Part shown: positions 1-47,489 of the stretch, in pieces | How the letters are laid out: each line of letters begins with the position of its first letter | Position numbering within the stretch: position 1 is the stretch's first letter | Source of the DNA: a phage | Length of the DNA: 47,489 nt | Assembly: GCA_025699765.1 (NCBI GenBank) | Contig: GCA_025699765.1_4134.1 | Direction: 5' to 3' (one strand) | Program-made: the position numbers and the translations under genes | The notes under the pieces: generated by a model | The model's input: the letters and a program-made list of their open reading frames with translations, nothing else | The model's database searches: none | What the model was told of the DNA's origin: nothing

Positions 1-1
1 T

Positions 2-715
2 GAGGGGTCAAACTACTTCGAGACTAACAATAGATTCAGAGCCAATCAGTTTTTATGCCAGAAAACAACTATGGCTTATAACCAGATGTGGTCCGCTTCA
101 TGCTTTCAAGGAAATGCTTACACCGCTGATAGTGGTGCTGAAAACTATCAATCGCTTGTTGCTGGAACGTGCGACACTAGAGATAATGGATTCTTTGGCG
201 GCGTAGCTTTTGGCATGATGACTACGGGTAATAGTGAATGGCCCAGGGCACAAATATCAGTAGGTGTTCAAGATAGGGATGTAGCAGGCAATATTGGTCT
301 GCAAATGCATTTCAGGTTTATGGCTTCAGGGCAAATATCTTACTCTGGACCGCAATCGTCTGGAAGTTTCCAACAGGTTCCGGCATCTGACAGAAATATA
401 AAGCACAGCATAAAGGATGATGAATCAAGCATTGCATACAACAATATAAAATCAATGAGATTTAGGAACTTTATATTTAACGATGATGAGCAAGAAAGGG
501 TAAGGCGAGGTGTTATAGCTCAGGAGATAGAAGAGATCGACAATCTATATGTTAAGAGAAGGTTGTATGAGAGCCACGAGCTAAACGGGCCAAAAGTTGA
601 AAGGCTTGAGCTTGATACAACTCCTTTATTGCTTGACACTATGAGAGCTTTGCAGGATACAATAAAGAAAGTTGAAGAGTTACAAGAAGAGATAAAAATG
701 TTGAAGTCCAAATGA
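2..715 (+). CDS. Tail fibre, C-terminal fragment (5'-partial) with intramolecular chaperone-like domain
   Basis: Frame 2 is open from position 2, so the gene enters from upstream. The C-terminal ~130 aa (SDRNIKHSIKDDESSIAYNNIKSMRFRNF ... coiled-coil LQEEIKMLKSK) resembles the self-cleaving C-terminal chaperone of phage fibres/endosialidases. A hairpin terminator follows. Confidence 0.6.
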   Translation, partial: EGSNYFETNNRFRANQFLCQKTTMAYNQMWSASCFQGNAYTADSGAENYQSLVAGTCDTRDNGFFGGVAFGMMTTGNSEWPRAQISVGVQDRDVAGNIGLQMHFRFMASGQISYSGPQSSGSFQQVPASDRNIKHSIKDDESSIAYNNIKSMRFRNFIFNDDEQERVRRGVIAQEIEEIDNLYVKRRLYESHELNGPKVERLELDTTPLLLDTMRALQDTIKKVEELQEEIKMLKSK

Positions 716-721
716 TAAAAT

Positions 722-745
722 CCCCGCAATGCGGGGATTTTTGTT
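722..745. terminator. Hairpin (atccccgcaatgcggggat) plus T-run, bidirectional terminator between fibre and ssb
   Basis: Perfect 8-bp stem with 3-nt loop, flanked by an A-run and a T-run, between convergent genes. Confidence 0.5.
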
Positions 746-1157
746 AGAACGGGATATCATCATCGAAGGTTGATTGAGGATTTGGCTGTGGCTGTGATTG
801 CGTTCGTTGTTGTTGCTGCGGTGCTCGTTGTTGATTGCTTTGTCCTCGCTGACTAAATACCAACTTAGGGAAATCAGCAGCCTGCAATGAATTGTAAGTC
901 GTTCCGTTATGCTCACGGGATGAGATCTTCAACGTTTCGCAAGATACTGAAATTACCCGACCAACCTGAAACGCTTCGCGATACCAGTCAGCAAGACCAG
1001 GCTTTCCACCATCGCTAAAAAAGAATGTGTAGTTTGTGTATTCGCGATCGCCATCACGAGGCTTGTAGCTTTCTGCCAGTTCGATTATATAAGTATTCCC
1101 GCCATTACGTTCAAGAATCTTAGGTTCTTTTCGGATCTCGCCAGTGATAATATGCAT
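744..1157 (-). CDS. ssb: Single-stranded DNA-binding protein
   Basis: OB-fold-like N-terminus, Gln/Pro-rich linker and the acidic C-terminal tail DDDIPF typical of bacterial/phage SSB; AGGAGA ribosome-binding site upstream. Confidence 0.85.
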   Translation of the reverse strand: MHIITGEIRKEPKILERNGGNTYIIELAESYKPRDGDREYTNYTFFFSDGGKPGLADWYREAFQVGRVISVSCETLKISSREHNGTTYNSLQAADFPKLVFSQRGQSNQQRAPQQQQRTQSQPQPNPQSTFDDDIPF

Positions 1158-1203
1158 GATTTTCTCTCCTAAATTTTATGGGCGACCGAAGCCGCCCTGA
1201 TGA

Positions 1204-1851
1204 TTATTCGAAGTTGGTGATTGATTGAGATTGTACAGGCTTCGCGCTCGTTGCTTCAACCTGTTTTTTCTGTTCCGGTTGCGCTGGGCGAATGCCGCGA
1301 GCTTTGCCGATCTCAAATTTAGCCTTAAGTGCGTTGTAATGATCCTGAATGATTGATTTGCTCGCCGTGTCAGTTTGGCGGTAGGCGTTGGCCCATACAT
1401 CCTTCAGTGATTCGATATCTTCACACGCATCAAGTTCTTTCTTCCAGTCCTTGACAGATTTCACCGCAAGCTGCGCGTCGTCGTCACTTTGGCTAATTCC
1501 CAGCGCTGCGGCTAGAGAGTAGCGTCGCGCATACGTCATTGCAGAACCTACGCCTTGCGGATCGCGTTTTGCAATCGGCATCATCATGAAGAATTTGGCC
1601 CACTGCCCTGATTTGTGAATCAGCATAGTTTCAAGATGGAAAGTAGTTTCTGTACTGGTATCCAGCATTGATTGCAGGATCATGATATCGTTGTCGGTTA
1701 ACGCCGGACTGACTGCCGCCATCATTGCGTCAAGAGTTGCGTATGAATTTTTCAGGTGATTGTTTTTCGCGTCCTTTTTTGCCTTCGCGAATTTATTGCG
1801 AGCGTTGAACAGAGCCGGAAGGATTTCGTTTGTTTCTGGTGATAATTGCAT
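1204..1851 (-). CDS. erf: Erf-family single-strand annealing protein
   Basis: Motif GSAMTYARRYSLAAALGISQSDDD resembles the P22 Erf core (recalled from memory). Start refined to MQLSP with AGGAGA site; the track ORF begins 33 nt upstream. Confidence 0.65.
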   Translation of the reverse strand: MQLSPETNEILPALFNARNKFAKAKKDAKNNHLKNSYATLDAMMAAVSPALTDNDIMILQSMLDTSTETTFHLETMLIHKSGQWAKFFMMMPIAKRDPQGVGSAMTYARRYSLAAALGISQSDDDAQLAVKSVKDWKKELDACEDIESLKDVWANAYRQTDTASKSIIQDHYNALKAKFEIGKARGIRPAQPEQKKQVEATSAKPVQSQSITNFE

Positions 1852-1925
1852 CTTAACTTCTCCTGATTGGTGTATGAGGTGCATTATAACACCTCATTAA
1901 TTATTTGTTTAGCTATTTGTGCCGT

Positions 1926-2990
1926 TTACTTGTTTTGGTAGCGTACCCATGACGGCGTTTCAAGTTCAATCTCGCTTGCATCGCCAGCGTATCCAGGCCA
2001 AACATCCATTTCAGAGCAAGCCTTGTAAGTGTGGACTACGCTAATGTACTGACTGCGCCCGATCCTGATTTGCTCCATCGTCATACGATAAGCAAGGGCG
2101 ATGTAAGGCTCTTTTTTCTCCTGTGCCAGCAATCGAACTACGATCGGGATATCTTCCGGAAAGTCTCCTTCAAAAGCGCCAGCCTGGATTGCACGTCGTA
2201 GCAGGTCATGCTGCAAGGCCATTTTCAGGTAATATCCGTGATTGTATGCCAGTCGCGGGAACTCTAACGGGTTGGCGCTCATTGTAGTTTTGAAGTCAGT
2301 GATAATTAGCGCTTCAGGGAAAATAACGTCTTCAAATACAGGATCGCCGTTCTCATCATAACCAGTCAGCACTCGGCCTGGAACATTCTCTTTGTAGTCC
2401 AGATGGTCAAGACGAACCTTAACTTTGACGCCGGATATCTCACCGAAGATTGAGATCTCACGCTGCGCCGTTTTGCTGTTGATACACGCTTCATGATCGG
2501 GGTTCTGTTCAAGTATAGCTCTCATCTTCATGCAAGCATCATATTTATCAGCGTCAACCAGTTGCTTTCCTTCAGCGCGAGCCTCAGCTTCAGCAATAAG
2601 TTCAATAAGATATTGAACATTGAGATCTTCACCACAATCAACCATCATTTTGATGAGGTCAGGGTACTGCTTTCCTGATGTACCTTTCAGGCCGAATGAT
2701 TTTAATTTCGATGCAAGAGCGGCTTGTGACGTAATGAGATCCTTAAACTCTGACGGAGCCGGGCAACGGGCATACGATGCAGTAAACAGATCGCGACTCT
2801 CAAAGTTAGTATGCGACTGAGTACCAAATTCCAGCGCTTTAGTTGTCTCGTTCTTCTTGAATCGCCAGTTAGCCGGGCAAGTCTGATAGATTTCAGCAAG
2901 GCTAGATCCGCTTACATACTCCGCAGCCCAACCTTCATTGCTGTGATACTCGTCATTAGAAAGCTGACTTGATGTGAATACTTGGAACAT
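1926..2990 (-). CDS. Recombination exonuclease, PD-(D/E)XK (RecE/YqaJ-like)
   Basis: 354 aa with a D...ITDFKTT (D-x-K) nuclease motif; sits directly upstream of erf and ssb as in phage recombination modules; GGAG site before the ATG. Confidence 0.65.
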   Translation of the reverse strand: MFQVFTSSQLSNDEYHSNEGWAAEYVSGSSLAEIYQTCPANWRFKKNETTKALEFGTQSHTNFESRDLFTASYARCPAPSEFKDLITSQAALASKLKSFGLKGTSGKQYPDLIKMMVDCGEDLNVQYLIELIAEAEARAEGKQLVDADKYDACMKMRAILEQNPDHEACINSKTAQREISIFGEISGVKVKVRLDHLDYKENVPGRVLTGYDENGDPVFEDVIFPEALIITDFKTTMSANPLEFPRLAYNHGYYLKMALQHDLLRRAIQAGAFEGDFPEDIPIVVRLLAQEKKEPYIALAYRMTMEQIRIGRSQYISVVHTYKACSEMDVWPGYAGDASEIELETPSWVRYQNK

Positions 2991-3517
2991 TGCGTTTATC
3001 TCCTTCGTTTACGATGAATCCATTATAGCCATTAACAGCGTTTAGTCAATCGAATACATGTAATTGGTGTGTAATCGCGTGTCTATATTGCTCAAGTTAC
3101 AACCAGCATCAGCAGAATCAATGTCTTAAGTAGATTTTTATGCGCTGTCTATTGCGTAACACTTGTAACCGCTTTTTCTTAGAAATACAGAGATACCTAC
3201 AAATAGAATCCACATTGATTAAATTTTGAACATACATGATAGAAACTTGACGAATCAATCAAATCACCTGTTACACGATAGACAACTGTTACACAACAAT
3301 AATTATATATATAAAGCTAAAATTAAATATTATATATCTATATATATTATATAGAGTTTTTATCATATCTACCTGCGGTCGGATAGGGTCGATTTTGTAA
3401 CACCCCTTCCAGTGACAAAAATATACACCTGTTACACGAAAAATTTTGTAATCCAGCTATTGCAATAAAAGTAAATGCGACATACAATGCAATCACACTA
3501 ACGACGAGGACATACAA
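2991..3517. promoter_or_regulatory. AT-rich divergent control region with short direct and inverted repeats
   Basis: 527 bp non-coding stretch between divergent genes. CTGTTACAC occurs three times (about 3270, 3286, 3430), TGTCTAT twice, and there is a (TA)n-rich core at 3300-3360 containing tatatatattatataga, also found at about 32735. Confidence 0.45.
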
Positions 3518-3748
3518 ATGAAAAAGTTAATCACCATTATTGCTGCTGCATTCATCCTGACTGGTTGCGCTCAGAATCTTAAAAATGGAGACTGCGTCAC
3601 TTACGCTTACGGATCTTGCATGATGCGATTCGTTGACGGTAAGAAGGTTCCGGCTGGCGAAATCGATATGCGATTCAAAGGTCTGTCATCCGACGACGAT
3701 CAGGGTAACTTCAGCGGTAAGGTATCAATCAAAACCAAAGAGTGGTAA
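3518..3748 (+). CDS. Small lipoprotein, possible Cor/Llp-like superinfection-exclusion protein
   Basis: N-terminal signal peptide with lipobox LTGC (MKKLITIIAAAFILTGCAQ); 76 aa; lies next to the tail-tip gene, as for cor in phi80/N15 and llp in T5. Function inferred from size and position only. Confidence 0.5.
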   Translation: MKKLITIIAAAFILTGCAQNLKNGDCVTYAYGSCMMRFVDGKKVPAGEIDMRFKGLSSDDDQGNFSGKVSIKTKEW

Positions 3749-3750
3749 TT

Positions 3751-4707
3751 ATGGGACAAGGAATATACATAAACCTAAATGACGGTCGTCCAGCAATGGA
3801 GATAACCTCGGGACTTCGCGCCCCGTCATGGTGCGGACCAATACAAGCGGACGGGGTTGATTCATCTGGATCGGTTTTTGATTTTGGTCTGCAAATGAGT
3901 CCAGGATCTACCGCTTTTTGCCTTCCATCTCAGGCTATCTACATAGACGACATGTATTATATCCCGGAGGTGTATTATTTAACCAGCTTTCAGAAGGTTA
4001 ATGATTCAACAGGGAGAATAACGGTAGGTAATTTTAACGGTCATCGTGGAAGGAGAATGAGATTTTATGGAAACTGTTACGAAATCCTCCCAGCTCAGGC
4101 TGGAAATCAGGGGATGCTTGTTAGCGATTCAACGAACTTCGCGGCGATACCGAATAACGCCAGGTTGATGAGCGCGGCATTTGTTGGAGGTATCCAGGTT
4201 AACGGTCAGGCTCAGTTGCCAGTCCAGGGTGTTCCTTTCGGTATGTGGGATAACCCAAATGTAACACTGGAATCTGACGGGAATACAATATGGTGCAGAG
4301 ACGCAAACTATAACGGTATTGATGACGTTGGCGCGAGCGTATACGTTCAACTCGTAATATTTAATAACACTCCACCACCTCCCGGTCCGGGAATCACTAT
4401 GAGCAACCCTGCTGGTCAGATCGTTTTCTCAAGCGTTCGACGTCCTTTTGTTCTCGGCGGGACTATGGCGATAAATGACGGGTGGCAGTGGTGTGGTGGA
4501 TTTTTCCCAATACTAAGAACAGGTACGATATGTAGAGTTACAGGTGGATATAATAACATTCGATACAAGGGCGTGTGTATGAGCGGCGGTAACGTGAGAA
4601 GCGCCCCCGGAACAAGAGTAGGTAACTATTCCACCCAAAGCGGAGCGCGATTCCCCTTCAATATAAACATTTCAATGCCAATTCCTTTCACTCCAAACAT
4701 GTATTAA
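3751..4707 (+). CDS. Hypothetical protein, 318 aa, co-transcribed with the lipoprotein
   Basis: Long ORF starting 3 nt after the lipoprotein stop, with a Pro-rich PPPPGPG segment and no signal peptide. No family recognised. Ends at a bidirectional terminator. Confidence 0.5.
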   Translation: MGQGIYINLNDGRPAMEITSGLRAPSWCGPIQADGVDSSGSVFDFGLQMSPGSTAFCLPSQAIYIDDMYYIPEVYYLTSFQKVNDSTGRITVGNFNGHRGRRMRFYGNCYEILPAQAGNQGMLVSDSTNFAAIPNNARLMSAAFVGGIQVNGQAQLPVQGVPFGMWDNPNVTLESDGNTIWCRDANYNGIDDVGASVYVQLVIFNNTPPPPGPGITMSNPAGQIVFSSVRRPFVLGGTMAINDGWQWCGGFFPILRTGTICRVTGGYNNIRYKGVCMSGGNVRSAPGTRVGNYSTQSGARFPFNINISMPIPFTPNMY

Positions 4708-4710
4708 AAA

Positions 4711-4733
4711 AAAGGGGCCAGTCGGCCCCTTTC
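4711..4733. terminator. Bidirectional hairpin terminator (ggggccagtcggcccc)
   Basis: GC stem flanked by an A-run and T-rich sequence, between the convergent 318-aa gene and the J-like gene. Confidence 0.5.
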
Positions 4734-4735
4734 TG

Positions 4736-7700
4736 TTACCAGACACCAACAACCACTCGGCCCCCGTTAGGTAGGTTAACCGTGATCCCGTTATTGTTTA
4801 TCTGAACCGTATTGTTTGTCCCGTTGAATGCAAACGATCCGTTGTCTGCATACAAAGCACCCCTTACGGTTGCGTTCATGAAGTAAGCTGCACCATTCTT
4901 GTTAATATGCCATCCTTGATTTCCATCCCAATTGTTAGACTGAATCGCGTTACCAATCATGGCGTTAGTAATAAATCCATCCTTGATAATCGCGCTATTT
5001 AGAATAACCTGGCCATTCTCAACAACGAATGGGTACTGAGTCTGACCATTCATCCCTGTCATGATTGCAAATCGTGATGCCTCAAACAAAATCTGCGCCT
5101 TAACTGCTGCGCCTGAACCAATCAGAGACATAGCCATGCCTGCACTGTATTCCTGCCCATTATACTTAAGGCCCATCTTGACGCCGTACATTGCACCAGT
5201 CGAATCCGCATTGCTCCACGAATCAAGTTTTTGAGAAAGTGCTGCCTCATTATTCCCAAGCCTCGCGCTTAACGACAAGTCAGCTTGCGTTCTCGCCTCA
5301 GTCTCGTTTGCTATAGCCTCTCTGATATCAGTCAAACTTGCCTGGATATCATCACCAATCTCTGCCTTGAGTTGGTCAATTTCACGCGATAGCGCTCCAG
5401 TCTCAGTCGCTATAACTTCACGCAATTCGCTATTGCTTGCGCTAATCTGATCGTCAAAACTTGCCTTCAACTGCTCGATCGCCGTCACTCGCGCCTGCGT
5501 CTCATCAGCAATAAGTTTCAGTGATTTCGTGTACTCAGCTTTTCGTTTTCCGTTCTCCTTCTTCATGTAGATCGCGTCTTTATCATTGGCGAGCGCGTTT
5601 TCTATTGCTGCCTCTGCGTTAGCTGCGTTCTGCGCCGCGTTGTCTGTTGCGTTATCAACAAGCCACTCGTAACCCGGCGAGTTTTCGATATCGACAGAAA
5701 TCTCTCCGATGATATCGTCAACGTTTGTTGATGCCATACCTCTGACAAAATCAGTCCACTGAGACACGTTACCGATCCTGTCAACCGTCCTTACCCGATA
5801 CCACACAATATTCCCTCCAGGCATCGGTGAGTGATAATACTCATGCTGCGGGTACGGAATCAAAGAAAGCAAACTTGCGTTATCCACTGTTCCATCCGGT
5901 GACTGTTGCAACTCTGTATAGGCCGTATCTCCAGAACCATCAGAGAACCCCCATTTTGTACGGATACCAAAAACAACATCATCCGTAGCTGTAAGGTTAA
6001 TAGGTCGTCCCGGCTCACCTTGTTTACCCGTCAGCGTCGCAGCTACGATATTTGACCATCCTGAAGTCGTACCGGAACCAGCGACAGATCGAACGCGAAC
6101 CTGATAGTTGCCAGCGTAAATCCCTTCAACATAAACCTCCTTGTTTGCCGTCTGCGGGACGTTCTGCCAGTTGCCATTATCCTTTCGCCACTGGACGTCA
6201 TAGAAAACTGCGTACGGAACTTTATCCCAGCTAACAATCATCGTTTCTACGCTCATCCCCTGGACGATTCGTGATTCTGAGGACACTTGCACGTTTTCCG
6301 GTCTAGGGATCTGATCTGGTTCAACGATGCTAGTCGGTCGGTCGTCGATATTAACTCCGTAATCAATCTCATCGTACTTGTTAGGATTGTACTCCACCGC
6401 CGTGATTTTGTAGGTAAATTCCTCATCATCATCGCCCTTATCGATTTTTGTCACGACGTACTGCTGTAACGCAATGTCGGTGCGGTCGATAGCGAATACC
6501 GTGTTAGGCTTCACAGGAAAGCCAAAGCCAATGTTAACCTCTATAGTCTTACCATCCGCACTAACACTTGAGATTGTGCGCTTCACTGGCTTGCCATCTG
6601 GCTTATTTACGATAATAAAGTCACCAGCGCGTGCATCCACACGGAACGGCAAGAAAATCTGACTACCGGATACTTCGAGCAAGCGCCCTGATAGGTTCAT
6701 CGTTAAGTTACTTGACCAGAAGTTATCAGCTATTGCCACAACATCTCCGATTGTCGGGATCATGCCCTCAAGTCCGGTAGCGAAGTTTACCGTAGTGCTG
6801 CGGAGGTTAGTTTTCAGAATCCATCTCCCGCGTCGGTTAGCTTCACTTCGACGTGTGCACCCGATCGCTGTAATGCTCGTTACGTTATTCCCGAACCGTA
6901 GAGTTGCCTCTCTGTCGAATACTGGCTCAACGTCCTGCTGATACATGTTTTGTTCATCATCAAACATAACGTTGCACGTCGTGTACATACTTTTCTCGCT
7001 TGCGAACGTGTAGGAGAAGTCACCATTAACCACGTTGTCGTTAGTGAAGATGTACGCAGGTTCACGCGGCCTGTCGATGATTACCGAAATGCTTTCACCA
7101 TTCCAAAAGCTCATTCCACGGAAGATTGAGCAAATATCTCGAATCACCTTGTACGCATCAGTCTGTGACTGAATTATCACGTCGCAAAGGTAGCGAGGCT
7201 CAGTACCGCCTTTACCGTCAGGAACCATCTGATCACAATATTGCGCCGCCTCATATAGCGCCCATTTATCGACAGATATTCCAAGCTCTTTCTGATCAAG
7301 CCCATAACGCTGATTAATCATCAGGTCATAAAGTACCCAGGCAGGATTATTAGTCCACGCCTTCTTAAAAGTTCCATCCCAATTTCCGTTATAAGTTCGT
7401 GATTCTGGATCATAGTTTGACGGAACGTTTACAATCTTCCAGCGCTTACGAATTGAGATCGTAGGTAACTGGTTTGGGAACATCTTCGAATCGAACTCGA
7501 CGAAAAGAAGACCAGTCAGAGGGTAACGGAATTTGGCATCAATCACCTCGGCATAGCTCTTTACCTGAATCGCGTCAACAACGTTCGAGTCGTTAGAGTC
7601 TGGAGTTTTACGAACGACTCTGAATATCACCTGATTGTTGAAGTTAGGTAGGTTTACACGCCTGCTTCGATCGTAACCTGACATTGTTTTGCCTTCGATT

Positions 7701-8185
7701 ACATCGGTGAGCACCGTCTCAAACGAGCCGCCATCAACAGCTTGTTGCACCTCATACTCAACTCTTACGCCGTTTTTATCACCGTTGCTTTCAATTCGTA
7801 CTCCGCGAGGCATAAACATTTTGATACGGATTGCAGAAAGCGTTTTGTTGGTTACTGAGATCGTGTATGGGTTATCTGTAGTAACCTCACGGCTTACAGT
7901 TACCTCACTAGAGCTATCTTCCATCCCCTTGATATATTCCTGAGTCTGCGTCCCAGGCCTAAACTCTGCCTTTACTCCCTCGAAGTTAAATGAGCCATCC
8001 TCGTTTTGCACCGGGACTGAGTTAAACATCAACTGCTTTAGGCTGAATGTTTCGTCAATCTCGCCATCAGACACAGCTAACAGGATCTTGATTTTGTTGA
8101 TTGAGATTAGATTATCTTCCATCTCAACTGGCTTATGCGGCTTAGGTGAACCGCCTTTCGATCCGCTTATCACTTTTTGAATCAT
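4736..8185 (-). CDS. Tail tip / host-specificity protein (lambda J-like central fibre)
   Basis: 1149 aa; N-terminal two-thirds carries the conserved J-family core (NPAWVLYDLMINQRYGLDQ...), then a fibronectin-III-like region and a divergent C-terminal domain. Position after I/K/L/M matches lambda-like tail modules. Confidence 0.9.
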   Translation of the reverse strand: MIQKVISGSKGGSPKPHKPVEMEDNLISINKIKILLAVSDGEIDETFSLKQLMFNSVPVQNEDGSFNFEGVKAEFRPGTQTQEYIKGMEDSSSEVTVSREVTTDNPYTISVTNKTLSAIRIKMFMPRGVRIESNGDKNGVRVEYEVQQAVDGGSFETVLTDVIEGKTMSGYDRSRRVNLPNFNNQVIFRVVRKTPDSNDSNVVDAIQVKSYAEVIDAKFRYPLTGLLFVEFDSKMFPNQLPTISIRKRWKIVNVPSNYDPESRTYNGNWDGTFKKAWTNNPAWVLYDLMINQRYGLDQKELGISVDKWALYEAAQYCDQMVPDGKGGTEPRYLCDVIIQSQTDAYKVIRDICSIFRGMSFWNGESISVIIDRPREPAYIFTNDNVVNGDFSYTFASEKSMYTTCNVMFDDEQNMYQQDVEPVFDREATLRFGNNVTSITAIGCTRRSEANRRGRWILKTNLRSTTVNFATGLEGMIPTIGDVVAIADNFWSSNLTMNLSGRLLEVSGSQIFLPFRVDARAGDFIIVNKPDGKPVKRTISSVSADGKTIEVNIGFGFPVKPNTVFAIDRTDIALQQYVVTKIDKGDDDEEFTYKITAVEYNPNKYDEIDYGVNIDDRPTSIVEPDQIPRPENVQVSSESRIVQGMSVETMIVSWDKVPYAVFYDVQWRKDNGNWQNVPQTANKEVYVEGIYAGNYQVRVRSVAGSGTTSGWSNIVAATLTGKQGEPGRPINLTATDDVVFGIRTKWGFSDGSGDTAYTELQQSPDGTVDNASLLSLIPYPQHEYYHSPMPGGNIVWYRVRTVDRIGNVSQWTDFVRGMASTNVDDIIGEISVDIENSPGYEWLVDNATDNAAQNAANAEAAIENALANDKDAIYMKKENGKRKAEYTKSLKLIADETQARVTAIEQLKASFDDQISASNSELREVIATETGALSREIDQLKAEIGDDIQASLTDIREAIANETEARTQADLSLSARLGNNEAALSQKLDSWSNADSTGAMYGVKMGLKYNGQEYSAGMAMSLIGSGAAVKAQILFEASRFAIMTGMNGQTQYPFVVENGQVILNSAIIKDGFITNAMIGNAIQSNNWDGNQGWHINKNGAAYFMNATVRGALYADNGSFAFNGTNNTVQINNNGITVNLPNGGRVVVGVW

Positions 8186-8232
8186 GATGTTTACCTTTTT
8201 GTGCTATTTATCGGTGAACCCATTATACAGGC

Positions 8233-8258
8233 GAAAAAAAACCCGCGCAAGGCGGGTT
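8233..8258 (-). terminator. Rho-independent terminator (cccgccttgcgcggg + T8 on minus strand)
   Basis: Hairpin plus U-run after gene I. The same 22-nt sequence recurs at 10879-10900. Confidence 0.5.
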
Positions 8259-8262
8259 AATT

Positions 8263-8862
8263 TTAACTCATATCCTCGGCATAAGAACCTGCTGAGAAAG
8301 TTGCGCCACCTCCGGCGCGATATCCATACGGGACCGGGAGAGGGTATCCCGCCGCCGTCGTGTTGACAGCACCGCCGAACGCGTACGAAGGTTTATTCTT
8401 GCTTGATTGAACTTCAAAGTTTGCTCCACCCGGCTGCGGTGAAATCATTTGCATCACGCCGCCCAGCACCATAGCGCCGCCCATCATAAACAGAGACGAG
8501 GACATTGTGCCCATTAAAGCCAGAGATGCGCCGCCAGTATAGAATGCTGCAACCATTATTGCCGCGCCCAATACAACCTGAAATAGACCGCCTGACTTAG
8601 AGCCAGTTGGGATCGGGACGATTCTTATCTCTTTAGCGCATTTGAATTTTTCCTCTTCGTGGTGGCCTATGTTGATGCCATCCACAAATATTGCAAACTT
8701 GCTACGAGATCCTACCTCGCTTTGCATGTATTCTTTAAATCCGTCTACCTGACTGGATAGCGCCCGGATAGCTTCCGGGTAAGAGTCAACAGCGAATCTG
8801 TGAAAGACTCCGAAGCGTCTGCCAAGTGAACCGGATAGTTTGATTACTTTTACATCATTCAT
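8263..8862 (-). CDS. Tail assembly protein I-like
   Basis: N-terminal ubiquitin-like region and Gly-rich hydrophobic C-terminus, as in lambda gpI; sits between the K-like and J-like genes. Confidence 0.7.
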   Translation of the reverse strand: MNDVKVIKLSGSLGRRFGVFHRFAVDSYPEAIRALSSQVDGFKEYMQSEVGSRSKFAIFVDGINIGHHEEEKFKCAKEIRIVPIPTGSKSGGLFQVVLGAAIMVAAFYTGGASLALMGTMSSSLFMMGGAMVLGGVMQMISPQPGGANFEVQSSKNKPSYAFGGAVNTTAAGYPLPVPYGYRAGGGATFSAGSYAEDMS

Positions 8863-9593
8863 AATTTAAGATCCTTATGGCGAACAATTAAAACTGTGTG
8901 ATCCTGATACCAGCCGGAATAAATATCACGACGTGATAGCTTTCCGAATGCGTGATGCAAGATCTGATTATCACCCAGGTAAATCCCTGCGTGATTCCAT
9001 ACCGGAACATTTTGCCCTATCTGCATGATTACCATATCACCGAATGACGGATTATTCTGATCTGGAATCTCAACGAATCCATCTTGCTTGTAATAATCCT
9101 GATAGAGATTAATTCCATATTCCGGTTTCCACCATTCAAAATTCAACCTTCGATCGCGCAATTCTACGCCGTGCTCTTTGTGCCAAGCCATAACAAGACC
9201 GTAACAGTCAAATGAGCCTAACGACCACGGACGACCAATCAGGGGTAATTTCTCAGGCTTCACAAATCGCATATCTCCTTCCGGTACGCTAACAATAATC
9301 CAGGTCACCTCCATCTCATTACACATGCACGTATCGTGAGCGCTCGGTAGAGTTGTAGCCCCGTCTCCGGTGTGGCTGTGGACGATTGCGATCGTGGTTG
9401 AGTCTGCGTCGTCCTCAATGCATGCGTATTGCACTGCGTCCATCATGAAGTGATTTTCAGGATCGCGATGCACGTTATCAACGCGATGGTATTTTTGCAC
9501 GCGGCCCTTTTGGGTGACTACCCCGCAGCATTCGCGGGGGTATTCTTCTTGTGCATGAGTCATGATTTCAAGTTTAATTTTTGCGCTAATCAT
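8859..9593 (-). CDS. Tail assembly protein K-like (MPN/JAMM plus NlpC/P60 domains)
   Basis: JAMM-like motif HSHTGDGATTLPSAHD, then an NlpC/P60-like Cys/His region (CYGLV...H); gpK position. Confidence 0.8.
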   Translation of the reverse strand: MISAKIKLEIMTHAQEEYPRECCGVVTQKGRVQKYHRVDNVHRDPENHFMMDAVQYACIEDDADSTTIAIVHSHTGDGATTLPSAHDTCMCNEMEVTWIIVSVPEGDMRFVKPEKLPLIGRPWSLGSFDCYGLVMAWHKEHGVELRDRRLNFEWWKPEYGINLYQDYYKQDGFVEIPDQNNPSFGDMVIMQIGQNVPVWNHAGIYLGDNQILHHAFGKLSRRDIYSGWYQDHTVLIVRHKDLKL

Positions 9594-10057
9594 TTTCCGT
9601 GCCTCCAGGTAAAGCCATTTTTCATGTTAAATTCTTCCCTAGCCTTTACAGCCTCATCAAGTGAGTCATAGTAGCCTATATGAGTGTTTCCAGATGATAT
9701 CCTCCACTTTCCATTCCTGTATAAATTAACACCATTAAATCCAGAAGAATTTTTTGAGTTTTTCTTCTGGTTTTTTGCGTTAATGATAGCGTCAGCAAGT
9801 CTTAGGTTTTCTATTCTATCATCTCCAGCAATTCCATTTATATGATCTATAACCTTTCCTCCTGGTATAGATCCATTAAACATGGTCCAAATAATCCTGT
9901 GTCTGTAAAATCTTTCTCCATTTATTTTTACAATGACGTAGCCATCATTCCTTTTAGTTCCAGCCGATAAGCCGAGTAACCACGGCTTTCTCTTTGGCGC
10001 TAACTTGTAAAAAATCTCTCCGTCTCTATAAGAAAATAACTCAATGTAGTTAATCAT
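9590..10057 (-). CDS. HNH homing endonuclease with AP2-like DNA-binding domain
   Basis: HNH core (IDHINGIAGDDRIENLRLADAIINAKNQ) followed by an AP2-type segment (SGFNGVNLYRNGKWRISSG...GYYDSLDEAVKAREE). Inserted between the L-like and K-like tail genes; start refined to MINYIEL with a GAGG site. Confidence 0.8.
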   Translation of the reverse strand: MINYIELFSYRDGEIFYKLAPKRKPWLLGLSAGTKRNDGYVIVKINGERFYRHRIIWTMFNGSIPGGKVIDHINGIAGDDRIENLRLADAIINAKNQKKNSKNSSGFNGVNLYRNGKWRISSGNTHIGYYDSLDEAVKAREEFNMKNGFTWRHGK

Positions 10058-10836
10058 TGATTTTTCCTCTGTAGTGAAGCGACAGCGCAACCGCCAAAAT
10101 CCAGTTCATTGTTTGCTCCGAATCTCAGGCGGCAGGCCGTTACCGTACCTGGGCAGAAATCCAGAGAAGGATCATCTACCGGATTATTGTCTTTGTCAAA
10201 ATAACCGTTTTGCCCGTTGTATCCGCAGCCTTTCCCGGTTTTATACCATCCTCTTTGTGCAAAATAGCAAACGCTTTGCGTTAGTCGAGATGGTATCATG
10301 ATGCCATCCATATCATACGGAGACGTGAGATCGAAACGAGCGACACTCTTATCGACATAGCTCGGGCGTTCGATATAGTATACCAGTTTACGGTAAGCTC
10401 CATCAGCGATTGAGCCGTCAGGTTGAATTAAGTCCTTTTGAGTGATCCAGATTGTCACCTTCGCCTGCATCAATCCGTTATATGCACGAATCATTGCCGA
10501 CACTCTGCTATCAATATTTGCCACCGTTAATTGTGGTTTTGTAGCCTTGCCTGAACTGTCGAACGAGATCCCTGATATACCAAAAGGCCTCGCGCCGTAT
10601 TGCTCGCCACGGAAGGTGATTTCTTTCGGCGGCAGCGTTCCGGTTTGCTGGGCCTGCATGATTTCTTCTGGAGTGTACTGGATATTCTCGCCGTGAAATC
10701 TGTACACCTGAGCACCGAACTTACTACCATCAACTTCAATAAGGGTGATTATCTCGCCCGGATACAGTGATTGTAGGCAGTTGTGAAACAGGCTTCTCCC
10801 GCTTTCTTCATCATAAAGTTTTTTGTTTTCGCTCAT
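10054..10836 (-). CDS. Minor tail protein L-like
   Basis: gpL-like sequence with C-terminal Cys cluster (CPGTVTACRLRFG...GGCAVASL), consistent with the Fe-S site of lambda gpL. Start refined to MSENKKLY with AAGAGG site; the track ORF starts 57 nt upstream. Confidence 0.8.
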   Translation of the reverse strand: MSENKKLYDEESGRSLFHNCLQSLYPGEIITLIEVDGSKFGAQVYRFHGENIQYTPEEIMQAQQTGTLPPKEITFRGEQYGARPFGISGISFDSSGKATKPQLTVANIDSRVSAMIRAYNGLMQAKVTIWITQKDLIQPDGSIADGAYRKLVYYIERPSYVDKSVARFDLTSPYDMDGIMIPSRLTQSVCYFAQRGWYKTGKGCGYNGQNGYFDKDNNPVDDPSLDFCPGTVTACRLRFGANNELDFGGCAVASLQRKNQ

Positions 10837-10878
10837 TGATTTTTCCTCTTGTTTACCTGCAACCATTCTACAGCTACA

Positions 10879-10900
10879 AAAAAACCCGCGCAAGGCGGGC
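10879..10900 (-). terminator. Rho-independent terminator, same sequence as at 8233-8258
   Basis: aaaaaaacccgcgcaaggcggg on the plus strand reads as hairpin plus U-run on the minus strand after gene M. Confidence 0.5.
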
Positions 10901-10914
10901 TTTGTTATGTGGCG

Positions 10915-11268
10915 CTATTCCATAGATGTAAACTGCTCAATAAACGTTACGTTAATCTCCATCACGTCGCGTGATACTGGCTTCGCCCCCAGGCTGTTAG
11001 GCTTGACAACCCATACCCCGATCTTCCCGTCCGGCGGCGTCCATGCGAACGGATTAATGCGGTGAGAATCGCAGAAGTCGTAAACAGCCATGAAATCTTC
11101 CCCGGCATAGACAACTGAATACTCGCGTCGAGTGGTGTTAAATCCAGACGATGCAAGCTGCATGTAGCCATTACCAAACTGGATGGAGCGGTCGTTATTG
11201 GTAGTGGTAAGGGAGCCACCGCCCCCTTGAACCTGCGTACACCAACCGAAAGTGTCAAGTGTCGCCAT
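10915..11268 (-). CDS. Minor tail protein M-like
   Basis: 117 aa directly downstream of the tape measure gene and upstream of L, the gpM position; composition matches small tail-tip proteins. Confidence 0.7.
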   Translation of the reverse strand: MATLDTFGWCTQVQGGGGSLTTTNNDRSIQFGNGYMQLASSGFNTTRREYSVVYAGEDFMAVYDFCDSHRINPFAWTPPDGKIGVWVVKPNSLGAKPVSRDVMEINVTFIEQFTSME

Positions 11269-11270
11269 TA

Positions 11271-14144
11271 TTAACCTCCTGTTTTTTCCTGAATGTAATT
11301 ATAAACCTCGCCGCCCTGAGAACAAGACTCACGAATCATTTTTTTGAACATCATTTCTACACCCTGAGAAATGCCTCTCGGATCTGAACCGTTGTCAACT
11401 TTAACCTCCATACCCCTAACGTCAACGACCGTCCCACCTGCTGATTGGTTTACTGCCTTCGGTGCTGCTTTAGATGCGTTAAATCCAGATGTTGCCACAC
11501 TACCAGCTGCGGCAGCAAGAGAGGTAACGGCAGCGCCAGATGATAAAGACCTAAAACCGGAGGCGGCAGGCGTAGGAGTTGCCTGTGATGCCGCAGAAGC
11601 ACCAGACGACGCCACTCCAGCAAAGCTCCACGTCTTACCTCCCATCATGCCTGAGATCGTATTGAAGATTACCATCTGAGCAATCATCTTAATAATCATG
11701 CTAATGATGTTTTTCGCAAAGTCCTCAAAGTTTGCCTTACCTGTAGTCAGGAATTGAGTCATCATATCACTCATTCCGTTAAGTGAACTTGACGCGATAT
11801 CATATACGTTACCATACATATCCATTGCAGAATCGCCGTAATCTGCAAATGCGCTTTCAGCACCTGCCAACCAGTCAGCACGCTTGGCATCTTCCGCAGC
11901 ATAGTAATCATTTTGTGCTTTGATCATGTTCTGGAGTTTTTCATCTCCTTCGCTGCCACCTGCATTAATATAATCAGTGGTGATCTTAGCCAACTCAGCT
12001 TGCCGTTCCATTTCTCGGGTGCTCATCCCGCGAGACGCGTTTAGCTGCTCTGTAGCTGCCGTCAAATCATTAACAAATTTCAGTGATTTATCGGTAAGAG
12101 CGTTCAACTGCTGCTGCTTAACAATCTGATCGCCAATCTCAGCCTTCTGTTTCGCAAGCTCTAAAACTTTCTCCTGATTTGCAAGTAGTGCTTTTTCTTC
12201 CGCAGATAACTGACGCTTAGAACTAGCTTCTCTAAGAACAGCAATTGTAGCCTCAGTTGTAAACAACGCCTTTCTCTGTGCTGATAGCTTTTGACCGATC
12301 TCCTTGTGCTCCTGCAATACCTTAAGTTGAGCCTTGAGTGAAATTAATTCCTTGTCGAATTGCTCTGTCGGTGAACGTACAATTTTCGACTGCTTATTTC
12401 GCTCTCGGTTTCGCTTCTCGATCTCTTCAGCTTCTTTCCTTATTGCTTCCTTAGTTTCCTCACTGTACTGCTTTTCAAGAGTGCGACGCTGCTTCATCGC
12501 TTCAACGTATCCCATCTCGCCTTTTTCTACACGAGCGTTAATGGCGTCAAGCTCGGATGCCAACTGGTCGTAGTTGTCGCGAGAACTTTTTACGATGTTC
12601 TCCTGTTCCTTCAGCACATCAGCACCAAAATCACTCATGCCAGGCAGAGATTGCGTGGCCTTGATTGCAGAGGCAATAAAGTTTGAGATGTACTCATCAC
12701 CCTTAGCAAGAATCATTTTTACCTGAATTACCGTCCCCTGAACCACGTCAATAATCAGGTTTAATGCCCCGAGAGTATGATCCCCAACCCACCCCCACGC
12801 ATCAGAGGCCCACTGCTTAATATCGTTCCACATTTTTTCAAGAGGTGTGGCATTGTCTGCGATCGACTTCATTCGCTTCTCCATAACTTCTGCGAATAAT
12901 TTCGTGGCTTCAGACACCGCCTCAGTCTCACCCTTAGTGCGGCTTAGAGTGTCGATATATGTCAGTTGTCCTTTCTCCAGGAAGTTATATTGTTCGTTTA
13001 ACTTCTCCAGACCTTTAACCGGATCGCTTGCGATTTTGTCGAACTCAGCAATGATTTGGCTTGCTGATTTTCCAGTTGCTGCCGACCACTCAGCCGTCGC
13101 CTTAGTGATGTTCTTGATCTGCTCGCGGGTGTACTTACCAGAACTCGCCAACTCCGTTACAATATCACGAACACTTCCAACGGTTGAGTTGCTTGTCTGT
13201 GCGATCTTTTTGGCAACAGAATCAAGGTCATCAGCCGTAACGCCTGCATAACCGCCAGTCTCAATGAGAGCGTTTTGCATATCAGTGATTGACTTGTAAG
13301 AGTCATAACCAGCTTTCGCAAGAAGACCTAAAGAGCCGACAAGAACACCAATACCTGCTGTGACCGGATTAATATAACTGAGCAATACCTTAAACGTGTT
13401 GCCGATCCCGCCGAAAGAATCCTTAATCTGCCCTCCCTGCTGGATAGCAACCATCCATACAGGCATACCAGAAGCAAGAGACGTTACGACGTCTGTGATC
13501 TGCGCAGGAAGCATTCGCATTGCCTGCCTATATTGCCCTGCGCTAATGCCTGCGGCATTCATTGCCCGACCCTGATCTTTCAGTTTTGCGATTAGTGGCG
13601 CTGCTTCTTTCGATAAGCCAAGCTCAGCCGCTTTCAGTTCCATCAATTCAGCGTGAGTCTTGCCAATCGCGTTAACTTGACTATTCAGGGCATCCATGAA
13701 TGCCTTGCTTCGTGCTGCCGCCTGTTCTTTTGCTTTCGCTTCCTGCAATGCCGCCCGACCCTCTTCCGTCAGCATCGCACGACTGCGAGCAAGTTTTGCG
13801 TTTTGCATATCAAGCATTTCACCTAAACGGAAAAACGTGTCATCTGGAATAACGCCTTGCTGCCAGAGTTTATCAAGCTGCTGGGAAGCAACTTTTAACC
13901 TCTCCATTTTTGCAACTGTAGGATCGATTGCTTTCTCTACCGCTTCGTACTCTTTTCTCTGTCGCTTGAGTTGTTCTGCGTGTTCTTTAGCCTTCTGCTT
14001 CGCTACTTCCGCCTCATTGATTAAAGATCCCATAGAGTCAGCGGCCTGGTCGTTGGCCCTTGAAAACTCTTTCAGTGACTTGACGGCGCGCTGTACTGTT
14101 GACACGTCAACGTCAAGAGACAAACCTGCTACTTTATCAACCAT
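11271..14144 (-). CDS. Tail tape measure protein
   Basis: About 957 aa, strongly alpha-helical/coiled-coil (Ala/Lys/Glu/Gln-rich) with a Gly-rich hydrophobic C-terminal segment; follows the G/G-T chaperone pair. Start refined to MVDKVAGL; the track starts at an upstream TTG. Confidence 0.85.
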
Positions 14145-14162
14145 ATAGCCCCCTATATACGA

Positions 14163-14182
14163 AAAAACCGCCAAACGGCGGC
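14163..14182 (-). terminator. Hairpin plus U-run (attenuator) between G-T and tape measure gene
   Basis: ccgccaaacggcgg stem-loop with an A6 run on the plus strand, directly after the T-frame stop. Confidence 0.4.
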
Positions 14183-14817
14183 TTAGTTATTCTGCTTAGC
14201 AATCATTTCAAGCGCTTTCGCTTCCATGATTCTAACGTCCTGCAATGCCAGTTCTTCATCATCTATTTTATAGATTTTGAACAGCATAGGCAAAACATTA
14301 TAGTCAAGACCATAAGCTCCAGCGCCTGAACTTCTCCACTGAGTGAGCATTGACGTAAAAACATTCCACGCCTTCACCATTTCAGCGTCGCCAATTATCG
14401 TTTCCGGTTCCTCGTCTTCATAGTCAGAAAGACTGAGGCCAACCGATCGTAATTGCTCTTCTGTCGGCGGTTTCTGATATAACAGATAAACCGCCCTTTT
14501 TAGTTTTTTGCGCGGTGTCCGGCGAGCGCCTTGATGTAAGTTGCCGTCAGATTGTACGCTGCGGAAGGGTAATACTGTACCAGTTTACGCGCATTCTCTT
14601 CGTTAAATTCTTCTTCCAGATTCCATCCTGATGCGATCTTAGTGATGAAATCGCTATCATTCATTTCGCCCTGCTTCGCATACATATCTTGCACTTCTTT
14701 ACTGGAAAGGTGGCGTACTGTAAAAATAATAGTCGCATCCTCGCCGTTTGGCATGGTGAACGTCACCGGAAGTTTGAAGTCTGGAAGCTGGCCCAACACG
14801 AAATTGAATTTAGCCAT
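14183..14817 (-). CDS. Tail assembly chaperone G-T fusion, made by programmed -1 ribosomal frameshift
   Basis: The -1 frame is open across the 3' end of G and continues to a stop at 14183. The slippery heptamer A_AAA_AAC (minus strand, plus-strand coordinates 14503-14509) sits immediately before the G stop codon. Confidence 0.65.
14500..14817 (-). CDS. Tail assembly chaperone G-like (in-frame product)
   Basis: 105-aa ORF between the major tail and tape measure genes, ending at the slippery site; the conserved G/GT position. Confidence 0.7.
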   Translation of the reverse strand: MAKFNFVLGQLPDFKLPVTFTMPNGEDATIIFTVRHLSSKEVQDMYAKQGEMNDSDFITKIASGWNLEEEFNEENARKLVQYYPSAAYNLTATYIKALAGHRAKN

Positions 14818-14930
14818 GATGTTTCTCCTGATTGGTCGATAGCACTTTTTGTTAAAAGTTAAGTGAATAAAGTTGATAGGATGATTTTACAGAAATGAAT
14901 AAGGGGGCGCAAGCCCCCTATGGGTGGTAT

Positions 14931-15599
14931 TTAAGCACCAGGCGATGCCAGAGTGGATGAGATGAAAGTAAAGTCACCTTTCAGGGATACGGCGAGTTCC
15001 ACCGTTTCCATTTCGTTAACCTGCGTGGATGGGATATCGTTAAACGACAAGATGCCAGCCCACATACGCATTTCGCTCGCTTTCGGAACGTACATTCGAA
15101 CCGCTGTTACCTGACCAGACGAATCCAGCTTGCGCAGAATCGGGTAGATCGGGTTATCAAATTCGTGCGCGAAAGTGTACGTTAGCGATACCGCAGATTT
15201 AAACGTTGGGATCTGCTGCTCTTTATCGTCTGACAAGCACTGATAAGTATAATACTGCTGCTCGCCGCCGTCCTGACCAATCTCCTGAACGCAAGGAATC
15301 TCAGTCCAGCCAGTAATTTTTGCAAAGCTCATCGTACCGCCAGCCGGAAAAACAAGAGTATCAGAGGTGTCAATTCCAGCAAGAGTGATGCTTGTTTCCT
15401 GAGATTCAGTAACAATTAGCACTCGACTAGCCATCTTAGCCCAAGTTGACTGAGTTACAATAACGTAATCGCCTTTTACTAAGTCACCTTTAGATGCAAC
15501 TGTAGCAACAGGATTTTTTGCGTTAGTGACAGCGGTCGCCTCAATCTCTTTTCCGCGAGAGGTTTCCACGAAAATTTGCGCGCCATTTGGTAAGTGCAT
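14931..15599 (-). CDS. Major tail protein
   Basis: Position directly upstream of the G/G-T chaperones; about 222 aa. Start refined to MHLPNGAQ with AAGGAG site. Confidence 0.7.
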   Translation of the reverse strand: MHLPNGAQIFVETSRGKEIEATAVTNAKNPVATVASKGDLVKGDYVIVTQSTWAKMASRVLIVTESQETSITLAGIDTSDTLVFPAGGTMSFAKITGWTEIPCVQEIGQDGGEQQYYTYQCLSDDKEQQIPTFKSAVSLTYTFAHEFDNPIYPILRKLDSSGQVTAVRMYVPKASEMRMWAGILSFNDIPSTQVNEMETVELAVSLKGDFTFISSTLASPGA

Positions 15600-15601
15600 A
15601 A

Positions 15602-16000
15602 TTAAGTCTCCTTTGTGTCTACTCGTACTGTGAAACGAACTGGAATCATCCATCCGCTTTCATGTTTAACAATTTGATGCACGATTGCACCCTCAAAAAT
15701 ATAACCAACGTTAAGCATTTTACCATCTTTGAAAAAATCGGCAATCTCTTTTGCTTTCAATCTTGCCTCATCAACGCCGGAGCCTGGAGGGAACACTACG
15801 CCGATCTGAACGATTGCGATGTAAGATTTACACTTTCGGTCAATTGATAGATAAAGCGTATCCCCTTCAATGTAGTTGAACCTTAGCCACATGCCGCCAT
15901 CCTTAGGTGGTGTAAAGTTCCTGTTTTCCATGTAGTGAGGAAAGTCTCTATACTTCGACAGAAATGCGGCGCGCGCCGCCGCTGATAACTCATAGTGCAT
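15602..16000 (-). CDS. Tail terminator / tail completion protein (putative)
   Basis: 132-aa ORF between the neck genes and the major tail gene, overlapping its neighbours; assigned by position only. Confidence 0.45.
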   Translation of the reverse strand: MHYELSAAARAAFLSKYRDFPHYMENRNFTPPKDGGMWLRFNYIEGDTLYLSIDRKCKSYIAIVQIGVVFPPGSGVDEARLKAKEIADFFKDGKMLNVGYIFEGAIVHQIVKHESGWMIPVRFTVRVDTKET

Positions 16001-16502
16001 TTTGTTGTCTCCTTGCTTGCTTTATTGCGTCTGCCATATACGATCGCAATCTCAATGCAACCAGCCCGACGACGCCGTTTGGTGCTTGTTGTGAATGACC
16101 GTACTCAAGAGAGTTTGCATAAATCAACATGTTTGAGAAGTGGACGGATGTTATCGCTCCTCCACGGCTGAACATACCATAAGTTTTGGCTTGCTCCTCA
16201 CTACGGACGACGCCGCCAGTTTTATCGTATCGATTTAATGCGTAGTTAGGGATTTCGTTAAAAGTTATCTGCCAGTTACCTTTAAATCGCCCTGTGTCGA
16301 CAGGAGAACGGCTAACGAGCGCATCATGAACATCCCTCACGAATATCTCAATGGCATGCTTTAGCGTGCTTTCAGCGGCCTTAATCCACGCGTCAATCTC
16401 GCCTTGAAATCTACGAATCTGATAATTAGCCACCGACTGATACCCTCCGCAATACTGGACGATAGGCGACTGGTTCCAGTGACGCCTGAACCGGGCGAGC
16501 AT
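15990..16502 (-). CDS. Neck / tail-completion protein, HK97 gp10-like (putative)
   Basis: Contains a GRFKGNW-type motif seen in the HK97 gp10 family. The track ORF starts at TTG 16529; the true start is uncertain because of the overlap with the upstream gene. Confidence 0.5.
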   Translation of the reverse strand: MLARFRRHWNQSPIVQYCGGYQSVANYQIRRFQGEIDAWIKAAESTLKHAIEIFVRDVHDALVSRSPVDTGRFKGNWQITFNEIPNYALNRYDKTGGVVRSEEQAKTYGMFSRGGAITSVHFSNMLIYANSLEYGHSQQAPNGVVGLVALRLRSYMADAIKQARRQQNAL

Positions 16503-16806
16503 CAACGACAACATGACGAATGCCATCAATCTCTATATAGTCACCTTCGTTTATTTCATGATCATTATTGAAGATCCCCAAAATATCTGAGGCACGGATA
16601 GTTTCCCCGTCAATCTCACGCGCGTTTGGTCTTCGCGTCGCGCCGGATATTGGAATAACCTGTTCCATCGGTGGGATCTCGAATCCGTTTTCATCATATC
16701 CGTATTCACCTTGCTTTATCAGGTTCATAGGTCTTGAATGATCGGTGAAGAAATCCACACCTTTACGAGCCATCCTTTCAATCTGTGAGTAGTTCATTAG
16801 TGGCAT
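16426..16806 (-). CDS. Head closure / stopper protein (putative)
   Basis: 126-aa ORF in the connector gene block, overlapping its neighbours; assigned by position and size. Confidence 0.5.
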   Translation of the reverse strand: MPLMNYSQIERMARKGVDFFTDHSRPMNLIKQGEYGYDENGFEIPPMEQVIPISGATRRPNAREIDGETIRASDILGIFNNDHEINEGDYIEIDGIRHVVVDARPVQASLEPVAYRPVLRRVSVGG

Positions 16807-17207
16807 CCTCCACGGAGTCCTGTCATTAATGCGAATCGACCACGTCGTCGCGCTTTAAGCTGTTCGAACATCTTACCCCACGGTGTCGAAAGCATCATGT
16901 TCCCTGACTGGTTCTTCGCCACCTCTCCGAAAGTCTGACTAAATTCACCGCTCAGGGAGAATGACGTAACGCGTCGTGAGTACGATTCAATATCCTCATC
17001 TTCACCTTTTAGCGCCCCATCAAGGAAAGCAAGGTGCAATGCATAAAGAGCAAGCGCCTTGACGTATGCATCTTTAAAGGTCTTCTGGCATACAAATAGC
17101 TCAGCCATTTCTACCCACGCATAAAGCGTTTCGTCTGGAACCTTACGAAGTGCCGGAACCAGCTTTCGCATTTGCTCGATAACTGCAATTAAAGTTTCTT
17201 GATTCAT
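16797..17207 (-). CDS. Head-tail adaptor protein (putative, gp6-like)
   Basis: 136 aa with a YALHLAFLDG-type helical segment; first gene after the capsid block. Confidence 0.5.
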   Translation of the reverse strand: MNQETLIAVIEQMRKLVPALRKVPDETLYAWVEMAELFVCQKTFKDAYVKALALYALHLAFLDGALKGEDEDIESYSRRVTSFSLSGEFSQTFGEVAKNQSGNMMLSTPWGKMFEQLKARRRGRFALMTGLRGGCH

Positions 17208-17230
17208 AATTTACCCCCATAAAAAAAGGC

Positions 17231-17254
17231 GCTACGTGAGCGCCTTGATGATTA
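17231..17254 (-). terminator. Rho-independent terminator (ggcgct-acgtg-agcgcc + U-run)
   Basis: Perfect 6-bp GC stem with an A7 run on the plus strand, downstream of the 95-aa gene. Confidence 0.5.
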
Positions 17255-17539
17255 ATATTCGCCGCCGTCCTCAAGCTCTTTAACGCTTTTGCTATCCCAC
17301 GGATCTGGCTTCGTGATCTTTGCCATTTCATCGCGGATTTTTCGGTTGGTTGCACTGTCGTCTTTAACTTCGATTTCTTCGCGAGCAATTAAGCAACGCA
17401 GGCCAGGCAAATCAAGAACTGAAGCCGGAAGCGTGACCTCTTCATCTGGAAGAACTTTAGCAAAGGAACCATCTTCAAGACGGAACATCTGAAGAGCTAC
17501 ACCAACGTTTACGATAACAACAGTTTTTTCTTTAGCCAT
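17252..17539 (-). CDS. Hypothetical structural protein, 95 aa
   Basis: ORF between the major capsid gene and the connector genes, flanked by terminators on both sides. Confidence 0.5.
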   Translation of the reverse strand: MAKEKTVVIVNVGVALQMFRLEDGSFAKVLPDEEVTLPASVLDLPGLRCLIAREEIEVKDDSATNRKIRDEMAKITKPDPWDSKSVKELEDGGEY

Positions 17540-17553
17540 TTTGATTTCTCCAA

Positions 17554-17581
17554 TAAAAAAAGGGACTAACTAAGTTAGCCC
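17554..17581 (-). terminator. Terminator after the major capsid gene
   Basis: Hairpin (gggactaac/gttagccc) plus A7 on the plus strand, directly downstream of the capsid stop. Confidence 0.5.
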
Positions 17582-17589
17582 ATATAATA

Positions 17590-18549
17590 TTACACGCCAG
17601 TGATTAAGACAATAGTCATCGGGCGATAAATTGTAAGACCAGTGCACTTGGAGGTGCAAGGCACTTTAAAGTGCAAGTCTTTCGGCTGCGCTGGCAGCAT
17701 GTTAAACGCTTCCGGGATCTCGATGGACATATTCATCGGATTTTTTTCGTACACCAGCACGCCTTTAGTACCCGCACCGTCGATATCTTCAAGCTCTGCG
17801 ATAGAGTCGATTTCGATACCCGCATTCTGAGACTTGAAATAGTCCAGGTAAGACATGGTAGTTTCAGGCATACGGATCGCCAGAACCTTACGCATAGACG
17901 GCGGGATCAGGATGTTGGTAGCTCGGTGCTGGCCGCGCGTAATCGTCTCGATGGTTTCGATCGCCTGAGTCAATTCCGCTTCAGCCGTTTCCGGCTTCGG
18001 AGTTGCGGCATTCATCCACTTACCCGAGGTAATTTTGGTGATGTTCGGATGATTGAACACGGACACGATCTTGTGCGGAGCAGAACCTTTGAACACCAGG
18101 CGGTTAACCAGTTGGTCGTGTGCTAACTGACACGCGCTTGCCTTGCGAGTTGACAGTGGGCGACCAGTTGCCTGACCTGCTTTGATTTCATCAATTGAGA
18201 TCAGATACGCGTTACCCAAACGAAATACCTTGCCGAACTCAGAAGTACCCAGGGCATCAACAAGCGGCAGGTCATCTGTATAGTCAGCGATAATCTGCGC
18301 AGTACCAACCTTATCAAAGATCATATACTCAAACGTCTTGTCGGTCGGAGAAAGATCGGTAGTGACCGGGAATACTCGCAGCGCGGAGCCTACCGGGTAG
18401 TCTTCTTCATAGGACTGGCTTTTGATGCGGTGTAGTTCCTGAGCGGTCCAGATACCCATAGTTGCTGCTTCATCCTGTTTTACGCCAGCCTGGATCAGAT
18501 ACATTTCAACATTGCTTTTATCTGCTTCATCAAATTTTTTAGTAGTCAT
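17590..18549 (-). CDS. Major capsid protein (HK97 fold, lambda E-like)
   Basis: 319 aa, preceded by scaffold and decoration genes and followed by a strong terminator; composition typical of lambda-E-family capsid proteins. Confidence 0.8.
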   Translation of the reverse strand: MTTKKFDEADKSNVEMYLIQAGVKQDEAATMGIWTAQELHRIKSQSYEEDYPVGSALRVFPVTTDLSPTDKTFEYMIFDKVGTAQIIADYTDDLPLVDALGTSEFGKVFRLGNAYLISIDEIKAGQATGRPLSTRKASACQLAHDQLVNRLVFKGSAPHKIVSVFNHPNITKITSGKWMNAATPKPETAEAELTQAIETIETITRGQHRATNILIPPSMRKVLAIRMPETTMSYLDYFKSQNAGIEIDSIAELEDIDGAGTKGVLVYEKNPMNMSIEIPEAFNMLPAQPKDLHFKVPCTSKCTGLTIYRPMTIVLITGV

Positions 18550-18570
18550 GATTACTTCTCCGTAGTTAAT

Positions 18571-18599
18571 AAAAAAGCCGTGATTATGTTCACGGCTTC
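18571..18599 (-). terminator. Hairpin plus U-run between decoration and capsid genes
   Basis: agccgtga...tcacggct stem with an A6 run on the plus strand. Confidence 0.45.
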
Positions 18600-18640
18600 A
18601 ATAATAGCACTTTTTGTTAAAGCGTCAAAGTGTTTTTATG

Positions 18641-19408
18641 TTATACATCAACCTCTGGCGTTGGCACTGCTTCTACGCGATAAGCAATGGTCGCCGTCGT
18701 CTTGCTGGCATCGTTAGCCGTCCATGTGATATTGAAATCACCGACTGTTTCTCCACCAACAGGAGTCACAAGACCTGAGTCCGGATCGATGGTGGCGATA
18801 TTGGTGGCATCGATTGACCACTTACCAGTCTTGTCAGTTGCATTAGCCGGAAGAACATTCGCTACACACTGAATCGTAACATTGTTTGGCTGAGGACTTT
18901 CCTTGTTAGCGGTGATTGTAGCGGACTCAACAAGAACGACAGGTGGCGGCGGCGGTGGAACGATGAAAGCATTTTGTTTCACCTGAACCTCAATGACATA
19001 CCCGTCCTCGTGCTTAACAAAGCCGCCAGCAAAGGTCCATCCCGCGGAACCAGATCCACCAGTAACAACTCCACCAGCTCCAAACTGCAACCTTGAGAAC
19101 AAGCTGGGAGCCTCATCAAGAGAAGTAAGCGCCCATACTCGACCGTGAGAAACGACGCTGCACACTTCACCGTCGAGGATTTTACCGCTCAGGTGTTCAT
19201 ATTGGGAACGGAAGGCGATACCGTAAGGAGTCCCACCTTCATCAAGCGCCTTTACAACCTTCACTCCATCAACGATCCCGACAACCTGAACAGCCGCGCC
19301 GAACTTAATTTCACCTTGAGCAACGCAAGCGCCATCAATATTGTAGGTTGAAGTATCAGAAAGATTGCCGGGGCACGCAGGTCGCAACATTAAATTTTCG
19401 TAAGCCAT
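18641..19408 (-). CDS. Capsid decoration/cement protein paralog with Pro-rich linker and Ig-like C-terminal domain
   Basis: N-terminal ~150 aa is paralogous to the ORF at 19469-19945 (shared NIDGACV...AVQVV...VKAL...TPYG.A.RS...HGRVW). Then a PPPPPP linker and a beta-rich Ig-like domain. Start refined to MAYENL with GGAG site. Confidence 0.6.
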   Translation of the reverse strand: MAYENLMLRPACPGNLSDTSTYNIDGACVAQGEIKFGAAVQVVGIVDGVKVVKALDEGGTPYGIAFRSQYEHLSGKILDGEVCSVVSHGRVWALTSLDEAPSLFSRLQFGAGGVVTGGSGSAGWTFAGGFVKHEDGYVIEVQVKQNAFIVPPPPPPVVLVESATITANKESPQPNNVTIQCVANVLPANATDKTGKWSIDATNIATIDPDSGLVTPVGGETVGDFNITWTANDASKTTATIAYRVEAVPTPEVDV

Positions 19409-19422
19409 AATAATTTCTCCAT

Positions 19423-19454
19423 AAAAAAAGGGACTACCCAAAAGGATAGTCCCC
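19423..19454 (-). terminator. Hairpin (gggacta...tagtccc) plus U-run
   Basis: Perfect 7-bp stem with an A7 run on the plus strand, between the two decoration paralogs. Confidence 0.45.
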
Positions 19455-19468
19455 ATATTAAACTCTAA

Positions 19469-19945
19469 TTACAGTTGATGCAACTGAACTTCTACGAGCT
19501 TGATATCTTTGTATTTAGTCCAACCGCCTGCGTAGGTCCAGGTAGTTTCGATCGCGCCATCAGATTTCTCTTGACCATCAACGTCAAGTTTTACGGCGGT
19601 TCCGAAAGTTGGTGCTTTGGTGGATTTGGAAAGCATCCATACTCGGCCTGAAGTCATCACGTTGATTGCGCCGCCATTTTCGTAAACCATCTGATTTTGA
19701 TCATTAACAGTCTGCCAGTGAGATCGAATAGCTACACCGTACGGAGTGGTTCCGGTAGTAAGAGCCTTAACCAACTTATGACCATCAACCGCCTGAGCTT
19801 GAACGACTTGTACGGCAGAGCCAACAAAAACATCACCTTCGTTAACGACACAAGCGCCGTCAATGTTGTGCTTGGAAGTGTCTGCAACCATACCCGGAAG
19901 GGCGATCGCCATATCGCGCTGATAAGATGCGTTAATTTGTGCCAT
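19469..19945 (-). CDS. Capsid decoration/cement protein (short paralog)
   Basis: 158 aa; paralogous to the N-terminal domain of the next gene; immediately downstream of the scaffold gene. Confidence 0.6.
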   Translation of the reverse strand: MAQINASYQRDMAIALPGMVADTSKHNIDGACVVNEGDVFVGSAVQVVQAQAVDGHKLVKALTTGTTPYGVAIRSHWQTVNDQNQMVYENGGAINVMTSGRVWMLSKSTKAPTFGTAVKLDVDGQEKSDGAIETTWTYAGGWTKYKDIKLVEVQLHQL

Positions 19946-19956
19946 GATATTTCCCC

Positions 19957-21069
19957 TTACATTACTTTGCTTAAACGTGAATTTGGCGTAACAGGCGCGG
20001 CGTCGTTTTTCTCTTCCGGCTTACCGCCTTCGATAGAGTCGCCTTTTACTGCTTTACGCTGAATAGCCATGATATCAGAATCTTTAGCAACATCAAACAT
20101 AGCGTCTATATATGCATCAGATTTTTCGCTCACATCTTTGTTCAGCATTGCTTTGACGACTGCGACCTTAACGTCTTTGATTTCAAGGCCATCATGCTTA
20201 ACGCCTGCGGTTTCTGCCACTGCGGTAACTTCTGCACGTGCTGCGGCGTCAGCTTTCTGCTTCTCTACTTCTGCTTTTACCAGTTCAGGGATAGAATCAA
20301 CCTTAACCTTAAGAGCGTCGCGTTCAGCTTCGAAGCCATCAGCTTTCCCCTGAATGGCGGCAATCTGTGCGGTTAATTTTTCGATATGGTTAGCAACGTC
20401 TTCGGTTACTTCCACATCAACGGAGTCGATCTTGATTTTTTTCATTTGCTTGTCCTCGTTAGTTAATTGAACGTTATTATCATACGGAAATTCCTGTTCA
20501 GCATCAAGGTTTAATTTAGCAATTCCAGCACGACCCTTGAAAACTAGTGCGATATGGTTGACCTTGATATTAGTCTGTACCGCGTCAAATTTCACCCAGC
20601 CTTCCGGCGGCGCTTCATCCTGCTTCATATCCTCTTCGAAGATATATTCTCCAGTCTCGTTTGAACCCCAGCCTGGCTTATCAATATCTACCGACGTGTA
20701 CCCTACAGATAATTCCCCGGCCTCCTTCGCTTTAGCTTTGCTGATCGCGTAGTCGCTGTAAATACTCAAAGGAACTTCAACGCCAACCCCTGAAGCAATA
20801 CCAGCGCCAGCGCACGATCCCACAACAACATCCTTAGCATTTTGGGGAGTTACCGTTACGTGACCTACTGTAATCGGCTTGCCTGCAAAACTTTGCAATG
20901 AATCTTGCTTGAAAACTTCTGACGCCGGACGGAACTCAACGCGATCGCCGTGTGGCGTTTTGTAAACCTGAGCGCCGATTCGCGCCACGATTGGGCGATC
21001 AACCAAAAAACCATTATCATCAAAGTGTGCCTTGATTTTTACAGAATCGAATCTTTGCTTTGCCTTCAT
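19957..21069 (-). CDS. Scaffolding protein (possibly with N-terminal protease-like domain)
   Basis: C-terminal half is Ala/Glu/Lys-rich coiled coil, typical of scaffolds; sits between the head-morphogenesis and decoration genes. Start refined to MKAKQRF with GGAG site. Confidence 0.55.
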   Translation of the reverse strand: MKAKQRFDSVKIKAHFDDNGFLVDRPIVARIGAQVYKTPHGDRVEFRPASEVFKQDSLQSFAGKPITVGHVTVTPQNAKDVVVGSCAGAGIASGVGVEVPLSIYSDYAISKAKAKEAGELSVGYTSVDIDKPGWGSNETGEYIFEEDMKQDEAPPEGWVKFDAVQTNIKVNHIALVFKGRAGIAKLNLDAEQEFPYDNNVQLTNEDKQMKKIKIDSVDVEVTEDVANHIEKLTAQIAAIQGKADGFEAERDALKVKVDSIPELVKAEVEKQKADAAARAEVTAVAETAGVKHDGLEIKDVKVAVVKAMLNKDVSEKSDAYIDAMFDVAKDSDIMAIQRKAVKGDSIEGGKPEEKNDAAPVTPNSRLSKVM

Positions 21070-21071
21070 TT

Positions 21072-21833
21072 TTAATCTCCTGTGGAAAAGTCTGGAACAG
21101 CCCAACAACGGCAGTTATATTCTTCACCAGGGAATACGTGATCAGAATCTACCGCTATGCGCTTACCTTCCCATCTTACATGTTTTTCACGTTCGCGTAA
21201 ATCCATCACCCCGCGCCAGAAATAGTAAGAGACACCAGCATCTTTTATGCGTTGGCGCATTAGTCTACTGTTCCATGTTCCGACAATTCCAGACGCTCTA
21301 TTTTTGGCCCAATTACGGTAAATACCAAATCGCTCCTTAGCAAGCTCAACAACAAAATCCTTGCTTTTACCCTGACCGGATGCTGCACGAAGTTTATCAG
21401 TGAAATCAGTAACCATGTTGGCGGCAAATTTCCTGATAGAAGTAGTCACCTGAGATCGCCATAGATTATATTGTCCTGAGTACCAGCTTTCGGCAGCGGT
21501 AGGACCAATCAGGGCAAGTAGCATTACGGCCTGATTCTTCTTCCCTCCAGAGTTGCGAGCGATACGCAACCACTGCTTAGAGTTGAATTTATAGATCGTG
21601 AGCGCAACTGAGGATAGGGAACCGATAATCGGCGCGATGAGCGATTCAACGTAATCAAGCAATGACCTTTCTGCCTGGTCTATCTCTTCGTCGGTAGCAT
21701 CAAATTTCATCGGCTTTAATTCGTCACGCATTTTTTCAGTTAGTTTGGCTGCTACATCCTGTAAGGAGCGCGACATTGCGCGCTCGCTCATTTCAGGATG
21801 GCGCCACTGAGTAGCAACGCCATTAATTTTCAT
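21072..21833 (-). CDS. Head morphogenesis protein (SPP1 gp7 / Mu F-like)
   Basis: Directly downstream of the portal gene with overlapping stop/start; size and position match the minor head protein family. Confidence 0.6.
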   Translation of the reverse strand: MKINGVATQWRHPEMSERAMSRSLQDVAAKLTEKMRDELKPMKFDATDEEIDQAERSLLDYVESLIAPIIGSLSSVALTIYKFNSKQWLRIARNSGGKKNQAVMLLALIGPTAAESWYSGQYNLWRSQVTTSIRKFAANMVTDFTDKLRAASGQGKSKDFVVELAKERFGIYRNWAKNRASGIVGTWNSRLMRQRIKDAGVSYYFWRGVMDLREREKHVRWEGKRIAVDSDHVFPGEEYNCRCWAVPDFSTGD

Positions 21834-23106
21834 CTTCTAACTTCTCCCCCAATCCCGGCTCCGGTTCCGTTGTTTCTTCCGGTTCGCGAATATTGATGTT
21901 ATTACCGTCCTTGAGTTTAAACTCAGGAGCGATAGAGCGCAACGTATCGCGAGCCTCTTCCAGATCGATGATTTGCTCAGTGATGGCTTTCGTCACTGAA
22001 TCAACGTTATTCTTCGTGATCTCTGATTCCTCTTTCTTGCTCGGAACAGATAAAGGCTCAAACTCGATCGACCACTCTTGCTCGTCAACAATGAACGGCA
22101 ACAAGAACTCAAGAAGCGGCCTGTAATCTTCCTCACGCTTACGATCGACTAACTTATAGAAAGTCTCAAGCGCTGTGTTTTGGCTCGCTGATACGCCGCC
22201 TACGTTCTTATTTTTGATGATAATCTCATGAATCCCGGAAAGGGAAACAATACGATCCATCTTGCTTGATAAGAACTCAGGTACTCCGCTGATATCAGAG
22301 TTTAGAACATCGTATTCTTCCGTCTCAGCATCGATACCGATCGCGCGGCCTACGCCGGAGTTATCATCAACCTGAGCAAGTCGCAGGCGCGCAGCATACT
22401 GAGCATCGTCATCATCGCACATTTCGGCAAGACCTTTGACCTTCCATACCGCCTGTTGCTTACGCCGCAGAATCTGAGTCGCAAGTGATTCGCAATAGTC
22501 GTAGTCGCAGATTGCATCAATCAGTGACTTATTCAAAACGGAAGCACCCCACCCCTGATTCTGCCTTCGAATCTGAGGGGTAACTCTCTCACCATCAGCA
22601 ATGAAAATTCTCGTGTGGTGGATTAAGTAAGGTTGAACATTGTCGCCTGGCGACACCTTATAGATCTCAGGCTCACCATAGCGAGGCGATCTCGCATTGG
22701 TTACTCTTTTTTCTATTGTAATTGAGAACCTATCGTAAACACGCACACCTTCAAGTTTAGCTCCGGGCTTAACTGGACTGGTTAGCATTCTGTTGTCATT
22801 AATGATTGCTACAATAGCCGCCCCGCCGTATAGTCGCGCCCAGCAAAGAACATCAACCAAGCTAGGATCAATTTTGTAACTATCCCACAGAGATTTGAAC
22901 TCTTTTTCATCCTTAACGCCTGAAATTTTAAACCCAGCCGTCACCATTTCTTCTGGTATCACATCTACAATTCGCTTTGCTGTGGCGTTATCGTTATAGA
23001 AAGATCCTACGTGATATGATGCGTCTGACATAAAGAATGGCTTTGGTGAACCGTCCGCGCCGCCGTTAAAGATATCGTTATATCCATCATGTTTAACAAT
23101 TTTCAT
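21823..23106 (-). CDS. Portal protein
   Basis: About 427 aa immediately downstream of the terminase large subunit. Start refined to MKIVKHDGY with GGAGG site; the track ORF starts 51 nt upstream, inside the terminator. Confidence 0.85.
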   Translation of the reverse strand: MKIVKHDGYNDIFNGGADGSPKPFFMSDASYHVGSFYNDNATAKRIVDVIPEEMVTAGFKISGVKDEKEFKSLWDSYKIDPSLVDVLCWARLYGGAAIVAIINDNRMLTSPVKPGAKLEGVRVYDRFSITIEKRVTNARSPRYGEPEIYKVSPGDNVQPYLIHHTRIFIADGERVTPQIRRQNQGWGASVLNKSLIDAICDYDYCESLATQILRRKQQAVWKVKGLAEMCDDDDAQYAARLRLAQVDDNSGVGRAIGIDAETEEYDVLNSDISGVPEFLSSKMDRIVSLSGIHEIIIKNKNVGGVSASQNTALETFYKLVDRKREEDYRPLLEFLLPFIVDEQEWSIEFEPLSVPSKKEESEITKNNVDSVTKAITEQIIDLEEARDTLRSIAPEFKLKDGNNINIREPEETTEPEPGLGEKLEDEN

Positions 23107-23116
23107 GTTTCCTCCA

Positions 23117-23142
23117 ATAAAAAAGGCCGTCAATTGACAGCC
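23117..23142 (-). terminator. Hairpin plus U-run between terminase and portal genes
   Basis: ggccgtcaattgacagcc imperfect palindrome with an A8 run on the plus strand. Confidence 0.4.
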
Positions 23143-23157
23143 TTGATTATATCTCAT

Positions 23158-24729
23158 TTATTGCCGCTTAACCATCCCGGCAAGTCGCTTCATTCTCTCG
23201 ATAGGATCGTCAATAGTCAGCAATTCAATGTTCGCCGCATCCATGAAGTTATCAACAATGTCATCATGCGGATGTGTGTCATCATATGTGAAAGCGCTAT
23301 GCTCTGCGATGATTTCAGCAAGCATAGGGTGCTCCTCTGGAAGAACTACACGCCCGGCCTTAATAACTGGCTGAGCATCCATCGCTCGGGTAACTTTATC
23401 TTTGTTACGTTGCAATGGTGTAATTGAGATCGGGGTCTTTTTCCTTAAGTTCTGAATCAAGCCCGTTCCGCTCGCTTTATCTTCCACGTAGATTTTGCGA
23501 AGCACGCCCATTGATTTATTGTGCCTCCATGCCTGATTCACAAAGGCGGTAAATTGTTTCTCCATATCAGGCGCTTCCCACTTTCCGCGAATACCGTCGA
23601 TAAAGTAAACCTTATCGTTTTTCTTACCCCACAAACAAAAGACTGTGTAGTCGTTTAGCTCACCCGTCTTCTGAGCGGTATCGGCTGTGATAAAACGGTA
23701 ATCATATTTACCAGGATCTGGCTCGTCAGCGTCAAGGCTGCTGCCGTAATAAGTCCACCACTCCGAGTTAAACACGGAGCCACCAAGCGCGATCGGCTTC
23801 TGCTGATACTGAGAGTCAAAGGTGTACTGGTCCGCTTCGCGCAAAGCTAACAGGTCGTGTACACTTTCCTTGCTGGGCCAGAATGAGTAATGCTTAACTC
23901 CATCCAACTCTACATATTCAGACGACAAAACGTCGCGCTCAAAGTAAGGCTGTAACCAGTCAGGGAGCGTCTTTCCGTATTCTTCAGTAACCAGTGCAGG
24001 AATTGAGATCTGATCAAACTCAATACCCATGCCTCCATTCATCATAAACCAGGTCGAATCCTGCGCGTGTAGTCGCTGCTGGATTGCGATAATTGGTGTC
24101 TCGTTATGCATACGACGGGATCGAATGGTGTTTTTCAATAGCATGTGCGTACGCTCACGCTTAACCTTTGAGAACATATCATCAGGCTTGTCGATGTCGT
24201 CGAGCATTACCATACCTGAGAATCCCGGTGTCATGTAGCCACCACGCGAACCAGTAATACGACCGCCAGCCGCTGCGGAGATTAGCTCAAACCAAACCTT
24301 TCCGTCACTATTCAGAACCTGAATCTCTTCGTCTTTAGATGTGCCGAACTTGCAAGGCCATAACTCCTGGAATTCGTTACTGCTGATAATCTCACGAACG
24401 CGCTTACTGTTACGCTTCACCAGGCTGTCGGCAAACGACACGTTAAGGTTACGAATCTTTTTACACTTAAGCATTGCGTACACCGGGAGGTGGATTGAGA
24501 ATATCTCAGTTTTTGATGATCCTGGCGTTACGTTAAAGATGGTGTTACCGCGACGACCCGCAACAATCTCTTCAGCCTCATGACACAAGTAAATATGATG
24601 CCAGTTCATTGAGTATTTTTGCGCCTGCATAATCTGGAACCATGCCCTAATCATTCCAGAAAAGCTTGCCTCAGATATTTTCTTTATAGCCAGCTTCTCA
24701 AGATCGTTTAACTCTTCCCATTGCAACAT
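23158..24729 (-). CDS. Terminase large subunit
   Basis: 523 aa with an N-terminal ATPase region and a C-terminal nuclease-like region containing conserved acidic residues; flanked by the small subunit and portal genes. Confidence 0.9.
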   Translation of the reverse strand: MLQWEELNDLEKLAIKKISEASFSGMIRAWFQIMQAQKYSMNWHHIYLCHEAEEIVAGRRGNTIFNVTPGSSKTEIFSIHLPVYAMLKCKKIRNLNVSFADSLVKRNSKRVREIISSNEFQELWPCKFGTSKDEEIQVLNSDGKVWFELISAAAGGRITGSRGGYMTPGFSGMVMLDDIDKPDDMFSKVKRERTHMLLKNTIRSRRMHNETPIIAIQQRLHAQDSTWFMMNGGMGIEFDQISIPALVTEEYGKTLPDWLQPYFERDVLSSEYVELDGVKHYSFWPSKESVHDLLALREADQYTFDSQYQQKPIALGGSVFNSEWWTYYGSSLDADEPDPGKYDYRFITADTAQKTGELNDYTVFCLWGKKNDKVYFIDGIRGKWEAPDMEKQFTAFVNQAWRHNKSMGVLRKIYVEDKASGTGLIQNLRKKTPISITPLQRNKDKVTRAMDAQPVIKAGRVVLPEEHPMLAEIIAEHSAFTYDDTHPHDDIVDNFMDAANIELLTIDDPIERMKRLAGMVKRQ

Positions 24730-25273
24730 TTTTCAACTCCCCTTCATTAAATGACCTTTCACACAAGTTTTCATGAATTTCTAATTTCGCTTTCGCGTAT
24801 GCTGCTCTACATTCTTCCGGAGTGTCAAAATAACCAATGAATGTTACCTTGCCTTTCCTCTTAATCCTGCAATGCCATCGACCAACCCTTTTCTCAAAAT
24901 ATCCACCAGCAATATCATTGCAATCTCTATTCTGCTGATTCCTCATCGCGTCAGTTTCTTGCAGGTTTTTTACTGCATTGTTTTGTCTGTCACCATCAAT
25001 GTGATCTATTTTTTCAGGCCATACCCCATAATGAAGGAACCACACCACGCGATGAGCAAAAAACCTCCTACCCCTACTACCGCGCTGACCTCTAAAATAA
25101 CCGTCTTTAGTAACCTCCCTGAATGCGACGGAGTTTTCCTTATTCCTATGAAACATGTTCTTAAACCTCAATGATGTAGGTGATGATTCGTCGTAATATA
25201 CGTGCTCCAACAACCACGCCTCATCATCTGCACTTACTTCTCTTGCTAATCCTGTGTTCATAGTCAAACCCAT
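24698..25273 (-). CDS. HNH endonuclease, terminase-associated
   Basis: HNH core (KIDHIDGDRQNNAVKNLQ) plus a Cys/His-containing region; lies between the small and large terminase genes and overlaps the large-subunit start. Confidence 0.7.
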   Translation of the reverse strand: MGLTMNTGLAREVSADDEAWLLEHVYYDESSPTSLRFKNMFHRNKENSVAFREVTKDGYFRGQRGSRGRRFFAHRVVWFLHYGVWPEKIDHIDGDRQNNAVKNLQETDAMRNQQNRDCNDIAGGYFEKRVGRWHCRIKRKGKVTFIGYFDTPEECRAAYAKAKLEIHENLCERSFNEGELKNVAMGRVKRS

Positions 25274-25301
25274 AAAATGTTACCCATCCGTGGGTAAGAT
25301 A

Positions 25302-25826
25302 CTACAGCAATCCAATAACCTTGTCTACCGCGTCCTTCATTGCATCCTCAGTAGTGGCTACTACTGTCGATGCGGAGGCTGCCGAGTTTTCGATGTTGAT
25401 TGAGGCTGGCTTGTCGATTCCGAGATCCTTGCCGATAAATGAGGCGTTAATAACGCCGTTTGCGGCAAGCTGAAATTTTTGCTCGTTGATTACCGATTCC
25501 ACGAACTCCATAACCTCACTGTATTCTTCCTCACGCTTCCACTTAATGATTGCGGCCTCGCTTGCACCGATAAACAGTCGATATCCGGTCCAGGTGAAGA
25601 CGCGCGGCTTATGAACAAGCGATTCATAAACGCCACCCTGAAAGCTGGCTGATTCTGAAGCCTTTATCGCGTTGTCCTCAGCCCATTCGAAATACTTCAC
25701 CGATAGATCGAATAGTTGTTCTGGCGTCATCGCACGGTTCTTCGCAAGAACAGTGCCGAATTTTTTCTTGTATAGCTCTTTGAAATTACCTCCCTGGACT
25801 ACGGGAGCATTCTTAGGTTCGCTCAT
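25302..25826 (-). CDS. Terminase small subunit
   Basis: 174-aa ORF immediately upstream of the HNH/large-subunit pair. Start refined to MSEPKNAP with AAAGAGG site. Confidence 0.6.
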   Translation of the reverse strand: MSEPKNAPVVQGGNFKELYKKKFGTVLAKNRAMTPEQLFDLSVKYFEWAEDNAIKASESASFQGGVYESLVHKPRVFTWTGYRLFIGASEAAIIKWKREEEYSEVMEFVESVINEQKFQLAANGVINASFIGKDLGIDKPASINIENSAASASTVVATTEDAMKDAVDKVIGLL

Positions 25827-25879
25827 AAATCCATCCTCTTTGTTTAACATTTAGTGCTATTTTACCATATTGCAGGCAT

Positions 25880-25901
25880 AAAAAAACCCGCCGAAGCGGG
25901 T
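25880..25901 (-). terminator. Rho-independent terminator (cccgcttcggcggg + U7)
   Basis: GC hairpin with an A7 run on the plus strand, separating the early operon from the terminase genes. Confidence 0.5.
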
Positions 25902-25910
25902 TAGTATTTA

Positions 25911-26138
25911 TCACGATAATCGTCGTTTAATGCCTTTGGGGTGGGTCTGAGCTTCAGAGTAGCAGTGAGCAAGGTCGCCAGTCATTTCCCATTGGTCCTT
26001 CTTAGGTGAGTAGGTCAGCCATACACCAGTTTTATTCTTCGCGTCCATCGCAATTCCTGCCGCCGCAAGTGCGAACCCAGCATACAAACCAGCACCAAAA
26101 ATAACGATACCAGCGATAATCAATAAAAAAATGGTCAT
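25911..26138 (-). CDS. Small membrane protein
   Basis: 75 aa with an N-terminal hydrophobic helix (IFLLIIAGIVIFGAGLYAGFALAAAGIAM) and a charged C-terminal tail. Confidence 0.5.
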   Translation of the reverse strand: MTIFLLIIAGIVIFGAGLYAGFALAAAGIAMDAKNKTGVWLTYSPKKDQWEMTGDLAHCYSEAQTHPKGIKRRLS

Positions 26139-26139
26139 G

Positions 26140-26325
26140 TTAAATCTCCTTGATTAATTCAATATTTATTTTGTGAGTGTCAAGGTTGGCGCCGGAAAGT
26201 TTTTTCGCTTTCGTGATGGCCTCTTCCTGACTGGTTGCTGATAATTCAGCCTCGAAAGATTGTTTGCACGACTGGCAAAACATTCCCATCTTTCGAATAA
26301 TTAATTTAACTTTGAATCGCTTCAT
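26140..26325 (-). CDS. Hypothetical protein, 61 aa
   Basis: ORF starting 2 nt after the next gene's stop; contains a single CxxC. Confidence 0.4.
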   Translation of the reverse strand: MKRFKVKLIIRKMGMFCQSCKQSFEAELSATSQEEAITKAKKLSGANLDTHKINIELIKEI

Positions 26326-26467
26326 CTTCCTGCGCCTTAATCATAACGCCAGCAATGCGACCAATAACAGCCTCGCCAGGATTTAATCGCTTTTTATAAC
26401 GAGTGGTTTCACCGTTGCGAGTTACTTTAATTTCAATTTTTACTGATTCGTCTTTATTGTTTTGCAT
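26306..26467 (-). CDS. Hypothetical small protein, 53 aa (below the ORF-track cutoff)
   Basis: Hand translation: MQNNKDESVKIEIKVTRNGETTRYKKRLNPGEAVIGRIAGVMIKAQEDEAIQS. AAGAGG-type site upstream; overlaps the next gene's start by about 20 nt. Confidence 0.35.
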   Translation of the reverse strand: MQNNKDESVKIEIKVTRNGETTRYKKRLNPGEAVIGRIAGVMIKAQEDEAIQS

Positions 26468-26604
26468 TATGCAATCCTCTTGAATTGTTGCCGCTTACGG
26501 GTCTGCGGCGTTGCTTAACCACTATGCAACCGAGCTTGTTAGCTGGAAGTGTGAGAATCATCTCACGCGTTGCGCTTCATTGCGCCTCGTCTGGACACAG
26601 ATAC

Positions 26605-26633
26605 ATAGTACAATTGTTAATTATGTCTGTCAA
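26605..26633 (-). promoter_or_regulatory. Sigma-70-like promoter (minus strand)
   Basis: On the minus strand TTGACA, 17-nt spacer, TACTAT. The leader downstream contains the inverted repeat GTGAGA-tgat-TCTCAC. Confidence 0.35.
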
Positions 26634-27115
26634 CTGATTCCGTGATTTTTATGAAACCCATTAACAATTCTAAACCTCATGGCGGCATCTCCAGCGTCTT
26701 TAGCGTTATGAAATCTTCCTACAGTATGAGTGACTCCATTAATCTTAACTTTAGCTATGAATTTACCACTCACAGTATCTAGGTGAACTCCGCAGAATCC
26801 TGTTTTATTAGATTTCTTTAACTTGACGTTTTTCATATTTTTAGAATGAGAAACTATCCTTAAATTATCAATCCTGTTATCTGCTTTGTCGTGATTTATG
26901 TGATCTACCTCCATCCCTTCCGGTATAGATCCAAAATGAATAATCCATGCCACACGGTGAGCCAACCATTGCTCATTACCTAAACTTAACTTTATGTACC
27001 CGTTCTTAAATTTTGTGGTGTTCTCCTTTCTGTTCCACCTGTTTAATATAACTCCAGTTTTTGGATTGTATATGTACAATGAATTAAAATATGATTGACT
27101 AGTCATTTGCCTCAA
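26630..27115 (-). CDS. HNH homing endonuclease with AP2-like domain
   Basis: HNH core (EVDHINHDKADNRIDNLRIVSHSKN) followed by an AP2-type segment (TGFCGVHLDTVSGKFIAKVKINGVTHTVGRFHNAKDAGDAA). Confidence 0.8.
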   Translation of the reverse strand: MRQMTSQSYFNSLYIYNPKTGVILNRWNRKENTTKFKNGYIKLSLGNEQWLAHRVAWIIHFGSIPEGMEVDHINHDKADNRIDNLRIVSHSKNMKNVKLKKSNKTGFCGVHLDTVSGKFIAKVKINGVTHTVGRFHNAKDAGDAAMRFRIVNGFHKNHGIS

Positions 27116-27302
27116 ACCCTCCTAAATTCATATCCTGCGGGTAATCAATCTCATGCAAGTTTCCATCGTCGCCGTACACATATACGAGTCTCTTTGCTTT
27201 ACTAACCTTTTCCACATCGTAAGAGCAACCAGCAGAGAAAGTCTCGCCATTGCGTGACGTTACGCATCGAACCTGATCGCCTTTCTTTGGTAAATTAGCC
27301 AT
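27099..27302 (-). CDS. Hypothetical protein, 67 aa
   Basis: Tightly packed ORF in the early operon with overlapping start/stop. Confidence 0.45.
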   Translation of the reverse strand: MANLPKKGDQVRCVTSRNGETFSAGCSYDVEKVSKAKRLVYVYGDDGNLHEIDYPQDMNLGGFEAND

Positions 27303-27532
27303 TATTCGTAATCCCCTTCTTTGTTACCTACGCGCCCGGCAATATACCCGGCAGTCCAGACAAATTTGTAGCGATCGATTAGTAATTCGACCTTTTTGTG
27401 GTGAGCAGAAATAACGTCAATCATGATCTTGTCGTTTTTCCGATCTTCTTTTTTCATGCCACTGACGAATTTATTTAATTCCTTCGCCGCGCGCTTTACC
27501 ACGTTCCATTCCGCTTCACTTAAACCGAACAT
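27302..27532 (-). CDS. Hypothetical protein, 76 aa
   Basis: ORF in the operon with start/stop overlap to its neighbours. Confidence 0.45.
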   Translation of the reverse strand: MFGLSEAEWNVVKRAAKELNKFVSGMKKEDRKNDKIMIDVISAHHKKVELLIDRYKFVWTAGYIAGRVGNKEGDYE

Positions 27533-27876
27533 TATTTACCTCTCCCAAATGAAAAATTAGCACCTAAAACCTGATTGCAAACTGATTCCATGTATCGCAA
27601 CTGATATTGAGCAACCTTTGAAGGACTTAATTCATCGGTAAATAAATCCTCAACGTTGATTTCTTTTTTATGCTTGCGCTTCCATGCATTGATGATATTT
27701 GGCAAGATGCGCTCGCTCTTCCAGGCTGCAAACTCAGATTGATTCGTTGATGCTGGGGTAAGCTGCCTTTCGATCTGGTTAAGAAGTTCAGCGGTAGCGC
27801 ATTTGATGTGTAACTGGTCGCCGATCGTATCCAGGATTTCACGAGCTTGCTTCTCTGACAGGTTAATCGTAATCAT
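27532..27876 (-). CDS. Hypothetical protein, 114 aa
   Basis: ORF in the operon; the antisense-frame ORF at 27627-27842 is rejected. Confidence 0.5.
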   Translation of the reverse strand: MITINLSEKQAREILDTIGDQLHIKCATAELLNQIERQLTPASTNQSEFAAWKSERILPNIINAWKRKHKKEINVEDLFTDELSPSKVAQYQLRYMESVCNQVLGANFSFGRGK

Positions 27877-28082
27877 GCCTCTTCTCCATCTTCCTCGATC
27901 GGGGTAAAAAACTGCGTGTTAACTGCCGGATTGTAATAAACTCCTTCTTCATAGTCGCTTTCTTTCACTTCAATGAAAACGTCGCAACCGTCATGCATGA
28001 AATCACCGTTGTCAGTATGAACCAGTTCGAATACCTCGGAAGTTTTAGTGCAAGTAAAAAACTTATCAGTTGATACCATCAT
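27873..28082 (-). CDS. Hypothetical acidic protein, 69 aa
   Basis: First ORF downstream of a palindrome-bearing promoter region. Confidence 0.45.
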   Translation of the reverse strand: MMVSTDKFFTCTKTSEVFELVHTDNGDFMHDGCDVFIEVKESDYEEGVYYNPAVNTQFFTPIEEDGEEA

Positions 28083-28154
28083 TTTGATTTTCTCTCTTCG
28101 TTGTCGATGAGGTAACTATATCAAATCACCCCATCGACGTTTTAGCAATTCGTG

Positions 28155-28727
28155 CTATTTATTGATGAACGTGGCGGCTATGTGCTGAGCGGTAATTTCT
28201 GGATGACCTTCGACAGAAAAGAAGTCACACTCCTGATAACCGTTGACACCGATCATATCGTCAAGATAGATATAGTCGCGGCTGTCGTTGTCAAAGTTGC
28301 AACCGTTGCGATGGATTCGACACAGCTTGACCTGGATGTCACCTTCAATCATCTGCAAGATCTCGTCTTTGAATCCACCGTCAGTAAATACCGAAAGTGA
28401 ATGCGACTCTTTCACCTTGCTTTCCGCTCGCATACCGAAGAAGCGATTTCCGAACTGCGGCTTGATGACCTCCTCGCTAATCCAGATCATAAACTGGCGC
28501 GGGCTTTTACCGTTCAGGATTGATGCTGGCTCTTCTTTATATCGACGGTCCTCATACAAGAACATGAAATACTCGTAGTTAGCTTCACCCAGGATTGCCC
28601 GGGCAATCTCAAACATTGGCGCTTTGAAGCTGCGTAGCGCTACATGATCGTAAGTGTCAGCCAGGATGCATCCGATAGTGTCCTTTCCTGCGCCAGGCGC
28701 GCCGTTTAAAATGATAGCTGTTTTCAT
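28155..28727 (-). CDS. Deoxynucleoside monophosphate kinase-like P-loop protein (T4 gp1-like)
   Basis: Walker A GAPGAGKDT and an NGKSP motif, both resembling T4 gp1 dNMP kinase (recalled from memory). Confidence 0.6.
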   Translation of the reverse strand: MKTAIILNGAPGAGKDTIGCILADTYDHVALRSFKAPMFEIARAILGEANYEYFMFLYEDRRYKEEPASILNGKSPRQFMIWISEEVIKPQFGNRFFGMRAESKVKESHSLSVFTDGGFKDEILQMIEGDIQVKLCRIHRNGCNFDNDSRDYIYLDDMIGVNGYQECDFFSVEGHPEITAQHIAATFINK

Positions 28728-28835
28728 GTTAGCATCTCCCTAAAAATAATTTTGCCATATTGATGATAGTGTGATTGATGATTAACAGGATGATAACCGT
28801 CAATACCGGATGTGCTGAAATAAATTCGTACAGGT

Positions 28836-29369
28836 TCATTCATCTACCCCGTGAGATTTTAAATGACTGTGAACGTTATCGCCATAGTCAACTACAGCGT
28901 AAGTGGTTATCCCAAGCGATCTGAATTTTTTTATTATATTCACTGAGTCATCCCAAGCCGCAAGAATGTTTTCAATGCCGATCGCGCGAACCGCCTCCTC
29001 TTTCATCACCGTATCTTTCCGGTTATCGGTGCGCGGACGCATAATCAGGTAATCATATCGCGCACCGTGATGCTTAAGCCATAACTCAGATGCGTAACGC
29101 ACCTCATCACTTCGCCCGGTTAAAATTATTACATGATATCCAGCGGCAAACATGGAGTTCATCACATCGATCGTGCTTTGGATAGGGTTGTCAAATATTG
29201 CAGCGCGGTTAAACTCGGACCAGCTTTCGGTTAAGTGCAAATCCTTTGTAGGTAGCAGGTGAAGTCGACCAGATCCATCGCTAAGTGTTCCGTCAAAGTC
29301 AAAGATTGCTACGCGGCGCGGGCCGAGAAACAGGTTGATTGTCTGGCCCCAAATTGTGATTTTATCCAT
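28836..29369 (-). CDS. HAD-family phosphatase resembling the 3'-phosphatase domain of T4 polynucleotide kinase
   Basis: HAD motif I AIFDFDGTL; further matches to the T4 Pnk phosphatase domain (ILTGRSDE vs VVSGRE; DNRKDTVMKEE vs DTRKDDVVKEE), recalled from memory. Confidence 0.65.
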   Translation of the reverse strand: MDKITIWGQTINLFLGPRRVAIFDFDGTLSDGSGRLHLLPTKDLHLTESWSEFNRAAIFDNPIQSTIDVMNSMFAAGYHVIILTGRSDEVRYASELWLKHHGARYDYLIMRPRTDNRKDTVMKEEAVRAIGIENILAAWDDSVNIIKKFRSLGITTYAVVDYGDNVHSHLKSHGVDE

Positions 29370-29409
29370 GATTTATTCCTCTGATTGGTACATCATTTTT
29401 AACTTGGGG

Positions 29410-29535
29410 TTGCGAGGCTACGGTCTACGTTTGCCCCTTCCTTCCTAATGGGTTTTCCCAAGTCAATTTGCTTCGAGGTTTGCGCGGCTCCGGTATACGT
29501 TTGCCGCTTCCTTCTTTTGGGTTTGCCACGAAGCG
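29410..29535. repeat. Tandem imperfect direct repeat (2 x ~60 bp) in the leader of the phosphatase/kinase operon
   Basis: ttgcgaggctacggtctacgtttgccccttccttcc... and ttgcgcggctccggtatacgtttgccgcttccttct... are about 85% identical and adjacent. Confidence 0.5.
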
Positions 29536-29537
29536 TT

Positions 29538-29594
29538 TCGATGGAGTAACTATATCAAGATGCCACGATCCGGTTTTAACAAAAAGTGCTATTC
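29538..29594. repeat. 57-bp exact repeat, copy 1, promoter-like element
   Basis: tcgatggagtaactatatcaagatgccacgatccggttttaacaaaaagtgctattc; the second exact copy is at 31549-31605. Contains TAACA-N5-TGCTA and ACTATA. Confidence 0.7.
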
Positions 29595-29794
29595 GTTTTA
29601 ATAGTGATGCAAAAATAATTTTTTAAGCACGTCACCACGCGCGCTGAATCGACTTGTGGGAGCCTTAAAATCTCGTGGACCAATTGCACTGCCGACACCT
29701 CAGATTTGTAGTAGTGGGCGATTCTGGAGGTATTTGGGCGCATTCCTTCCACTGCGTCGCGTGCTGCATCTTCTGCTGTCATGATAGTAGCCAT
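29576..29794 (-). CDS. Hypothetical ORF, 72 aa (weak)
   Basis: Track ORF whose 3' end overlaps the repeat element; coding status uncertain. Confidence 0.25.
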   Translation of the reverse strand: MATIMTAEDAARDAVEGMRPNTSRIAHYYKSEVSAVQLVHEILRLPQVDSARVVTCLKNYFCITIKTNSTFC

Positions 29795-29903
29795 AAAACA
29801 CCCTTAAGAGATAATGTCAGGATCAGGAGGCAAAATAGCAACCCCTGAAATGATGGCGGCTCGTTATTCCAGTTAGAAAAGTCTGGCATAGTGTTTTCTC
29901 CAA

Positions 29904-29936
29904 AAGAAAGGGGAACCGTTCAGAGCCGATTCCCCA
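29904..29936 (-). terminator. Hairpin (ggggaa...ttcccc) plus U-rich tail
   Basis: Stem-loop immediately downstream of the 29943 gene stop on the minus strand. Confidence 0.4.
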
Positions 29937-29942
29937 TTAGCA

Positions 29943-30317
29943 TTACATGATGAACAACAGCGAAATCGAAGCGACCAAGAGAACAAGAGCGATAGCCAAA
30001 CCAGACAAATCTGCCTTCTCTTCAAACTTCAGCGCTGGCTTACGGTCAACTTCCGACGGCTTGACGTTGTTGATCTTGTTAGCTGCAACATTGCCATTGA
30101 CGCTGAAAGTGCGCTTGCGCTTCTTGCCGAACGTTGCGAACTTAGTGCCGCCGCTATTCCATCGAAGACCTTCGCCATTATGCGTTACGGTTGCAATGCG
30201 GTGTCGGCCCGTGTCGTCGGTCAGCGCTACGGTGTGCTTTGCGTGCTCAGTGGGCACGTCGTAGATTTTGCCAACAGTAAATTTTTTGGTGTTATCACTG
30301 ATACATTCGAATTTCAT
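29943..30317 (-). CDS. Tail-anchored membrane protein, 124 aa
   Basis: C-terminal hydrophobic anchor (LSGLAIALVLLVASISLLFIM). Start refined to MKFECIS with AAAGAGG site; the track ORF extends to a GTG at 30467 with a weaker site. Confidence 0.5.
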   Translation of the reverse strand: MKFECISDNTKKFTVGKIYDVPTEHAKHTVALTDDTGRHRIATVTHNGEGLRWNSGGTKFATFGKKRKRTFSVNGNVAANKINNVKPSEVDRKPALKFEEKADLSGLAIALVLLVASISLLFIM

Positions 30318-30576
30318 GAATTTTACCTCTTTATTATGCAGTTGGTTGATTTCTTCGATTGCGTCTTTAAATTTAACACCATCTACGATTCGATGAAAGA
30401 TATATTTTGAACTACCGCCATACGGAAGAAAAATTTCCTGATATTCGCGACGACGGACAATGTTCACATTTCAGCCGTTCTCATCAGCAATGATAAAACT
30501 ATCATCACTCACTCTAGCGCCTTCATACACCTCCCCCACTTGAAACCAGATCCGCTACTTGATACACATTCAAATT

Positions 30577-30864
30577 TCATGGTCTAACCTTCCTGTAAGG
30601 TTTGATTGATAACATCACGTACTGCGTGAAGTCGCATTCTTGCTCGTCATACCCGCGATTGATGTATGGCGTCACATCAGTAACATCAGATACCCTGGCA
30701 TGCACTTCCCACCCGGTAAACTCATCCCGATCGAACTCGCATAGCTCCAGGATATCGCCAGGCTGGAAGTTGCGGTCATTAATGCGGAACTCTGCCGTTT
30801 TTGTTCCGTTCATTACTCCGATGAAATGTACAGGAGCGATTTTTAACTTATGAGTTTTTCTCAT
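30577..30864 (-). CDS. DUF3850 / ASCH-like (PUA-fold) domain protein
   Basis: HKLKIAPVHFIGVMNGTKTAEFRINDRNFQPGDILEL matches the DUF3850 pattern H-x-LKI-x-P-x-YF...K-x-FE-x-R-x-NDR-x-FQ-x-GD. Confidence 0.55.
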   Translation of the reverse strand: MRKTHKLKIAPVHFIGVMNGTKTAEFRINDRNFQPGDILELCEFDRDEFTGWEVHARVSDVTDVTPYINRGYDEQECDFTQYVMLSIKPYRKVRP

Positions 30865-30971
30865 AGCTGATTCCTCTGATTGGTTGCTTTGCTTCAATAA
30901 GGCCACTATATCAAATGGCCTTGCGGAATGTTTAGCAATTTGTGCTTAGTAATTTTATGGCTTTATATTAA

Positions 30972-31271
30972 TCAATCAGGTTCGCGAGGCTTGTAGTTAA
31001 AACGATGCCAGCTTGTTCTTAGTTCTATTTGTTCGTAACTATCCCTACGCTCAGCGAAGCCAAGCTCCACAGCTAACGCGTGCAATTCATGTTTCCGCTT
31101 TATCTGTGCCATTCCAAGCCAGTCTGCGTCTGCATTACGCCGTTCACACTGCTTCGGGGTCATATCGTTGAAATCTTTTTCGCTTAGCTTCTGCTGCCGT
31201 TTTGTGTCGGCTTTCATGTCGCGCAGATGTTTAATCATCTTGTCAATCTTACTGATAGTATATTCTGTCAT
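30972..31271 (-). CDS. Hypothetical protein, 99 aa
   Basis: ORF in the early operon downstream of a palindrome-bearing region. Confidence 0.5.
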   Translation of the reverse strand: MTEYTISKIDKMIKHLRDMKADTKRQQKLSEKDFNDMTPKQCERRNADADWLGMAQIKRKHELHALAVELGFAERRDSYEQIELRTSWHRFNYKPREPD

Positions 31272-31309
31272 GTTAACCTCTGCGCCCGGCTTTCGCTGGG
31301 CTTTGAATA

Positions 31310-31522
31310 TTACATTGGCGGTTGTACTCGGAAGAATTCAAAATCTTTCAGTGTGGCAAGTTTCAACTTATCTTTACTGGTGATCACTTTTGGTTCTTCC
31401 GACCAGCTGGCTCCGAGTTGCGGCTTGCTTGCCAGAACACCTAATACCTCAGGTTGTTCGTCGAGCACGTAGCCAAATGTGTGGCCGTTCATTACGTAGT
31501 AAGTTGCGTTGTTGAATTTCAT
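31310..31522 (-). CDS. Hypothetical protein, 70 aa
   Basis: Start refined to MKFNNATYY with GAGG site; the track ORF extends upstream through the 57-bp repeat. Confidence 0.5.
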   Translation of the reverse strand: MKFNNATYYVMNGHTFGYVLDEQPEVLGVLASKPQLGASWSEEPKVITSKDKLKLATLKDFEFFRVQPPM

Positions 31523-31548
31523 TTTGTTTTCCTCGGTATGTTTCGTTG

Positions 31549-31605
31549 TCGATGGAGTAACTATATCAAGATGCCACGATCCGGTTTTAACAAAAAGTGC
31601 TATTC
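31549..31605. repeat. 57-bp exact repeat, copy 2, promoter-like element
   Basis: Identical to 29538-29594; lies between the 31600 and 31310 genes. Confidence 0.7.
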
Positions 31606-31920
31606 TACGGTAAACTCGACGTCGGTGATTTTCCACTTCTCAGTCTTGGGAGTGGTGAGGTTCTCAATTTCAAGAATGTTACCCTCAACCTTGAGGAATT
31701 TTAGATCTTGCCCACTTATTTCACGCAACTTACCTACGAGCATTCCAGCGTTTAGTCTTACGACGCTCCCATCAAATCCTTTTGTGAAGTATCTTGGGCC
31801 AACGGTATCAAGGTTTATCTTGATTGACCTCTTACCAATCAGTGCGTCAGCTATCTTCTTGATGTTTTCCTTCTGCTTACCAATTGCCTTACGCTCTTCT
31901 TCTGTTAACGGTTTAAACAT
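31600..31920 (-). CDS. Hypothetical protein, 106 aa
   Basis: ORF in the early leftward operon. Confidence 0.5.
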   Translation of the reverse strand: MFKPLTEEERKAIGKQKENIKKIADALIGKRSIKINLDTVGPRYFTKGFDGSVVRLNAGMLVGKLREISGQDLKFLKVEGNILEIENLTTPKTEKWKITDVEFTVE

Positions 31921-31932
31921 AGTAATTCCTCC

Positions 31933-32448
31933 TCACAGTCCACACTTTTCGATATGCGCCTTCATCTGGCGAACCAGGTCGCGCACGGTGCTTACAGTCA
32001 CGTCGCCTTTCTCAAGGTCATCAATATCAGGAACAAACGAATCCAGACAATCGGCTATGCTAACTTTTTTCCGACTACGGCGCTTCTTCACTGGAACCTC
32101 TTCGTCAGTAACGGTAACGGTTATCATTGTGATTGCCGACTCATTACGGCCCACCTTCACCTTTGCCACCTTGCCGTACTTGCAGAAGTGCCGGGTAATA
32201 ATCGGAGTGATGAAAGCAGACTTAAATCGCTTCTCCACCTCCTTCCCGTTCGAGGTCAACCATGTTGATGCGCCTCGCTCAATCTCTTCCTCTGTAATAT
32301 CCCGATCTCGGAAGTAAAATTTTACCGCCTCTCTCGCCATATCATCAGCCAAGAAAGAGAACTCGGTCATGCCTTTGTCGCGATACATTTTGTCACAGGT
32401 TAGGCGAATCATGTCGGTGATTTTTAATTCCTGATTGGTATTGCTCAT
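31933..32448 (-). CDS. Hypothetical protein, 171 aa (first gene of leftward early operon)
   Basis: First ORF leftward of the AT-rich control region; basic patch KKRRSRKK. Confidence 0.55.
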   Translation of the reverse strand: MSNTNQELKITDMIRLTCDKMYRDKGMTEFSFLADDMAREAVKFYFRDRDITEEEIERGASTWLTSNGKEVEKRFKSAFITPIITRHFCKYGKVAKVKVGRNESAITMITVTVTDEEVPVKKRRSRKKVSIADCLDSFVPDIDDLEKGDVTVSTVRDLVRQMKAHIEKCGL

Positions 32449-33134
32449 AATATAACCTCTTTGTCTATTCGTGTGTAAATGGCGTCATAACGTGTCAACA
32501 ATTGCCATTGTGACGGCGCAATACAGATATGTCAACGCCTGCGAGCCAATTTTAAGCCGTGTAACATTTGTCTAGCTGTCTAGAGTCACTATAGAAATAT
32601 ATAGCTCCCAAAAAAAGTACTGTATATATAAACATGCAGATAGAAATATGCCAACAGTACGCTAGACAATGTAAGACAACTATACACAACTATTACAATA
32701 TAATTATCTATATATATAAATAAAAAAAACACTATATATATTATATAGATACATATATCTATATGTATATTTAGAGGCGTCACAGTGTGTAATTTTGTCA
32801 CAATGGCGATTCTAGACAAATATTACAGTCGTGACAAGTTAAAGTGTAATCGATAGCACTTTTTGCTAAAAATGGGGATTACTACCAGGCGAACCGGGTA
32901 ACACTAGATCCTCCCTCTCACAATCATTGCATTCTCAGCAACAAATCAACCAACTGTTGCACACCATGCAATAATCACGTTTCATCATTCGAGATCAATC
33001 GGGATCGCAATTATTCCAGATATTCCAGCATTGATGGAATAATGAGCAATTATTGGAATAGCATTTTTTGCTAACGACTTAGCTATGTTGGCAGGGTATG
33101 ATTCATCACATCAACCAGCCAGGAGAATAACAAG
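32449..33134. promoter_or_regulatory. AT-rich divergent control region with nested inverted repeats and two TAGCA-N5-TGCTA sites
   Basis: 686 bp non-coding. Inverted pair gccattgtgac (about 32507) / gtcacaatggc (about 32798); TGTCTAG twice (about 32568) and CTAGACA (about 32660, 32812); (TA)n-rich core 32690-32780; palindromes at about 32862 and 33053. Confidence 0.5.
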
Positions 33135-33515
33135 ATGACAGATTCAAAACTTCAGGCAGCAATTGACCGTGCAAATGAGAAAGGTTTCAAAGTTGTGATT
33201 TACAATCACCGGCCTGTCGGGATAATCCGCCCCCGCAACCGAGTTGTTATTACTCAGCGCGATACCGGGATCATCATTACCAATATTTTCACCATTAAAG
33301 AGCATCAAATCATGATTGATTATATCAATCGACACGTCGAATCGGTTGAGTTCGGAAAGCTGGACGGTGACGAGAAGGATGCTATCATTGAAAACCTTCT
33401 CGAAGAGGTGGGCCTCGCGTTTGAAGAGCGACCGGATAACGGAACGACTCGTTGGGATTGTGATAAGCTGGACGCAATAAACCGCATCCGTGAAATCCTG
33501 GAGGAAAAATTATGA
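33135..33515 (+). CDS. Hypothetical protein, 126 aa (first gene of rightward operon)
   Basis: ORF with AGGAGA site, directly after the control region. Confidence 0.55.
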   Translation: MTDSKLQAAIDRANEKGFKVVIYNHRPVGIIRPRNRVVITQRDTGIIITNIFTIKEHQIMIDYINRHVESVEFGKLDGDEKDAIIENLLEEVGLAFEERPDNGTTRWDCDKLDAINRIREILEEKL

Positions 33516-33543
33516 TCGTATATATCTATACTGGAGGAATTGC

Positions 33544-33744
33544 ATGAGTGATAATATTTACCGCGTAGTGGCGATCTCACGCAAGACTCAGAAAAAAGTA
33601 ATTGCCTACATGGGAGATAGCGCCATTGAAGCTACAGACGTCTTCGAACTACTGAAGAACAACGAAGTATTTATGAACAAGTTCCGCGTTCGACTTGAAC
33701 GCCTTGAGCCTGTTATCATTGATGAAGCGAGAAAGCTATCCTGA
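33544..33744 (+). CDS. Hypothetical protein, 66 aa
   Basis: Start refined to MSDNIYR with GGAGG site. Confidence 0.45.
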   Translation: MSDNIYRVVAISRKTQKKVIAYMGDSAIEATDVFELLKNNEVFMNKFRVRLERLEPVIIDEARKLS

Positions 33745-33760
33745 CTGGTTAGGGGGAATA

Positions 33761-34081
33761 ATGAACCACACTTACAAAATCACAACGAATTCACCGAAGA
33801 TTAACGGAAGCACGGTCGCGGCACTAAATAACGCGGCGGCAATCCACGAAAAAAACATCATGGAGCGCGTGAAGGCGGCGGTAGGCCGATTCTACGGAAT
33901 CAACGCAGACATTGCCGACAGCAAGCGACTATTCAAATATGTGCCAGGTAATCCATATAGCCGGATGATTGATATTAAGCATGATAAAGAACTGGTTCGA
34001 ATCGGATCGCTTAGCGTTGACGAGTTCGACCATAGCATCAACCTAGTTACGGCATATCAAACATGGGACGGTAAAAAATGA
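33761..34081 (+). CDS. Hypothetical protein, 106 aa
   Basis: Start refined to MNHTYKI with GGGGGA site. Confidence 0.5.
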   Translation: MNHTYKITTNSPKINGSTVAALNNAAAIHEKNIMERVKAAVGRFYGINADIADSKRLFKYVPGNPYSRMIDIKHDKELVRIGSLSVDEFDHSINLVTAYQTWDGKK

Positions 34082-34221
34082 TTTATGTTCACACCTTTTA
34101 TACAGGAAAGTTTAACAGCGTAAAAAATGTTCGCGTTTACGATAGTCACCAAAAAGCAATGATGCAGAGAGTAGTGCTGGGAGGAACAGTCAAAGAGTGT
34201 AAAGTAATCTCTGAGTACTGA
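34078..34221 (+). CDS. Hypothetical small protein, 47 aa (below track cutoff)
   Basis: ATGA start/stop overlap with the upstream gene; hand translation MIYVHTFYTGKFNSVKNVRVYDSHQKAMMQRVVLGGTVKECKVISEY. Confidence 0.3.
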   Translation: MIYVHTFYTGKFNSVKNVRVYDSHQKAMMQRVVLGGTVKECKVISEY

Positions 34222-34298
34222 TAGCACAAATTGCTAAATACACACACCGGGGAGTGAGTTATATTACTCCCACACCAAACGAAACAAAGGAATCAAAA

Positions 34299-34523
34299 AT
34301 GAGCATTAAAGTTGAGAATATCATCAATCACTTGAACGCAAAAGGCCGTGTCGTTATTAAGATGGATAAGTCTTCAGGTTTTATTTCAATGACGGTAACT
34401 AAGACGCGTAACGGAAATAGTGTTATTGGCAGCACGCCAGGATCGCGCTTAGTAAATGCAACAGATGTGGATGTTCGCGCAACGCTTGAGGCTAACTCGA
34501 TTTACATTAATTCATGGAGCTAA
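34299..34523 (+). CDS. Hypothetical protein, 74 aa
   Basis: Start refined to MSIKVENI; a palindrome-bearing element lies upstream at about 34215-34245. Confidence 0.45.
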   Translation: MSIKVENIINHLNAKGRVVIKMDKSSGFISMTVTKTRNGNSVIGSTPGSRLVNATDVDVRATLEANSIYINSWS

Positions 34524-34526
34524 TTA

Positions 34527-34739
34527 ATGGAACAGGATAATTTCTGGACTCGTTATTTTGCCGCGCTTGATGCCGGGCTTAGTGCGGAATGGTGTATCAA
34601 GGTTGCATATAAAGAAATTACGCTTGACGACGCACTAGGGAATATGGATATGGACGCAGAAAGTGAATATAATCCCGACTTCGAGATGCCCGGCGATGAT
34701 ATTGGTGATAATGACGACGACGATTATATTCCATGGTAA
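34527..34739 (+). CDS. Highly acidic small protein, 70 aa (possible DNA mimic)
   Basis: About 20 Asp/Glu against 3 Lys/Arg; C-terminal run DDIGDNDDDDYIPW. Confidence 0.45.
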   Translation: MEQDNFWTRYFAALDAGLSAEWCIKVAYKEITLDDALGNMDMDAESEYNPDFEMPGDDIGDNDDDDYIPW

Positions 34740-34819
34740 ATAGCACGATTTGTTAATATTGCCGCAAGGTCATTTGTTAAAGTGGCCTTGTTCAAGATAA
34801 CCAATCAGGAGTGAACGCA

Positions 34820-35236
34820 ATGAAATCCATCAAACTTAAATGTACTTCCGCAGACAAAATCACAGGATTTGAAGTTAACAACCTTTACAAAGGTCGAGAG
34901 CGCTACGATGGAACTCGTGAGGTTAAGTTAAAGTGCGGTAAGTATTTAAAACTTGATAAGCATGATGAATTACAGATTCACGGATCTGATGAAATCTTCT
35001 TCGCAAAATTCACTGAACTTAAAACCAAAACACTCAAGTGTACCGGGCTTGACCATCGCAACCCAATGAAAAAATCATTCAAAGTTGGCAAGCGTTACCA
35101 GGTTGAAAGCGGTCGCGCGCTCGGTATTGTTGCTGGTTACATCTTTGATGAGGATGGTTGCCGCTGGAATTTATTTCGTGCGGATGTCGGATTCATCATT
35201 GCAGACGGCACAACCTTTGAGGCCAAATACTTATAA
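34820..35236 (+). CDS. Hypothetical protein, 138 aa
   Basis: Start refined to MKSIKLK with AGGAG site. Confidence 0.5.
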   Translation: MKSIKLKCTSADKITGFEVNNLYKGRERYDGTREVKLKCGKYLKLDKHDELQIHGSDEIFFAKFTELKTKTLKCTGLDHRNPMKKSFKVGKRYQVESGRALGIVAGYIFDEDGCRWNLFRADVGFIIADGTTFEAKYL

Positions 35237-35309
35237 CCAATAGCACTTTTTGCAAAACGCGTGTACCATTGGCGGTGTATCATTCACACCGTCAACTAAG
35301 GAGTTTATT

Positions 35310-36881
35310 GTGATGTTTAATATTAAGCCAAAACTGAATTACCAACAGATTATTGAGATCGCAAATAGCACTGGAGTGAATCCGGTGGCGATCGCAATTC
35401 GTGAAAACAGTTACGGGGATTCAGTTTCTTTTTGGCAAGATCCGATCGATATCAACAGCGGAAACGATAAGTTCCCTCTGATTTCGTTAGGTGGCGATAA
35501 CCTGGTATTCGAATATGCAAAGGCAAAGGCTGAGTCTGTACAGTTCCCGGTTTCATCCGCGTATGCTCATTTTATCGGTTGCATCTCAGCCGCGATGCTC
35601 GGGAAGTTTTGGGTGCAATATCATGGAGAAGAACAGCCGACAGCGCTTTACATGGTAATCAGTCAGCCACCATCAACAGGTAAATCAGCGATTAACTCAG
35701 CGGCGATTACACCTATGCGTGCGGAGATTCAGCGACTGAATGAAGAGCGCAAAAAGGAACGTATCCGTTTAACCAGTCAGCTACGTCAGGTCGAGAAGGA
35801 AATAAAAAACGATCCGAAGGGTAACACGACGGCGGCTCTGTACGAGGACAAAGAAAAACTGGAAGAGAAGATCAAGAAGATGGCTGATATTGTTTTCGCG
35901 GTATCAGATCCTACACCTGAAGGTCTTGCGAAAGTGGCTGCTGTTCAAGGTCACTTCTCCGTAATCTCTGATGAGGCAACAGCAATAAATACATTGCTTG
36001 GACTGACCTATGGCGGTTCAGATAAGAAATCTAACAGTGAGCTTATCCTTAAGGCGTGGGATAAAAACCATATGGAGGTCGCGCGTTCAAATCAGGACAA
36101 CAACTTATCTCTTTGCCCGGTCGGTTCGATCTGCGTCATTGCGCAGGATGAAACAATCAAGGGTATCATGGATGCAGGCCAGCGAGGTATCGGTGTATCC
36201 GAACGTTTCTTGTTGGTTCGCGAGGAGCCGCTTTTAGGTACTCGTATTCTTTGTGATGAAAATGGCGATGCGCTGTATAAGGAAGTCGATCGAGGATTGG
36301 TTAGTAAATATTATCGACTCGTGCACAACATCATGAAGGAGGACAACGTTGTTCTCTCTGTGAGCCGTAATGCTATGCGTGAATTAAACCTTGCTCGCCA
36401 GGCGATGGAGCCTGATTTCGCTGCCGGGGGGAAATACTCTCACTCAATGCTTCGCGGTCATCTCGGCAAGTTCGATAAGCACGCTTTGCGTATTGCTTCA
36501 GTTCTCCACACGATCAAGAATTGGGAGGGTGAATCACCGAACCGTTCCAACCGTGAGATTGACCTTGAAACAATGCAGGAAGCGATCATGATCTTCAATG
36601 AGCTTTCCAGGACTTATCTGTCGTCTGCCAGCGCTGCCGGGTATGCTGGTGATGAGGCTGAATCTCGTAAGCTGATTGATGTTATCACTGAGATCGCGAA
36701 GAAGAACAAAGGCCGCGCACCTATTCATAGTATTGTTGCAAAGTGCCGGAACGTTACGCCGTTCAACGGTCAACAGAAAGTATCTGAGCGAATCGACAGC
36801 CTTCTGATTACGCTCGAAGAGATGAACTACACTTGCCGAATTGATGATATTGTTTTCATCAATCCTCGACTGATGGGTTAA
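35310..36881 (+). CDS. P-loop-motif protein, about 523 aa, unknown function (possible replication ATPase)
   Basis: Degenerate Walker-A-like SQPPSTGKSA and a long coiled-coil stretch; AAGGAG site before GTG/ATG at 35310/35313. Confidence 0.5.
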   Translation: MMFNIKPKLNYQQIIEIANSTGVNPVAIAIRENSYGDSVSFWQDPIDINSGNDKFPLISLGGDNLVFEYAKAKAESVQFPVSSAYAHFIGCISAAMLGKFWVQYHGEEQPTALYMVISQPPSTGKSAINSAAITPMRAEIQRLNEERKKERIRLTSQLRQVEKEIKNDPKGNTTAALYEDKEKLEEKIKKMADIVFAVSDPTPEGLAKVAAVQGHFSVISDEATAINTLLGLTYGGSDKKSNSELILKAWDKNHMEVARSNQDNNLSLCPVGSICVIAQDETIKGIMDAGQRGIGVSERFLLVREEPLLGTRILCDENGDALYKEVDRGLVSKYYRLVHNIMKEDNVVLSVSRNAMRELNLARQAMEPDFAAGGKYSHSMLRGHLGKFDKHALRIASVLHTIKNWEGESPNRSNREIDLETMQEAIMIFNELSRTYLSSASAAGYAGDEAESRKLIDVITEIAKKNKGRAPIHSIVAKCRNVTPFNGQQKVSERIDSLLITLEEMNYTCRIDDIVFINPRLMG

Positions 36882-36885
36882 TTAT

Positions 36886-37293
36886 ATGCTTCTTCTTTTA
36901 GATCTGTTCAGGTTCTGCGAAGGTTACGACAAATACACTCGTCAGCACATAGCGAAATTTATATACGCCCACAAGGAAAGTGAGCGATTTGCTAAGGCCG
37001 CCGGGATGACTCACCGTGAATTTACAAGCGCGCTATCTAAGGAGTTTTGCGCTCGTTGCGTTACTGATGGTTACTTGGATCGTAAGGATGGATTTTACTG
37101 GTGCAAGGGAAAGATCAAGCGCCCGGTAATGATGAAGCTGATGTGTATTGATGGCTACAACAATCGATATACGTGGGAAATGATGCATATTGGAGAAATG
37201 AGTGATGATGAATTGTTTGGCGAACGTAGAAACGTTGATAGATCGGAACGTCGAATTGTGCGCAAGACTCCAGCTTACGAAAGAAGAATTTGA
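36886..37293 (+). CDS. Hypothetical protein, 135 aa (C-terminal part doubtful)
   Basis: ORF starting 5 nt after the previous stop; its basic low-complexity C-terminus overlaps a better-looking ORF in another frame. Confidence 0.35.
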   Translation: MLLLLDLFRFCEGYDKYTRQHIAKFIYAHKESERFAKAAGMTHREFTSALSKEFCARCVTDGYLDRKDGFYWCKGKIKRPVMMKLMCIDGYNNRYTWEMMHIGEMSDDELFGERRNVDRSERRIVRKTPAYERRI

Positions 37294-37405
37294 ACAAGGA
37301 TTGCTCAGTCTATTGCTTACTTCTATGAGGGCAAATAACGACAGTGAGCACAATCTTTGCGATCAGGAGGGCGAATTACTCCTCCATGTAAAAAGGCACA
37401 AATAA
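37205..37405 (+). CDS. Hypothetical protein, 66 aa
   Basis: Overlapping-frame ORF with GGAG site and helical-looking sequence; ends at a strong terminator. Confidence 0.35.
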   Translation: MMNCLANVETLIDRNVELCARLQLTKEEFEQGLLSLLLTSMRANNDSEHNLCDQEGELLLHVKRHK

Positions 37406-37406
37406 G

Positions 37407-37427
37407 AAAGGAGGCTAAGCCTCCTTT
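37407..37427. terminator. Bidirectional terminator (aggaggct-aagcctcct + T7)
   Basis: Perfect hairpin followed by a T7 run; overlaps the spanin stop codon on the other strand. Confidence 0.55.
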
Positions 37428-37819
37428 TTTTCGCCCTTACGAATTGAAAAATAAACCAGCAACAGACCAATGAGAACGAGGGTCCAACCAACTATAGGAT
37501 CATACCAGTTTCCGGGCTTAGTCACAGTGATGCTTTCAGCGTTAACCGTGTTAGCCTTAATGGTTGACACTTCAATTGACTTCTTCACGGAAGAGTCAAC
37601 CTTTCCTACATTGGACTTTTCAACTTTAACATCTCGCTTATCTTCGGATTTTGCGGTTACTCCTGCTAATTGCTTTGTGTTCTCCTCTCCAATCTGTGCT
37701 GTAACTTCCGGTTTAGATCCGATTAAACCGCTCAGGGCAGATGGCATCGAGCAACCGGATAGAGAAATAACACCAACAGCCACTACAATCGCAATGCATG
37801 TTTTCTTCAGTTTCATCAT
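37415..37819 (-). CDS. Unimolecular spanin (lipoprotein with C-terminal transmembrane anchor)
   Basis: N-terminal signal peptide with lipobox LSGC plus a C-terminal TMD ([15 protein letters not shown]); about 134 aa, the architecture described for T1 gp11; last gene of the lysis cassette. Confidence 0.7.
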
Positions 37820-38304
37820 AATTCCTTAACGCAATACGCGTATTCTTCAGCGCGTCTGTTCTTGAGTCCTCTAGACACTTCGCGCTTTTTGGTTTTTGGG
37901 TTGTAGTAGTATACCCATCGCCATAACTGATTGCACGCTTCCCTGTGCTTACCCTGATTTATTAGCTTAAGCATTGTAGAAGATCCGAACGCGCCAGTAC
38001 CAACGTTGAAAGTAAAGCTATACAATGACGCGCGCATCGTTACAGGAATATCAACATTCACCTTTTTGTCTACGTATCTCTGAGCAACGCCGATGTGTTT
38101 TATCAACAAAGCATCGCATTCTCGCTTAGTGTATTTCTTACCAGGTATGACGTCCGGCCCGGTTATTCCGCTGCATACGGTAGGGACTCCGGCGATATCG
38201 TAATAAACCTCGTATTCTACACCTTCGATTCGTTCCAGTAGGGTAGGCGTCAACATCAAAGCTGCCCCGATCGATGCGCCTATAACGTTATTTTTTAAAC
38301 TCAC
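37816..38304 (-). CDS. Endolysin, phage lysozyme family, with N-terminal SAR-like segment
   Basis: Resembles P21 R21-type lysozyme ([24 protein letters not shown]; [25 protein letters not shown]; CNQLWRWVY), recalled from memory. N-terminal weakly hydrophobic Gly/Ala-rich stretch [17 protein letters not shown]. Confidence 0.8.
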
Positions 38305-38546
38305 TATCTCCCCCTGATCTTAAGCACCTTATTTAGATCGCCATCGTTTAACGCTTCCTGAATTGCCTTGCTATCGCGATACTTCCAGTACGCTCCCCAA
38401 GCGCCAAAAAGCAGAAAGCAAATGAATGTAGCGCCAGCAATATAAAGTTGACCTGTCGCTGCCCCCACCAACGAAGCACCGCCCGTGCTTGACGTAGCTG
38501 CTGTTAAAAATTCTTTCATAATCTCACCATATATTTTTTTGAACAA
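38304..38546 (-). CDS. Holin (possible pinholin)
   Basis: 80 aa with Gly/Ala-rich hydrophobic segments and a charged C-terminus, immediately upstream of the endolysin with ATGA overlap. Confidence 0.6.
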
Positions 38547-38638
38547 GTGAGTCGATTTTAACCTTCAAATTTACTTGATACAACGCAAAAAGGCCAGCAT
38601 GTAAATCATGCCAGCCTGTAAGGTGATGAATGATATTG

Positions 38639-38815
38639 TTAATCTATCTCAATAAATTCCAGGTAGTAACCATTCAGAGGTGCTTGGATTACTGAGCCTC
38701 TACCGTCGTAAATCTCAAACAATCCCCCACCGAAATCATAACCAACACTATAGATCTGATTTACGCGGAATGGAAGTGTTTTGGAGTCATTTCGGATGCA
38801 CTTAACTCGTTTCAT
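38639..38815 (-). CDS. Hypothetical small protein, about 58 aa (below track cutoff), first ORF of lysis transcript
   Basis: Hand translation MKRVKCIRNDSKTLPFRVNQIYSVGYDFGGGLFEIYDGRGSVIQAPLNGYYLEFIEID; AAAGAGG site upstream. Confidence 0.3.
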   Translation of the reverse strand: MKRVKCIRNDSKTLPFRVNQIYSVGYDFGGGLFEIYDGRGSVIQAPLNGYYLEFIEID

Positions 38816-38880
38816 GATATGTAGCCTCTTTGTTTTTGATGTGGTTACTATACCCGAATCCCTTCGGGCGTTTTTATCAA

Positions 38881-40032
38881 TTAGTGCGATCCTGTCATTT
38901 CTGGACGGTAGATGAATCGACCTATCTCACCAAATTTCTTGTCGTAAACGATTACCGCCGCCTGACGATATGAGCGCCACCCGCCGCGCGCGGCGTATGC
39001 ATCCTTCGCTCCTAACTGACCGTGAACCTCATCGATACCTAACGAGTGTTCAGTGATTGTCTGATGATGCCAGTGACCGCTATGAGTATACACATACTTG
39101 CTCTCTCCGAAGTCTGCACGGAAGTCTGCCGCCATCGCTGCAAGTCGCGTGTCTGCCTTTTTCATAGTGTGCCCGTGAGTGTATCCCAATAAGGTGTTTC
39201 CCCATCGAGTCTTATGCAGAATCATAGGGCTAACGTCAACGAATACTCGCGGCTCGTCTTCATAATATGCCGACATTGCAGCACGTAGCCAAATCATCCC
39301 GGCCTGGTCGTGGTTCCCTTCAATAATCTGAACCTCGACTTCTTTGTGTTTCATAAGCATTTTGTCGATAGCGCGACGCACAGAACGGATCGCAACATGC
39401 ACCAATTTTGCGTATCGTGAATCCTGATCCAGAACGTGACCGCTTGCCGGGGTAACAGCATCAAGACTGTCCGAGTGAAGGAAGTCACCGCCAATTAACA
39501 GAACAGCCTTCTCTGCGTTAGGGGCAATATCGATCGCGTAATTGAAGAAGTCGCTAAGCACTTTTTCCGCTACGTCGGTAGAGTAGTTCTCTCCGCATTC
39601 ATGCTTATGAGCAAGCGCACCAATATGGAGATCGAATACCGGATAGAGTGCCAACTTACCCATCGCTGTCGTAAGTCCTTGTGAGGTTAGTAGTTCAGTT
39701 GGCTTTGCTCGCGGCAGGTCTTCACAGAATGCAATGCGCGCCGCTTCCATCATTGCCGCAATCTTCTCGCGGTCCTGATCGGTCTTTACCCAGCGCACTA
39801 CCTCGGTCCCATCACCTCGAATCATCGTCGACGTGCCTTTTACCATGAATCCCTCGGGAACGTTTTTAGCAACATGCTCGTTACCGTGAAAATGACCTTC
39901 TTTTGCCAGCTTGGCGTGACGCGCTTCAACAGTGCGAATGTGCATGCCGTATTTTTCCGCGATCTCTCGAAGTGTTAGGCCGCTCATGCGCTCTTCGATA
40001 AGTTGCTCGGTAGTGATTTTAGCTTGTGACAT
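38881..40032 (-). CDS. HTH-metallophosphoesterase fusion protein
   Basis: N-terminal helix-turn-helix (LTLREIAEKYGMHIRTVEARHAKL) fused to a calcineurin-like phosphoesterase domain (DLHIG; GGDFLHSD; EGNHD; GHTHG; GHWHH). Confidence 0.7.
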   Translation of the reverse strand: MSQAKITTEQLIEERMSGLTLREIAEKYGMHIRTVEARHAKLAKEGHFHGNEHVAKNVPEGFMVKGTSTMIRGDGTEVVRWVKTDQDREKIAAMMEAARIAFCEDLPRAKPTELLTSQGLTTAMGKLALYPVFDLHIGALAHKHECGENYSTDVAEKVLSDFFNYAIDIAPNAEKAVLLIGGDFLHSDSLDAVTPASGHVLDQDSRYAKLVHVAIRSVRRAIDKMLMKHKEVEVQIIEGNHDQAGMIWLRAAMSAYYEDEPRVFVDVSPMILHKTRWGNTLLGYTHGHTMKKADTRLAAMAADFRADFGESKYVYTHSGHWHHQTITEHSLGIDEVHGQLGAKDAYAARGGWRSYRQAAVIVYDKKFGEIGRFIYRPEMTGSH

Positions 40033-40110
40033 ATTTTAATCCTTACATGATAATGAAATACATTACTGAAAATGAAATTAGCGGTGTTAATACTACAGCA
40101 AAATAAAGTT

Positions 40111-40512
40111 TCATGCCACAGCCTTTAACCAGAATCCTAGATCCGAAGATTTAAACTCAACAAGTTTTCCGTCAACCTCAAGCATCATACTGTTTCTGCC
40201 TGGTGAGTAGTAACCTATATGCAACTCCTGCTCAATACCGATAGTGCACAGCACGTTAACGAAGTCAGGTGGTAGCCAGTCAGAGAAAGGGATTTGCTTA
40301 ACCTGCCTTTTCCCGATCCATATTGTCTGGTAGTCATCTGAGTTAATATTTAAGCCTGGAAGTCTTGTTGTTCTTTGCGTTTTTTCGTTCTCGCTCAATT
40401 CTCTTTCCTTCTTCACGATAAAACTCAAGTGACGGGGTGGCTGGCACTCTATGCATTTTTCTCGGCATATCTTCCATAAATGAAATCTTTCCGTTTGATA
40501 TAATGCTAACAT
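40111..40512 (-). CDS. Hypothetical ORF, 133 aa; overlaps 40343-40615 in another frame
   Basis: C-terminal ~80 aa looks protein-like; the N-terminal part overlaps the neighbouring ORF. Confidence 0.3.
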   Translation of the reverse strand: MLALYQTERFHLWKICREKCIECQPPRHLSFIVKKERELSENEKTQRTTRLPGLNINSDDYQTIWIGKRQVKQIPFSDWLPPDFVNVLCTIGIEQELHIGYYSPGRNSMMLEVDGKLVEFKSSDLGFWLKAVA

Positions 40513-40615
40513 CCTTTATATCGAAATATTTTGCTATTAGTGCTATATCGTCTGATATTCCGCATTCCTTCGCGTGCTCCCAAACCTCTCGTTTACCTTG
40601 TTTTTTTATCAGCAT
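40343..40615 (-). CDS. Hypothetical ORF, 90 aa; overlaps 40111-40512
   Basis: N-terminal ~55 aa looks protein-like; the C-terminus is low-complexity basic. Confidence 0.35.
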   Translation of the reverse strand: MLIKKQGKREVWEHAKECGISDDIALIAKYFDIKDVSIISNGKISFMEDMPRKMHRVPATPSLEFYREEGKRIERERKNAKNNKTSRLKY

Positions 40616-40817
40616 TGGTTAGTTTCTCCACGCTTTCAATAAAACACTCAACATCTTTGACTGAGCATAGGTAATAAGCCATTTTAAGGAAGTTCATAGC
40701 AATATCCCAATCAAAGTTACCGCCTTTCTTGTTGGTGATATTAACAGCCATTTTTGCTGACTGTTGAGCGATATTGAAAAAGTTTGCGTTAATGCGTGCC
40801 ATCTTTTGATTCCTCAT
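40593..40817 (-). CDS. Hypothetical protein, 74 aa
   Basis: ORF immediately downstream of a palindrome-bearing promoter element. Confidence 0.45.
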   Translation of the reverse strand: MRNQKMARINANFFNIAQQSAKMAVNITNKKGGNFDWDIAMNFLKMAYYLCSVKDVECFIESVEKLTNADKKTR

Positions 40818-40868
40818 CTTGTCTCAATGAAATAACTATACCCGACTTTCGCCGGGTATTTTTAGCAA

Positions 40869-41120
40869 TTAGTGCTGAACGATCGTATCTGCTTTAAGTT
40901 CATCTACGTCTTTCTGGATAATTGAAGGCCAATTCTCGATATGTTCATTTTTTATCTCATCGAAAGACATATCAAGAGAACTAGTGAAATCCCACAGATC
41001 GCAACCAATAACATCCTGAGTCAATCCGTTTCGCTCCATAATTTCGCAGCACGTAGCTCGATAAAGTAGCCATAAACCTTGATCAGTTAACTTAACAGGA
41101 ATCATTTTCTCGTTAATCAT
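40869..41120 (-). CDS. Hypothetical protein, 83 aa
   Basis: ORF with ATGA overlap to the upstream methyltransferase gene. Confidence 0.45.
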   Translation of the reverse strand: MINEKMIPVKLTDQGLWLLYRATCCEIMERNGLTQDVIGCDLWDFTSSLDMSFDEIKNEHIENWPSIIQKDVDELKADTIVQH

Positions 41121-41830
41121 ACTTTCCTTACTTTTGCGCGCTTGTTTTTAACCGAAGGGCAAATGCTTGTGATTGGGATATAGTGAGTCTGTTGAACCTC
41201 ACCCTCTTTCAGTTCGCGCATAATGAAAATTACCGAACCTTTGTTATTACCATCAACGGCCTTCCCGGTTTCACCTGATATGAACGCCAGGCGACCGGAT
41301 CGGGCGTACTCGTTCCCGTAGATATCCTCCGTCAAATCCGCTTCAATCCAGATAATCTCAGCCGCGTGCTGTCGCGCCTCAGTAAACCACGCTGTAGAAT
41401 TATCGGCAGGCAACAGAATATCAATCTGGTTGTTGTGCTCCATTTGCTCGATCGCCTTCTTGACGAATATATCAGGTCGACTGTAAGGAGGATTTAACCA
41501 TACGTGCTTATTTTTACCCCACCAACGCTTTAAGCAGTTTGTTTCATGAGAATAAAACTTCTCGCAAACTTTATTTTCCTCGCTTGCCGCAGCGTCAAGA
41601 TCATATTTTCCGTAACGCCCCTCAAGGTATGCAATAACCTCGCGTGGAGTTGACCATAAATCACGAACTGCGTCAGGTGTATTGGTTCCCTTGTATCGAC
41701 GCCCTGAAATCTCTTTGCAGGTTGGCGTTTTCAATGCCTGATAATAACCGCCTGATGCTATTGCTTCGCGAGTTAATGAGCAACCAGTATCTGCAAAGTA
41801 GATGGTTTCAATATCATTGAAGTCTTTCAT
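41117..41830 (-). CDS. dam: DNA N6-adenine methyltransferase (Dam-like)
   Basis: DLDAAAS (AdoMet-binding) and NPPY (catalytic motif IV) in the order typical of phage N6-adenine methyltransferases. Confidence 0.8.
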   Translation of the reverse strand: MKDFNDIETIYFADTGCSLTREAIASGGYYQALKTPTCKEISGRRYKGTNTPDAVRDLWSTPREVIAYLEGRYGKYDLDAAASEENKVCEKFYSHETNCLKRWWGKNKHVWLNPPYSRPDIFVKKAIEQMEHNNQIDILLPADNSTAWFTEARQHAAEIIWIEADLTEDIYGNEYARSGRLAFISGETGKAVDGNNKGSVIFIMRELKEGEVQQTHYIPITSICPSVKNKRAKVRKV

Positions 41831-41897
41831 TTTTAGTCCTCTCGTTTTGGTGAAATAATAATGCCATATTCCATTCCGGCAGTTTTAACAAAAAGTG

Positions 41898-42329
41898 CTA
41901 TTTCATCATTTCGTAGATTGAGATCTTGAATTGCGCGAATCCGTATGCGACGGCAGAGAAGCCGCCACGCTCCCGGACCTTTCGAAGAAACTCCCTTTGC
42001 TTGTCGCTGACTGGTGACGCCTTTCCTTTGCCTGACTTATTAACCCGCTTTAGTTCTATTGCTGCAAACGGGTATTTTGAGTTGACACCAATCAGGATAA
42101 CGAAGTCTGACACGCCTTTAAGCAATCCGGCCTGCTCATCCCTGAGCGCCGATGTGATTGTTTTTTCACCTTCATTGACAGTGTGCCAAAATAGAAGGTG
42201 CGGGAAGTTGTATTTCAGCCAGGACACGCAATCTACCTGGTGAGCATCCTCCTTTCGCATGTCGCTTGGATCTCGTTCGTAAAATTCTAAGTAATCGCCT
42301 TTATCAGTTACTGACATTCTTATCTCCAT
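41898..42329 (-). CDS. VRR-NUC domain nuclease
   Basis: PD-(D/E)XK-type core ...GVSDFVILIGV...AIELK...; size typical of VRR-NUC proteins. Confidence 0.6.
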   Translation of the reverse strand: MEIRMSVTDKGDYLEFYERDPSDMRKEDAHQVDCVSWLKYNFPHLLFWHTVNEGEKTITSALRDEQAGLLKGVSDFVILIGVNSKYPFAAIELKRVNKSGKGKASPVSDKQREFLRKVRERGGFSAVAYGFAQFKISIYEMMK

Positions 42330-42804
42330 GATTTCTGTGGAAGTTAAACTTTACTTCTGCATCTACCCTTGCTTCCCTAGCTTCTTCTATGTCCTTAAAA
42401 TAACCTAAGTGATATGTCTTTCCGTTGTACTTTATTGATGCTTTCCATTTTCCTGTTTTCTTGAATAGTGAAACTCCAGTTACTCCGCTAGTGTTTGATT
42501 TTGACATTGAAAGGTTTTTTGCGTTATCAGATCTTTTTACCAATCTCAAGTTATCTTTAGCTTGGTTTTTTGGGTTATGGTCAATGTGATCTATCTCAAG
42601 GCCACAAGGAACCTTAAAGCCGTGGTGAATTTCCCAAGCTATGTGATGAGCCATAAGCCTTTCACCCATTACCATTACGCTTATGTATCCATTTTTGTTT
42701 GGGCTTCCGGCAACTTCGCCTATGTTGTTCTTTTGTTTTTTACTTGATTTAGCCCTCCATCTAAGAGAACCATTTTTACACACATAAAACAAATCTGTAA
42801 TCAT
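42304..42804 (-). CDS. HNH homing endonuclease with AP2-like domain
   Basis: HNH core (EIDHIDHNPKNQAKDNLRLVKRSDN) plus AP2-type segment (SGVTGVSLFKKTGKWKASIKYNGKTYHLGYFKDIEEAREA); third copy of this family. Confidence 0.8.
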   Translation of the reverse strand: MITDLFYVCKNGSLRWRAKSSKKQKNNIGEVAGSPNKNGYISVMVMGERLMAHHIAWEIHHGFKVPCGLEIDHIDHNPKNQAKDNLRLVKRSDNAKNLSMSKSNTSGVTGVSLFKKTGKWKASIKYNGKTYHLGYFKDIEEAREARVDAEVKFNFHRNHGDKNVSN

Positions 42805-44819
42805 TCCGGGATATCCTCCATACCGAAGTCTTTGCGTGAAATAATATCTTCTTTCTTCTGGTTGCGACGATGAGTTACGCGCACCGGGTGAGCAATATGA
42901 TGTGCGTATTGCACGATCTTGATGGCATTCTTCATTCCGATAAAGTAGCGTCGCATTTTAGGATCTGATACGTGTGGCAATACGCCTTTCGTTTTCCATA
43001 TTGTACCGCAAATCTTAGAGTCGGACTCAGGGAAAAATTTTTCATACGCATTGAACTCATCACCTTCGTCGTTAATCAGCGTGTATTTGTATATTATGCC
43101 TTTCTGGTTTTTGGTTAGCGTAACCTCAAAATTCTTTACTTCATACCAGTCATTCTTGGTGTACGCCTTACCTGATAACTTCAAGTTAGGATCGACAAGC
43201 GAAACATCACAACAACGACAGACTCGGGCCACAACGTCATTCTCTGCACCGCATCCTTTAACAAGGATTTTTCCGGTGCGCTCGTCAACCTGGTCCTCAC
43301 AAATCTGAGAAATCCAGAAATGATCGCATCTCTCACCGTCTATAACGTTAACGCATCGGCGAGCGTAGAAGCTATTAACGCAACCGCATTTCGGACATGT
43401 TTTCGGATCTTTGCCGTTTTCAAAACGCTTCTGGAATTGCGCCTGCTCAAGTATCGGATCGAAATAAAGCTGACCCAACTCATCCATAGTGCCAGCGAAA
43501 TCCCATACCAGATGGTCTTGCTTAACCATTCCTTCAGCAACCTGCCATGATTTAAGCAGCCGCATACCCCTACCCAAAAGCTGAATCAACAGAGTGAGAG
43601 ATCCTATCTTGCGGAGTATGACACTAAAATCCCAATTTGGAACGTTAACGCCAGTAGTGAGCGCCATTACCTGAAAGGTGTATTTAATCTTCCCGGCCCT
43701 TACATCGTCCAGAATCTTCTTGCGCGTTTTGGTGTCTGTGTCGCCAGTGATGATTGCATAGGTGCTTCCTGGAGGCAGTGCTGCCGCCGCCTCTTTACAG
43801 TGACGCACCCCAGCGCATGTAATCAGAACCGCGTTACGCTCTTCAGCCTTTTTGGCGACCATTTGCATGATTCGCTGAGTAAGAGATTTATCATGAAGGA
43901 TCTCATCTTCCATTGCCTTCATATCTTTCTCTGTAAAGTCCTGTACGCCGTCTTCGCTTGATGCCTTGAACTTATCCAGATCGTAGTGTACGCCGTCAGT
44001 TGAACCGAATATCGTCGGCACAACAGATCCGAACTCAATCAGATAGTTTGTGTCGATATCAGTTACTCGCTCACGCCAGAATCCCAGCGCTTTAGGATTC
44101 TCTACCAGAATAGGAACTACACCCCGAAATTCAGATCCGGTCATACCAAATATTCTGAGATCGTGACCGTGAACCTTTTTACAGCGCCGCATCATTTCCA
44201 TGATTACGATCGTGTACTGACTGCGCTTGGTTCCAAGTAAAGGTTTTCCATCATTACCAATCATGGGGGCATCTCCGTCCATGATAACTTTCCCTTTTTC
44301 TCCCCTCATCTGTTCCATCGTTTCCTTGCCTTCTATTGCTTGCGCAAGGTCTTCCCAATCCACCTGGTGACATTCGTCGATCCCAATTACATGCGGGACA
44401 AAATCAGCCAACTCATTGTCGAGGCCATTTGCAACCGTACCCTCAGAGCCAACCACGATCGGGAAGTAGCAGGACTTGATTCCAAGCGATGCTGAGAAGA
44501 TGGAGTTCGTTACCCCGAAGTTGTCGATCTCCTCACTATCCTGATCGACAATCTCACCCTGCCGGGCAAGCACAAGCATTTTCAGGCCCATTTTTTGACA
44601 CTGCTTTGCCACCATAGCGAATATGATTGTTTTACCCGCAGATACTGACGCTTTAACAAAGAATGGATGCTCGTAATTTGACAGGCGTTTTGCAATCTCG
44701 GCATAAGCAACAACCTGATACGGATAAGGAACGACCTCACCGACAGTAAATCGTTCTTGAGTGCGTTTTATATAGTCCTCGCCAAGTAATGCGATTTGCT
44801 TCTTGATGTTAATTGTCAC
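42801..44819 (-). CDS. Superfamily-2 helicase (DEAD/DEAH-like) with C-terminal zinc finger
   Basis: Walker A (SVSAGKT), DECH box, and a C-terminal CPKCGC...C..H cluster; 672 aa; GTG start. Confidence 0.8.
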   Translation of the reverse strand: MTINIKKQIALLGEDYIKRTQERFTVGEVVPYPYQVVAYAEIAKRLSNYEHPFFVKASVSAGKTIIFAMVAKQCQKMGLKMLVLARQGEIVDQDSEEIDNFGVTNSIFSASLGIKSCYFPIVVGSEGTVANGLDNELADFVPHVIGIDECHQVDWEDLAQAIEGKETMEQMRGEKGKVIMDGDAPMIGNDGKPLLGTKRSQYTIVIMEMMRRCKKVHGHDLRIFGMTGSEFRGVVPILVENPKALGFWRERVTDIDTNYLIEFGSVVPTIFGSTDGVHYDLDKFKASSEDGVQDFTEKDMKAMEDEILHDKSLTQRIMQMVAKKAEERNAVLITCAGVRHCKEAAAALPPGSTYAIITGDTDTKTRKKILDDVRAGKIKYTFQVMALTTGVNVPNWDFSVILRKIGSLTLLIQLLGRGMRLLKSWQVAEGMVKQDHLVWDFAGTMDELGQLYFDPILEQAQFQKRFENGKDPKTCPKCGCVNSFYARRCVNVIDGERCDHFWISQICEDQVDERTGKILVKGCGAENDVVARVCRCCDVSLVDPNLKLSGKAYTKNDWYEVKNFEVTLTKNQKGIIYKYTLINDEGDEFNAYEKFFPESDSKICGTIWKTKGVLPHVSDPKMRRYFIGMKNAIKIVQYAHHIAHPVRVTHRRNQKKEDIISRKDFGMEDIPE

Positions 44820-44913
44820 GGCTATTTAATCCTTTGAATCGTTGTATCGTTTACGCTATAATACACGACATACAGTAAACGTTTTTAGCAAAAAGTGCTA
44901 CAGGAGAATTAAG

Positions 44914-45366
44914 ATGAATATGCAACGTATCGCAGAGTCAACTGGTGAAATCGATAAACGTCACATTAATGGTAACAACGGAACGCGACGCGGTAAAGAC
45001 AAAAAGCCTCGGCAGCGCTGCGGCTTCTATATTCATAAAGAAGAAACACGAGCGGGACTGCGAGCGCGACTTGACGCTCTTATTGAATATTACGGCGGCC
45101 CAGCGGCCTGCGCAAAAGCTCTGAAGGTTAGCAATCAGACCGTGCAAGGATGGAAAGATCGCAACATGATTTCGTGGCAAGGTGCTGAAGCTGCGCATCG
45201 TGCTTACCGCCGTCAGGGGTGTAAAGGATTCCGCGCCGCATGGCTGCGATTCGACCTGAAGTTTGACGGTAACGGCAAATGCCTTGAGAAGAGATGCAAG
45301 AATAAGAAATTTATGCGCGTCGTGAAGAAGGAAGATATCGGAACGACCAATAGCATTTTTAGTTAA
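44914..45366 (+). CDS. Cro/YdaS-like HTH DNA-binding protein (candidate transcription regulator)
   Basis: YYGGPAACAKALKVSNQTVQGWKDRNMIS resembles Cro/YdaS-type HTH; basic N-terminal region. Start refined to MNMQRIA with AGGAGA site; palindrome elements lie on both sides. Confidence 0.55.
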   Translation: MNMQRIAESTGEIDKRHINGNNGTRRGKDKKPRQRCGFYIHKEETRAGLRARLDALIEYYGGPAACAKALKVSNQTVQGWKDRNMISWQGAEAAHRAYRRQGCKGFRAAWLRFDLKFDGNGKCLEKRCKNKKFMRVVKKEDIGTTNSIFS

Positions 45367-45369
45367 AAC

Positions 45370-45412
45370 AATAGACGCGTAGCGGGTTAACATCCTTCTA
45401 CGCGTTTTTTAT
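45370..45412 (+). terminator. Rho-independent terminator (gacgcgtag...ctacgcgt + T6)
   Basis: Long hairpin followed by a T-run directly after the regulator gene. Confidence 0.55.
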
Positions 45413-45426
45413 TTGGAGATCTGGAA

Positions 45427-46362
45427 GTGAACGAAGAATTTATGATGTTTCAGAAAGAGGACGTATTGCCGTATATGAAGGGGTTATGGCGTGAGGCGTT
45501 CCAGTCCGTATGCGGATTACCTAACGAGGTTTTCAACAAGAAGCACCAACCTTGCCCTAACTGCGGCGGCAAAGACCGTTTTCGCTGGACTGATAATCTG
45601 AATACTCCTGGCGACGGCGGCGCGATCTGCAACTCCTGCGGTAACGACTCCGGGATCGGTTGGTTGATGAAGTTAACTGGTATGCCGTATAGCGATTGCA
45701 TAAACATCCTGGGAAGATTTCTCGGAAAAGTCCCTCAGGAATACATCGTCAAGGCAAACAAGAAAGCACGCAGGACTCCGGTGTCTGGTGTCAATGTGAT
45801 GATGGCAGATCATGAAGCAGTGATGAAAGTAATGGAGCGCACAGAGAAGCGCGTAAACACACCTCTAAGCATGTTTGAATCTCTACCAACTGAATCATTC
45901 GACGTTTTACGCCAACGTCGCGATGATGGCAGGGAGAGCGTATTTCACACTATCCCGTGTCAACTTGTACACGATGACGGTCTTGATGACGAGTTTTGCA
46001 ATATTTTGATTATTGATGAAGAAGGAAGGGAATCGTTTTACGCTAAGAAATATACGAGTTGTTCGGTTGCCGTGACTGGTAAAACAGAAAAAGCGATCTA
46101 CTTATGCCTTAATTGGATTGATGCTCAGCATATTGCATTTCACACAAAGCAAGAGGTATGGGCCTGCTTCACTCCTGAGAATCTGGAAATGGTTGCATAC
46201 AGATATAAAGGGGATCGAGAAGTAAGGGTTGCGTGCGAACCTTCAGACAAGGAGACTTTATACATGGCAGACGACCGACAATTAAAAATAATCATCCCAA
46301 ATCCTGGAGGATACCGCTCAGGGATGCAAGCCAAGTTATTCTCAGCGAGTGACCTACTCTAA
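45427..46362 (+). CDS. DNA primase (zinc-ribbon type)
   Basis: N-terminal CPNCGG.DRFRW...CNSCG zinc-ribbon motif typical of phage/plasmid primases; GTG start with GGAG site. Confidence 0.65.
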   Translation: MNEEFMMFQKEDVLPYMKGLWREAFQSVCGLPNEVFNKKHQPCPNCGGKDRFRWTDNLNTPGDGGAICNSCGNDSGIGWLMKLTGMPYSDCINILGRFLGKVPQEYIVKANKKARRTPVSGVNVMMADHEAVMKVMERTEKRVNTPLSMFESLPTESFDVLRQRRDDGRESVFHTIPCQLVHDDGLDDEFCNILIIDEEGRESFYAKKYTSCSVAVTGKTEKAIYLCLNWIDAQHIAFHTKQEVWACFTPENLEMVAYRYKGDREVRVACEPSDKETLYMADDRQLKIIIPNPGGYRSGMQAKLFSASDLL

Positions 46363-46363
46363 C

Positions 46364-46386
46364 CGCCTTCTGGCGGTTTTTTATTG
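46364..46386 (+). terminator. Rho-independent terminator (accgcc-ttct-ggcggt + T6)
   Basis: Hairpin plus U-run immediately after the primase stop. Confidence 0.55.
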
Positions 46387-46462
46387 TCCATTGCAAGTCA
46401 GATAGCACAATGATAAAATCATTGTTTAGCAATTCGTGCTATTTACTTAAGGAGTTTATACT

Positions 46463-47489
46463 ATGGCTTTATACAGACGCGGTACTGCATCAATGGATGC
46501 AGACGGTACGGTTCACGGAACAGATACAAAATGGAAAGATCAGCTTGCTCTGATTCGAGTCGGTGCAACTATCGTATTCCTGGAGCAACCAATTAAGCTG
46601 GCTGTAATTAGCGATATTGTGAGCGACACAGAGCTAAAGGCTATCTCTACGGATGGTCAGACCGCATCTGACGGAAAGTATGTGATCTTGCTTAACGATT
46701 CGTTAACTGTTAACGGCTTAGCTCAAAACGTTGCCGAGACGCTTCGATACTATCAAAGCAAAGAGACTGAGATCGCGGCAGCTATAGATCTGATAAATCA
46801 GCTTGATATGAATAAACTTGAGCAAATAGTTGCTGATGTGAATAAGGCGAAATCTGATTCTCAAGCTGCGCAAAATCAGGCTCAATTAGCGCGTGACGCA
46901 GCCAACGCTGCGCGTGATGAAACTAACTCAATCAAGAGTCAGACACAGCAGATTGTTGACAGTGCTGTCGGTGGAATTAATGCCGCAAAAGATCAGGCTA
47001 TCACTGATATCGGCTCTAAGGAATCATCTGTCATCTCTCACATCGACACGGAAGAGGCTTCGGCTATTCAGGCAATTAATGATGCTAAAGGTGATTTATC
47101 GGTTTACGTTAACGACGCTCAAACGGCAGCGCAAACGGCAACCTCTGCAAAAAACGATGCTCAGGCAGCGCGTGACGATGCCGTAAGATCAAAAGATGCG
47201 GCTTCGGTAAGCGCTCAAGAAGCTAAAGACGCAGCTAATAGCATTAATGCCGATAATCTTTTAACTAAGGATGGTAATCTTTCTGGTCTTGTGGACAAAA
47301 AAGAGTCTAGAAAAAATATTGGTTTAGGTGAAAATGATGCTGTTAACTTTCTTACTATTAACACCACGGGGGCTATAGGTGCAGGAAGGAACTCATGGAA
47401 CGGTTCTAACTGGGGTAGTAAGTCCATATTGTCATCATTTATGATTATGTCACCTGATGGAGTGTCTGATCCAGGGATTTACGTCAGAA
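46463..47489 (+). CDS. Tail fibre, N-terminal fragment (3'-partial)
   Basis: ORF with GGAG site that runs to the window edge without a stop; Ala/Gln/Asp-rich coiled-coil shaft typical of side tail fibres. Confidence 0.65.
   Translation, partial: MALYRRGTASMDADGTVHGTDTKWKDQLALIRVGATIVFLEQPIKLAVISDIVSDTELKAISTDGQTASDGKYVILLNDSLTVNGLAQNVAETLRYYQSKETEIAAAIDLINQLDMNKLEQIVADVNKAKSDSQAAQNQAQLARDAANAARDETNSIKSQTQQIVDSAVGGINAAKDQAITDIGSKESSVISHIDTEEASAIQAINDAKGDLSVYVNDAQTAAQTATSAKNDAQAARDDAVRSKDAASVSAQEAKDAANSINADNLLTKDGNLSGLVDKKESRKNIGLGENDAVNFLTINTTGAIGAGRNSWNGSNWGSKSILSSFMIMSPDGVSDPGIYVR

Follow-up and report, generated by a model that had tools for sequence, protein, structure and literature searches.

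Bacillus phage SPP1, a virulent siphovirus, carries two origins of replication, oriL and oriR, which are non-identical copies located tens of kilobases apart. Each of these combines repeated boxes for the phage initiator with an adjacent AT-rich region, and in this they resemble the element described here, a repeat-flanked AT core that is present twice in the genome of a T1-like phage and that we refer to as the module. In SPP1, however, experiments have defined the initiator G38P as well as its boxes, and oriL is intragenic, whereas both copies of the T1 module are non-coding, have candidate initiators only, and carry inverted repeats on both sides of the AT core. A central A+T spacer between inverted boxes, there for an origin-binding helicase, is also found in oriS of herpes simplex virus, which likewise lies between divergent promoters and is present in more than one copy per genome. 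This origin, however, comes from a eukaryotic virus, the protein that binds it (UL9) is unrelated, and it takes the form of a near-perfect palindrome of 45 bp, while the T1 core is only weakly palindromic.

Three further phage systems share some of these features. In the R-loop origins oriF and oriG of phage T4, a promoter that requires an activator and has a good -10 element fires into a downstream unwinding element of ~50 bp. The T1-like module similarly has a conserved TATAAT at one edge of its AT core, but the -35 or activator position of module A is not conserved. Satellite phage P4 has two cis regions, ori and crr, that contain the same short iteron, TGTTCACC, in both orientations; the primase-helicase binds this iteron through its winged-helix end. 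The alpha protein of P4 is a fusion of the SF3 helicase type, and only about 4.5 kb separate crr from ori. In T1-like phages, by contrast, the primase is a protein of its own, and the helicase is of the MCM-like DUF3987 type. In phage lambda, two sister clusters of sites, OL and OR, control the early promoters and are read by HTH proteins of the Cro/CI type, and a Cro-like protein is encoded in the DNA studied here as well. The lambda sites are 17-bp palindromes that overlap promoters and have no AT core, while the T1 units are 6-7 bp long, helically phased, mostly direct, and arranged around a 64-bp AT block.

T1 belongs to the seven classic T phages and is notorious for contaminating laboratories and fermentations. 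To our knowledge, neither its origin of replication nor its early regulatory circuit has ever been located. Two papers on T1-like phages whose authors searched for an origin report that they found none (PMC11447400; PMC7718038), no transcription-start or origin-mapping data were found in the T1-family literature surveyed, to which the 2004 T1 genome paper (PMID 14972552) did not belong, and the KanT1 paper contains nothing on non-coding regions. T1-like phages are known to carry a 21-nt direct repeat, aaATAGCACnnnTTGnTAAAA, in about 20 copies, each ~76 nt upstream of a gene (PMC11447400). Like the module, this repeat is non-coding, intergenic, and repeated within the same phage family, but its sequence is different, and the module has 2 copies and another architecture. 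When we searched for it as ATAGCACnnnTTGnTAAAA, allowing up to 2 mismatches, 20 matches were found in the analysed DNA, and 0 in positions 2991-3517.

The window, which is the whole stretch of 47,489 nucleotides that was analysed, represents a T1-like phage genome (Tunavirus). Region A (2991-3517) separates recE (1926-2990, - strand) from the divergently oriented lipoprotein gene cor (3518-3748, + strand), and region B, the intergenic stretch at ~32.7 kb that holds the sister module, is flanked by divergent open reading frames (ORFs) at 31933-32448 (-) and 33135-33515 (+). The features of both are listed in Table 1.

Table 1. Features of region A and the sister module, in window coordinates
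Feature	Position	Strand	Description
P_recE, sigma-70-type promoter	3022-3049	-	TTGACT, 16-nt spacer, TATAAT; 11/12 consensus positions matched
Promoter-proximal array	3059-3085	-	ATTACA, ATTACA(C), TAGACA in recE sense, 10-11 bp apart
Left spacer	3086-3214		Relaxed constraint, diversity 0.10; scattered hexamers
Central constrained block	3215-3370		Left array and AT core; ~156 bp
Left array facing core	3270-3294	+	GTTACAC, TAGACAA, GTTACAC; 9-bp period; includes the first two CTGTTACAC copies
AT core	3297-3360		64 bp, almost pure A+T; single GC island at 3316-3317; 17-mer at 3339-3355
Right arm	3371-3459		Variable sequence with invariant hexamers; diversity 0.126, 45% of columns vary
P_cor, sigma-70-type promoter	3460-3488	+	TTGCAA, 17-nt spacer, TACAAT; score 11.2
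Sister module B	32640-32860		Left array TAGACA 32663, TATACA 32681, ATTACA 32692

The strong sigma-70 promoters form the edges of region A and lie outside the repeat/TA core. Both P_recE and P_cor passed a test for sigma-70 promoters (-35 and -10 elements at 16-18-bp spacing), and P_recE was the best match in a consensus scan as well as in position-weight scoring (score 14.0). This promoter is almost invariant among 15 Tunavirus genomes (diversity 0.03), a promoter is annotated at its site in SA32RD, Chapo, and T1, and TTGACT...TATAAT is also found upstream of recE in TLS, SRT8, and L046. P_cor shows a diversity of 0.02 among the same genomes; the promoter annotated in SA32RD lies 21-23 nt further upstream (about window 3437-3467) and consists of a different hexamer pair. 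No sigma-70 promoter above background was found by position-weight scoring within the repeat/TA core, where the best scores were about 7-9.

What sets the core apart is its stability. In a nearest-neighbour stability profile, which is computed and does not measure unwinding, no segments of the genome have a less stable duplex than the core 60-mers of A (3299-3358, z=5.45) and B (32698-32757, z=5.48), and the next unrelated low-stability site reaches only z=3.2. The same profile with two outliers was obtained for TLS and SRT8. The core is the easiest DNA of the genome to unwind, a ranking that rests on this computed stability. The core is weakly palindromic, with arms that are 77% complementary, but single-strand folding of the DNA at 3262-3405 was no better than that of shuffled sequences (z=-0.16), so that a cruciform or hairpin is unsupported.

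The core is also highly conserved. Among the 15 Tunavirus genomes, 4 of its 64 columns vary, and its diversity of 0.012 is ~16-fold below that of recE third codon positions (0.196); for the central block, these values are 17 of 156 columns and 0.024 (~8-fold). The 17-mer is kept in 14 of the 15 genomes. The arms have a diversity of 0.10-0.13, yet the hexamers inside them stay invariant. These values argue for purifying selection on the core and the central block, and the low diversity could partly reflect recent recombination sweeps.

The original prediction had singled out region A for its short repeats, and all the elements that it named were found and are non-random. CTGTTACAC, reported as three direct copies, occurs exactly three times, each on the + strand (3268, 3286, and 3429), and nowhere else in the 47.5 kb; shuffled sequences are expected to hold 0.20 copies, and three were reached in 0 of 100 shuffles. 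Similarly, the 17-mer said to be common to both regions, TATATATATTATATAGA, was found at 3339-3355 and 32733-32749 only, and not in the shuffles. TGTCTAT, described as occurring twice, does so on the + strand (3080 and 3146), and an additional copy lies inverted at 3278-3284, but its genome-wide count of 5 is not above the 5.8 expected by chance; 4 of these 5 lie within the two intergenic regions. A related copy, GTAACAC, is present at 3156, but reads GTAATAC in 11 of the 15 Tunavirus genomes. Across these genomes, the conserved unit of CTGTTACAC is the 7-mer GTTACAC, while the CT prefix of copies 1 and 3 varies to CA, TT, or CC.

Using 2,000 dinucleotide shuffles per region, with motifs and a hexamer set that had been picked after inspecting the regions, we found an enrichment of GTTACA in region A (6 observed, 0.51 expected, P=0), of TAGACA in A and B together (8 against 0.89, P=0), and of TATATATA in region A (3 against 0.15, P=0.003). 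The hexamers GTTACA, TAGACA, ATTACA, and TATACA form phased arrays with a spacing of 9-11 bp. Same-strand hexamer pairs at this distance occur 8 times in the window (5 in A and 3 in B), where 0.29 would be expected, and in SRT8 all 5 such pairs lie inside the modules. It could be argued that these repeats are functionless chance features of an AT-rich spacer, as 7-mers are not more frequent genome-wide than expected and TA-rich DNA readily yields TATA-type repeats. This explanation is effectively refuted by a core diversity ~16-fold below that of neutral sites, the enrichment of hexamers even after correction for composition, the restriction of phased pairs to the two regions, and the presence of the paired architecture throughout the family. 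With a core diversity of 0.012 against 0.196 at recE third codon positions, the conservation across T1-like genomes that the original prediction had proposed to test is evident, and a reading as unconserved chance features of AT-rich DNA falls away.

Arrays of hexamers are located on both sides of the AT core and face it, while further arrays adjoin P_recE and P_cor. The promoter-proximal array, with phased starts at 3059, 3070, and 3080, ends 9 bp upstream of the -35 element of P_recE, and its copies are invariant or nearly so in the Tunavirus alignment. The hexamers of the left spacer are GTTACA at 3096 (+), TAGACA at 3146 (-), and GTTACA at 3164 (-), the last of which, reading TGTAAC, is kept in 15 of 15 Tunavirus genomes. 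Each unit of the left array is kept in 14-15 of the 15, and this array aligns with TAGACA/TATACA/ATTACA of region B. In the right arm, an inverted TGTAAC(AC) at 3396-3403 faces the core, TATACAC and GTTACAC follow 9 bp apart at 3422-3437 in the direction of cor (phased pair 3422/3431, including the third CTGTTACAC), and TGTAAT is found at 3447-3452; these hexamers, too, are kept in 14-15 of 15 genomes. The array units are only 6-7 bp long, compared to 17-22 bp in classical iterons.

Conservation of this kind might also be caused by an encoded product, either a small protein (CPTT1_049 of T1, window 3118-3258, - strand) or a non-coding RNA, although we regard this as very improbable. The ORF at 3118-3258 is open in 15 of 15 Tunavirus genomes, and its annotation in T1 includes a ribosome-binding site. 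However, its substitutions are distributed 9:13:12 over the codon positions, which is no coding signature, it has a TTG start, and the greater part of it falls into the spacer, which is less conserved, outside the invariant block. The other two ORFs are disrupted by frameshifts or stops in relatives. As for an RNA, an Rfam search up to an E-value of 1 gave no match, and RNAalifold, run on the recE-sense strand of 11 genomes, returned a covariation term of -1.28 with compensatory changes in 1 of 75 pairs, its "helices" being inverted repeats of the DNA. The single-strand fold (z=-0.16) likewise speaks against such a product.

Module B has the same layout, with an AT core at 32698-32775 that includes the 17-mer at 32733-32749, followed by an inverted ATTACA at 32788 and by TAGACA and ATTACA at 32813/32822. 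In the window, the two modules align collinearly with z=8.2; in SRT8, the alignment reaches z=11.7 over ~310 nt. The B core is invariant even in relatives with diverged flanks. The proposal that a single functional module is repeated here in two copies is thus upheld by the collinear alignment, the shared stability outliers, and the presence of the pair in 18 of 18 genomes (see below). Both early operons start at region B.

The position of module B coincides with the junction of the T1 GenBank record ends. The module might be a site for packaging or recombination, either assisting terminase in pac recognition or offering the RecE/Erf system a preferred point of entry, which we consider improbable. 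Restriction-fragment mapping placed the TLS pac site at about position 1 of the record (PMC11447400). This is about 215 bp from the TLS B core, with the HindIII site at 5876 confirmed in the sequence, and the T1 record start lies at a similar distance from the T1 B core; module A, in turn, is tightly linked to the recE-erf-ssb operon throughout the family. In classical studies of T1, however, only one pac site with limited permutation is described, which is hard to reconcile with a second copy 29 kb away; nothing ties region A to packaging, and the sequence that A and B share consists of the AT core and the arrays, not of the pac-proximal stretch. Homologous recombination by RecE/Erf, moreover, requires no specific site.

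As similarity at the DNA level was restricted to Tunavirus in a distant blastn search against phages, except for ~80 nt near recE in SRT8 and IME-JL8, the comparison across the Drexlerviridae was anchored on proteins. In 45 of 46 recE loci of this family (RecE identity 43-99%), the least stable 60-mer was located 268-327 bp upstream of recE. Both loci were recovered in 18 genomes; A and B align significantly in all of these (z=7-28), and the B core invariably lies 3.3-5.2 kb upstream of the gene for the DUF3987 helicase. The module therefore exists as a conserved and paired element well beyond the phage in which it was noticed. Its setting at a divergent boundary, which had been part of the original prediction, applies to both elements here but is incidental: in TLS, module A lies between the co-directional genes tspJ and recE, which shows that it is independent of a divergent promoter pair.

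The repeat itself differs by genus, being GTTACA/TAGACA in Tunavirus, ATTACA/TAGACA in SRT8, and GAACAA/AAACAA in TLS, and these genus-specific repeats lie inverted around the core. Within the Tunavirinae, A is closer to its own B than to the A of another genus. Since the repeats differ between genera that share E. coli as host, they point to a reader encoded by the phage, and these differences, together with the likeness of A and B within a genome, fit co-evolution with such a reader. Sigma-70 or another host factor was considered as the reader of the hexamers and rejected, as T1, SRT8, and TLS all infect E. coli and have different repeats. Taken together, the module is probably a functional, paired cis-element that is read by a phage-encoded factor.

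The main alternative to a role in replication is that the module serves transcription control only, a possibility that we rate as rather unlikely, with the hexamer arrays acting as operators or activator sites for a phage regulator such as the Cro-like protein (44842-45366). Through this regulator, P_recE, P_cor, and the early promoters of region B would be turned on or off, while the AT core would serve as a bend, as an UP-like element, or as two weak promoters placed face to face. Such an arrangement would resemble OL and OR of lambda, which likewise are sister operator regions. Arrays directly upstream of P_recE (3 copies, 10-11 bp) and P_cor (2 copies, 9 bp), the former 9 bp from the -35 element, are typical of transcription factors, and in TLS the genus-specific repeat lies within and just upstream of P_recE. 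The hexamers themselves resemble the -35 consensus TTGACA (5 of 6 positions matched by TAGACA, 4 of 6 by GTTACA), and GTTACA-16 nt-TATAAA in A is collinear with ATTACA-17 nt-TATAAA in B. Both early operons beginning at region B would suit such a role as well. The near-constant core-to-recE distance of 268-327 bp, fixed family-wide, suggests functional coupling to recE expression rather than a free-standing origin, and the base-by-base invariance of 64 bp exceeds the need of a pure unwinding element, which suggests promoter elements or protein sites that are read sequence-specifically. As a recE-sense TATAAT is kept at the core edge in most genera, there may be a promoter inside the core.

Several observations run against transcription as the sole function. 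The promoter scores of the core (about 7-9) equal background, the -35 position for the recE-sense TATAAT is variable in the Tunavirus alignment, and TATATA or TATACA replaces this TATAAT in several genera. Some 270 bp separate the core from P_recE downstream of it, a promoter that is itself near-consensus, and phased arrays are found at no other promoter region in the genome. Transcription control also leaves the two points of extremely low stability in three genera unexplained.

We tentatively prefer to read the module as the T1 replication origin, with a transcription operator module as the main rival. Among the proteins of the phage are a DUF3987 helicase, a zinc-ribbon primase, an SF2 helicase, SSB, and the Cro-like HTH protein at 44842-45366; of these, the DUF3987 helicase, the Cro-like protein, and the primase are candidate initiators. 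According to a published prediction, DUF3987 proteins are replicative helicases of an MCM-like type that carry a winged helix at the C-terminus (PMC4889955). In the proposed mechanism, a phage-encoded DNA-binding protein would oligomerise on the phased arrays, candidates being the DUF3987 helicase (35250-36881), which is MCM-like and has a winged-helix end, the two small HTH proteins encoded on either side of it (34811-35236 and 36886-37293), and the Cro-like regulator beside the primase. The bound protein would then bend or load the AT core, causing it to open, and the phage helicase and primase could begin replication there together with the host polymerase. Module A (about 3270-3403) and module B (about 32660-32830) would thereby be the two origins of the T1-type genome. 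We infer protein binding, unwinding, and initiation at the module from its sequence features.

The promoter-proximal arrays might allow the same protein to tune transcription of recE and cor. A broader version, doubtful but worth stating, is that both modules are origins across the Drexlerviridae and that the arrays, with a co-evolving phage reader, also gate the recE, cor, and early promoters. Co-evolution of arrays and reader would keep both copies in one genome alike, and one protein on the arrays would tie the initiation of replication to the switch in early transcription. The module is the best current candidate for the T1 replication origin, or else a dedicated gene-control site. In either case, a paired, conserved module of ~160 bp with a defined repeat grammar offers two precise targets, and the genus-specific repeat variants provide a natural swap experiment for finding the reader protein. 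If the modules are origins, T1-like phages would be a tractable bacterial model for the recruitment of an MCM-like (DUF3987) helicase to DNA.

Other signals were sought as well. The candidate binding proteins diverge uniformly between the window, SRT8, and TLS (50-82% identity), with none singled out. GC and AT skew, calculated in 2-kb bins for the window and TLS, tracks gene orientation and gave no independent replication signal, and distant blastn against 72,556 plasmids returned no match and thus no likeness to a plasmid origin. Consensus scans found no DnaA box (TTWTNCACA) in A or B and no LexA box (CTGT-N8-ACAG) in the window. Region A has no GATC (Dam) sites, which is uninformative at such an AT content. 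A match to the IHF consensus, AATCAATGTCTTA, is present at 3116-3128, in the left spacer and outside the core; it is one of just 4 in the window, and relatives differ from it at unspecified positions only.

The window represents a T1-like phage of the genus Tunavirus (Drexlerviridae) and covers almost its entire genome; 65 phage records, among them T1, SH6, UP30, and LHE71, match positions 2900-3600 at 90-96% identity. Two intergenic regions were compared: region A (2991-3517), between recE and cor, and region B (32451-33136), the counterpart of the junction between both ends of the T1 GenBank record. Their G+C contents are 33% and 36%, versus 45% for the window. As Orf77 and Orf1 of T1 run in opposite directions, both early operons begin at region B. 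A sharp mosaic joint lies at the right edge of region A (cor, ~3575-3760), where two deeply divergent cor alleles occur among Tunavirus genomes; these share a conserved signal peptide, diverge just past it, and are followed beyond cor by sequence that likewise differs.

The repeats named in the original prediction were all recovered. The three direct copies of CTGTTACAC all lie in region A on the + strand (shuffles give 0.2), the 17-mer common to the AT-rich cores of both regions is found at 3339 and 32733 only, and TGTCTAT, present twice (3080 and 3146), has a third, inverted copy at 3278. The conserved unit of the CTGTTACAC 9-mer is really a 7-mer: its CT prefix is CA at copy 1 in 9 of 15 genomes and is variable at copy 3. 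Genome-wide totals of such short words were not above chance; what stands out is their concentration. All copies of TGTTACAC (4/4) and TATATATA (7/7) fall inside the two intergenic regions, as do 5 of 6 copies of TGTAACA and 8 of 13 of TAGACA, and enrichment persisted when the regions were individually dinucleotide-shuffled.

Strong sigma-70-type promoters were found in region A only at its edges, both facing outward (P_recE and P_cor). Between them are phased arrays built from one hexamer family (GTTACA, TAGACA, ATTACA, and TATACA). Although this set was picked after inspection of the regions, phasing played no part in the choice, and all eight same-strand pairs spaced 9-11 bp apart in the 47.5-kb window fell in region A (five) or region B (three), against a mean of 0.29 and a maximum of 2 in block-wise shuffles. 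That these are chance features is, in our estimation, hardly conceivable. Outside both regions, a local cluster of four hexamer matches at 37801-38100 lacks the 9-11-bp phasing.

Features of region A and its neighbors, with nucleotide diversity among 15 aligned Tunavirus genomes
Feature	Position	Strand or direction	Diversity	Remarks
recE/exonuclease VIII gene	1926-2990	-		left neighbor of region A; then erf, ssb
recE third codon positions			0.196	neutral proxy
recE first and second codon positions			0.014	
P_recE	3049..3022	-		sigma-70-type, TTGACT-16-TATAAT
P_recE region			0.03	
Hexamer array	3059-3085	recE-sense		3 copies 10-11 bp apart; ends 9 bp from P_recE -35 hexamer
Left spacer	3061-3214		0.10	
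Central block	3215-3370		0.024	
Hexamer array	3270-3294	+		3 copies 9 bp apart; adjoins AT core
AT core	3297-3360		0.012	almost pure A+T
Right arm	3371-3459		0.126	
Single hexamer copy	3396-3403	inverted		far side of AT core
Hexamer pair	3422-3437	toward P_cor		9 bp apart
P_cor	3460..3488	+		sigma-70-type, TTGCAA-17-TACAAT
P_cor region			0.02	
Cor-type lipoprotein gene	3518-3748	+		right neighbor of region A

The suggestion that the two elements represent a repeated functional module was supported and could be extended to the family. Local alignment of A and B in the window gave 82 nt in the same orientation (z=8.2 against shuffles); the same comparison gave about 310 collinear nt in phage SRT8 (z=11.7) and z=6.6-8.6 in phage TLS. 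The order of parts is identical in both regions: a right-pointing array, the AT core with the 17-mer, an inverted hexamer, and more hexamers. In a nearest-neighbor stability profile of the genome, the A and B cores stand out as its two extremes (z=5.45 and 5.48, respectively; the next site reaches 3.2), a pattern repeated at the same two map positions in TLS (216 and 28823) and SRT8 (5890 and 36266).

To follow this architecture across the family, 46 RecE-anchored loci (protein identity 43-99%) were scanned over 6 kb for their least stable 60-mer, which ended 268-327 bp upstream of recE in 45 of them; this position holds although the DNA of the loci is no longer alignable. A second set of 78 loci was anchored on the DUF3987 helicase, and both A and B loci were captured for 18 genomes; a nineteenth pair was left out of the count, as its locus ended before the expected B position. 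In these 18 genomes, the B core is a clear stability outlier (z=4.2-6.3) located 3.3-5.2 kb upstream of the helicase gene, and each A aligns with the B of its own genome (z=7-28), the two sharing one orientation in 17 cases. The flanking repeat differs by genus: SRT8 has ATTACA in A and TAGACA in B, TLS-like phages have GAACAA and AAACAA, L046 has GTTACA plus GTATACA, and L037 has AAACAAA and TAAACA; in each of these genera, it flanks the core in inverted orientation. All five phased pairs of the SRT8 genome lie inside A and B. In the two genera of Tunavirinae, A and B of one genome resemble each other more than the A copies of the two genera do; in Tempevirinae the similarities are mixed. A divergent boundary is not required, since module A of TLS lies between co-directional genes, in the order tail fiber gene tspJ, its terminator, module, P_recE, and recE.

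Within the variable arms of region A, hexamers are fixed: TGTAAC (3164, 3396) and GTTACAC (3288, 3431) are present in all 15 genomes. Together, these data show a paired, strongly constrained, family-wide non-coding element. At position 3334, the window carries A, versus C in all 14 aligned relatives, a rare change within the otherwise invariant AT core that lengthens its TA run. An IHF core consensus, AATCAATGTCTTA, lies at 3116-3128, among only four matches in the window, and its variation in 15 relatives is limited to the final purine and to positions that the consensus leaves unspecified. In several other genera, AATCAA-N4-TTA is present midway along their AT core.

A small gene or RNA is a most improbable identity for the module. 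An Rfam search of the module gave no match to a known RNA family, covariation was absent, and the fold was no better than that of shuffles. The ORF at 3118-3258 (-), the T1 hypothetical protein CPTT1_049, is open in 15/15 genomes; with its TTG start and substitutions of 9:13:12 over codon positions, it is probably not a gene, and the other two ORFs are broken in relatives. Consensus scans revealed no cluster of DnaA or LexA boxes, and there was no similarity to any plasmid in the searched collection. The module is also distinct from the 21-nt direct repeat already known from T1-like phages (ATAGCACnnnTTGnTAAA). This repeat, whose role is among the open questions of PMC11447400, has 20 copies in the window versus 0.5 expected; region A contains none, and the right arm of region B contains two (32853-32870 and 33058-33075).

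The module is of a familiar type, an origin or operator acting in cis in a viral genome, and is without description in the accessible literature. Its AT core, of extremely low stability, has phased hexamer arrays on either side that differ by genus, and more arrays adjoin the flanking promoters. E. coli is a host of T1, SRT8, and TLS alike, yet their repeats differ, so that the arrays are most probably read by a phage-encoded factor that co-evolves with them. We tentatively propose as the likeliest function, at somewhat less than even chances, a replication origin, present twice per genome. A protein loaded by the arrays would open the AT core for the phage helicase and primase. By computed stability, the core has the character of an unwinding element; the repeats, as putative binding sites, are present, but short. 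The phage gene set includes an MCM-like DUF3987 helicase and an SF2 helicase, together with a zinc-ribbon primase, an SSB, and a Cro-like HTH protein. Papers on T1-like phages report that no origin has been found (PMC11447400, PMC7718038), and the DUF3987 family is described as having a winged helix at the C terminus and is proposed to comprise MCM-like replicative helicases (PMC4889955). The protein encoded at 35250-36881, annotated in T1 as "putative ATPase," belongs to DUF3987 (E=3e-42), and its gene lies ~2.5 kb from the B core; it is flanked by those of two small proteins (34811-35236 and 36886-37293) in which Pfam detected no domain, while their T1 homologs carry HTH or RipR-like HHpred annotations.

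The main rival, a purely transcriptional operator module, is somewhat less likely than the origin; several features speak for it: the arrays adjoin P_recE and P_cor, the distance from core to recE is fixed, the AT core is invariant at the base level, and most genera retain a TATAAT where the core ends. The two readings are compatible, and origin-binding proteins that also regulate neighboring promoters are a common arrangement. A role in packaging or recombination is improbable; the mapped pac site of TLS (PMC11447400) does lie ~215 bp from the TLS B core. For the origin and early control region of T1, the module offers a directly testable pair of ~160-bp targets.

The closest functional analogs of the module may be oriL/oriR of SPP1, a pair of origins in which initiator boxes accompany an AT region, and HSV oriS, where an AT spacer lies between inverted boxes and between divergent promoters. 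Further possible analogs are T4 oriF/oriG, in which a promoter fires into an unwinding element, and P4 ori/crr, where a winged-helix domain reads one short iteron common to two cis regions. On the transcriptional side, the module resembles lambda OL/OR.

Other elements were observed around region B. A LexA-box-like sequence, TACTGTATATATAAACATGC, lies at 32618-32637, ~60 bp left of the B AT core, and is unchanged throughout the aligned relatives, two of which have diverged flanks. In the window its last three bases are CAT instead of CAG, and it has four mismatches from the palindromic consensus; at the matching position, SRT8 carries CACTGTATATATACACAG, a perfect CTGT-N8-ACAG. SOS or LexA control of an early promoter is a possibility. 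In addition, GATC (Dam) sites occur in close pairs or triplets, in the window at 32993 and 33003 and in the last 50 nt of the TLS sequence. These clusters coincide with the starts of the T1 and TLS records, the latter being the mapped pac site, and recall methylation-controlled pac sites such as that of phage P1.

What the first reader, a model, noticed from the sequence alone, without database searches (positions are those of the whole stretch)
3518..4707. Two-gene plus-strand insert between recombination and tail genes: small lipoprotein plus unknown 318-aa protein
The two genes are transcribed opposite to the tail block, from the AT-rich control region, and end at a bidirectional terminator abutting the J-like tail tip gene. 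The 76-aa product has a textbook lipoprotein signal (LTGC lipobox). Small lipoprotein genes next to receptor-binding genes in T5 (llp) and phi80/N15 (cor) block the phage receptor to exclude superinfection. The co-transcribed 318-aa protein, with its poly-proline segment, has no recognisable family and could be a partner in exclusion or an extra receptor-binding or host-range factor.
Basis: partly seen in the sequence, partly recalled or inferred. Interest (0 to 1): 0.55.

Follow-up and report, generated by a model that had tools for sequence, protein, structure and literature searches.

The report
Phage LptD-binding protein plus exclusion lipoprotein
These two genes are the already described host-recognition cassette of T1-like phages that attack the essential outer-membrane protein LptD: a tail-tip receptor-binding protein, and a small lipoprotein that blocks the same receptor from the periplasmic side. 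The finding is real but ordinary.

Summary
A 76-aa lipoprotein gene (3518-3748) and a 318-aa gene (3751-4707) lie on the + strand. They run from an AT-rich intergenic region to a bidirectional hairpin terminator that abuts the gpJ-like tail-tip gene.

Neither protein is an orphan. The 318-aa protein is a full-length DUF6453 member (E 6e-127). It is homologous to the Oekolampad receptor-binding protein solved on LptDE (PDB 9RPT chain C, E 6e-67), and that chain is the only significant Foldseek match of its AF2 model (TM 0.90). It is 67.5% identical to the RBP of OzMSK, a phage shown experimentally to depend on LptD.

The lipoprotein belongs to Pfam PF24052. It is homologous to Rtp45, the superinfection-exclusion lipoprotein solved on the periplasmic face of LptDE (9RPS chain D, E 1e-9), and keeps its disulfide cysteines. 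It is 68% identical to the Oekolampad lipoprotein.

The lipoprotein is not Cor or Llp. It shares only the signal peptide with T1 Cor. Compared with T1, a cassette (3569 to about 4931) replaces T1's FhuA-type module. The cassette holds the mature lipoprotein, the RBP, the terminator and the last 63 codons of gpJ.

The near-identical SH6 locus has already been predicted in print to target LptD. Verdict: already known, low interest.

The parts
3000..3517 (.). AT-rich divergent intergenic/control region. It forms the 'left arm' shared by Tunavirus phages whatever their receptor cassette.
   Evidence: 32.8% GC. Window 3150-3568 is 91-96% identical in 65 phage records, including both Cor-type phages (T1, IME18, JMPW2, SH2) and LptD-type phages (SH6, Shfl1). 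Promoter-like sites on the + strand include 3460-3488 (9/12 match), but such sites are not enriched over shuffles. The SA32RD annotators placed a + strand promoter roughly 70-95 bases upstream of the lipoprotein ATG.
3518..3568 (+). Signal peptide and lipobox (MKKLITIIAAAFILTG|C) of the lipoprotein. Nucleotide homology with T1 cor ends exactly after the Cys codon.
   Evidence: The DNA alignment with T1 cor is near-identical up to TGC at 3566-3568 and unrelated afterwards. blastn homology with T1 ends at 3568. The peptide KKLITIIAAAFILTGC is identical in T1 Cor.
3518..3748 (+). Gene for the 76-aa Rtp45-type superinfection-exclusion lipoprotein. It is predicted to be anchored in the outer membrane, to face the periplasm and to bind LptD.
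   Evidence: PF24052 Phage_lipoprotein, E 6.9e-25. phrog_4281. PDB 9RPS chain D (Rtp45), E 1.1e-9. 68% identity to Oekolampad bas18_0026 and 38% to Rtp45. The mature part is 44% identical to Rtp45 over the aligned 34 aa, E 7e-11. Cys26 and Cys34 align with the Rtp45 Cys30-Cys38 disulfide (PMC12685063).
3751..4707 (+). Gene for the 318-aa DUF6453 receptor-binding protein, predicted to bind LptD and to be carried on the gpJ tip.
   Evidence: PF20051, E 6.2e-127. PDB 9RPT chain C (Oekolampad RBP bound to LptDE), E 6e-67 over residues 1-318. The AF2 model has pLDDT 83.9 and pTM 0.83. Its only significant Foldseek PDB match is 9rpt_C, E 6e-19, TM 0.90. It is 67.5% identical to the OzMSK RBP. No transmembrane segment is present.
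4712..4731 (.). Bidirectional intrinsic terminator hairpin shared by the convergent RBP operon and gpJ.
   Evidence: Fold energies are -17.9 and -19.5 kcal/mol, z = -3.7 and -4.3. It is flanked by A8 and a T-rich run. Terminators are annotated on both strands at the same spot in SA32RD.
4736..4931 (-). The last ~63 codons of gpJ: a C-terminal tip segment that co-varies with the RBP type and is the presumed docking adaptor for the RBP.
   Evidence: blastn homology with T1 gpJ resumes only at 4932. The last 63 aa are 20% identical to T1, but 80% to OzMSK, 66% to Rtp and 53% to Oekolampad. The preceding 137 aa are 88% identical to T1. bioRxiv 10.64898/2026.04.02.716166 reports GpJ C-terminal domains specific to each RBP type.
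4736..8185 (-). gpJ-like central tail fibre / tail-tip protein (1149 aa).
   Evidence: Phage_Tail_Tip, FNIII-A_GpJ and Phage-tail_3 domains. phrog_31, central tail fiber J.

Best explanation
The locus is the LptD-type 'RBP locus' of a T1-like phage (Tunavirus, SH6/Shfl1/SA32RD group).

The 318-aa DUF6453 protein is the terminal receptor-binding protein. It is presumed to dock through its conserved base (N-terminus and the loop at residues 113-135) onto the last ~60 residues of the gpJ tail-tip protein. It then inserts its tip loops into the extracellular opening of the LptDE lipopolysaccharide translocon, which commits the phage to DNA ejection.

The 76-aa product is a Sec/Lsp-processed lipoprotein. 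It is sorted to the inner leaflet of the outer membrane. In the infected cell it binds the periplasmic side of LptD and pushes a hairpin into the barrel lumen. This displaces extracellular loop 4, so the RBP of incoming or released phages can no longer bind. That gives superinfection exclusion and protects progeny from being lost on cell debris.

Shown here: homology, predicted fold, synteny, the conserved disulfide cysteines and the cassette boundaries. Inferred from relatives: LptD binding, the exclusion mechanism and docking onto gpJ.
For: RBP:
- Full-length DUF6453 match, E 6e-127.
- phmmer E 6e-67 to 9RPT chain C across residues 1-318.
- The AF2 model (pLDDT 83.9) has 9rpt_C as its sole significant PDB match: E 6e-19, TM 0.90, rmsd 2.8 A.
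- 67-69% identity to Rogue1, AHP24 and OzMSK, and 38-42% to Oekolampad, FritzHoffmann, TheodorHerzl and Bas84. These phages are shown or predicted to depend on LptD (PMC8594841, PMC13035648, PMC12685063, bioRxiv 10.64898/2026.04.02.716166).
- The one RBP contact residue named in the paper's main text, Gln299, aligns with window Gln296 (PMC12685063).

Lipoprotein:
- PF24052, E 7e-25.
- Rtp45 (9RPS chain D), E 1e-9.
- 68% identity to the Oekolampad lipoprotein.
- Cys26 and Cys34 align with the Rtp45 disulfide.

Synteny:
- The order lipoprotein, then RBP, converging on gpJ, is identical in Oekolampad, OzMSK and Rtp.

Cassette:
- T1 homology is absent only in 3569-4931.
- The gpJ C-terminal 63 aa follow the LptD-type phages, not T1.

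Literature:
- The SH6 locus is 96.0% identical in nucleotides to window 3000-5000. Its RBP is listed as predicted LptD-dependent in PMC13035648.
- Family membership at >30% identity correlated with receptor in every tested case (PMC8594841; bioRxiv 10.64898/2026.04.02.716166).
Against: - There is no experimental receptor assignment for this phage or, in what I read, for any Tunavirus with this allele. SH6 is only 'predicted'.
- The Sfin-1 paper concerns a phage 91.3% identical in nucleotides across window 3000-5000, from a group whose RBPs are mostly 95-99% identical to the window's. It reports adsorption that is sensitive to periodate and insensitive to proteinase K, and names LPS O-antigen as the receptor. 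Its LC-MS/MS virion table lists gpJ (CDS 67) but not CDS 65 or 66, which by position and numbering are presumably the lipoprotein and RBP homologues. Both points are compatible with a glycan primary receptor for the lateral fibres plus a low-copy tip RBP, but they give no positive support.
- The tip loops of the family are variable (Black et al.), so a shift of specificity cannot be excluded from sequence alone.
- In the sections of PMC12685063 that I read, exclusion by Rtp45 is argued from structure, not from plating assays.
Confidence: 0.88

Rival explanations
1. Same protein families and architecture, but this Tunavirus allele of the DUF6453 RBP has drifted to another outer-membrane receptor, and its lipoprotein blocks that receptor instead of LptD.
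For: Identity to the structurally characterised Oekolampad RBP is only 42%. The conserved residues of the family lie in the base rather than the receptor-binding tip (conservation profile). The hosts of the closest relatives are mostly Shigella.
Against: - 67.5% identity to the OzMSK RBP, whose infection is abolished by LptD loop deletions.
- Rtp44/Bas01 alleles at about 39% identity still use LptD.
- Across two systematic studies the family-to-receptor correlation had no exception.
- The cryo-EM complex used Shigella flexneri LptDE, which is >99% identical to E. coli LptDE.
- The co-inherited lipoprotein is 68% identical to that of Oekolampad.
Confidence: 0.07
2. One reading: a Cor/Llp-type lipoprotein that blocks FhuA (or another TonB-dependent receptor), with the 318-aa protein as a non-virion partner in exclusion or an accessory host-range factor.
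For: The PHROG Cor family hit has E 6e-6. The signal peptide and upstream region are identical to those of T1 cor. The position next to the receptor-recognition genes fits.
Against: - The Cor hit covers residues 1-33 only.
- The mature part has no collinear similarity to T1 Cor but matches Rtp45 at E 7e-11.
- No Llp match was found in the PDB sequence search at E<=1.
- T1's FhuA-type genes ST31 and ST32 have no counterpart in the window.
- The 318-aa protein is a full-length homologue of a solved receptor-binding protein.
Confidence: 0.02
3. The database annotation: the 318-aa protein is a 'membrane protein' or moron (RefSeq, PHROG 1265) that acts in the host envelope rather than in the virion.
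For: phrog_1265 is labelled 'membrane protein, moron'. RefSeq records call the homologues 'membrane protein'. The protein is not listed in the Sfin-1 virion proteome.
Against: - There is no signal peptide and no hydrophobic segment. The maximum Kyte-Doolittle 19-residue mean is 0.99, and no window exceeds 1.6.
- The predicted fold is an all-beta sandwich equal to the soluble RBP of 9RPT.
- RBP_Oeko was purified as a soluble protein and binds LptDE from the outside.
- The Sfin-1 table lists only proteins with assigned functions and includes holin, helicase and primase, so a protein's absence from it carries little weight.
Confidence: 0.03

Closest known systems
Oekolampad (Bas18) RBP bas18_0025 and lipoprotein bas18_0026 (PDB 9RPT/9RPW/9RQI; Dunbar et al. 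PNAS 2025, PMC12685063)
   Same: The gene order and orientation are the same: lipoprotein, then RBP, converging on gpJ. The RBP is 42% identical over its full length with the same predicted fold. The lipoprotein is 68% identical. The gpJ C-terminal adaptor is 53% identical.
   Different: The phage backbone differs (Dhillonvirus against Tunavirus). The tip-loop sequences diverge. In Oekolampad the locus is flanked by the lateral tail fibre gene rather than by recombination genes.
Rtp rtp44/rtp45 (Rtp45 bound to LptDE, PDB 9RPS) and AugustePiccard (Bas01)
   Same: The same two families and the same synteny. The Rtp45 disulfide cysteines and the core motif VPAGE(V/I)D.R are conserved.
   Different: Identity is lower: RBP 39% and lipoprotein 38%. 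The C-terminal third of the lipoprotein differs. Bas01 additionally needs NupG, through a gpJ domain; no such domain was looked for here.
OzMSK / Rogue1 / AHP24 RBP (Rogunavirinae-like; Black et al. 2025, PMC13035648)
   Same: The closest RBP relative with experimental evidence of LptD dependence: 67.5-68% identity. The last 32 residues of gpJ are identical.
   Different: The lipoprotein there is of the Rtp45 subtype, 34% identical to the window's. A DNA methylase gene lies upstream in the same operon direction.
Shigella phage SH6, Shfl1 and Escherichia phage SA32RD locus (Tunavirus)
   Same: Essentially the same locus: 94.8-96.3% nucleotide identity over window 3000-5000. In SA32RD the RBP is 99.1% and the lipoprotein 100% identical. 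The SH6 RBP has already been modelled and listed as predicted LptD-dependent.
   Different: Only point differences. GenBank and RefSeq still label the proteins 'hypothetical', 'membrane protein' or 'lipoprotein'.
T1 receptor module: ST32, ST31 and cor (ST30), FhuA type
   Same: The same genomic slot between gpJ and recE. The promoter region and lipoprotein signal peptide are the same (95% nucleotide identity). The logic is the same: recognition genes plus an exclusion lipoprotein.
   Different: The proteins are unrelated. In T1 the candidate recognition genes are co-directional with gpJ and only cor is on the opposite strand. The mature Cor is unrelated. The last 63 aa of gpJ are 20% identical. 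The receptor is FhuA.
T5 pb5 / Llp (FhuA)
   Same: A functional analogy: a separate RBP attached non-covalently at the tail tip, plus a small periplasmic OM lipoprotein that prevents RBP binding from the inside.
   Different: There is no sequence or fold relationship. Llp works by long-range allostery in a TonB-dependent transporter, whereas Rtp45 works by steric displacement of LptD loop EL4.

Membership tests
LptD-binding RBP family of small siphophages (DUF6453 / PF20051; RBP_Oeko, Rtp44, OzMSK_038) | Full-length sequence homology to characterised members | tested here: met
   PF20051 E 6.2e-127, residues 4-295 on profile positions 1-291 of 291. 9RPT chain C E 6e-67, residues 1-318 against 1-321. 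42%, 39% and 68% identity to the Oekolampad, Rtp and OzMSK RBPs.
LptD-binding RBP family of small siphophages (DUF6453 / PF20051; RBP_Oeko, Rtp44, OzMSK_038) | Double beta-sandwich fold of the solved RBP | tested here: met
   The AF2 model is all-beta with pLDDT 83.9 and pTM 0.83. Foldseek against the PDB gives 9rpt_C at E 6e-19, probability 1.00, TM (target-normalised) 0.90; the next hit has E 0.54.
LptD-binding RBP family of small siphophages (DUF6453 / PF20051; RBP_Oeko, Rtp44, OzMSK_038) | Position directly downstream of gpJ, convergent with it, and preceded by the exclusion lipoprotein gene | tested here: met
   The window layout equals that of Oekolampad, OzMSK and Rtp.
LptD-binding RBP family of small siphophages (DUF6453 / PF20051; RBP_Oeko, Rtp44, OzMSK_038) | Matching LptD-type C-terminal tip segment of gpJ | tested here: met
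   The last 63 aa are 80%, 66% and 53% identical to OzMSK, Rtp and Oekolampad, against 20% to T1.
LptD-binding RBP family of small siphophages (DUF6453 / PF20051; RBP_Oeko, Rtp44, OzMSK_038) | Physical binding to LptDE and LptD-dependent infection | not testable with these tools
   This needs plating on lptD loop mutants or an in-vitro binding assay. Only relatives have been tested.
LptD-binding RBP family of small siphophages (DUF6453 / PF20051; RBP_Oeko, Rtp44, OzMSK_038) | Presence in the virion at the tail tip | not testable with these tools
   The Sfin-1 LC-MS/MS table does not list CDS 65 or 66, presumably the two homologues, but the table looks incomplete.
Rtp45-type superinfection-exclusion lipoproteins (PF24052 Phage_lipoprotein) | Sequence homology of the mature domain to Rtp45 and SE_Oeko | tested here: met
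   PF24052 E 6.9e-25, residues 3-76. 9RPS chain D E 1.1e-9. Mature part against mature part: E 7e-11. 68% identity to bas18_0026.
Rtp45-type superinfection-exclusion lipoproteins (PF24052 Phage_lipoprotein) | Lipoprotein signal peptide with lipobox and no inner-membrane retention signal | tested here: met
   LTG|C at residues 14-17, followed by Ala-Gln. LPAM_1 E 0.004. Sorting to the outer membrane is inferred from the +2 rule.
Rtp45-type superinfection-exclusion lipoproteins (PF24052 Phage_lipoprotein) | Conserved cysteine pair equivalent to the Rtp45 Cys30-Cys38 disulfide | tested here: met
   Window Cys26 and Cys34 align with the pair in Rtp45, OzMSK and Oekolampad. The disulfide is described in PMC12685063.
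Rtp45-type superinfection-exclusion lipoproteins (PF24052 Phage_lipoprotein) | [quoted passage not shown] | not testable with these tools
   This needs expression in trans with plating and adsorption assays, or co-purification with LptDE.
Cor superinfection-exclusion lipoproteins (T1, phi80, N15; FhuA) | Similarity of the mature protein to Cor | tested here: not met
   The PHROG Cor hit is limited to residues 1-33. The mature parts share only an 8-residue, non-collinear match (E 0.043). Nucleotide identity with T1 cor stops at the lipobox Cys codon.
Cor superinfection-exclusion lipoproteins (T1, phi80, N15; FhuA) | Association with FhuA-type recognition genes (homologues of T1 ST31/ST32, N15 gp22/gp23) | tested here: not met
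   T1 carries ST32 and ST31 between gpJ and cor. Window 3569-4931 has no homology to that T1 region.
Llp (T5; FhuA) | Sequence similarity to Llp | tested here: not met
   A PDB-wide phmmer search at E<=1 returned only Rtp45 and a chance Kunitz-domain hit. An FhuA-Llp structure has been published (PMC9586334, listed); that its chains are in the searched PDB copy is assumed, not checked.

The most novel reading that the evidence does not exclude
The receptor-specificity unit of Tunavirus phages may be a precisely bounded three-part cassette: the mature exclusion lipoprotein, the RBP, and the last ~63 codons of gpJ. Its left junction falls exactly after the lipobox cysteine codon.

On this reading, the promoter plus signal peptide on one side and the body of gpJ on the other act as conserved homology arms. 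Recombination, possibly by the adjacent phage RecE/Erf system, could then swap receptor, matching immunity and tail adaptor in a single event. If so, the junction would define a ready-made design rule for retargeting T1-like phages between FhuA and LptD.
Probability: 0.4. Interest if true: 0.3.

Novelty: already known. Interest (0 to 1): 0.12.

Why it matters
It has practical value only.

- It predicts that this T1-like phage infects fhuA (tonA) 'T1-resistant' laboratory strains, because it targets the essential LptD translocon. Black et al. met and solved the same problem for OzMSK.
- GenBank and RefSeq labels for these two genes ('hypothetical', 'membrane protein', 'lipoprotein', sometimes 'Cor') should be updated to LptD-binding RBP and LptD-type exclusion lipoprotein.
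- The sharply defined cassette boundaries may help anyone engineering receptor swaps in T1-like phages.

No open question is resolved by this locus.

Tried and rejected
- Cor/Llp membership was rejected. The similarity to Cor is confined to the signal peptide, and there is no Llp hit.
- The 'membrane protein/moron' label was rejected on hydropathy and fold.
- The consensus terminator scan did not report the hairpin at 4712-4731. Direct folding of both strands shows it clearly.
- The consensus promoter scan gave no enrichment over shuffles, so I do not place the promoter.
- The Sfin-1 virion proteomics paper was consulted to see whether the RBP homologue is a virion protein. The table omits it but is not reliable enough to count either way.
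- The search for 'DUF6453' in the literature gave one unrelated paper. The relevant literature uses 'RBP locus' and 'LptD' instead.
- Loci L002 and L003 were not available to the Python sandbox. T1 was re-fetched as L005 for the blastn comparison.
- I did not model the lipoprotein. The authors of PMC12685063 report that AF3 models of Rtp45 and of its complex with LptDE are wrong.
Full report
**1. The observation**

ORF 3518-3748 encodes a 76-aa protein beginning MKKLITIIAAAFILTG|CAQ, a textbook lipobox. An ATG at 3751, three bases after the first stop codon, opens a 318-aa ORF ending at 4707. The PPPP run is at residues 208-211. The upstream intergenic region 3000-3517 is 32.8% GC against 45% for the window.

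Between the stop at 4707 and the stop of the convergent gpJ-like gene (4736-8185, - strand) lies a GC-rich hairpin at 4712-4731. It is flanked by A8 on one side and a T-rich run on the other. It folds at -17.9 kcal/mol (+ strand) and -19.5 kcal/mol (- strand), and no shuffle out of 200 folds as well. The simple terminator scanner missed it. The annotators of the 96%-identical phage SA32RD marked terminators on both strands at the same place.

Upstream on the - strand are a RecE-like exonuclease, an Erf annealing protein and an SSB. The description is therefore confirmed. The promoter is not: sigma-70-like matches are no more frequent than in shuffled sequence.

**2. What the window is**

Window 3000-5000 is 94.8-96.3% identical to Escherichia phage SA32RD and Shigella phages SH6 and Shfl1. 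It matches 70 phage records in all, every one from T1-like phages of Escherichia or Shigella. The window is a Tunavirus (Drexlerviridae) genome.

**3. The 318-aa protein**

It is not an orphan. It matches Pfam DUF6453 (PF20051) end to end with E 6.2e-127, and PHROG 1265. Against the sequences of all PDB chains it has one hit: 9RPT chain C (also in 9RPW and 9RQI), E 6e-67, residues 1-318 on 1-321. That chain is the receptor-binding protein of phage Oekolampad (Bas18), solved by cryo-EM on the Shigella flexneri LptDE lipopolysaccharide translocon (Dunbar et al., PMC12685063).

An AF2 model built on 52 family members has pLDDT 83.9 and pTM 0.83 and is all-beta. Its only significant Foldseek match in the PDB is 9rpt_C: E 6e-19, probability 1.00, target-normalised TM 0.90. 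The next hit has E 0.54.

tblastn finds the protein in 337 phage records:
- 67-69% identity: Rogue1, AHP24 and OzMSK. In OzMSK the gene is annotated as the LptD receptor-binding protein on experimental grounds.
- 38-42% identity: Oekolampad, FritzHoffmann, TheodorHerzl and Bas84.

These are the phages for which LptD was found or predicted as terminal receptor (PMC8594841; PMC13035648; bioRxiv 10.64898/2026.04.02.716166).

The protein has no hydrophobic segment. The 'membrane protein' label in RefSeq and PHROGs is therefore not supported.

**4. The lipoprotein**

Pfam places it in PF24052 'Phage lipoprotein family', E 6.9e-25. In the PDB it matches 9RPS chain D, E 1.1e-9. That chain is Rtp45, the exclusion lipoprotein of phage Rtp solved on the periplasmic face of LptDE.

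It is 68% identical to the Oekolampad lipoprotein bas18_0026 and 38% to Rtp45. Its Cys26 and Cys34 align with the Rtp45 Cys30-Cys38 disulfide. The mature parts alone align at E 7e-11.

The resemblance to Cor is confined to the signal peptide:
- The PHROG Cor hit covers residues 1-33.
- The peptide KKLITIIAAAFILTGC is identical in T1 Cor.
- The mature parts share nothing collinear.
- No Llp chain was retrieved at E<=1.

**5. Synteny**

The order lipoprotein gene, then RBP gene, converging on gpJ, is the same in Oekolampad (bas18_0026, bas18_0025, bas18_0024), OzMSK and Rtp (rtp45, rtp44, rtp43). This is the 'bona fide RBP locus' downstream of gpJ that Maffei et al. described. Its alleles match terminal receptors without exception. 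A 255-phage screen confirmed it, with four unrelated RBP families for FhuA, BtuB, LptD and YncD.

**6. Cassette boundaries**

T1 carries a different module in the same slot: ST32 and ST31 co-directional with gpJ, then cor on the opposite strand. blastn of the window against T1 gives 91% identity over 717-3568 and 85-94% over 4932-9594. There is nothing in between.

The left junction is exact. The two sequences are nearly identical through the TGC codon of the lipobox cysteine (3566-3568) and unrelated from the next base on. Window 3150-3568 is 91-96% identical in 65 Tunavirus-type records, whether the lipoprotein that follows is Cor or the LptD type. T1 (95.2%) is closer here than SH6 (93.5%) or Shfl1 (90.9%).

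The right junction lies inside gpJ. The 137 residues before the motif QSNNW are 88% identical to T1. The last 63 residues are 20% identical to T1, but 80%, 66% and 53% identical to OzMSK, Rtp and Oekolampad.

The exchanged unit is therefore the mature lipoprotein, the RBP, the terminator and the gpJ tip. This agrees with the report that GpJ C-terminal tip domains are specific to the RBP type.

Within the RBP, the most conserved stretches are residues 1-30 and 121-140. These overlap the only low-confidence parts of the model, residues 1-20 and 113-135. Two published observations fit this:
- Black et al. note that invariant residues map to the base of the RBP.
- In the cryo-EM map the tail-proximal part of RBP_Oeko is disordered.

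I infer that these stretches form the docking surface for the gpJ tip. That is inference, not a result.

**7. Mechanism**

By homology, the 318-aa protein sits on the gpJ tip and binds the extracellular side of LptD. RBP_Oeko inserts deeply into an open state of the barrel, with about 1,700 A^2 of interface.

The lipoprotein is exported, lipidated and sorted to the outer membrane; it has Ala at +2 (established Lol sorting rule). It binds LptD from the periplasm between LptE and LptM. Its hairpin pushes extracellular loop 4 outwards by up to 20 A, so the RBP can no longer bind.

Homology, fold, synteny and cassette structure are shown here. Binding, exclusion and virion location are inferred from relatives.

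**8. Evidence that does not fit neatly**

The Sfin-1 paper describes a close relative. It attributes adsorption to LPS, because adsorption was sensitive to periodate and resistant to proteinase K. Its LC-MS/MS table lists gpJ (CDS 67) but not CDS 65 or 66, presumably the lipoprotein and RBP homologues.

A glycan primary receptor for the lateral fibres is expected for this group and does not exclude LptD as terminal receptor. The proteome table lists only proteins with assigned functions and includes holin, helicase and primase, so the omission carries little weight.

No Tunavirus with this allele has, in what I read, an experimentally confirmed receptor. SH6 is listed as 'predicted'.

**9. Comparison and novelty**

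The locus is a member of the LptD-type RBP/exclusion module by every feature testable in silico (see the membership table). It fails the tests for Cor and Llp, and it is only functionally analogous to T5 pb5/Llp.

Near-identical loci are already in GenBank. The family has solved structures. The SH6 allele has been modelled as an LptD binder in print. The finding is therefore already known.

The modest additions here are:
- the exact cassette junctions, in particular the break right after the lipobox cysteine;
- the observation that conserved but poorly modelled RBP segments and the gpJ tip co-vary.

**10. Verdict**

It is wrong on family, receptor and orphan status. Confidence in the LptD RBP plus exclusion-lipoprotein explanation is 0.88. 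Interest is 0.12.

Noticed in passing
L007 3941-4222 (Escherichia phage LorandFenyves Bas91, PQ850614 63023-63304); also ES17, PGN6866, SU7 and Bas92: Gordonclarkvirinae/Kuravirus podophages of about 67-77 kb carry an Rtp45-like lipoprotein...[40 protein letters not shown].... It is 43% identical to Rtp45, E 1e-19. The gene sits in a cluster of small early genes with no DUF6453 RBP nearby. The BASEL-completion paper gives no LptD link for these phages. Either they use LptD as a terminal receptor, or they carry the lipoprotein to shut out LptD-dependent siphophages.
   Followed up: partly
window 3150-3568: The promoter region, 5'UTR and lipoprotein signal peptide are conserved at 91-96% nucleotide identity across Tunavirus phages. 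This holds whether the downstream lipoprotein is Cor (FhuA type) or the LptD type. The homology break falls exactly after the lipobox Cys codon.
   Followed up: yes
window 9590-10090 (- strand): An HNH_3 homing-type endonuclease ORF (166 aa, E 7.6e-17) sits between the gpK-like gene (JAB + NlpC/P60) and the gpL-like tail gene. T1 has no counterpart at this position: the blastn alignment has a gap over 9594-10051. Rtp has an HNH gene (rtp40) between the equivalent tail genes.
   Followed up: partly
window 71-715 (+ strand): This is the C-terminal part of a lateral tail fibre with a Peptidase_S74 intramolecular chaperone domain, probably the glycan-binding primary receptor fibre. The listed ORF begins at an internal ATG; the T1-like lateral tail fibre gene presumably runs off the start of the window and continues near its other end.
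   Followed up: no
Phage records (e.g. MG065663 'Campylobacter phage A134', MH230177 'Aeromonas phage SD04', OQ221563 'Acinetobacter phage NJ01', MT360682 'Vibrio phage Vc1'): Several records attributed to non-enterobacterial hosts carry this RBP and/or lipoprotein. Identities to the window are 38-42% for the RBP and 57-67% for the lipoprotein, similar to the values for coliphage alleles. Either LptD-type modules reach far beyond Enterobacteriaceae, or the host labels of these records are unreliable.
   Followed up: no
Homologous-protein hits P0025-P0079: Many DUF6453 proteins at 41-46% identity lie on megabase-sized Citrobacter, Salmonella and E. coli chromosomal contigs, and on one plasmid. 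The RBP family is therefore also common in prophages, as in the temperate phages SPN3UB and vB_SosS_Oslo.
   Followed up: no

Follow-up and report, generated by a model that had tools for sequence, protein, structure and literature searches.

The tail genes on the minus strand of the window studied here (the whole 47,489-nt stretch of DNA that was analysed) are ordered M, L, HNH, K, I, J, raising the question of how an endonuclease gene (HNH1) came to lie between the two tail tip genes L and K, and whether it is mobile. The window derives from a T1-like siphophage of the genus Tunavirus; a megablast search with positions 8800-11300 matched 66 phage records at 90-95 % identity, almost all of them Escherichia/Shigella Tunavirus. 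HNH1 very probably represents a free-standing HNH-AP2 homing endonuclease gene of a lineage specific for the L-K junction in T1-like (Drexlerviridae) phages. Coordinates of the relevant features are compiled in Table 1.

Table 1. Features of the L-K junction, its surroundings and the further HNH genes (window positions, except for the T1 genes in the last line)
Feature	Position	Strand	Remarks
Tail gene J	4736-8185	-	
Tail gene I	8263-8862	-	
Tail tip gene K, downstream host gene	8859-9593	-	Pfam Prok-JAB and NLPC_P60
HNH1, free-standing HNH-AP2 endonuclease gene	9590-10057	-	155 aa
Tail tip gene L, upstream host gene	10054-10836	-	Pfam Phage_tail_L, E 2.4e-41
Tail gene M	10915-11268	-	
Tape measure	11271-14174	-	
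7-nt repeat ATGATTA, right copy (K start codons)	9587-9593	-	alignment with T1 and Shfl1; start contexts
7-nt repeat ATGATTA, left copy (HNH1 start codons)	10051-10057	-	alignment with T1 and Shfl1
GGAGG in HNH1 3' end, replacement Shine-Dalgarno for K	9602-9606	-	sequence; 8 nt upstream of K ATG
17-mer copy 1, native K start context (SD AGAGGA, spacer, ATGA), now that of HNH1	10054-10070	-	exact match
17-mer copy 2, translation-initiation context of L	10833-10849	-	exact match
Candidate co-conversion tract, near-identical to Lg3	9586-10269	.	4 differences in 684 nt
HNH4, paralogous HNH_3/AP2 gene between TerS and TerL	24698-25273	-	absent from T1; in Lg3 and S2_02
HNH2, paralogous HNH_3 gene	26630-27115	-	absent from T1 and Lg3
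HNH3, paralogous HNH_3/AP2 gene between helicase and resolvase	42304-42804	-	takes over the ATGATTACAGA start of the resolvase
HNH genes of T1 (L020)	5465-5959, 46085-46624, 42028-42510		empty window sites 28731-28899, 35234-35239, 38854-38896

An earlier note, made from the sequence alone, had described an HNH gene joined to L and K by ATGA overlaps on both sides. This is borne out, with the ATGA at 10054-10057 being common to the L stop and the HNH1 start, and that at 9590-9593 to the HNH1 stop and the K start. The alignment with insert-free T1-like genomes proposed in that note defines the cassette, by comparison with T1 and Shfl1, as a clean 468-bp indel on the ATG of K; the host genes are undisrupted. 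Since HNH1 and K both start with ATG ATT A, the insertion point is ambiguous inside the 7-nt ATGATTA. The cassette sits exactly on the K start codon, and HNH1 has therefore inherited the native Shine-Dalgarno sequence and ATG of K, both of which sit within the final codons of L. The 3' end of the cassette (CTGGAGGCACGGAAAATGATT) in turn supplies a GGAGG ahead of the K ATG that overlaps the HNH1 stop. Translational coupling, likewise considered in the earlier note, fits this arrangement, with HNH1 on the original start signals of K and K restarted from within the HNH1 3' end. An equal build is found in carrier L022, the HNH protein of which is 72 % identical to HNH1: the junction reads ...CCAATGATTAACGGC in the insert-free Nouzillyvirus ESCO41 and ...CCAATGATTAATTAC at the HNH start of L022, where K starts with GAGGCACGGAAAATGATAAACGG. 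A GAGG equivalent to the GGAGG of the cassette is retained in the homologues of L022 and L036. Consensus scans for promoters and terminators inside the cassette yielded no convincing candidate, and the late tail transcript is therefore the most likely source of HNH1 mRNA.

HNH1 matches Pfam HNH_3 (PF13392) above the curated threshold (61.3 bits, cut-off 24.8; E 6.6e-17) as well as phrog_99 (E 8.5e-46). Among 64 homologues, D71, H72 and N84 are invariant and N93 and N96 nearly so; all are present in HNH1, i.e., the catalytic D-H general base and the Asn of the beta-beta-alpha metal site are kept. The predicted structure combines a nuclease core resembling I-HmuI with a C-terminal AP2 fold (three-stranded sheet packed on a helix), the presumed DNA-binding domain. 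A Pfam sequence search at E<=0.01 returned no AP2 match in HNH1; the domain carries a 4-residue deletion in the sheet and is shorter than in most homologues, and judging from the predicted model it appears recognisable by fold only, having diverged too far for the Pfam model. The protein is maintained by purifying selection, as follows from the low dN/dS between HNH1 and its homologue in L023 (0.15-0.16; 0.10 for a sister homologue pair), whereas three of the four differences between the window and Lg3 are non-synonymous, a sample too small for interpretation.

An N-terminal HNH nuclease combined with a C-terminal AP2 DNA-binding domain, encoded by free-standing phage genes adjoining essential genes, is shared with the HNH-AP2 homing endonuclease family (Magnani, Sjolander and Hake 2004, PMC520932, as cited in PMC10448857), the genes of which are found at recombination boundaries beside essential genes (PMC10448857). 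I-HmuI of phage SPO1 (PDB 1U3E) differs from HNH1 in being intron-encoded, in carrying a helix-turn-helix instead of the predicted AP2 domain at its C-terminus and in being a nickase, while HNH1 may either nick its target or introduce a double-strand break. The free-standing homing endonucleases of T4 (Seg proteins, MobE) are encoded by intergenic selfish genes like HNH1, which spread by cleaving insert-free relatives and co-convert flanking markers (PMC2790892, PMC2988022). However, the Seg proteins are GIY-YIG enzymes, and the T4 genes often possess their own promoters and direct cleavage distant from the insertion site, whereas HNH1 apparently relies on the transcript of the host operon and the ribosome-binding site of the downstream gene.

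Mobility of HNH1 is indicated by its distribution. Only one of the 62 isolate genomes spanning the region (Lg3) contains the insert, annotated there as hypothetical protein. Presence of the gene at this position in all relatives had been named in the earlier note as the finding that would speak against homing; this is clearly not the case, as T1, Shfl1 and some 60 further Tunavirus isolates lack the gene. This presence/absence polymorphism at an otherwise colinear site, together with the 468-bp indel, supports the view of a sporadic, free-standing, homing-type HNH-AP2 gene in an otherwise uninterrupted M-L-K-I-J module. A search of IMG/VR revealed no close relative of the HNH1 protein (a single match, 37 % identical over a fragment), and an exact-pattern scan of the same resource retrieved 15 junction loci, 15 of 15 insert-free, which were picked by the K-side sequence itself and are thus uninformative on the conservation of the K-side 17-mer copy discussed below. 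The GC content of HNH1 (36.1 %) is below that of L (46.9 %), K (45.9 %) and the genome (45 %); the other three HNH genes range from 35 to 41 %.

A further argument comes from the synonymous divergence among the three available carrier genomes (the window, Lg3 and L023, a metagenome contig). Compared pairwise, these genomes yield a dS of 0.011-0.067 for HNH1, compared to 0.37-0.42 for L and 0.34-0.68 for K, hence 5 to 60 times lower in the cassette than in the adjacent genes. Thus, the cassette entered already diverged backgrounds recently. In addition, the window and Lg3, which are 93.0 % identical over 38.3 kb, share a near-identical tract that extends from the first few nt of K through the whole of HNH1 and 212 nt into the 3' end of L. 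Its flanks are about 89-94 % identical; on the L side, identity breaks off sharply at 10270 and is 88.7 % in L past this point. Accordingly, the dS contrast marks an element younger than its flanks, and the Lg3 tract is of the kind that flanking co-conversion leaves. Genome-wide, the longest perfect run between the two phages (24706-25165) lies inside HNH4, and the fourth-longest (9983-10269) spans the HNH1 start. The segment encoding the N-terminus of J (7236-8257) is also almost identical to Lg3, including perfect runs at 7236-7660 (425 nt) and 7956-8257 (302 nt), and constitutes a recombination tract without an associated nuclease gene. Since these two long identical runs have no neighbouring HNH gene, a tract of high identity alone is no proof of homing; phage genomes are mosaic anyway. 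The contrast in synonymous depth is the stronger argument for mobility.

The closest homologues of HNH1 in a search of 5.8 billion proteins are 97, 72, 68, 53, 50 and 49 % identical. All homologues at least 49 % identical (L023, L022, L036, L032, L024, L025) are encoded between homologues of L and K, and form a clade with 99 % bootstrap support. In contrast, those homologues at or below 48 % identity that were checked reside elsewhere, beside lysis genes, a PNK-type phosphatase or early genes. One may envisage that HNH1 is an old vertical resident of the Drexlerviridae L-K junction, mostly lost and no longer mobile. The monophyly of the junction clade and the occurrence of same-junction homologues in phages with L and K only 52-76 % identical to those of the window agree with such a history, as does the observation that across genera HNH identity drops along with L/K identity, which is what vertical co-inheritance combined with many losses would give. 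Nevertheless, this explanation is unlikely: simple vertical descent cannot yield the low dS of the Tunavirus cassette (0.01-0.07) next to the far deeper L and K, and the presence in a single isolate of 62, the sharp identity breakpoint 212 nt into L and the purifying selection acting on the protein likewise oppose it.

HNH_3 endonuclease genes have also been annotated between L and K in phages Rtp (gp40), DTL, ACG-M12, AHP42, Sf12, JeanPiccard and XT34; an endonuclease at the L-K junction of the T1-like tail module is therefore already on record, while within Tunavirus itself it is uncommon. These Rtp gp40-type proteins, however, share no more than 37-38 % identity with HNH1 and do not belong to its clade. 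Moreover, about 70 nt lie between L and the Rtp gene, which possesses a start context of its own and has 20 nt in common with K, in contrast to the ATGA overlaps at both ends of HNH1. The upstream region of Rtp gp40 (L038, 1089-1170; TATAATCTCTTAAAT...GGGGGTTAAAAT) is common to L032 (187-270) and L025 of the junction clade, as are the first ca. 17 residues of the protein (MNWHDYFRYEDGKLYW), the remainder of which is only about 38 % identical to HNH1. Such a patchwork points to chimeric nucleases that arose through recombination at the junction. In phage TR2 (L041, 1129-1338 and 1493), the interval between L and a K gene annotated as shortened comprises a hypothetical ORF of 69 aa as well as a ca. 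150-nt gap, and may represent the remnant of a decayed junction element. Several HNH_3 genes are also present in UNVERIFIED, Campylobacter-labelled records classed as Drexlerviridae, Tempevirinae (L031; MG065675, "Campylobacter phage A118"), the host label of which appears doubtful. Literature searches revealed no paper on the junction-specific HNH clade; they yielded genome announcements and studies of homing endonuclease genes in general.

As a homing endonuclease gene, HNH1 would be transcribed with the late tail operon. Its product would nick or cleave the conserved DNA at the L-K junction of an insert-free relative infecting the same cell, activity, target site and strand specificity all being inferred. 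Recombinational repair from the carrier genome would then copy the cassette together with short flanking stretches. Hardly any variation occurs among the 19 genomes compared in the ca. 45 nt preceding the junction and the ca. 25 nt following it, which makes this stretch a suitable homing target. Carriers are probably protected by the insertion itself, which would split the target, rather than by nearby substitutions. Synonymous substitutions near the junction that are shared by the window and Lg3 and were considered as immunity changes (10117 A, 9565 C, 9556 T and 9553 A) were rejected, since the third carrier, L023, possesses the insert-free variants; their absence from L023 makes site splitting the likelier cause of protection.

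The earlier note had also listed further HNH genes, HNH2 and HNH3 as members of the same family and HNH4 as a different type. Both former genes indeed encode nucleases matching HNH_3 and phrog_99; HNH4 is a nuclease as well, but not of another type, as HNH_3 and phrog_99 match all four proteins. The AP2 matches of HNH3 and HNH4 remain below the Pfam threshold (21.4 and 16.7 bits, respectively, vs. 33.3), and HNH2 likely starts at an ATG 9 nt inside the listed TTG start. The HNH4 insert is covered by Lg3 and S2_02 alone, and the gene is not a conserved terminase partner throughout the phage group, being missing from T1 and most Tunavirus; the HNH3 insert was detected in none of 217 matching phage records. 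T1 in turn possesses three HNH genes (orf63, orf15 and orf8, "T7 gp3.8-like") that resemble HNH1 in belonging to the same family (35-41 % identity), in being free-standing and in their variable occurrence in Tunavirus, but occupy three other sites. The window has no HNH gene at any of these, nor does T1 have one at any of the four HNH sites of the window. Thus, nuclease cargo has turned over completely between two genomes that are about 91 % identical.

These patterns bear on a domestication of HNH1 for a phage function (tail assembly, regulation of K, DNA packaging or defence against competitors), i.e., a role that is not purely selfish. HNH proteins adjoining terminases are known helpers in some cos phages, and the purifying selection on HNH1 as well as its precise embedding, with translational overlaps, in a late structural operon would suit such a role. 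Yet more than 95 % of the close relatives make tails without HNH1, the occupation of mutually empty sites by the three genes of T1 and the four of the window marks interchangeable selfish elements, and the exclusion of competitors during co-infection is simply what homing amounts to from the perspective of the phage, so that domestication appears highly unlikely.

The identity of 17 nt between the start contexts of HNH1 and L, pointed out in the earlier note, is exact. The sequence AGAGGAAAAATCAATGA occurs exactly twice in the window, both times on the minus strand. No further copies with up to 2 mismatches are present in the window (0.02 matches expected by chance), and a 3-mismatch search gave one weak extra match, not above chance, so that the 17-mer does not qualify as a start-site motif used throughout the genome. 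The copy at the L-K junction doubles as the last five codons and stop of L (QRKNQ*), and CAGAGGAAAAATCAATGATTAGTGC is the native junction in insert-free T1 and Shfl1, which likewise possess the L-start copy. Of 15 further insert-free Tunavirus loci with L-start sequence, 10 match the latter exactly, the others differing by 1-3 bases in the spacer between Shine-Dalgarno and ATG. Exact identity is thus the state of most Tunavirus genomes, and the repeat is older than the insertion. In more distant relatives the K-side context is kept because it is L coding sequence, whereas the L-side context differs (GGAGAAAATATCATG). That the repeat was made at HNH1 integration, as insertion footprint or duplicated homing site (the main reading of the earlier note), is hardly credible despite its exactness far beyond chance and the abutment of one copy on the insert, since insert-free genomes carry both copies at the same two places, the copies bracket gene L while the insert is bounded solely by ATGATTA, and the diverged carrier L022 combines a different L start context with the same junction design. 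With this misreading corrected, the 17-mer would here serve as a good ribosome-binding site.

The strongest remaining interest of HNH1 as a homing endonuclease gene lies in the junction-specific clade and the reproducible design of start-codon capture and replacement. The latter is found independently at the helicase-resolvase junction, where the overlap in T1 reads GGAATGATTACAGACAAAGG; HNH3 starts with that ATGATTACAGA (MITD), and the resolvase of the window (41898-42329) has its start rebuilt as ATGTCAGTAACTGATAAAGG (MSVTDKG vs. MITDKG), overlapping the HNH3 3' end. The targets of HNH3 and at the L-K junction both start with AATGATTA. A general integration rule may consist in the capture of a downstream ATGATTA start and the supply of a rebuilt start and Shine-Dalgarno at the 3' end of the cassette. 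L and K are located just upstream of the host-range gene J, and one may tentatively speculate, though the idea is more doubtful than not, that a long-lived, site-specific L-K HNH-AP2 lineage has followed the tail-tip module across Drexlerviridae genera as more than a passenger, repeatedly driving short L/K gene-conversion tracts and thereby helping to build the mosaic of tail alleles, possibly under such a start-capture rule. The locus would provide a clean natural case in which a homing endonuclease gene can be shown to be younger than both neighbouring essential genes, and the L-K junction, as the single conserved target of a nuclease clade, is a defined substrate on which an HNH-AP2 enzyme could be characterised. 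For phage engineering and therapy, it is relevant that such elements would shift flanking tail-gene sequence between co-infecting T1-like phages.

Some further observations concern the surroundings of the junction. A 42-nt repeat is present after gene I (8215-8256) and after gene M (10858-10899), the copies being 83 % identical. On the minus strand, both contain a rho-independent terminator hairpin (CCCGCCTTGCGCGGG and a T run), behind which lies TGTATAAT or TGTAGAAT, resembling an extended -10 element. Duplicate cassettes with a terminator and a promoter-like sequence thus flank the L-(HNH)-K-I block on either side. In ESCO41 (L040, 1-311), a gene annotated as "endonuclease VII" lies directly upstream of L and overlaps its start, indicating that other nuclease genes are also drawn to the tail-tip module. 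By blastn, two stretches of the window (3569-4931 and about 30330-33530) resemble T1 or Lg3 little or not at all and probably represent replaced accessory or receptor-binding modules; the former contains a plus-strand ORF of 321 aa (3742-4707) beside J.

Follow-up and report, generated by a model that had tools for sequence, protein, structure and literature searches.

In the phage DNA analysed here (the window, 47,489 nucleotides long), gene G and the T frame that follows it very probably constitute one recoding unit, from which both G, a short tail assembly chaperone, and a longer G-T fusion are produced by way of a -1 ribosomal frameshift. The window belongs to a T1-like phage (Tunavirus) with ∼97% nucleotide identity to T1; across an 851-nt region, identity to Shigella phage SH6, to T1 and to other Tunavirus genomes amounts to 96.6-97.4%. 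The frameshift unit is already known, being annotated in T1.

Anatomy and setting of the G/T unit

The anatomy of the unit can be read directly from the minus strand (Table 1). Gene G closes with the codons CGC GCA AAA AAC TAA, and the slippery heptamer contained in them touches the zero-frame stop on its 3' side; sequence and translation agree here with the earlier note, which had placed A_AAA_AAC at 14503-14509 (minus strand) at the end of G, adjoining the stop codon. The -1 frame is already open inside G, 27 codons before the first T codon, and continues past the heptamer as CTA AAA AGG GCG GTT ..., from CTA 14503..14501 through AAC 14188..14186. The earlier note was right that this frame is open from inside G and ends at 14183, whereas the length it gave (about 108 codons) has to be corrected to 106. 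The predicted G-T fusion consequently comprises 211 aa (105 + 106). To judge how unusual such a layout is, we considered all in-frame XXXYYYZ heptamers within the window's 89 mechanical ORFs with a length of 80 aa or more: among the 54 tested, a long -1 extension follows only from the one at the end of G, reaching 105 codons past the zero-frame stop as compared to 30 for the next best. Because a single heptamer out of 54 has a long extension, and because both halves of the fusion match protein families, the G/T arrangement is more than chance.

Table 1. Features of the G/T unit and of its flanks, listed in the direction of reading (positions are those of the window).
Feature	Position	Strand	Details and basis
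Tail tube (major tail) protein gene, upstream neighbour	14931..15653	-	Pfam Phage_tail_3 PF08813, E=9.2e-71
Shine-Dalgarno AGGAG of gene G	14825..14829	-	7 nt 5' of ATG; read from sequence
Gene G, short tail assembly (tape measure) chaperone, 105 aa	14500..14817	-	ATG 14817 to TAA 14502..14500, 105 codons; ORF, translation, Pfam, PHROG
Slippery heptamer A_AAA_AAC, zero frame GCA AAA AAC	14503..14509	-	Sequence, correct phase
T segment, 106 codons (ends AKQNN) and TAA 14185..14183	14183..14503	-	Translation, Pfam, PHROG
Predicted stem-loop GGCGGUU-(UA bulge)-UCUG-UUAUAU-CAGA-AACCGCC	14466..14495	-	MFE fold, 11 bp, -16.1 kcal/mol
Intrinsic-terminator-like hairpin and T-run over the T stop codon, before the tape measure gene	14165..14184	-	Terminator scan
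Tape measure gene, downstream neighbour, ATG 14144, 957 aa	11271..14144	-	Pfam TMP_2 PF06791, E=1.3e-74; Tape_meas_lam_C PF09718, E=7e-25

Both halves of the predicted fusion have recognizable relatives. G matches Pfam PF08748 (Phage_TAC_4) over the entire profile (E=2.6e-37, 128.2 bits against a cut-off of 21.1; residues 1-105 on profile positions 1-124 of 124), and public sources call a protein identical to G 'tape measure chaperone' or 'tail assembly chaperone'. T matches Pfam PF08809 (DUF1799; E=2.6e-12, 47.2 bits against a cut-off of 26; residues 24-101 on profile positions 4-80 of 80). The PHROG matches of G are 569 and 17368, the latter being one 213-position profile on which G lies at 1-107 and T at 109-212; fused products evidently went into this profile, which aligns both G and T. 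When the fusion sequence was searched against the PDB, only chance-level matches to proteasome subunits came back (E≥0.08).

The surroundings of the unit are those of a long-tailed phage chaperone locus. The genes follow one another in the order tail terminator (PF13554), tail tube, G/T and tape measure, the last three on the same strand, and the tube-G/T-tape measure order is common to T1 and 16 other fetched loci; the position between tail tube and tape measure is the classical G/T site. The T1 and SH6 annotations give the upstream neighbour as major tail protein; its T1 start lies inside the mechanical ORF, past the first ATG, and the tape measure start in the T1 annotation lies 41 nt past the T stop. 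The earlier note had proposed the conserved G/G-T mechanism from the letters of the window, and this proposal is supported by the position of the unit, the protein families of its halves, the reading frame, the conserved slip site and the prior annotation.

In T1 (AY216660) and in Klebsiella phage Sweeny, the terminator-like hairpin over the T stop codon is listed as a rho-independent terminator. Another intrinsic-terminator-like hairpin lies at 14902-14919 (minus strand), between the tail tube gene and G, and the unit is thus flanked on both sides; the terminator scan found 6 such sites in 1.2 kb, as compared to 1.2 expected. In combination, the flanking hairpins may determine how much tube, chaperone and tape measure product is made relative to one another.

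Conservation of the slip site and alternative readings

A tblastn search with the fusion matched 1,146 phage records, 1,098 of which cover at least 80% of it, and among the 60 matches listed nearly all consist of two pieces, one per frame. For comparison of the slip sites we assembled 98 loci (18 annotated loci and 80 viral contigs). In 61 of the 98, G ends in NNA AAA AAC followed by TAA or TGA; these belong to Tunavirus, Tlsvirus, Warwickvirus, Kyungwonvirus, Hanrivervirus, Veterinaerplatzvirus and Vilniusvirus, and to three lineages outside Drexlerviridae, namely Dhillonvirus, Aeromonas Yanchengvirus and HK639, at 34-37% amino acid identity. The other endings are GCA AAA GTY/GCC TAA in 28 Webervirus loci (L008, L009, L073-L098), GCA AAG GTC TAA in six Rogunavirus loci (L007, L058-L062) and CAA AAG CAC TAA in one locus, phiKp_7-1 (L015); in one further locus (L014) the G motif was not found by the search pattern used. 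Conservation of the slip site extends to relatives with as little as about 30-37% protein identity. When the 49 distinct slip-site contexts are aligned without gaps, the three nucleotides A6, A7 and A8, the core of A_AAR, are invariant. The codon that supplies the first A of the heptamer encodes Ala, Val, Glu or Gln across the same 49 sequences. As A6-A8 are invariant while the encoded residue varies, the constraint on the slip site acts on the nucleotides and not on the amino acids. In every slip-site variant the A_AAR Lys codon is the penultimate codon of G.

Two distant relatives bracket the event particularly tightly. In Dhillonvirus JLBYU37 (L010, 736-742) and Aeromonas phage pAEv1818 (L011, 739-745), G ends in CGT GAA AAA AAC TAA, with a -1-frame TGA directly 5' of the heptamer and the zero-frame TAA directly 3' of it. 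With stops abutting the heptamer on both sides, the change of frame needed to read T can therefore occur only within these 7 nt.

A few of the retrieved records deserve separate mention. The frame is disrupted at ∼700-720 in Shigella phage 2019SD1 (MT360681; fetched twice, as L016 and L047), where GTAAAAAC (A5) stands in place of GTAAAAAAC (A6) of its relative aalborv, a 1-nt deletion that puts G out of frame. The A5 is likely a homopolymer error, because the record is flagged UNVERIFIED_ASMBLY. In Klebsiella phage KshKPC-M (L013), both G and T contain additional frame breaks. The records MG065640 and MG065649 (Campylobacter phages A14b and A143) and OR786094 (Streptococcus phage MBBL140) also carry a G/T unit, at 58-63% identity to that of the window; they fall among the enterobacterial Drexlerviridae matches, and their host labels look doubtful, pointing to contamination or mislabelling.

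In many public records T is given as a separate gene, a reading in which it would be translated from a start of its own (ATG 14380, 65 aa, or a non-canonical codon such as CTG 14485, 100 aa) and would never be fused to G. This reading has the deposited annotations on its side: gp42 of SH6 is a 65-aa 'tape measure chaperone', the SH2 protein has 89 aa, and HCQ2950996.1, a public TPA record from E. coli, is a 100-aa 'DUF1799 domain-containing protein' that equals the T frame of the window from CTG 14485 (14183-14485). However, annotators have settled on at least four different starts, partly non-canonical, that yield 65, 89, 100 or 104 aa, which argues that no real T start exists. Between the upstream stop and codon 41, the T frame of the window contains no ATG, GTG or TTG, and ATG 14380 (T codon 41) has no Shine-Dalgarno in its upstream sequence TTGGCGACGCTGAA. 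Moreover, the 41 codons 5' of this ATG evolve as coding sequence: they are 39-66% identical as protein in comparisons with nine other lineages, and their substitutions fall mostly at T-frame third positions (220 versus 114 and 98). Protein conservation starts exactly at the shift site, with the first post-shift codon (L-K/R-R-A-V-Y-L; LKRAVYL), and Webervirus, Dhillonvirus, HK639 and others lack the internal Met of T, their first candidate start lying in some cases as far in as codon 67. T has no usable start of its own, and we consider an independent, never fused T very unlikely.

T could also be joined to G at the level of the transcript, if RNA polymerase added one A in the A6 run (14509..14504) and thereby brought G and T into one frame. 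A homopolymeric run is indeed present, and the 2019SD1 assembly differs by one A in this run, though it is flagged as unverified; but A6 is shorter than the runs usually needed, as appreciable slippage by bacterial RNA polymerase usually takes runs of about 8-9 or more. Longer A or T runs are known to serve bacteria and phages for recoding by transcriptional slippage (PMC5009743), yet relatives with A4 (Webervirus GCAAAAGTY) or A3 (Rogunavirus GCAAAGGTC), which are unable to support such slippage, retain the G/T architecture, and what is conserved among them is the in-frame A_AAR tRNA-Lys motif beside the stop and not the length of the run. Slippage by the polymerase is therefore highly improbable. 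A last reading would make the open -1 frame a remnant without function and the heptamer at the end of G a coincidence. In-frame heptamers are common enough in the ORFs of the window, as counted above, and in 16 of the 89 ORFs the -1 frame stays open beyond the stop for 100 codons or more, mostly because it holds the next gene. However, T matches a Pfam family and is kept as a protein directly after G in more than 1,000 phage records, its substitutions follow the T codon phase, and the slip-site nucleotides are invariant where the amino acid varies. These conservation data effectively refute the remnant reading, to which we give next to no chance.

Proposed frameshift and its candidate stimulators

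In light of these results we infer that the G-T fusion is made by -1 frameshifting, in the following way. Ribosomes would begin at ATG 14817, most of them stopping at TAA 14502..14500 to release the 105-aa G, while a small fraction would slip 1 nt back on A_AAA_AAC (14509..14503). In the tandem model, tRNA-Lys would re-pair from AAA to AAA and tRNA-Asn from AAC to AAA, and the shifted ribosomes would read CUA AAA AGG ... as far as TAA 14185..14183, giving the 211-aa G-T with DUF1799 as its C-terminal half. The predicted junction is ...AGHRAKN-LKRAVY... for tandem slippage and ...AKK-LKR... if the P-site tRNA-Lys slips alone. The slippage would probably be aided by the adjacent stop, slow to decode, and in this clade by the 11-bp stem-loop. 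By analogy with lambda gpG/gpGT, many copies of G and few of G-T would coat the tape measure protein, with the T domain recruiting the tail tube protein, and neither G nor G-T would be present in the finished virion. In E. coli, -1 shifting on A_AAA_AAC is proven (IS1); there the site counts among the less efficient heptamers and has a low efficiency, >0.1% without stimulators (Sharma et al. 2014, PMC4066793). As lambda makes roughly 30 G per GT (PMC5009743), such a low-efficiency site would suit a G/G-T system well.

Two candidate stimulators are visible around the heptamer, the stop codon directly 3' of it and the predicted stem-loop, which begins 7 nt past it. Measured against dinucleotide shuffles, the stem-loop reaches a z of -2.0 only. 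When the sequence was recoded synonymously, keeping the T peptide and the codon usage of the phage, one of 5,000 recodings was as stable as the stem-loop, the average of the recodings being -5.7 kcal/mol (sd 2.7). On the 49-sequence alignment, 70.9% of the cells are paired, as compared to 35-49% when the 3' arm is slid, and 9 pairs show changes on both sides. Of 16 lineages put through similar recoding tests, Tunavirus, Tlsvirus, Hanrivervirus and Vilniusvirus alone showed excess stability; values were marginal for HK639 and the Aeromonas phage, and Rogunavirus, Veterinaerplatzvirus, Kyungwonvirus and others showed no excess. The folding and recoding data make the hairpin a plausible clade-specific enhancer of the frameshift, a role to which we assign about even chances. 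RNAalifold, run on all 49 distinct slip-site contexts, returned no consensus structure for the whole family, and we therefore dropped the idea of a family-wide RNA stimulator. Visual inspection of the stretch 6-17 nt upstream of the heptamer for a Shine-Dalgarno-like stimulator gave only an unconvincing GGA in the window and nothing consistent in the same region of relatives (GGGG, GGC, GGT). In Webervirus, a longer predicted structure begins right after the stop, ∼6 nt past the AAA codon.

The manner of slipping may differ in detail from the tandem model. Because the invariant element of the family is A_AAR with its Lys codon penultimate in G, slippage of a single tRNA beside the stop codon is a live alternative: the family-wide signal would be one tRNA-Lys slip on A_AAR one codon before the stop (a 'shifty stop'), with the second half of the site and the hairpin tuning the G:G-T ratio. 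The second half (AAC, GTY, GTC or CAC) and the 3' hairpin would then be free to turn over between genera, and the junction in the window would be AKK-LKR, its second Lys being read in the new frame. The turnover of the slip site in Webervirus, Rogunavirus and phiKp_7-1 around a constant A_AAR suggests single tRNA-Lys slippage in these phages. The window, with its full heptamer, permits tandem slippage, whereas relatives with A_AAA_GTY or A_AAG_GTC permit single-tRNA slippage only; the core A_AAA or A_AAG that is shared family-wide corresponds to the A_AAR tetranucleotide sites (Sharma et al. 2014), as in the G/T units of Webervirus and Rogunavirus. As an account of the whole family, we regard the single slip as possible, though rather unlikely, and if true it would be a modest refinement of a well-known recoding event and not a new system. 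An invariant A_AAR, a variable second codon and a clade-specific hairpin could guide reporter work on how phages set the G:G-T ratio.

Relation to known systems and to existing annotation

The closest counterpart of the unit is that of T1 itself. GenBank AY216660 lists CPTT1_038 as 'tape measure chaperone' and CPTT1_039, a two-piece join, as 'tape measure chaperone, frameshift product'; the two share a single ribosome-binding site, which the AGGAG upstream of G in the window matches. This T1 G/G-T is orf 40 of Roberts et al. 2004 (PMID 14972552). T1 and the window have in common the final codons CGC GCA AAA AAC TAA, the hairpin, the lengths of the products (105 and 211 aa), the neighbouring genes and the terminator after T, and differ by few substitutions, e.g. 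Asp for Glu in KI(D/E)DEEL of T and one base 3' of the hairpin. The window is a Tunavirus isolate or contig distinct from T1.

The G/G-T recoding unit is said to have been found conserved among long-tailed phages by Xu, Hendrix & Duda in 2004, and lambda gpG/gpGT was reportedly studied by Levin, Hendrix & Casjens in 1993 and by Xu, Hendrix & Duda in 2004, 2013 and 2014. Such a unit is expected to give two products with a common N-terminus in a fixed ratio, G being in large excess, with both required for tail assembly and neither present in virions. The slip site of lambda is G_GGA_AAG as opposed to A_AAA_AAC in the window, where, unlike in lambda, the heptamer directly adjoins the stop codon and is then followed by the predicted hairpin. 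The protein families differ as well, the G and T of lambda being distinct from the Phage_TAC_4 and DUF1799 families of the window. Akin to the window, lambda has gpG/gpGT between its major tail and tape measure genes, and a -1 shift late in G yields a longer and a shorter product with a common N-terminus, such that the chaperone logic is presumably alike (PMC5009743). In IS1, the insA-insB' frameshift uses the same A_AAA_AAC in E. coli and yields a small amount of fusion protein (PMC4066793). However, IS1 encodes a transposase with no stimulator established, whereas the site in the window serves a phage chaperone and has an adjacent stop and a clade-specific hairpin.

Existing annotation recognizes the unit unevenly. 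In Klebsiella phage Sweeny the joined frameshift product is annotated as in T1, and the genome announcement of its relative, Klebsiella phage Skenny, states the analogy to lambda G/GT (PMC6763657). The public record of the window apparently has no joined G-T CDS, and an exact look-up in the protein collection found neither the AKN-LKR nor the AKK-LKR fusion sequence. The searchable literature contained no experimental demonstration for T1-like phages, only statements at the level of annotation such as that for Skenny (PMC6763657). The chief value of the present analysis lies in annotation, the proper feature being a joined G-T CDS and not a separate hypothetical or DUF1799 gene. The G/T unit of the window raises no new question, and its site is a clean natural case of A_AAA_AAC beside a stop codon in an E. 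coli phage.

Another heptamer occurs in a 134-aa ORF at 37415-37819 (minus strand), directly after a 162-aa ORF. The 134-aa product has a lipoprotein-type N-terminus and a C-terminal hydrophobic segment, with no Pfam match, and it resembles a T1-type unimolecular spanin. The ORF ends in GAA AAA AAG GAG GCT TAG, with A_AAA_AAG, a heptamer that has been described as highly shifty, two codons before the stop (∼37423-37429), and the -1 frame is open for 33 codons. As a terminator-like hairpin, AAGGAGGC-TTA-GCCTCCTT followed by a T-run, begins at this heptamer, the -1 extension is probably meaningless.

Follow-up and report, generated by a model that had tools for sequence, protein, structure and literature searches.

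The Locus and Its Genes

The window (the whole stretch of DNA analysed here, 47,489 nucleotides) carries a head-gene module in which the order of transcription is portal (PF06381), a Mu-F-like head morphogenesis gene, a DUF2213 protease/scaffold gene, two adjacent cement genes and a PF09950 major capsid gene. The two cement genes and the elements that lie between and after them are, in the direction of transcription:

19469 to 19945, minus strand: cement/decoration protein, T1 gp49 orthologue, 158 aa (open reading frame, PF22758, phrog_1989, PDB)
19454 to 19429, with the U run extending to 19423, minus strand: intrinsic-terminator-like hairpin GGGGACUAUCC-UUUU-GGGUAGUCCCU, the top-listed terminator-like site
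19417 to 19420, minus strand: ribosome-binding site GGAG, 8 nt before the gp48 ATG; an equivalent site is annotated in T1
18641 to 19408, minus strand: Ig-domain cement protein, T1 gp48 orthologue, 255 aa (open reading frame, Pfam and PDB match)
18959 to 19408, minus strand: part of gp48 (residues 1-150) that forms the cement core and is paralogous to gp49 (BLASTP; PF22758 at residues 8-143)
18941 to 18958, minus strand: PPPPPP linker, gp48 residues 151-156 (codons read from the sequence)
18689 to 18928, minus strand: Big_2 Ig-like domain, gp48 residues 161-240 (PF02368, E=6.8e-9, 36 bits)
18628 to 18601, minus strand: sigma-70-type promoter TTGACG-N16-(TG)TATTAT, the best promoter-like match (10/12, extended -10)
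18599 to 18574, minus strand: second terminator-like hairpin, 2 nt from the end of the promoter and ahead of the major capsid gene; annotated in T1
17590 to 18549, minus strand: major capsid protein, T1 gp47 orthologue, 319 aa (PF09950, E=1.9e-62; phrog_264; T1 annotation)

By nucleotide similarity, the source phage is assigned to Tunavirus (T1-like, Drexlerviridae). A megablast search with positions 17500-21200 returned 57 phage records with at least 80% query coverage, and the top nucleotide identities (92-93%) were to Shigella phage S2_02, Eco_BIFF, SH6, ADB-2 and Escherichia phage T1, all of which are members of Tunavirus within the Drexlerviridae. The succession of protease, gp49, gp48 and major capsid protein is common to the window and the T1 record. 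In that record (AY216660.1), CPTT1_029 (Orf 49) is designated a "capsid decoration protein" and CPTT1_030 (Orf 48) an "IgG-domain-containing decoration protein", rho-independent terminators are annotated after each decoration gene, and a promoter is annotated before the capsid gene; the T1-like record SA30RD bears the same regulatory annotation. In several other phage records the label "putative zonula occludens toxin" stands on the gp49 orthologue and "scaffolding protein / SbcC-like" on that of gp48; both labels look like propagated mis-annotations of cement proteins.

The gp49-type gene starts at ATG 19945, after an 11-nt gap that follows the stop codon of the 370-aa DUF2213 protease/scaffold gene. 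Its product matches the Phage_cement family PF22758 with 101.3 bits (E=6.8e-29), above the curated, whole-protein gathering cut-off of 27 bits, and phrog_1989 with E=3.3e-64. It also gives a full-length match (residues 1-158) to the PDB entries 9kmg_a, 9kzj and 9kmh, described as "Decoration protein | cement protein II" (E=1e-97), and it is 93.7% identical to T1 CPTT1_029 by tblastn.

The gp48-type gene ends with the final base of its stop codon at 18641. Its product scores 62.9 bits against PF22758 (cut-off 27), is likewise a strong match to phrog_1989, exceeds the gathering cut-off of PF02368 Big_2 (22.8 bits) and matches phrog_215, "structural protein with Ig domain". Over its full length (residues 1-255) it matches PDB 9kzj_H, "BIG2 domain-containing protein" (E=8e-161), and it also matches 9kmh_ak, "Decoration protein gp29" (E=5e-157); a residue count on the PDB-match alignment gives about 94% identity to T1 gp48. 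The start of gp48 is ATG 19408 (MAYENL). A mechanically called 271-aa open reading frame from ATG 19456 was rejected as the gene because it lacks a ribosome-binding site, starts a little upstream of the hairpin and runs through it, and disagrees with the 255-aa T1 and PDB proteins.

Beyond the capsid gene, a 95-aa gene to which no function is assigned (phrog_2716; T1 Orf 46) stands alone at 17252-17539 on the minus strand, flanked by terminator-like hairpins at 17581 to 17563 and 17246 to 17226. Its T1 counterpart, Orf 46, does not figure in the protein models built for the T1 virion.

Paralogy of the Two Cement Proteins

The preliminary description of this DNA had proposed that the two adjacent genes share a conserved core and arose by duplication. 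Both lie on the minus strand within 18641-19945, both products belong to PF22758, and BLASTP aligns them over 143 aa with 40% identical and 63% positive residues (E=2e-29), so the similarity of the cores survives alignment. In the alignment, gp48-type paralogues lack about five N-terminal residues of the gp49 arm MAQIxASY. The further proposal that the downstream copy adds a PPPPPP linker and an Ig-like domain is borne out by the hexaproline read at residues 151-156 and by the Big_2 match at residues 161-240, which lies above threshold.

The gene pair was already known: it is annotated in GenBank, and the capsid architecture of its orthologues has been solved twice. Because annotation and structures exist for orthologues that are about 94% identical, the pair has little discovery value in itself; its use is as a positive control for the inference, from sequence only, that the genes were duplicated and that their products decorate the capsid, one of them with an Ig domain on display.

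Capsid Architecture Known from T1 and Relatives

Structures of T1-type cement proteins are held in PDB entries 9kzj, 9kmg and 9kmh. The cryo-EM study of T1 describes a T=7 shell of 415 copies of the gp47 capsid protein. Two kinds of trimer sit on its three-fold and quasi-three-fold axes, 80 that contain gp49 only and 60 that combine one gp48 subunit with two of gp49 (PMC11945409; Chen et al., Viruses 2025). The resulting copy numbers per T1 head are 360 for gp49 and 60 for gp48, a ratio of 6:1, which is assumed for the present phage by orthology with the approximately 94% identical T1 proteins. PMC13033339 cites a second, independent T1-like structure, solved for phage FCWL1 (Cai et al., Structure 2025).

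In T1, gp49 and gp48 residues 2-153 adopt a beta-tulip fold and have been built into the density; gp49 has its N-terminal end buried in the shell, and gp48 only rests on the outer surface (PMC11945409). Residues 154-255 of gp48 correspond to a weak protruding density that was modelled with AlphaFold3, and the T1 authors suggest that this protrusion may help early adsorption (PMC11945409). The map was icosahedrally averaged (PMC11945409), and gp48 may therefore fill its sites only in part.

Both proteins have thus been seen in T1 virions by cryo-EM, and the preliminary reading of capsid decoration with an outward Ig domain agrees with the full-length T1 gp49 and gp48 matches and with the gp48 protrusion in the T1 map. 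What that description lacked is that gp48 and gp49, by analogy with T1, would co-assemble in 1:2 heterotrimers and would not form independent decorations. The explanation favoured for the locus as a whole, to which we assign a probability of about 0.9, is that the pair corresponds to gp49 and gp48 of a T1-like siphophage, paralogous beta-tulip cements that clamp the three-fold and quasi-three-fold junctions of a T=7 HK97-fold shell. According to this model, gp49 would be the bulk component, present as 80 homotrimers and as two subunits of each of 60 additional trimers. The remaining subunit of those 60 heterotrimers would be gp48, with its Big_2 domain held off the shell by the rigid hexaproline linker. 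The lattice position of gp48 is probably fixed by protein contacts, and its expression level would need only to prevent an excess of gp48.

The Terminator Between gp49 and gp48

A weak terminator had been proposed to lie between the two genes. A hairpin with a U-tract is indeed present, and it is the word "weak" that does not stand. The hairpin has an 11-bp stem with six G-C pairs, a 4-nt loop and seven U residues, which agrees with the sequence criteria for an intrinsic terminator, and the 60-nt spacer has a minimum free energy of -19.4 kcal/mol (z=-3.09), with none of 200 shuffled sequences as stable. These features mark the intergenic hairpin as canonical and strong-looking for an intrinsic terminator.

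The hairpin ends (19429) just 20 nt short of the gp48 ATG (19408), and this interval is taken up by the U-tract and the ribosome-binding site. A promoter scan of the minus strand inside the gp49 gene gave no promoter-like match. Since the gap is filled and the scan gave no match, gp48 would be translated only from RNA that reads through the hairpin. The layout suggests a mechanism in which the terminator closes a portal-to-gp49 transcription unit, gp48 lies directly behind it with no promoter of its own and would be made from read-through RNA only, which fits its approximately six-fold lower copy number, and the major capsid gene would restart transcription from its own conserved sigma-70 promoter. 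From the layout together with the virion stoichiometry, it is plausible that read-through sets the 6:1 ratio.

A literature search on T1 transcripts and terminators returned in-silico descriptions only, with no transcript data; measurements of transcript or protein amounts turned up neither for this phage nor for T1. The TLS re-annotation paper (PMC11447400) records an earlier description of the T1 late region as terminator-flanked modules with RpoD promoters.

The capsid-gene promoter, TTGACG-N16-TGCTATTAT, is conserved from Tunavirinae to Webervirus, and its hexamers are kept in six Drexlerviridae lineages; it adjoins the second hairpin in Tunavirinae and Tempevirinae. A transcription start about 7 nt past the -10 element (near 18594) would lie within the 5' arm of that hairpin's stem. 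With the start inside the stem, transcripts arriving from upstream could terminate there, and those from the capsid gene's own promoter would be unable to form the complete hairpin.

The Terminator and the Adjacent Slot in Drexlerviridae

A hairpin with a U-tract lies 3' of the first cement gene in T1, TLS, PHB07, MatMar, Rogue1 and Jurek, and the stem sequences of these six Drexlerviridae lineages are mutually unrelated. A scripted survey covered 80 IMG/VR loci with a gene for a gp49 relative, 79 of them evaluable for the hairpin. A terminator-like hairpin no more than about 20 nt from the first cement stop codon was found in 78 of these 79 loci, with at least 12 different stems. The lone miss (L066) is an artefact of the loop over stem lengths in the script; the Rogue1 sequence, which has the same 481-aa collagen-repeat gene as L066, folds into a hairpin. 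The terminator is family-wide as well as strong-looking, and not weak, as initially described.

The gene that follows the hairpin differs among the 80 loci:

22 loci: cement paralogue with one Ig domain
1 locus: cement paralogue with two Ig domains
25 loci: bare cement paralogue
20 loci: capsid gene directly (Webervirus)
3 loci: collagen-repeat protein
5 loci: something else
4 loci: not scorable

Where a second cement gene is present in the surveyed loci, the gap before it measures 31-62 nt and consists of the terminator and the ribosome-binding site only. Because the hairpin is also found where there is no second paralogue (the 20 Webervirus loci), it would primarily mark the end of the portal-to-gp49 unit and would not be tuned to gp48.

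In Rogunavirinae, the slot (L003:3065-4510 in Rogue1; also L062, L066 and L067) holds a 481-aa collagen triple-helix protein (PF01391, E=3e-27). This protein was considered as a cement relative and rejected, as it contains collagen repeats only and no cement core; it may represent a different kind of head fibre. A separate observation concerns the TLS major head protein (L005:3539-4528), whose annotated ATG lies inside the U-tract directly after the hairpin. This start is probably five codons too early, because the PHB07 relative starts 15 nt downstream, after a GAGGG ribosome-binding site.

A broader proposal, which we regard as speculative and rather doubtful in its full form, is that the slot between the terminator and the capsid promoter is a promoter-less, low-expression cassette site across Drexlerviridae. 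It would receive lineage-specific surface modules (a bare, one-Big_2 or two-Big_2 paralogue, a collagen-repeat protein, or nothing); leakage through the terminator would set the dose of about one to six relative to gp49 that the 60 heterotrimer sites need, and selection for a diverse surface would drive exchange of the Ig module among phages that are otherwise nearly identical.

Evolution of the Pair and of the Ig Domain

Among 13 Tunavirus phages, mean pairwise identity is 98.6% for the capsid protein, 95.6% for gp49, 92.4% for the gp48 core and 81.5% for the gp48 Big_2 domain, where the minimum is 57.5%. Mean identity drops with exposure, and within the head module Big_2 changes fastest in this set. 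The PPPPPP motif at residue 151 is invariant in all 13 orthologues.

The closest overall relative of the window is Shigella phage Shfl1 (L012), at 95.1% identity over the first 25 kb. Identity to Shfl1 is 97-100% in the regions that flank gp48, 83% in the gp48 core and 67-70% in the Ig part, and it returns to 99% at 18600, exactly at the end of the gp48 gene. The gp48 allele is closer to those of T1 and S2_02, whose type it shares, and makes the window a recombinational mosaic relative to Shfl1, with a mosaic boundary in 18601-19200. Such a pattern of mosaicism and divergence is expected of an exposed, tethered domain and is not by itself proof of an adhesin. The Shfl1 gp48 (L012:3538-4338, 266 aa) contains an exact 12-residue tandem duplication in its Ig domain (KPDNATNKTGVW twice), which accounts for its 11 extra residues with respect to the 255-aa form.

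In the protein database, proteins that combine Phage_cement and Big_2 occur in forms of 243-271 aa, two-Ig forms measure 336-346 aa, and Ig-less forms exist as well. Across genera, the cores of the second-slot paralogues are 29-35% identical to one another and 28-42% identical to the gp49 type, values that are uninformative on the age of the duplication and on whether the second-slot paralogues group together, as they would after one ancient duplication. Motifs are shared in an alignment of the Ig parts from T1, PHB07 and MatMar, a hint that the Ig fusion may have been single and old.

Alternative Readings

It could be argued that the resemblance between the two genes is due to chance or to a mis-called open reading frame, with one real product only. 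The sole point in its favour is the ambiguous upstream ATG at 19456, against which stand the alignment at E=2e-29, the passing of curated Pfam thresholds and the fact that both orthologues have been modelled in cryo-EM maps; we consider this reading extremely improbable, and treat it as ruled out by the BLASTP, Pfam and PDB matches. A more serious possibility, to which we grant an appreciable chance but one clearly short of even, is that site-specific protein contacts alone fix the gp49:gp48 ratio, and that the hairpin is only a terminator or 3' stabiliser of the head-assembly transcript. The presence of T1 gp48 in one defined class of 60 sites, and not in a random subset of sites (PMC11945409), speaks for contacts, as does the terminator's occurrence at the same place in lineages whose next gene is the capsid gene and not a second paralogue. 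However, the gap before gp48 is promoter-less, and if the hairpin terminates at all it must lower the gp48 mRNA; moreover, both mechanisms are compatible with each other.

The function of the Ig domain allows a different emphasis, namely that gp48 is mainly a putative adhesin, its Ig domain binding host glycans or mucus as proposed for T4 Hoc and T5 pb10, and that its cement role is secondary. In agreement with this idea, the domain in T1 is exposed and flexibly tethered, and the T1 authors propose a role in early adsorption (PMC11945409); likewise, no part of the head module evolves faster than Big_2 among the 13 Tunavirus phages, and the Ig domain has been swapped by recombination relative to Shfl1. 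Relaxed constraint on an exposed domain would, however, also speed its change. In addition, 25 of the 80 surveyed loci have an Ig-less second paralogue and 20 have no second paralogue, and since so many relatives lack one or the other, the Ig domain is dispensable in the family. By analogy with the Hoc and pb10 proposals, a primarily adhesive gp48 is conceivable, and on this balance we hold it to be rather unlikely. The ligand, if any, of the exposed and fast-evolving Ig domain bears on the engineering of T1-like phages for display or altered gut retention.

Comparison with Known Systems

The closest known counterparts are gp49 and gp48 of T1 (PDB 9kzj) and of FCWL1 (9kmg, 9kmh), which share with the window the order protease, gp49, terminator, gp48, promoter plus hairpin, and capsid gene. 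The T1 proteins agree in their lengths of 158 and 255 aa, in the PPPPPP linker and in about 94% of their amino acids, and differ by point substitutions only.

At the level of protein families, both window proteins are sequence members of PF22758, to which Pseudomonas phage E217 gp24 and Pam3 gp6 belong; this family and PF23982 (Vibrio phage XM1 gp53) comprise trimeric cement proteins at the three-fold positions of the capsid. E217, Pam3 and XM1 are myophages; each of them is not known to have more than a single cement gene, or an Ig extension on it. Lambda gpD and TW1 gp56 are similarly trimeric beta-tulip decorations at three-fold or quasi-three-fold sites (PMC11945409). In the Pfam search neither window protein matched the lambda gpD family at E<=0.1, and the likeness to gpD is, according to the literature, one of fold only (PMC11945409). 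In contrast to the T1-type pair, gpD forms homotrimers only, carries no Ig domain and is seated on the surface without an arm inserted in the shell (PMC11945409).

An analogy has also been drawn with the herpesvirus triplex (Tri1 plus two Tri2), a 1:2 beta-tulip heterotrimer at three-fold junctions (PMC11945409). In the herpesviruses all of the trimers are heterotrimers, whereas in T1 this is true of 60 of the 140, and no sequence relation is detectable.

As regards the Ig-like extension, T4 Hoc and T5 pb10 combine a capsid-anchoring module with one or more outward Ig-like domains for which weak adhesion has been proposed. Hoc and pb10 bind as monomers at hexamer centres, and neither is known to be paralogous to a cement protein. 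T5 and phi-crAss001 have been cited as examples of capsid-displayed Ig-like adhesion (PMC11945409). Unlike Hoc and pb10, the T1-type protein carries its Ig domain on one subunit of a cement trimer.

Follow-up and report, generated by a model that had tools for sequence, protein, structure and literature searches.

A directional 20-bp box forms predicted class II promoter modules in T1-like phages and is probably a marbox read by a host MarA/SoxS/Rob-type activator

Here, we report that the repeated element of a T1-like phage is, judging from its sequence and placement, probably a marbox (soxbox/robbox), i.e., the 20-bp asymmetric binding site of MarA, SoxS, and Rob (and of RamA in Klebsiella and Salmonella), which are AraC-family activators that act as monomers with two HTH motifs. 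The window, i.e., the whole stretch of 47,489 nucleotides that was analysed, is from a T1-like (Drexlerviridae) phage. We consider that the most likely reader of the box is a monomeric host activator (Rob, MarA, or SoxS; RamA in Klebsiella) rather than a dimeric phage protein. Transcription in T1-like phages has been puzzling: they have no RNA polymerase or sigma factor of their own and almost no recognisable sigma-70 promoters, and they carry a conserved repeat to which no function had been assigned. Marbox reading in the class II mode would supply a complete model for this transcription. The published marbox consensus is AYNGCACNNWNNRYYAAAYN, also given as gcannwwntgnnaaa and described as non-palindromic with a specific orientation. 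At class II marbox promoters, a forward box lies over the −35 region, clustered at −41, and a canonical −10 and transcription start site (TSS) are present with no −35 element.

Distribution and directionality of the box

The first-pass annotation described an inverted repeat, TAGCA-N5-TGCTA, that occurs at least 15 times and always in intergenic DNA. The count holds, with 17 copies in the window at no more than one mismatch against 1.33 expected in the shuffled window, and TAGCANNNNNTGCTA occurs in six exact copies (0.04 expected from shuffles). Using a directional position-weight matrix (PWM), we found 18 window sites above 18 bits; shuffles give about 0.7 matches above 8 bits. All strong sites are at gene junctions even though 92% of the window is coding; strictly intergenic they are not, as several run into the final one to six codons of the preceding ORF. 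Seventeen of the 18 coordinates first listed correspond to real sites, some of them shifted by 5 to 15 nt (14840 rather than 14855), while 46408 has no site; the PWM scan also found sites at 25845, 1910, and 8192, which that list had left out. The density of boxes is approximately 15 to 25 per 48 kb of phage genome.

The element was published in 2024 as a 21-nt "direct repeat" of phage TLS, present also in T1, Rtp, and Rogue1, and its function was left open (PMC11447400). The TLS repeats DR1 to DR18 are the same element as the window box, aaATAGCACnnnTTGnTAAAA, and are likewise intergenic and pointing along transcription; a stoperator, an enhancer site, or a UP element were named as candidate functions (PMC11447400). 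The fixed extended −10, the predicted start, and the marbox identity are not part of that paper (PMC11447400) and come from the present analysis, and in the literature we found no earlier report linking the T1-like repeat to the marbox. A scan of IMG/VR for ATAGCACNNNNTTGNTAAAA returned 73 loci with one pattern match each; on rescanning these 73 loci with the PWM, only one had a second strong site, and the 73 loci look like chance matches.

In a cross-lineage sample of 60 sites from four subfamilies, the element has the consensus ATAGCAC-N3-TTGYTAAAA, which is a directional 20-bp box. Position 7 is C in 87% of the 60 sites and has T11/T12 as its symmetry partner, the AAA tail is one-sided, position 14 varies between C and T, and half of the sites deviate from the palindrome (TTGTTA). 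C7 apart, GCAC and G13 are invariant in 98 to 100% of the 60 sites; A3, T11, and T12 hardly vary, and at position 19, 60% of the sites have A instead of Y. Moreover, the orientation of the box relative to the downstream gene is strict. The two-fold symmetric information content of a dimeric Cro-type operator is absent from the box, and this asymmetry (C7 versus T11/T12, one-sided AAA), together with the strict orientation, contradicts its initial description as a true palindrome and dimer site.

Promoter architecture around the box

In 47 of the 60 sites, and in all four lineages, an extended −10 (TGnTAnnnT) is located exactly 22 nt past the end of the 15-mer, sharpening the distance of about 25 to 30 nt to a TATAGT-like element that had been noted at first. 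A conserved C(−1)A(+1) start follows, with an information peak at +48/+49 over the 60 sites, and no information peak for a −35 hexamer was detected beyond the A-tract over these sites. Relative to the predicted CA start, the 15-mer spans −49 to −35 (centre at −42) and the 20-mer box spans −50 to −31 (centre at −40.5). Because the extended −10 is at 22 nt, the CA start is conserved, and a −35 hexamer is lacking, the class II geometry is correct; the annotation had already placed the repeat near −42 as a class II activator site and had recognised that the layout is not that of a plain sigma-70 promoter. The scan of the whole genome and of related genomes that it proposed bears out both junction enrichment and fixed spacing (60 sites, four lineages).

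The module consists, in order, of a forward box, an 18-bp spacer, the extended −10, the CA start, a leader of 11 to 34 nt, a Shine-Dalgarno sequence, and a start codon. The window has about 15 complete promoter modules, all of which read ATAGCAC...TAAAA toward the downstream Shine-Dalgarno sequence and start codon, a strand relation that is also found at micF. Canonical −35/−10 sites are not enriched in the window (38 versus 39 ± 6.6 expected), and TLS has just three canonical promoters (PMC11447400). Terminator-like sites are not enriched in the window either (18 versus 17.8 expected), and only compact GC stems qualify. The individual sites of the window are as follows, with fractions giving the specified marbox positions that agree.

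28139–28158, minus strand: marbox-like 20-mer ATAGCACGAATTGCTAAAAC, containing the 15-mer at 28143–28157; PWM score 32 bits; 13/14 specified positions of AYNGCACNNWNNRYYAAAYN and an exact match to gcannwwntgnnaaa
28115–28123, minus strand: extended −10 TGA-TATAGT, 22 nt downstream of the 15-mer
28108, minus strand: predicted transcription start (C−1/A+1), 26 nt upstream of the ATG at 28082
28103–28138, minus strand: site-specific inverted repeat enclosing the −10; RNA fold of −23 (sense) versus −12.7 kcal/mol (antisense)
29542–29592, minus strand: class II module; box 29573–29592, −10 TATAGT 29549–29554, predicted TSS 29542
30898–30948, minus strand: class II module; box 30929–30948, −10 TATAGT 30905–30910, predicted TSS 30898, ATG 30864
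31553–31603, minus strand: class II module; box 31584–31603, −10 TATAGT 31560–31565, predicted TSS 31553, ATG 31522
33058–33109, plus strand: class II module; box 33058–33077, −10 TATGAT 33097–33102, predicted TSS 33109, ATG 33135
34221–34272, plus strand: class II module; box 34221–34240 (14/14), −10 TATATT 34260–34265, ATG 34299
34740–34790, plus strand: class II module; box 34740–34759, −10 TAAAGT 34778–34783, ATG 34820
35240–35290, plus strand: class II module before the DUF3987 primase/helicase gene; box 35240–35259, −10 TATCAT 35278–35283, start 35310
38840–38890, minus strand: class II module before the lysis-region genes; box 38871–38890, GC-rich spacer hairpin, −10 TATAGT 38847–38852, ATG 38815
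40828–40878, minus strand: class II module; box 40859–40878, spacer hairpin, −10 TATAGT 40835–40840, ATG 40817
41851–41901, minus strand: class II module before dam; box 41882–41901, −10 CATTAT 41858–41863, ATG 41830
44851–44901, minus strand: class II module before the helicase gene; box 44882–44901, −10 TATTAT 44858–44863, GTG 44819
44834–44862, plus strand: TTGAAT-17-TATAAT, a canonical sigma-70 promoter serving the Cro-like regulator gene; its −10 and the helicase −10 overlap back to back
44914–45366, plus strand: Cro-like HTH regulator (T1 gp23 family, phrog_2856), the main candidate reader of the first-pass annotation
45350–45400, plus strand: probable class II module before the primase gene; box 12/14, −10 TAACAT, interleaved with the regulator-gene terminator
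32853–32872, plus strand: consensus box without a downstream −10; reverse-oriented, at −60.5 from TTGTCA-17-TAGAAT (32809–32837, minus strand)
14839–14889, plus strand: box with extended −10 TGA-TAGGAT, antisense to tail genes, running into a terminator hairpin
18604–18654, plus strand: box with extended −10 TGT-TATACA, antisense to head genes
46392–46442, minus strand: box (14/14) with a weak −10, facing the primase gene 3' end and terminator
25841–25860, minus strand: orphan box (14/14); only 14 nt separate it from the small-terminase ATG (25826), too few for a promoter
1906–1925, minus strand: orphan box (14/14); 21 nt separate it from the erf ATG (1884)

The boxes at 25841–25860, 1906–1925, and 8188–8207 cannot serve as promoters, and the marbox model leaves them unexplained. 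An inverted repeat, CGTTTAC...GTAAACG, surrounds the own promoter of the Cro-like gene. We also considered that TTGYTAAAA is itself an extended −10 and the hairpin a 5' RNA stem; this was rejected, as the TGnTAnnnT and CA peaks are fixed 22 nt downstream. Unlike the distance to the −10, the position of the hairpin varies from site to site. We suggest that these site-specific hairpins, which surround the −10, most likely have their role in the read-through RNA of the upstream gene, where they would be 3'-end, terminator, or processing structures fitted into a spacer that is free of sequence constraint.

Agreement with the host marbox and candidate readers

The pattern gcannwwntgnnaaa has 16 exact matches in the window (0.8 expected), the 18-nt classic marbox pattern has 11 (0.08 expected), and 14 boxes of the window agree at 13 or more of the 14 specified positions (0.89 expected). 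Among the 60 sites, this level of agreement is reached by 47, and the specified positions other than 19 match in 87 to 100%. The comparison with Escherichia coli K-12 used the IUPAC consensus from the literature together with four regions (mar, micF, nfo, and fumC). The sole positive match of the phage PWM in the mar region is the known mar box, ATGCCACGTTTTGCTAAATC (13.9 bits), and in the micF region the known micF box, ACAGCACTGAATGTCAAAAC (9.4 bits); at nfo and fumC, the scores are below 0, and at sodA there is no clear forward box. At micF (TAGAAT) and nfo (TATCAT), the −10 follows after 22 nt, the same as at the phage sites. Thus, in consensus, forward orientation, distance to the −10, and absence of a −35, the phage sites all correspond to class II marbox promoters, with the start being predicted. 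The class I-type geometry of the box at 32853–32872 is conserved in T1 (the T1-105 locus); overall, such arrangements are not enriched (5 of 111 boxes), and only this locus is convincing.

According to our model, the box-bound host activator would replace −35 recognition and recruit the sigma-70 RNA polymerase by contacting its sigma region 4 and alpha C-terminal domain, the way RamA, Rob, and SoxS do in their class II complexes. Rob, which is constitutively present, would be the natural candidate in unstressed cells, while antibiotic, oxidative, or bile stress would bring in MarA, SoxS, and RamA to raise phage transcription. Some basal activity without the activator is probably afforded by the TGn extended −10. 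The reverse-oriented box at 32853–32872, at −60.5 from a canonical promoter, would apparently function in the class I mode, and at the junction between the regulator and helicase genes, where the canonical promoter of the Cro-like gene overlaps the helicase promoter, the box would tip the balance toward the latter.

Among six-frame ORFs from eight T1-like genomes, no homologue of MarA, SoxS, or Rob was found (best E = 0.17), and none of the 55 window ORFs has an AraC/HTH_18 Pfam match. The box is unchanged in Tunavirinae, Braunvirinae, Webervirus, Tempevirinae, and Vc1-like phages, the proteins of which are 46 to 60% identical; conservation in related phages had been put forward as a test of the motif, and over these lineages the box is invariant. 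Because of this invariance, a slowly evolving host reader fits. An Aeromonas phage outgroup has no boxes and instead has a TTGACA-containing repeat. Counting against the model, unstressed cells contain little MarA or SoxS, and most of their Rob is locked in inactive aggregates; however, T1-like phages grow well on ordinary media. The box is also stricter than the chromosomal consensus, which could reflect either selection for affinity or a different reader. Two box-carrying records are labelled as non-Enterobacteriaceae phages, i.e., Pseudomonas syringae PsgS01F and Vibrio Vc1 (both 44 to 45% GC), and if the labels are correct, MarA/SoxS/Rob orthologues may be absent from these hosts. At many of its sites, the Pseudomonas-labelled phage (44% GC) barely differs from a Braunvirinae coliphage; it has the same boxes and did not discriminate between a host and a phage reader.

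In the first-pass annotation, one dimeric DNA-binding protein was proposed to control many transcription units. A single factor for some 15 transcription units is plausible, but a dimer is at odds with the asymmetry of the box. Of the two candidates named, the supposed HTH-metallophosphoesterase (38881–40032) is instead an SbcD-like DNA repair exonuclease (phrog_704) in which no HTH was detected. We consider it unlikely that the Cro-like HTH protein (44914–45366) binds the 15-bp palindrome as a dimer, activates the box promoters in the class II mode, and represses its own gene. It is a core Drexlerviridae gene (825 phage records) with one of the few canonical sigma-70 promoters, so that the host polymerase could transcribe it before other genes; a box lies at +17 to +31 of its transcript, and the overlap of its −10 with the helicase −10 is a switch-like layout conserved across lineages. 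Furthermore, the half-site centres are 10 bp apart, as for an HTH dimer. The protein is present together with the boxes in every genome examined, and both are absent from the Aeromonas outgroup; because regulator and boxes appear and vanish together, co-occurrence does not separate a host reader from this one. However, the directional box, with its asymmetric information and half of its sites non-palindromic, does not suit a Cro-like dimer, and the fold is that of Cro repressors rather than AraC-type or that of a known class II activator. A recognition helix conserved wherever the operator is conserved is not what this family has: over 17 members, few parts of the protein are as poorly conserved as the helix (SNQTVQGW, SFQTIQQW, DVCRLTNAY), while the DNA box does not vary in any lineage in which it was found, down to 46% protein identity. 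The Cro-like protein as reader also needs a coincident marbox consensus, orientation, and spacing, where 0.03 to 0.9 such boxes are expected per window. Altogether, the variable helix against an invariant box and the Cro-type fold argue that, contrary to the initial proposal, this regulator is probably not the reader of the box.

It is quite unlikely that another phage-encoded or virion-delivered protein of unrecognised fold mimics or competes with MarA/SoxS/Rob, in an appropriation of sigma like that by T4 MotA/AsiA. Dozens of small early ORFs have no assigned function, positions 3, 11, and 12 of the box are tighter than the chromosomal consensus, and boxes are present in records ascribed to non-enteric hosts. 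However, unless injected, such a factor would be needed by immediate-early promoters before being made; save for the Cro-like one, no AraC-like or other DNA-binding domain was detected, and an invariant box at 46 to 60% protein identity would be unusual if a phage factor were its reader. An activator-independent element read by RNA polymerase through a UP-like or unusual upstream contact, as suggested for TLS (PMC11447400), is very unlikely. While the box at −50 to −31 overlaps the proximal UP subsite, has an A/T-rich centre and an A-tract, and extended −10 promoters can function without a −35, invariant GCAC and G13 are not UP-element properties, and TTGYTA at 22 nt from the −10 is beyond the reach of sigma region 4. 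Nor does the box, with its GCAC and G13, have the A/T-only composition of a UP element, which is contacted by the alpha C-terminal domain at −59 to −38. Least probable of all, in our view, is a role for the boxes not as promoter elements but as L5-type "stoperators" (repressor or roadblock sites) or as terminator parts. They do sit between genes along the direction of transcription, hairpins follow them and were named terminators by the T1 and SA30RD annotators, and a few adjoin start codons without room for a promoter; however, the 22-nt spacing with an extended −10 and CA start in 47 of 60 sites is a promoter signature, terminator-like sites are at chance level (18 versus 17.8), and these phages, which are virulent, are not known to have an immunity repressor. 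A sigma-54 promoter (TGGCAC-N5-TTGC) was rejected: AG replaces GG, the G-to-G distance is 9 rather than 11 nt, and a −10 hexamer lies 22 nt downstream. Presumably, the motifs of IHF (WATCAANNNNTTR), Fis, CRP, OxyR, sigma-54, sigma-32, and Lrp each fail on spacing or on invariant positions; the Lrp arms (YAG.A...T.CTR) resemble the palindrome but leave the invariant C7, the one-sided AAA, the orientation, and the class II distance unexplained.

Implications and related systems

Returning to the host activators as readers, the balance of evidence leans modestly toward the enterobacterial T1-like family (Drexlerviridae, including the Webervirus phages of Klebsiella) having given over recognition of its early, replication, and lysis promoters to host MarA/SoxS/Rob/RamA. 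If so, phage development would be wired to the switch for intrinsic multidrug resistance and the oxidative-stress and bile responses. In density and affinity, the marbox regulon of each phage genome would exceed any on the chromosome, and it could titrate MarA/SoxS/Rob/RamA off host genes. Phage expression would depend on, or be boosted by, MarA, SoxS, and RamA, which antibiotic-resistant clinical isolates overexpress, and Rob would tie it to bile and fatty acids. Webervirus phages of Klebsiella figure in therapy work; under this model, phage-antibiotic synergy or antagonism would become predictable for Drexlerviridae therapy candidates, and loss of the regulator would be a route to resistance with a built-in cost. 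Consensus boxes would also be compact, strong, and inducible promoter parts.

Among known systems, the stoperators of mycobacteriophage L5 are likewise numerous asymmetric sites in short intergenic spaces with one orientation to transcription; however, in this temperate phage they serve a repressor and have no set position relative to a −10, while the window sites have a promoter signature. At T4 middle promoters (MotA box and AsiA) and Mu Mor/C promoters, an activator box replaces the −35 and the sigma-70 −10 is kept. There, the activators are phage-encoded and the boxes, at −30 or −43.5, have other sequences, whereas the window box matches that of a host regulator family of which we found no phage homologue. 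In the marRAB marbox, the DNA of the MarA co-crystal, positions 8 to 18 (GTTTTGCTAAA) are identical to the RE2 half of the phage box; this marbox is used in the class I mode, reverse-oriented and upstream of a −35, and only one phage box, that at 32853–32872, has such an arrangement. With the class II marbox promoters known from E. coli and Klebsiella (micF, nfo, fumC, and lpxC P2), the phage modules share the 20-bp asymmetric forward box near −41, the lack of a −35 hexamer, and the canonical −10 and TSS; with micF and nfo, they also share the 22-nt gap. Compared with these chromosomal sites, the phage boxes lie in a virulent phage genome, are much nearer to the consensus, and commonly have a TGn extended −10.

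The repeated element and its promoter module

The window covers most of the genome of a T1-like siphovirus (47.5 kb; Drexlerviridae, Tunavirinae) with 89-93% identity to Shigella phage pSf-2, Shfl1, Eco_BIFF, and their relatives. As annotated in T1, this layout combines numerous small early genes with replication genes, a lysis cassette, and a long late operon. Using Pfam on 55 window ORFs, we found three HNH_3 homing-endonuclease ORFs scattered in the early and replication regions, two of which also match the AP2 DNA-binding domain; these ORFs are mobile cargo typical of T1-like phages.

The repeat TAGCA-N5-TGCTA is real, with six exact copies (0.04 expected) and 17 copies with at most one mismatch (1.33 expected). 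Among the 18 positions listed in the first-pass annotation, 17 are true sites; however, 46408 is not, and three more boxes had been overlooked. The claim that the sites are always intergenic is nearly right: every strong site lies at a gene junction in a window that is 92% coding, but several overlap the last codons of the upstream gene, the stop codon of which is sometimes the TAG of the motif. The motif itself is already published: in the 2024 re-annotation of phage TLS, aaATAGCACnnnTTGnTAAAA is listed as a 21-nt "direct repeat" with 21 copies that run in the direction of transcription ~76 nt ahead of start codons, and T1, Rtp, and Rogue1 carry it as well. The authors considered a stoperator, an enhancer-binding site, or a UP element, and identified no more than three ordinary sigma-70 promoters in that genome (PMC11447400). 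In the early region of the window, canonical -35/-10 sites are not enriched (38 versus 39 ± 6.6 expected).

The motif had been interpreted as a palindrome bound by a dimeric protein. Rather, it is directional, reads ATAGCAC-N3-TTG(C/T)TAAAA always along the downstream gene, and is asymmetric. The 20-bp element containing the 15-mer, here referred to as the box, is unchanged in T1 and in Braunvirinae, Webervirus, Tempevirinae, and Vc1-like genomes, from which the comparison sites were drawn and in which proteins are 46-60% identical to those of the window; complete genomes have 13-22 strong copies. Aligned on the motif, 60 sites from four lineages have information peaks at +35 (G), +37-39 (TAT), +42 (T), and +48/49 (CA), and none at the -35 position; there is no -35 hexamer because the 15-mer occupies -49 to -35. 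The peaks read as an extended -10 promoter (TGnTAnnnT) with a predicted start at C(-1)A(+1). In 47 of the 60 sites, exactly 22 nt separate the 15-mer from the hexamer, and in 43 a G is present at -14; the commonest hexamers are TATAGT, TATTAT, CATAAT, and TATGAT. In the window, 13-15 sites form complete modules with a leader of 11-34 nt, a Shine-Dalgarno sequence, and a start codon. This fixed downstream geometry bears out the initial suggestion of a class II activator position, and the alternative that the motif itself holds the -10 was rejected, as the extended -10 peaks sit downstream of it.

Agreement with the marbox and candidate readers

The directional phage consensus agrees with the marbox, the asymmetric 20-bp site of the host activators MarA, SoxS, and Rob (RamA in Klebsiella and Salmonella), which has the consensus AYNGCACNNWNNRYYAAAYN with RE2 as YAAA (PMC2064960). 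The pattern gcannwwntgnnaaa has 16 exact matches in the window (0.8 expected) and the 18-nt classic marbox pattern 11 (0.08 expected). All specified marbox positions except 19 are matched in 87-100% of the 60 sites; at least 13 of 14 positions are matched in 47 of these sites and in 14 window boxes (0.89 expected). At positions 3, 11, and 12, the phage box tolerates less variation than the chromosomal consensus, and at 19 it departs from that consensus. Relative to the predicted start, the 20-mer lies in forward orientation at -50 to -31, centered at -40.5. Class II sites are forward boxes overlapping the -35 hexamer, while class I sites are reverse boxes further upstream (PMC12052159). Salmonella forward sites cluster at -41, and in structures with Rob or SoxS, sigma-70 is displaced from the -35 (PMC10268841). 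In a cryo-EM study of RamA, the class II micF site lies at ~-41 and reads CACT-7X-AAA; the activator, a monomer with two HTH motifs, contacts the alpha C-terminal domain as well as sigma region 4 (PMC8811837).

Two phage proteins had been proposed to read the box. The supposed HTH-metallophosphoesterase (38881-40032) proves to be an SbcD-like DNA repair exonuclease (phrog_704), and no HTH was detected in it. The second, encoded by 44914-45366 (+), is a "transcriptional regulator" of the T1 gp23 family (phrog_2856), a core gene of the family with 825 phage records, and has a weak P22 Cro/YdaS HTH at residues 54-84. Its gene has a near-consensus sigma-70 promoter (TTGAAT-17-TATAAT, 44834-44862). 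The -10 hexamers of this promoter and of the box-dependent helicase promoter overlap back to back, and the box lies in the path of the regulator transcript; this switch-like layout recurs in other lineages. Because the protein is found wherever boxes occur, co-occurrence is no argument against it. Nevertheless, it is a poor fit: in a 17-member alignment the recognition helix is among the least conserved parts (SNQTVQGW, SFQTIQQW, DVCRLTNAY), and the best structural matches of its AlphaFold model, which has a confident core at residues 38-140, are all-alpha Cro repressors. A variable reading head contrasts with an invariant, asymmetric, strictly oriented site. The invariant part is the basic N-terminal tail RIAxSTGEIDKRxINGNNGTRRGKDKKxRKR. 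This most conserved region (residues 1-36; 44914-45021) has 12 invariant residues; the structure prediction gives it low confidence, and it seems disordered. Its role could be that of a minor-groove arm on DNA or of a surface for contacts with a host protein.

A reader from the host fits the site better than the Cro-like protein. A profile search of eight T1-like genomes, with ORFs from all six frames, detected no MarA/SoxS/Rob homologue (best E = 0.17), and Pfam detected no AraC/HTH_18 domain among the 55 window ORFs. Three related phages have non-enteric host labels: 'Pseudomonas phage PsgS01F' (PP134917.1), 'Campylobacter phage A118', and Vibrio phage Vc1. If correct, these labels weigh more heavily than anything else against a MarA/SoxS/Rob reader; however, they may be unreliable. 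All three genomes have an enteric-phage-like GC content (44-45%), full T1 synteny, and identical marbox-type promoters, and PsgS01F is nearly base-for-base identical to a Braunvirinae coliphage at many sites. The Aeromonas outgroup AsC4_1, which shares the terminase (46% identity), has neither boxes nor the Cro-like regulator; instead, it repeats GTAGTTGACACA in up to seven copies, which contains the canonical -35 hexamer TTGACA.

Hairpins, leader, and sites outside the promoter pattern

Features accompanying or departing from the promoter module

28103-28138, 30900-30925, 34235-34270, 38853-38868, 40838-40859, 44848-44882: module inverted repeats
~+1 to +12 of each predicted transcript, e.g., 28108-28097: conserved leader (consensus from 60 sites)
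25841-25860: box 14 nt upstream of the terS start codon, no -10 possible
1906-1925: box 21 nt upstream of the erf start codon, no -10 possible
8188-8207: box 2 nt upstream of the tail-fibre gene start codon, no -10 possible
14839-14889: antisense-facing box, TGn extended -10
18604-18654: antisense-facing box, TGn extended -10
46392-46442: antisense-facing box (46427), weak -10 only
32853-32872: reverse-oriented box without downstream -10, centered at -60.5 from the canonical opposite-strand promoter TTGTCA-17-TAGAAT

Nearly every module has its own inverted repeat, differing in sequence from site to site, that either surrounds the -10 hexamer or fills the spacer with a GC-rich stem adjoining it; most sites in the related phage records L075-L078 have such repeats. 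The T1 and SA30RD annotators labelled them terminators, although only the compact GC stems satisfy a simple terminator criterion. Folding is stronger for the sense strand (mean z -2.2 versus -1.15) with many G-U pairs, which suggests a role in read-through RNA of the upstream gene (e.g., 3' ends, partial termination, or processing) rather than in DNA. All lineages share a conserved leader, CATCGAAACGA or CATCGACAACGA, from the predicted start onward. It could reflect an effect of the initially transcribed sequence or a signal for translation or stability, or belong to hairpin arm 2.

One possible role of the start-codon-adjacent boxes is as roadblocks or in occlusion, and another possibility is that they are relics; the Shine-Dalgarno sequence of the tail-fibre gene falls within its box. 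The antisense-facing boxes (14839, 18604, 46442) point against late genes or the primase gene, with terminator hairpins within ~40-60 nt, and at 14839 and 46442, 22 nt separate the far edge of the box from the opposite-strand gene's start codon. They may make short antisense RNAs or insulate modules transcriptionally. The box at 32853-32872 has class I geometry, which T1 retains with other hexamers. Class I-type arrangements are not enriched overall and this locus is the single convincing case, so that it no more than suggests class I use.

A proposed host activator and comparison with E. coli promoters

Most likely, a host MarA-family monomer would bind each box, take over -35 recognition, and recruit the sigma-70 holoenzyme to the extended -10. 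The box sequence, its orientation and spacing, and the lack of a -35 hexamer and of a phage MarA/SoxS/Rob homologue are shown here, while binding, activation, start sites, and the acting paralogue are inferred. Rob would serve unstressed cells, with MarA, SoxS, or RamA taking this part under stress. A caveat is that most Rob is sequestered and that stress is needed for MarA and SoxS to be more than scarce (PMC10268841). In 8 million full texts, covered by searches on the marbox in phages, on MarA and Rob in phage T1, and on Rob in T1-like phages, we found no earlier report that identifies the motif as a set of marbox promoters. New here is the identification of the motif as a putative set of class II (and one class I) marbox promoters; the kind of element is known, but for a virulent phage family to rely on it wholesale would, if true, be new.

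The phage modules were compared directly with known E. coli K-12 promoters. In the case of sodA, a forward search gave no clear box; at fumC, one box matches 14/14 positions and the -10 is ambiguous. At nfo, 22 nt separate the best forward box, ATCGCATAAACCACTACATC, from TATCAT. Within the mar control region, the sole positive match to the directional matrix built from the phage boxes is the classical marbox ATGCCACGTTTTGCTAAATC, positions 8-18 of which are identical to the phage box. The micF region likewise yields one positive match, its known box ACAGCACTGAATGTCAAAAC, which lies on the micF strand; 22 nt separate the 15-mer equivalent from the -10 (TAGAAT), the same gap as in the phage modules.
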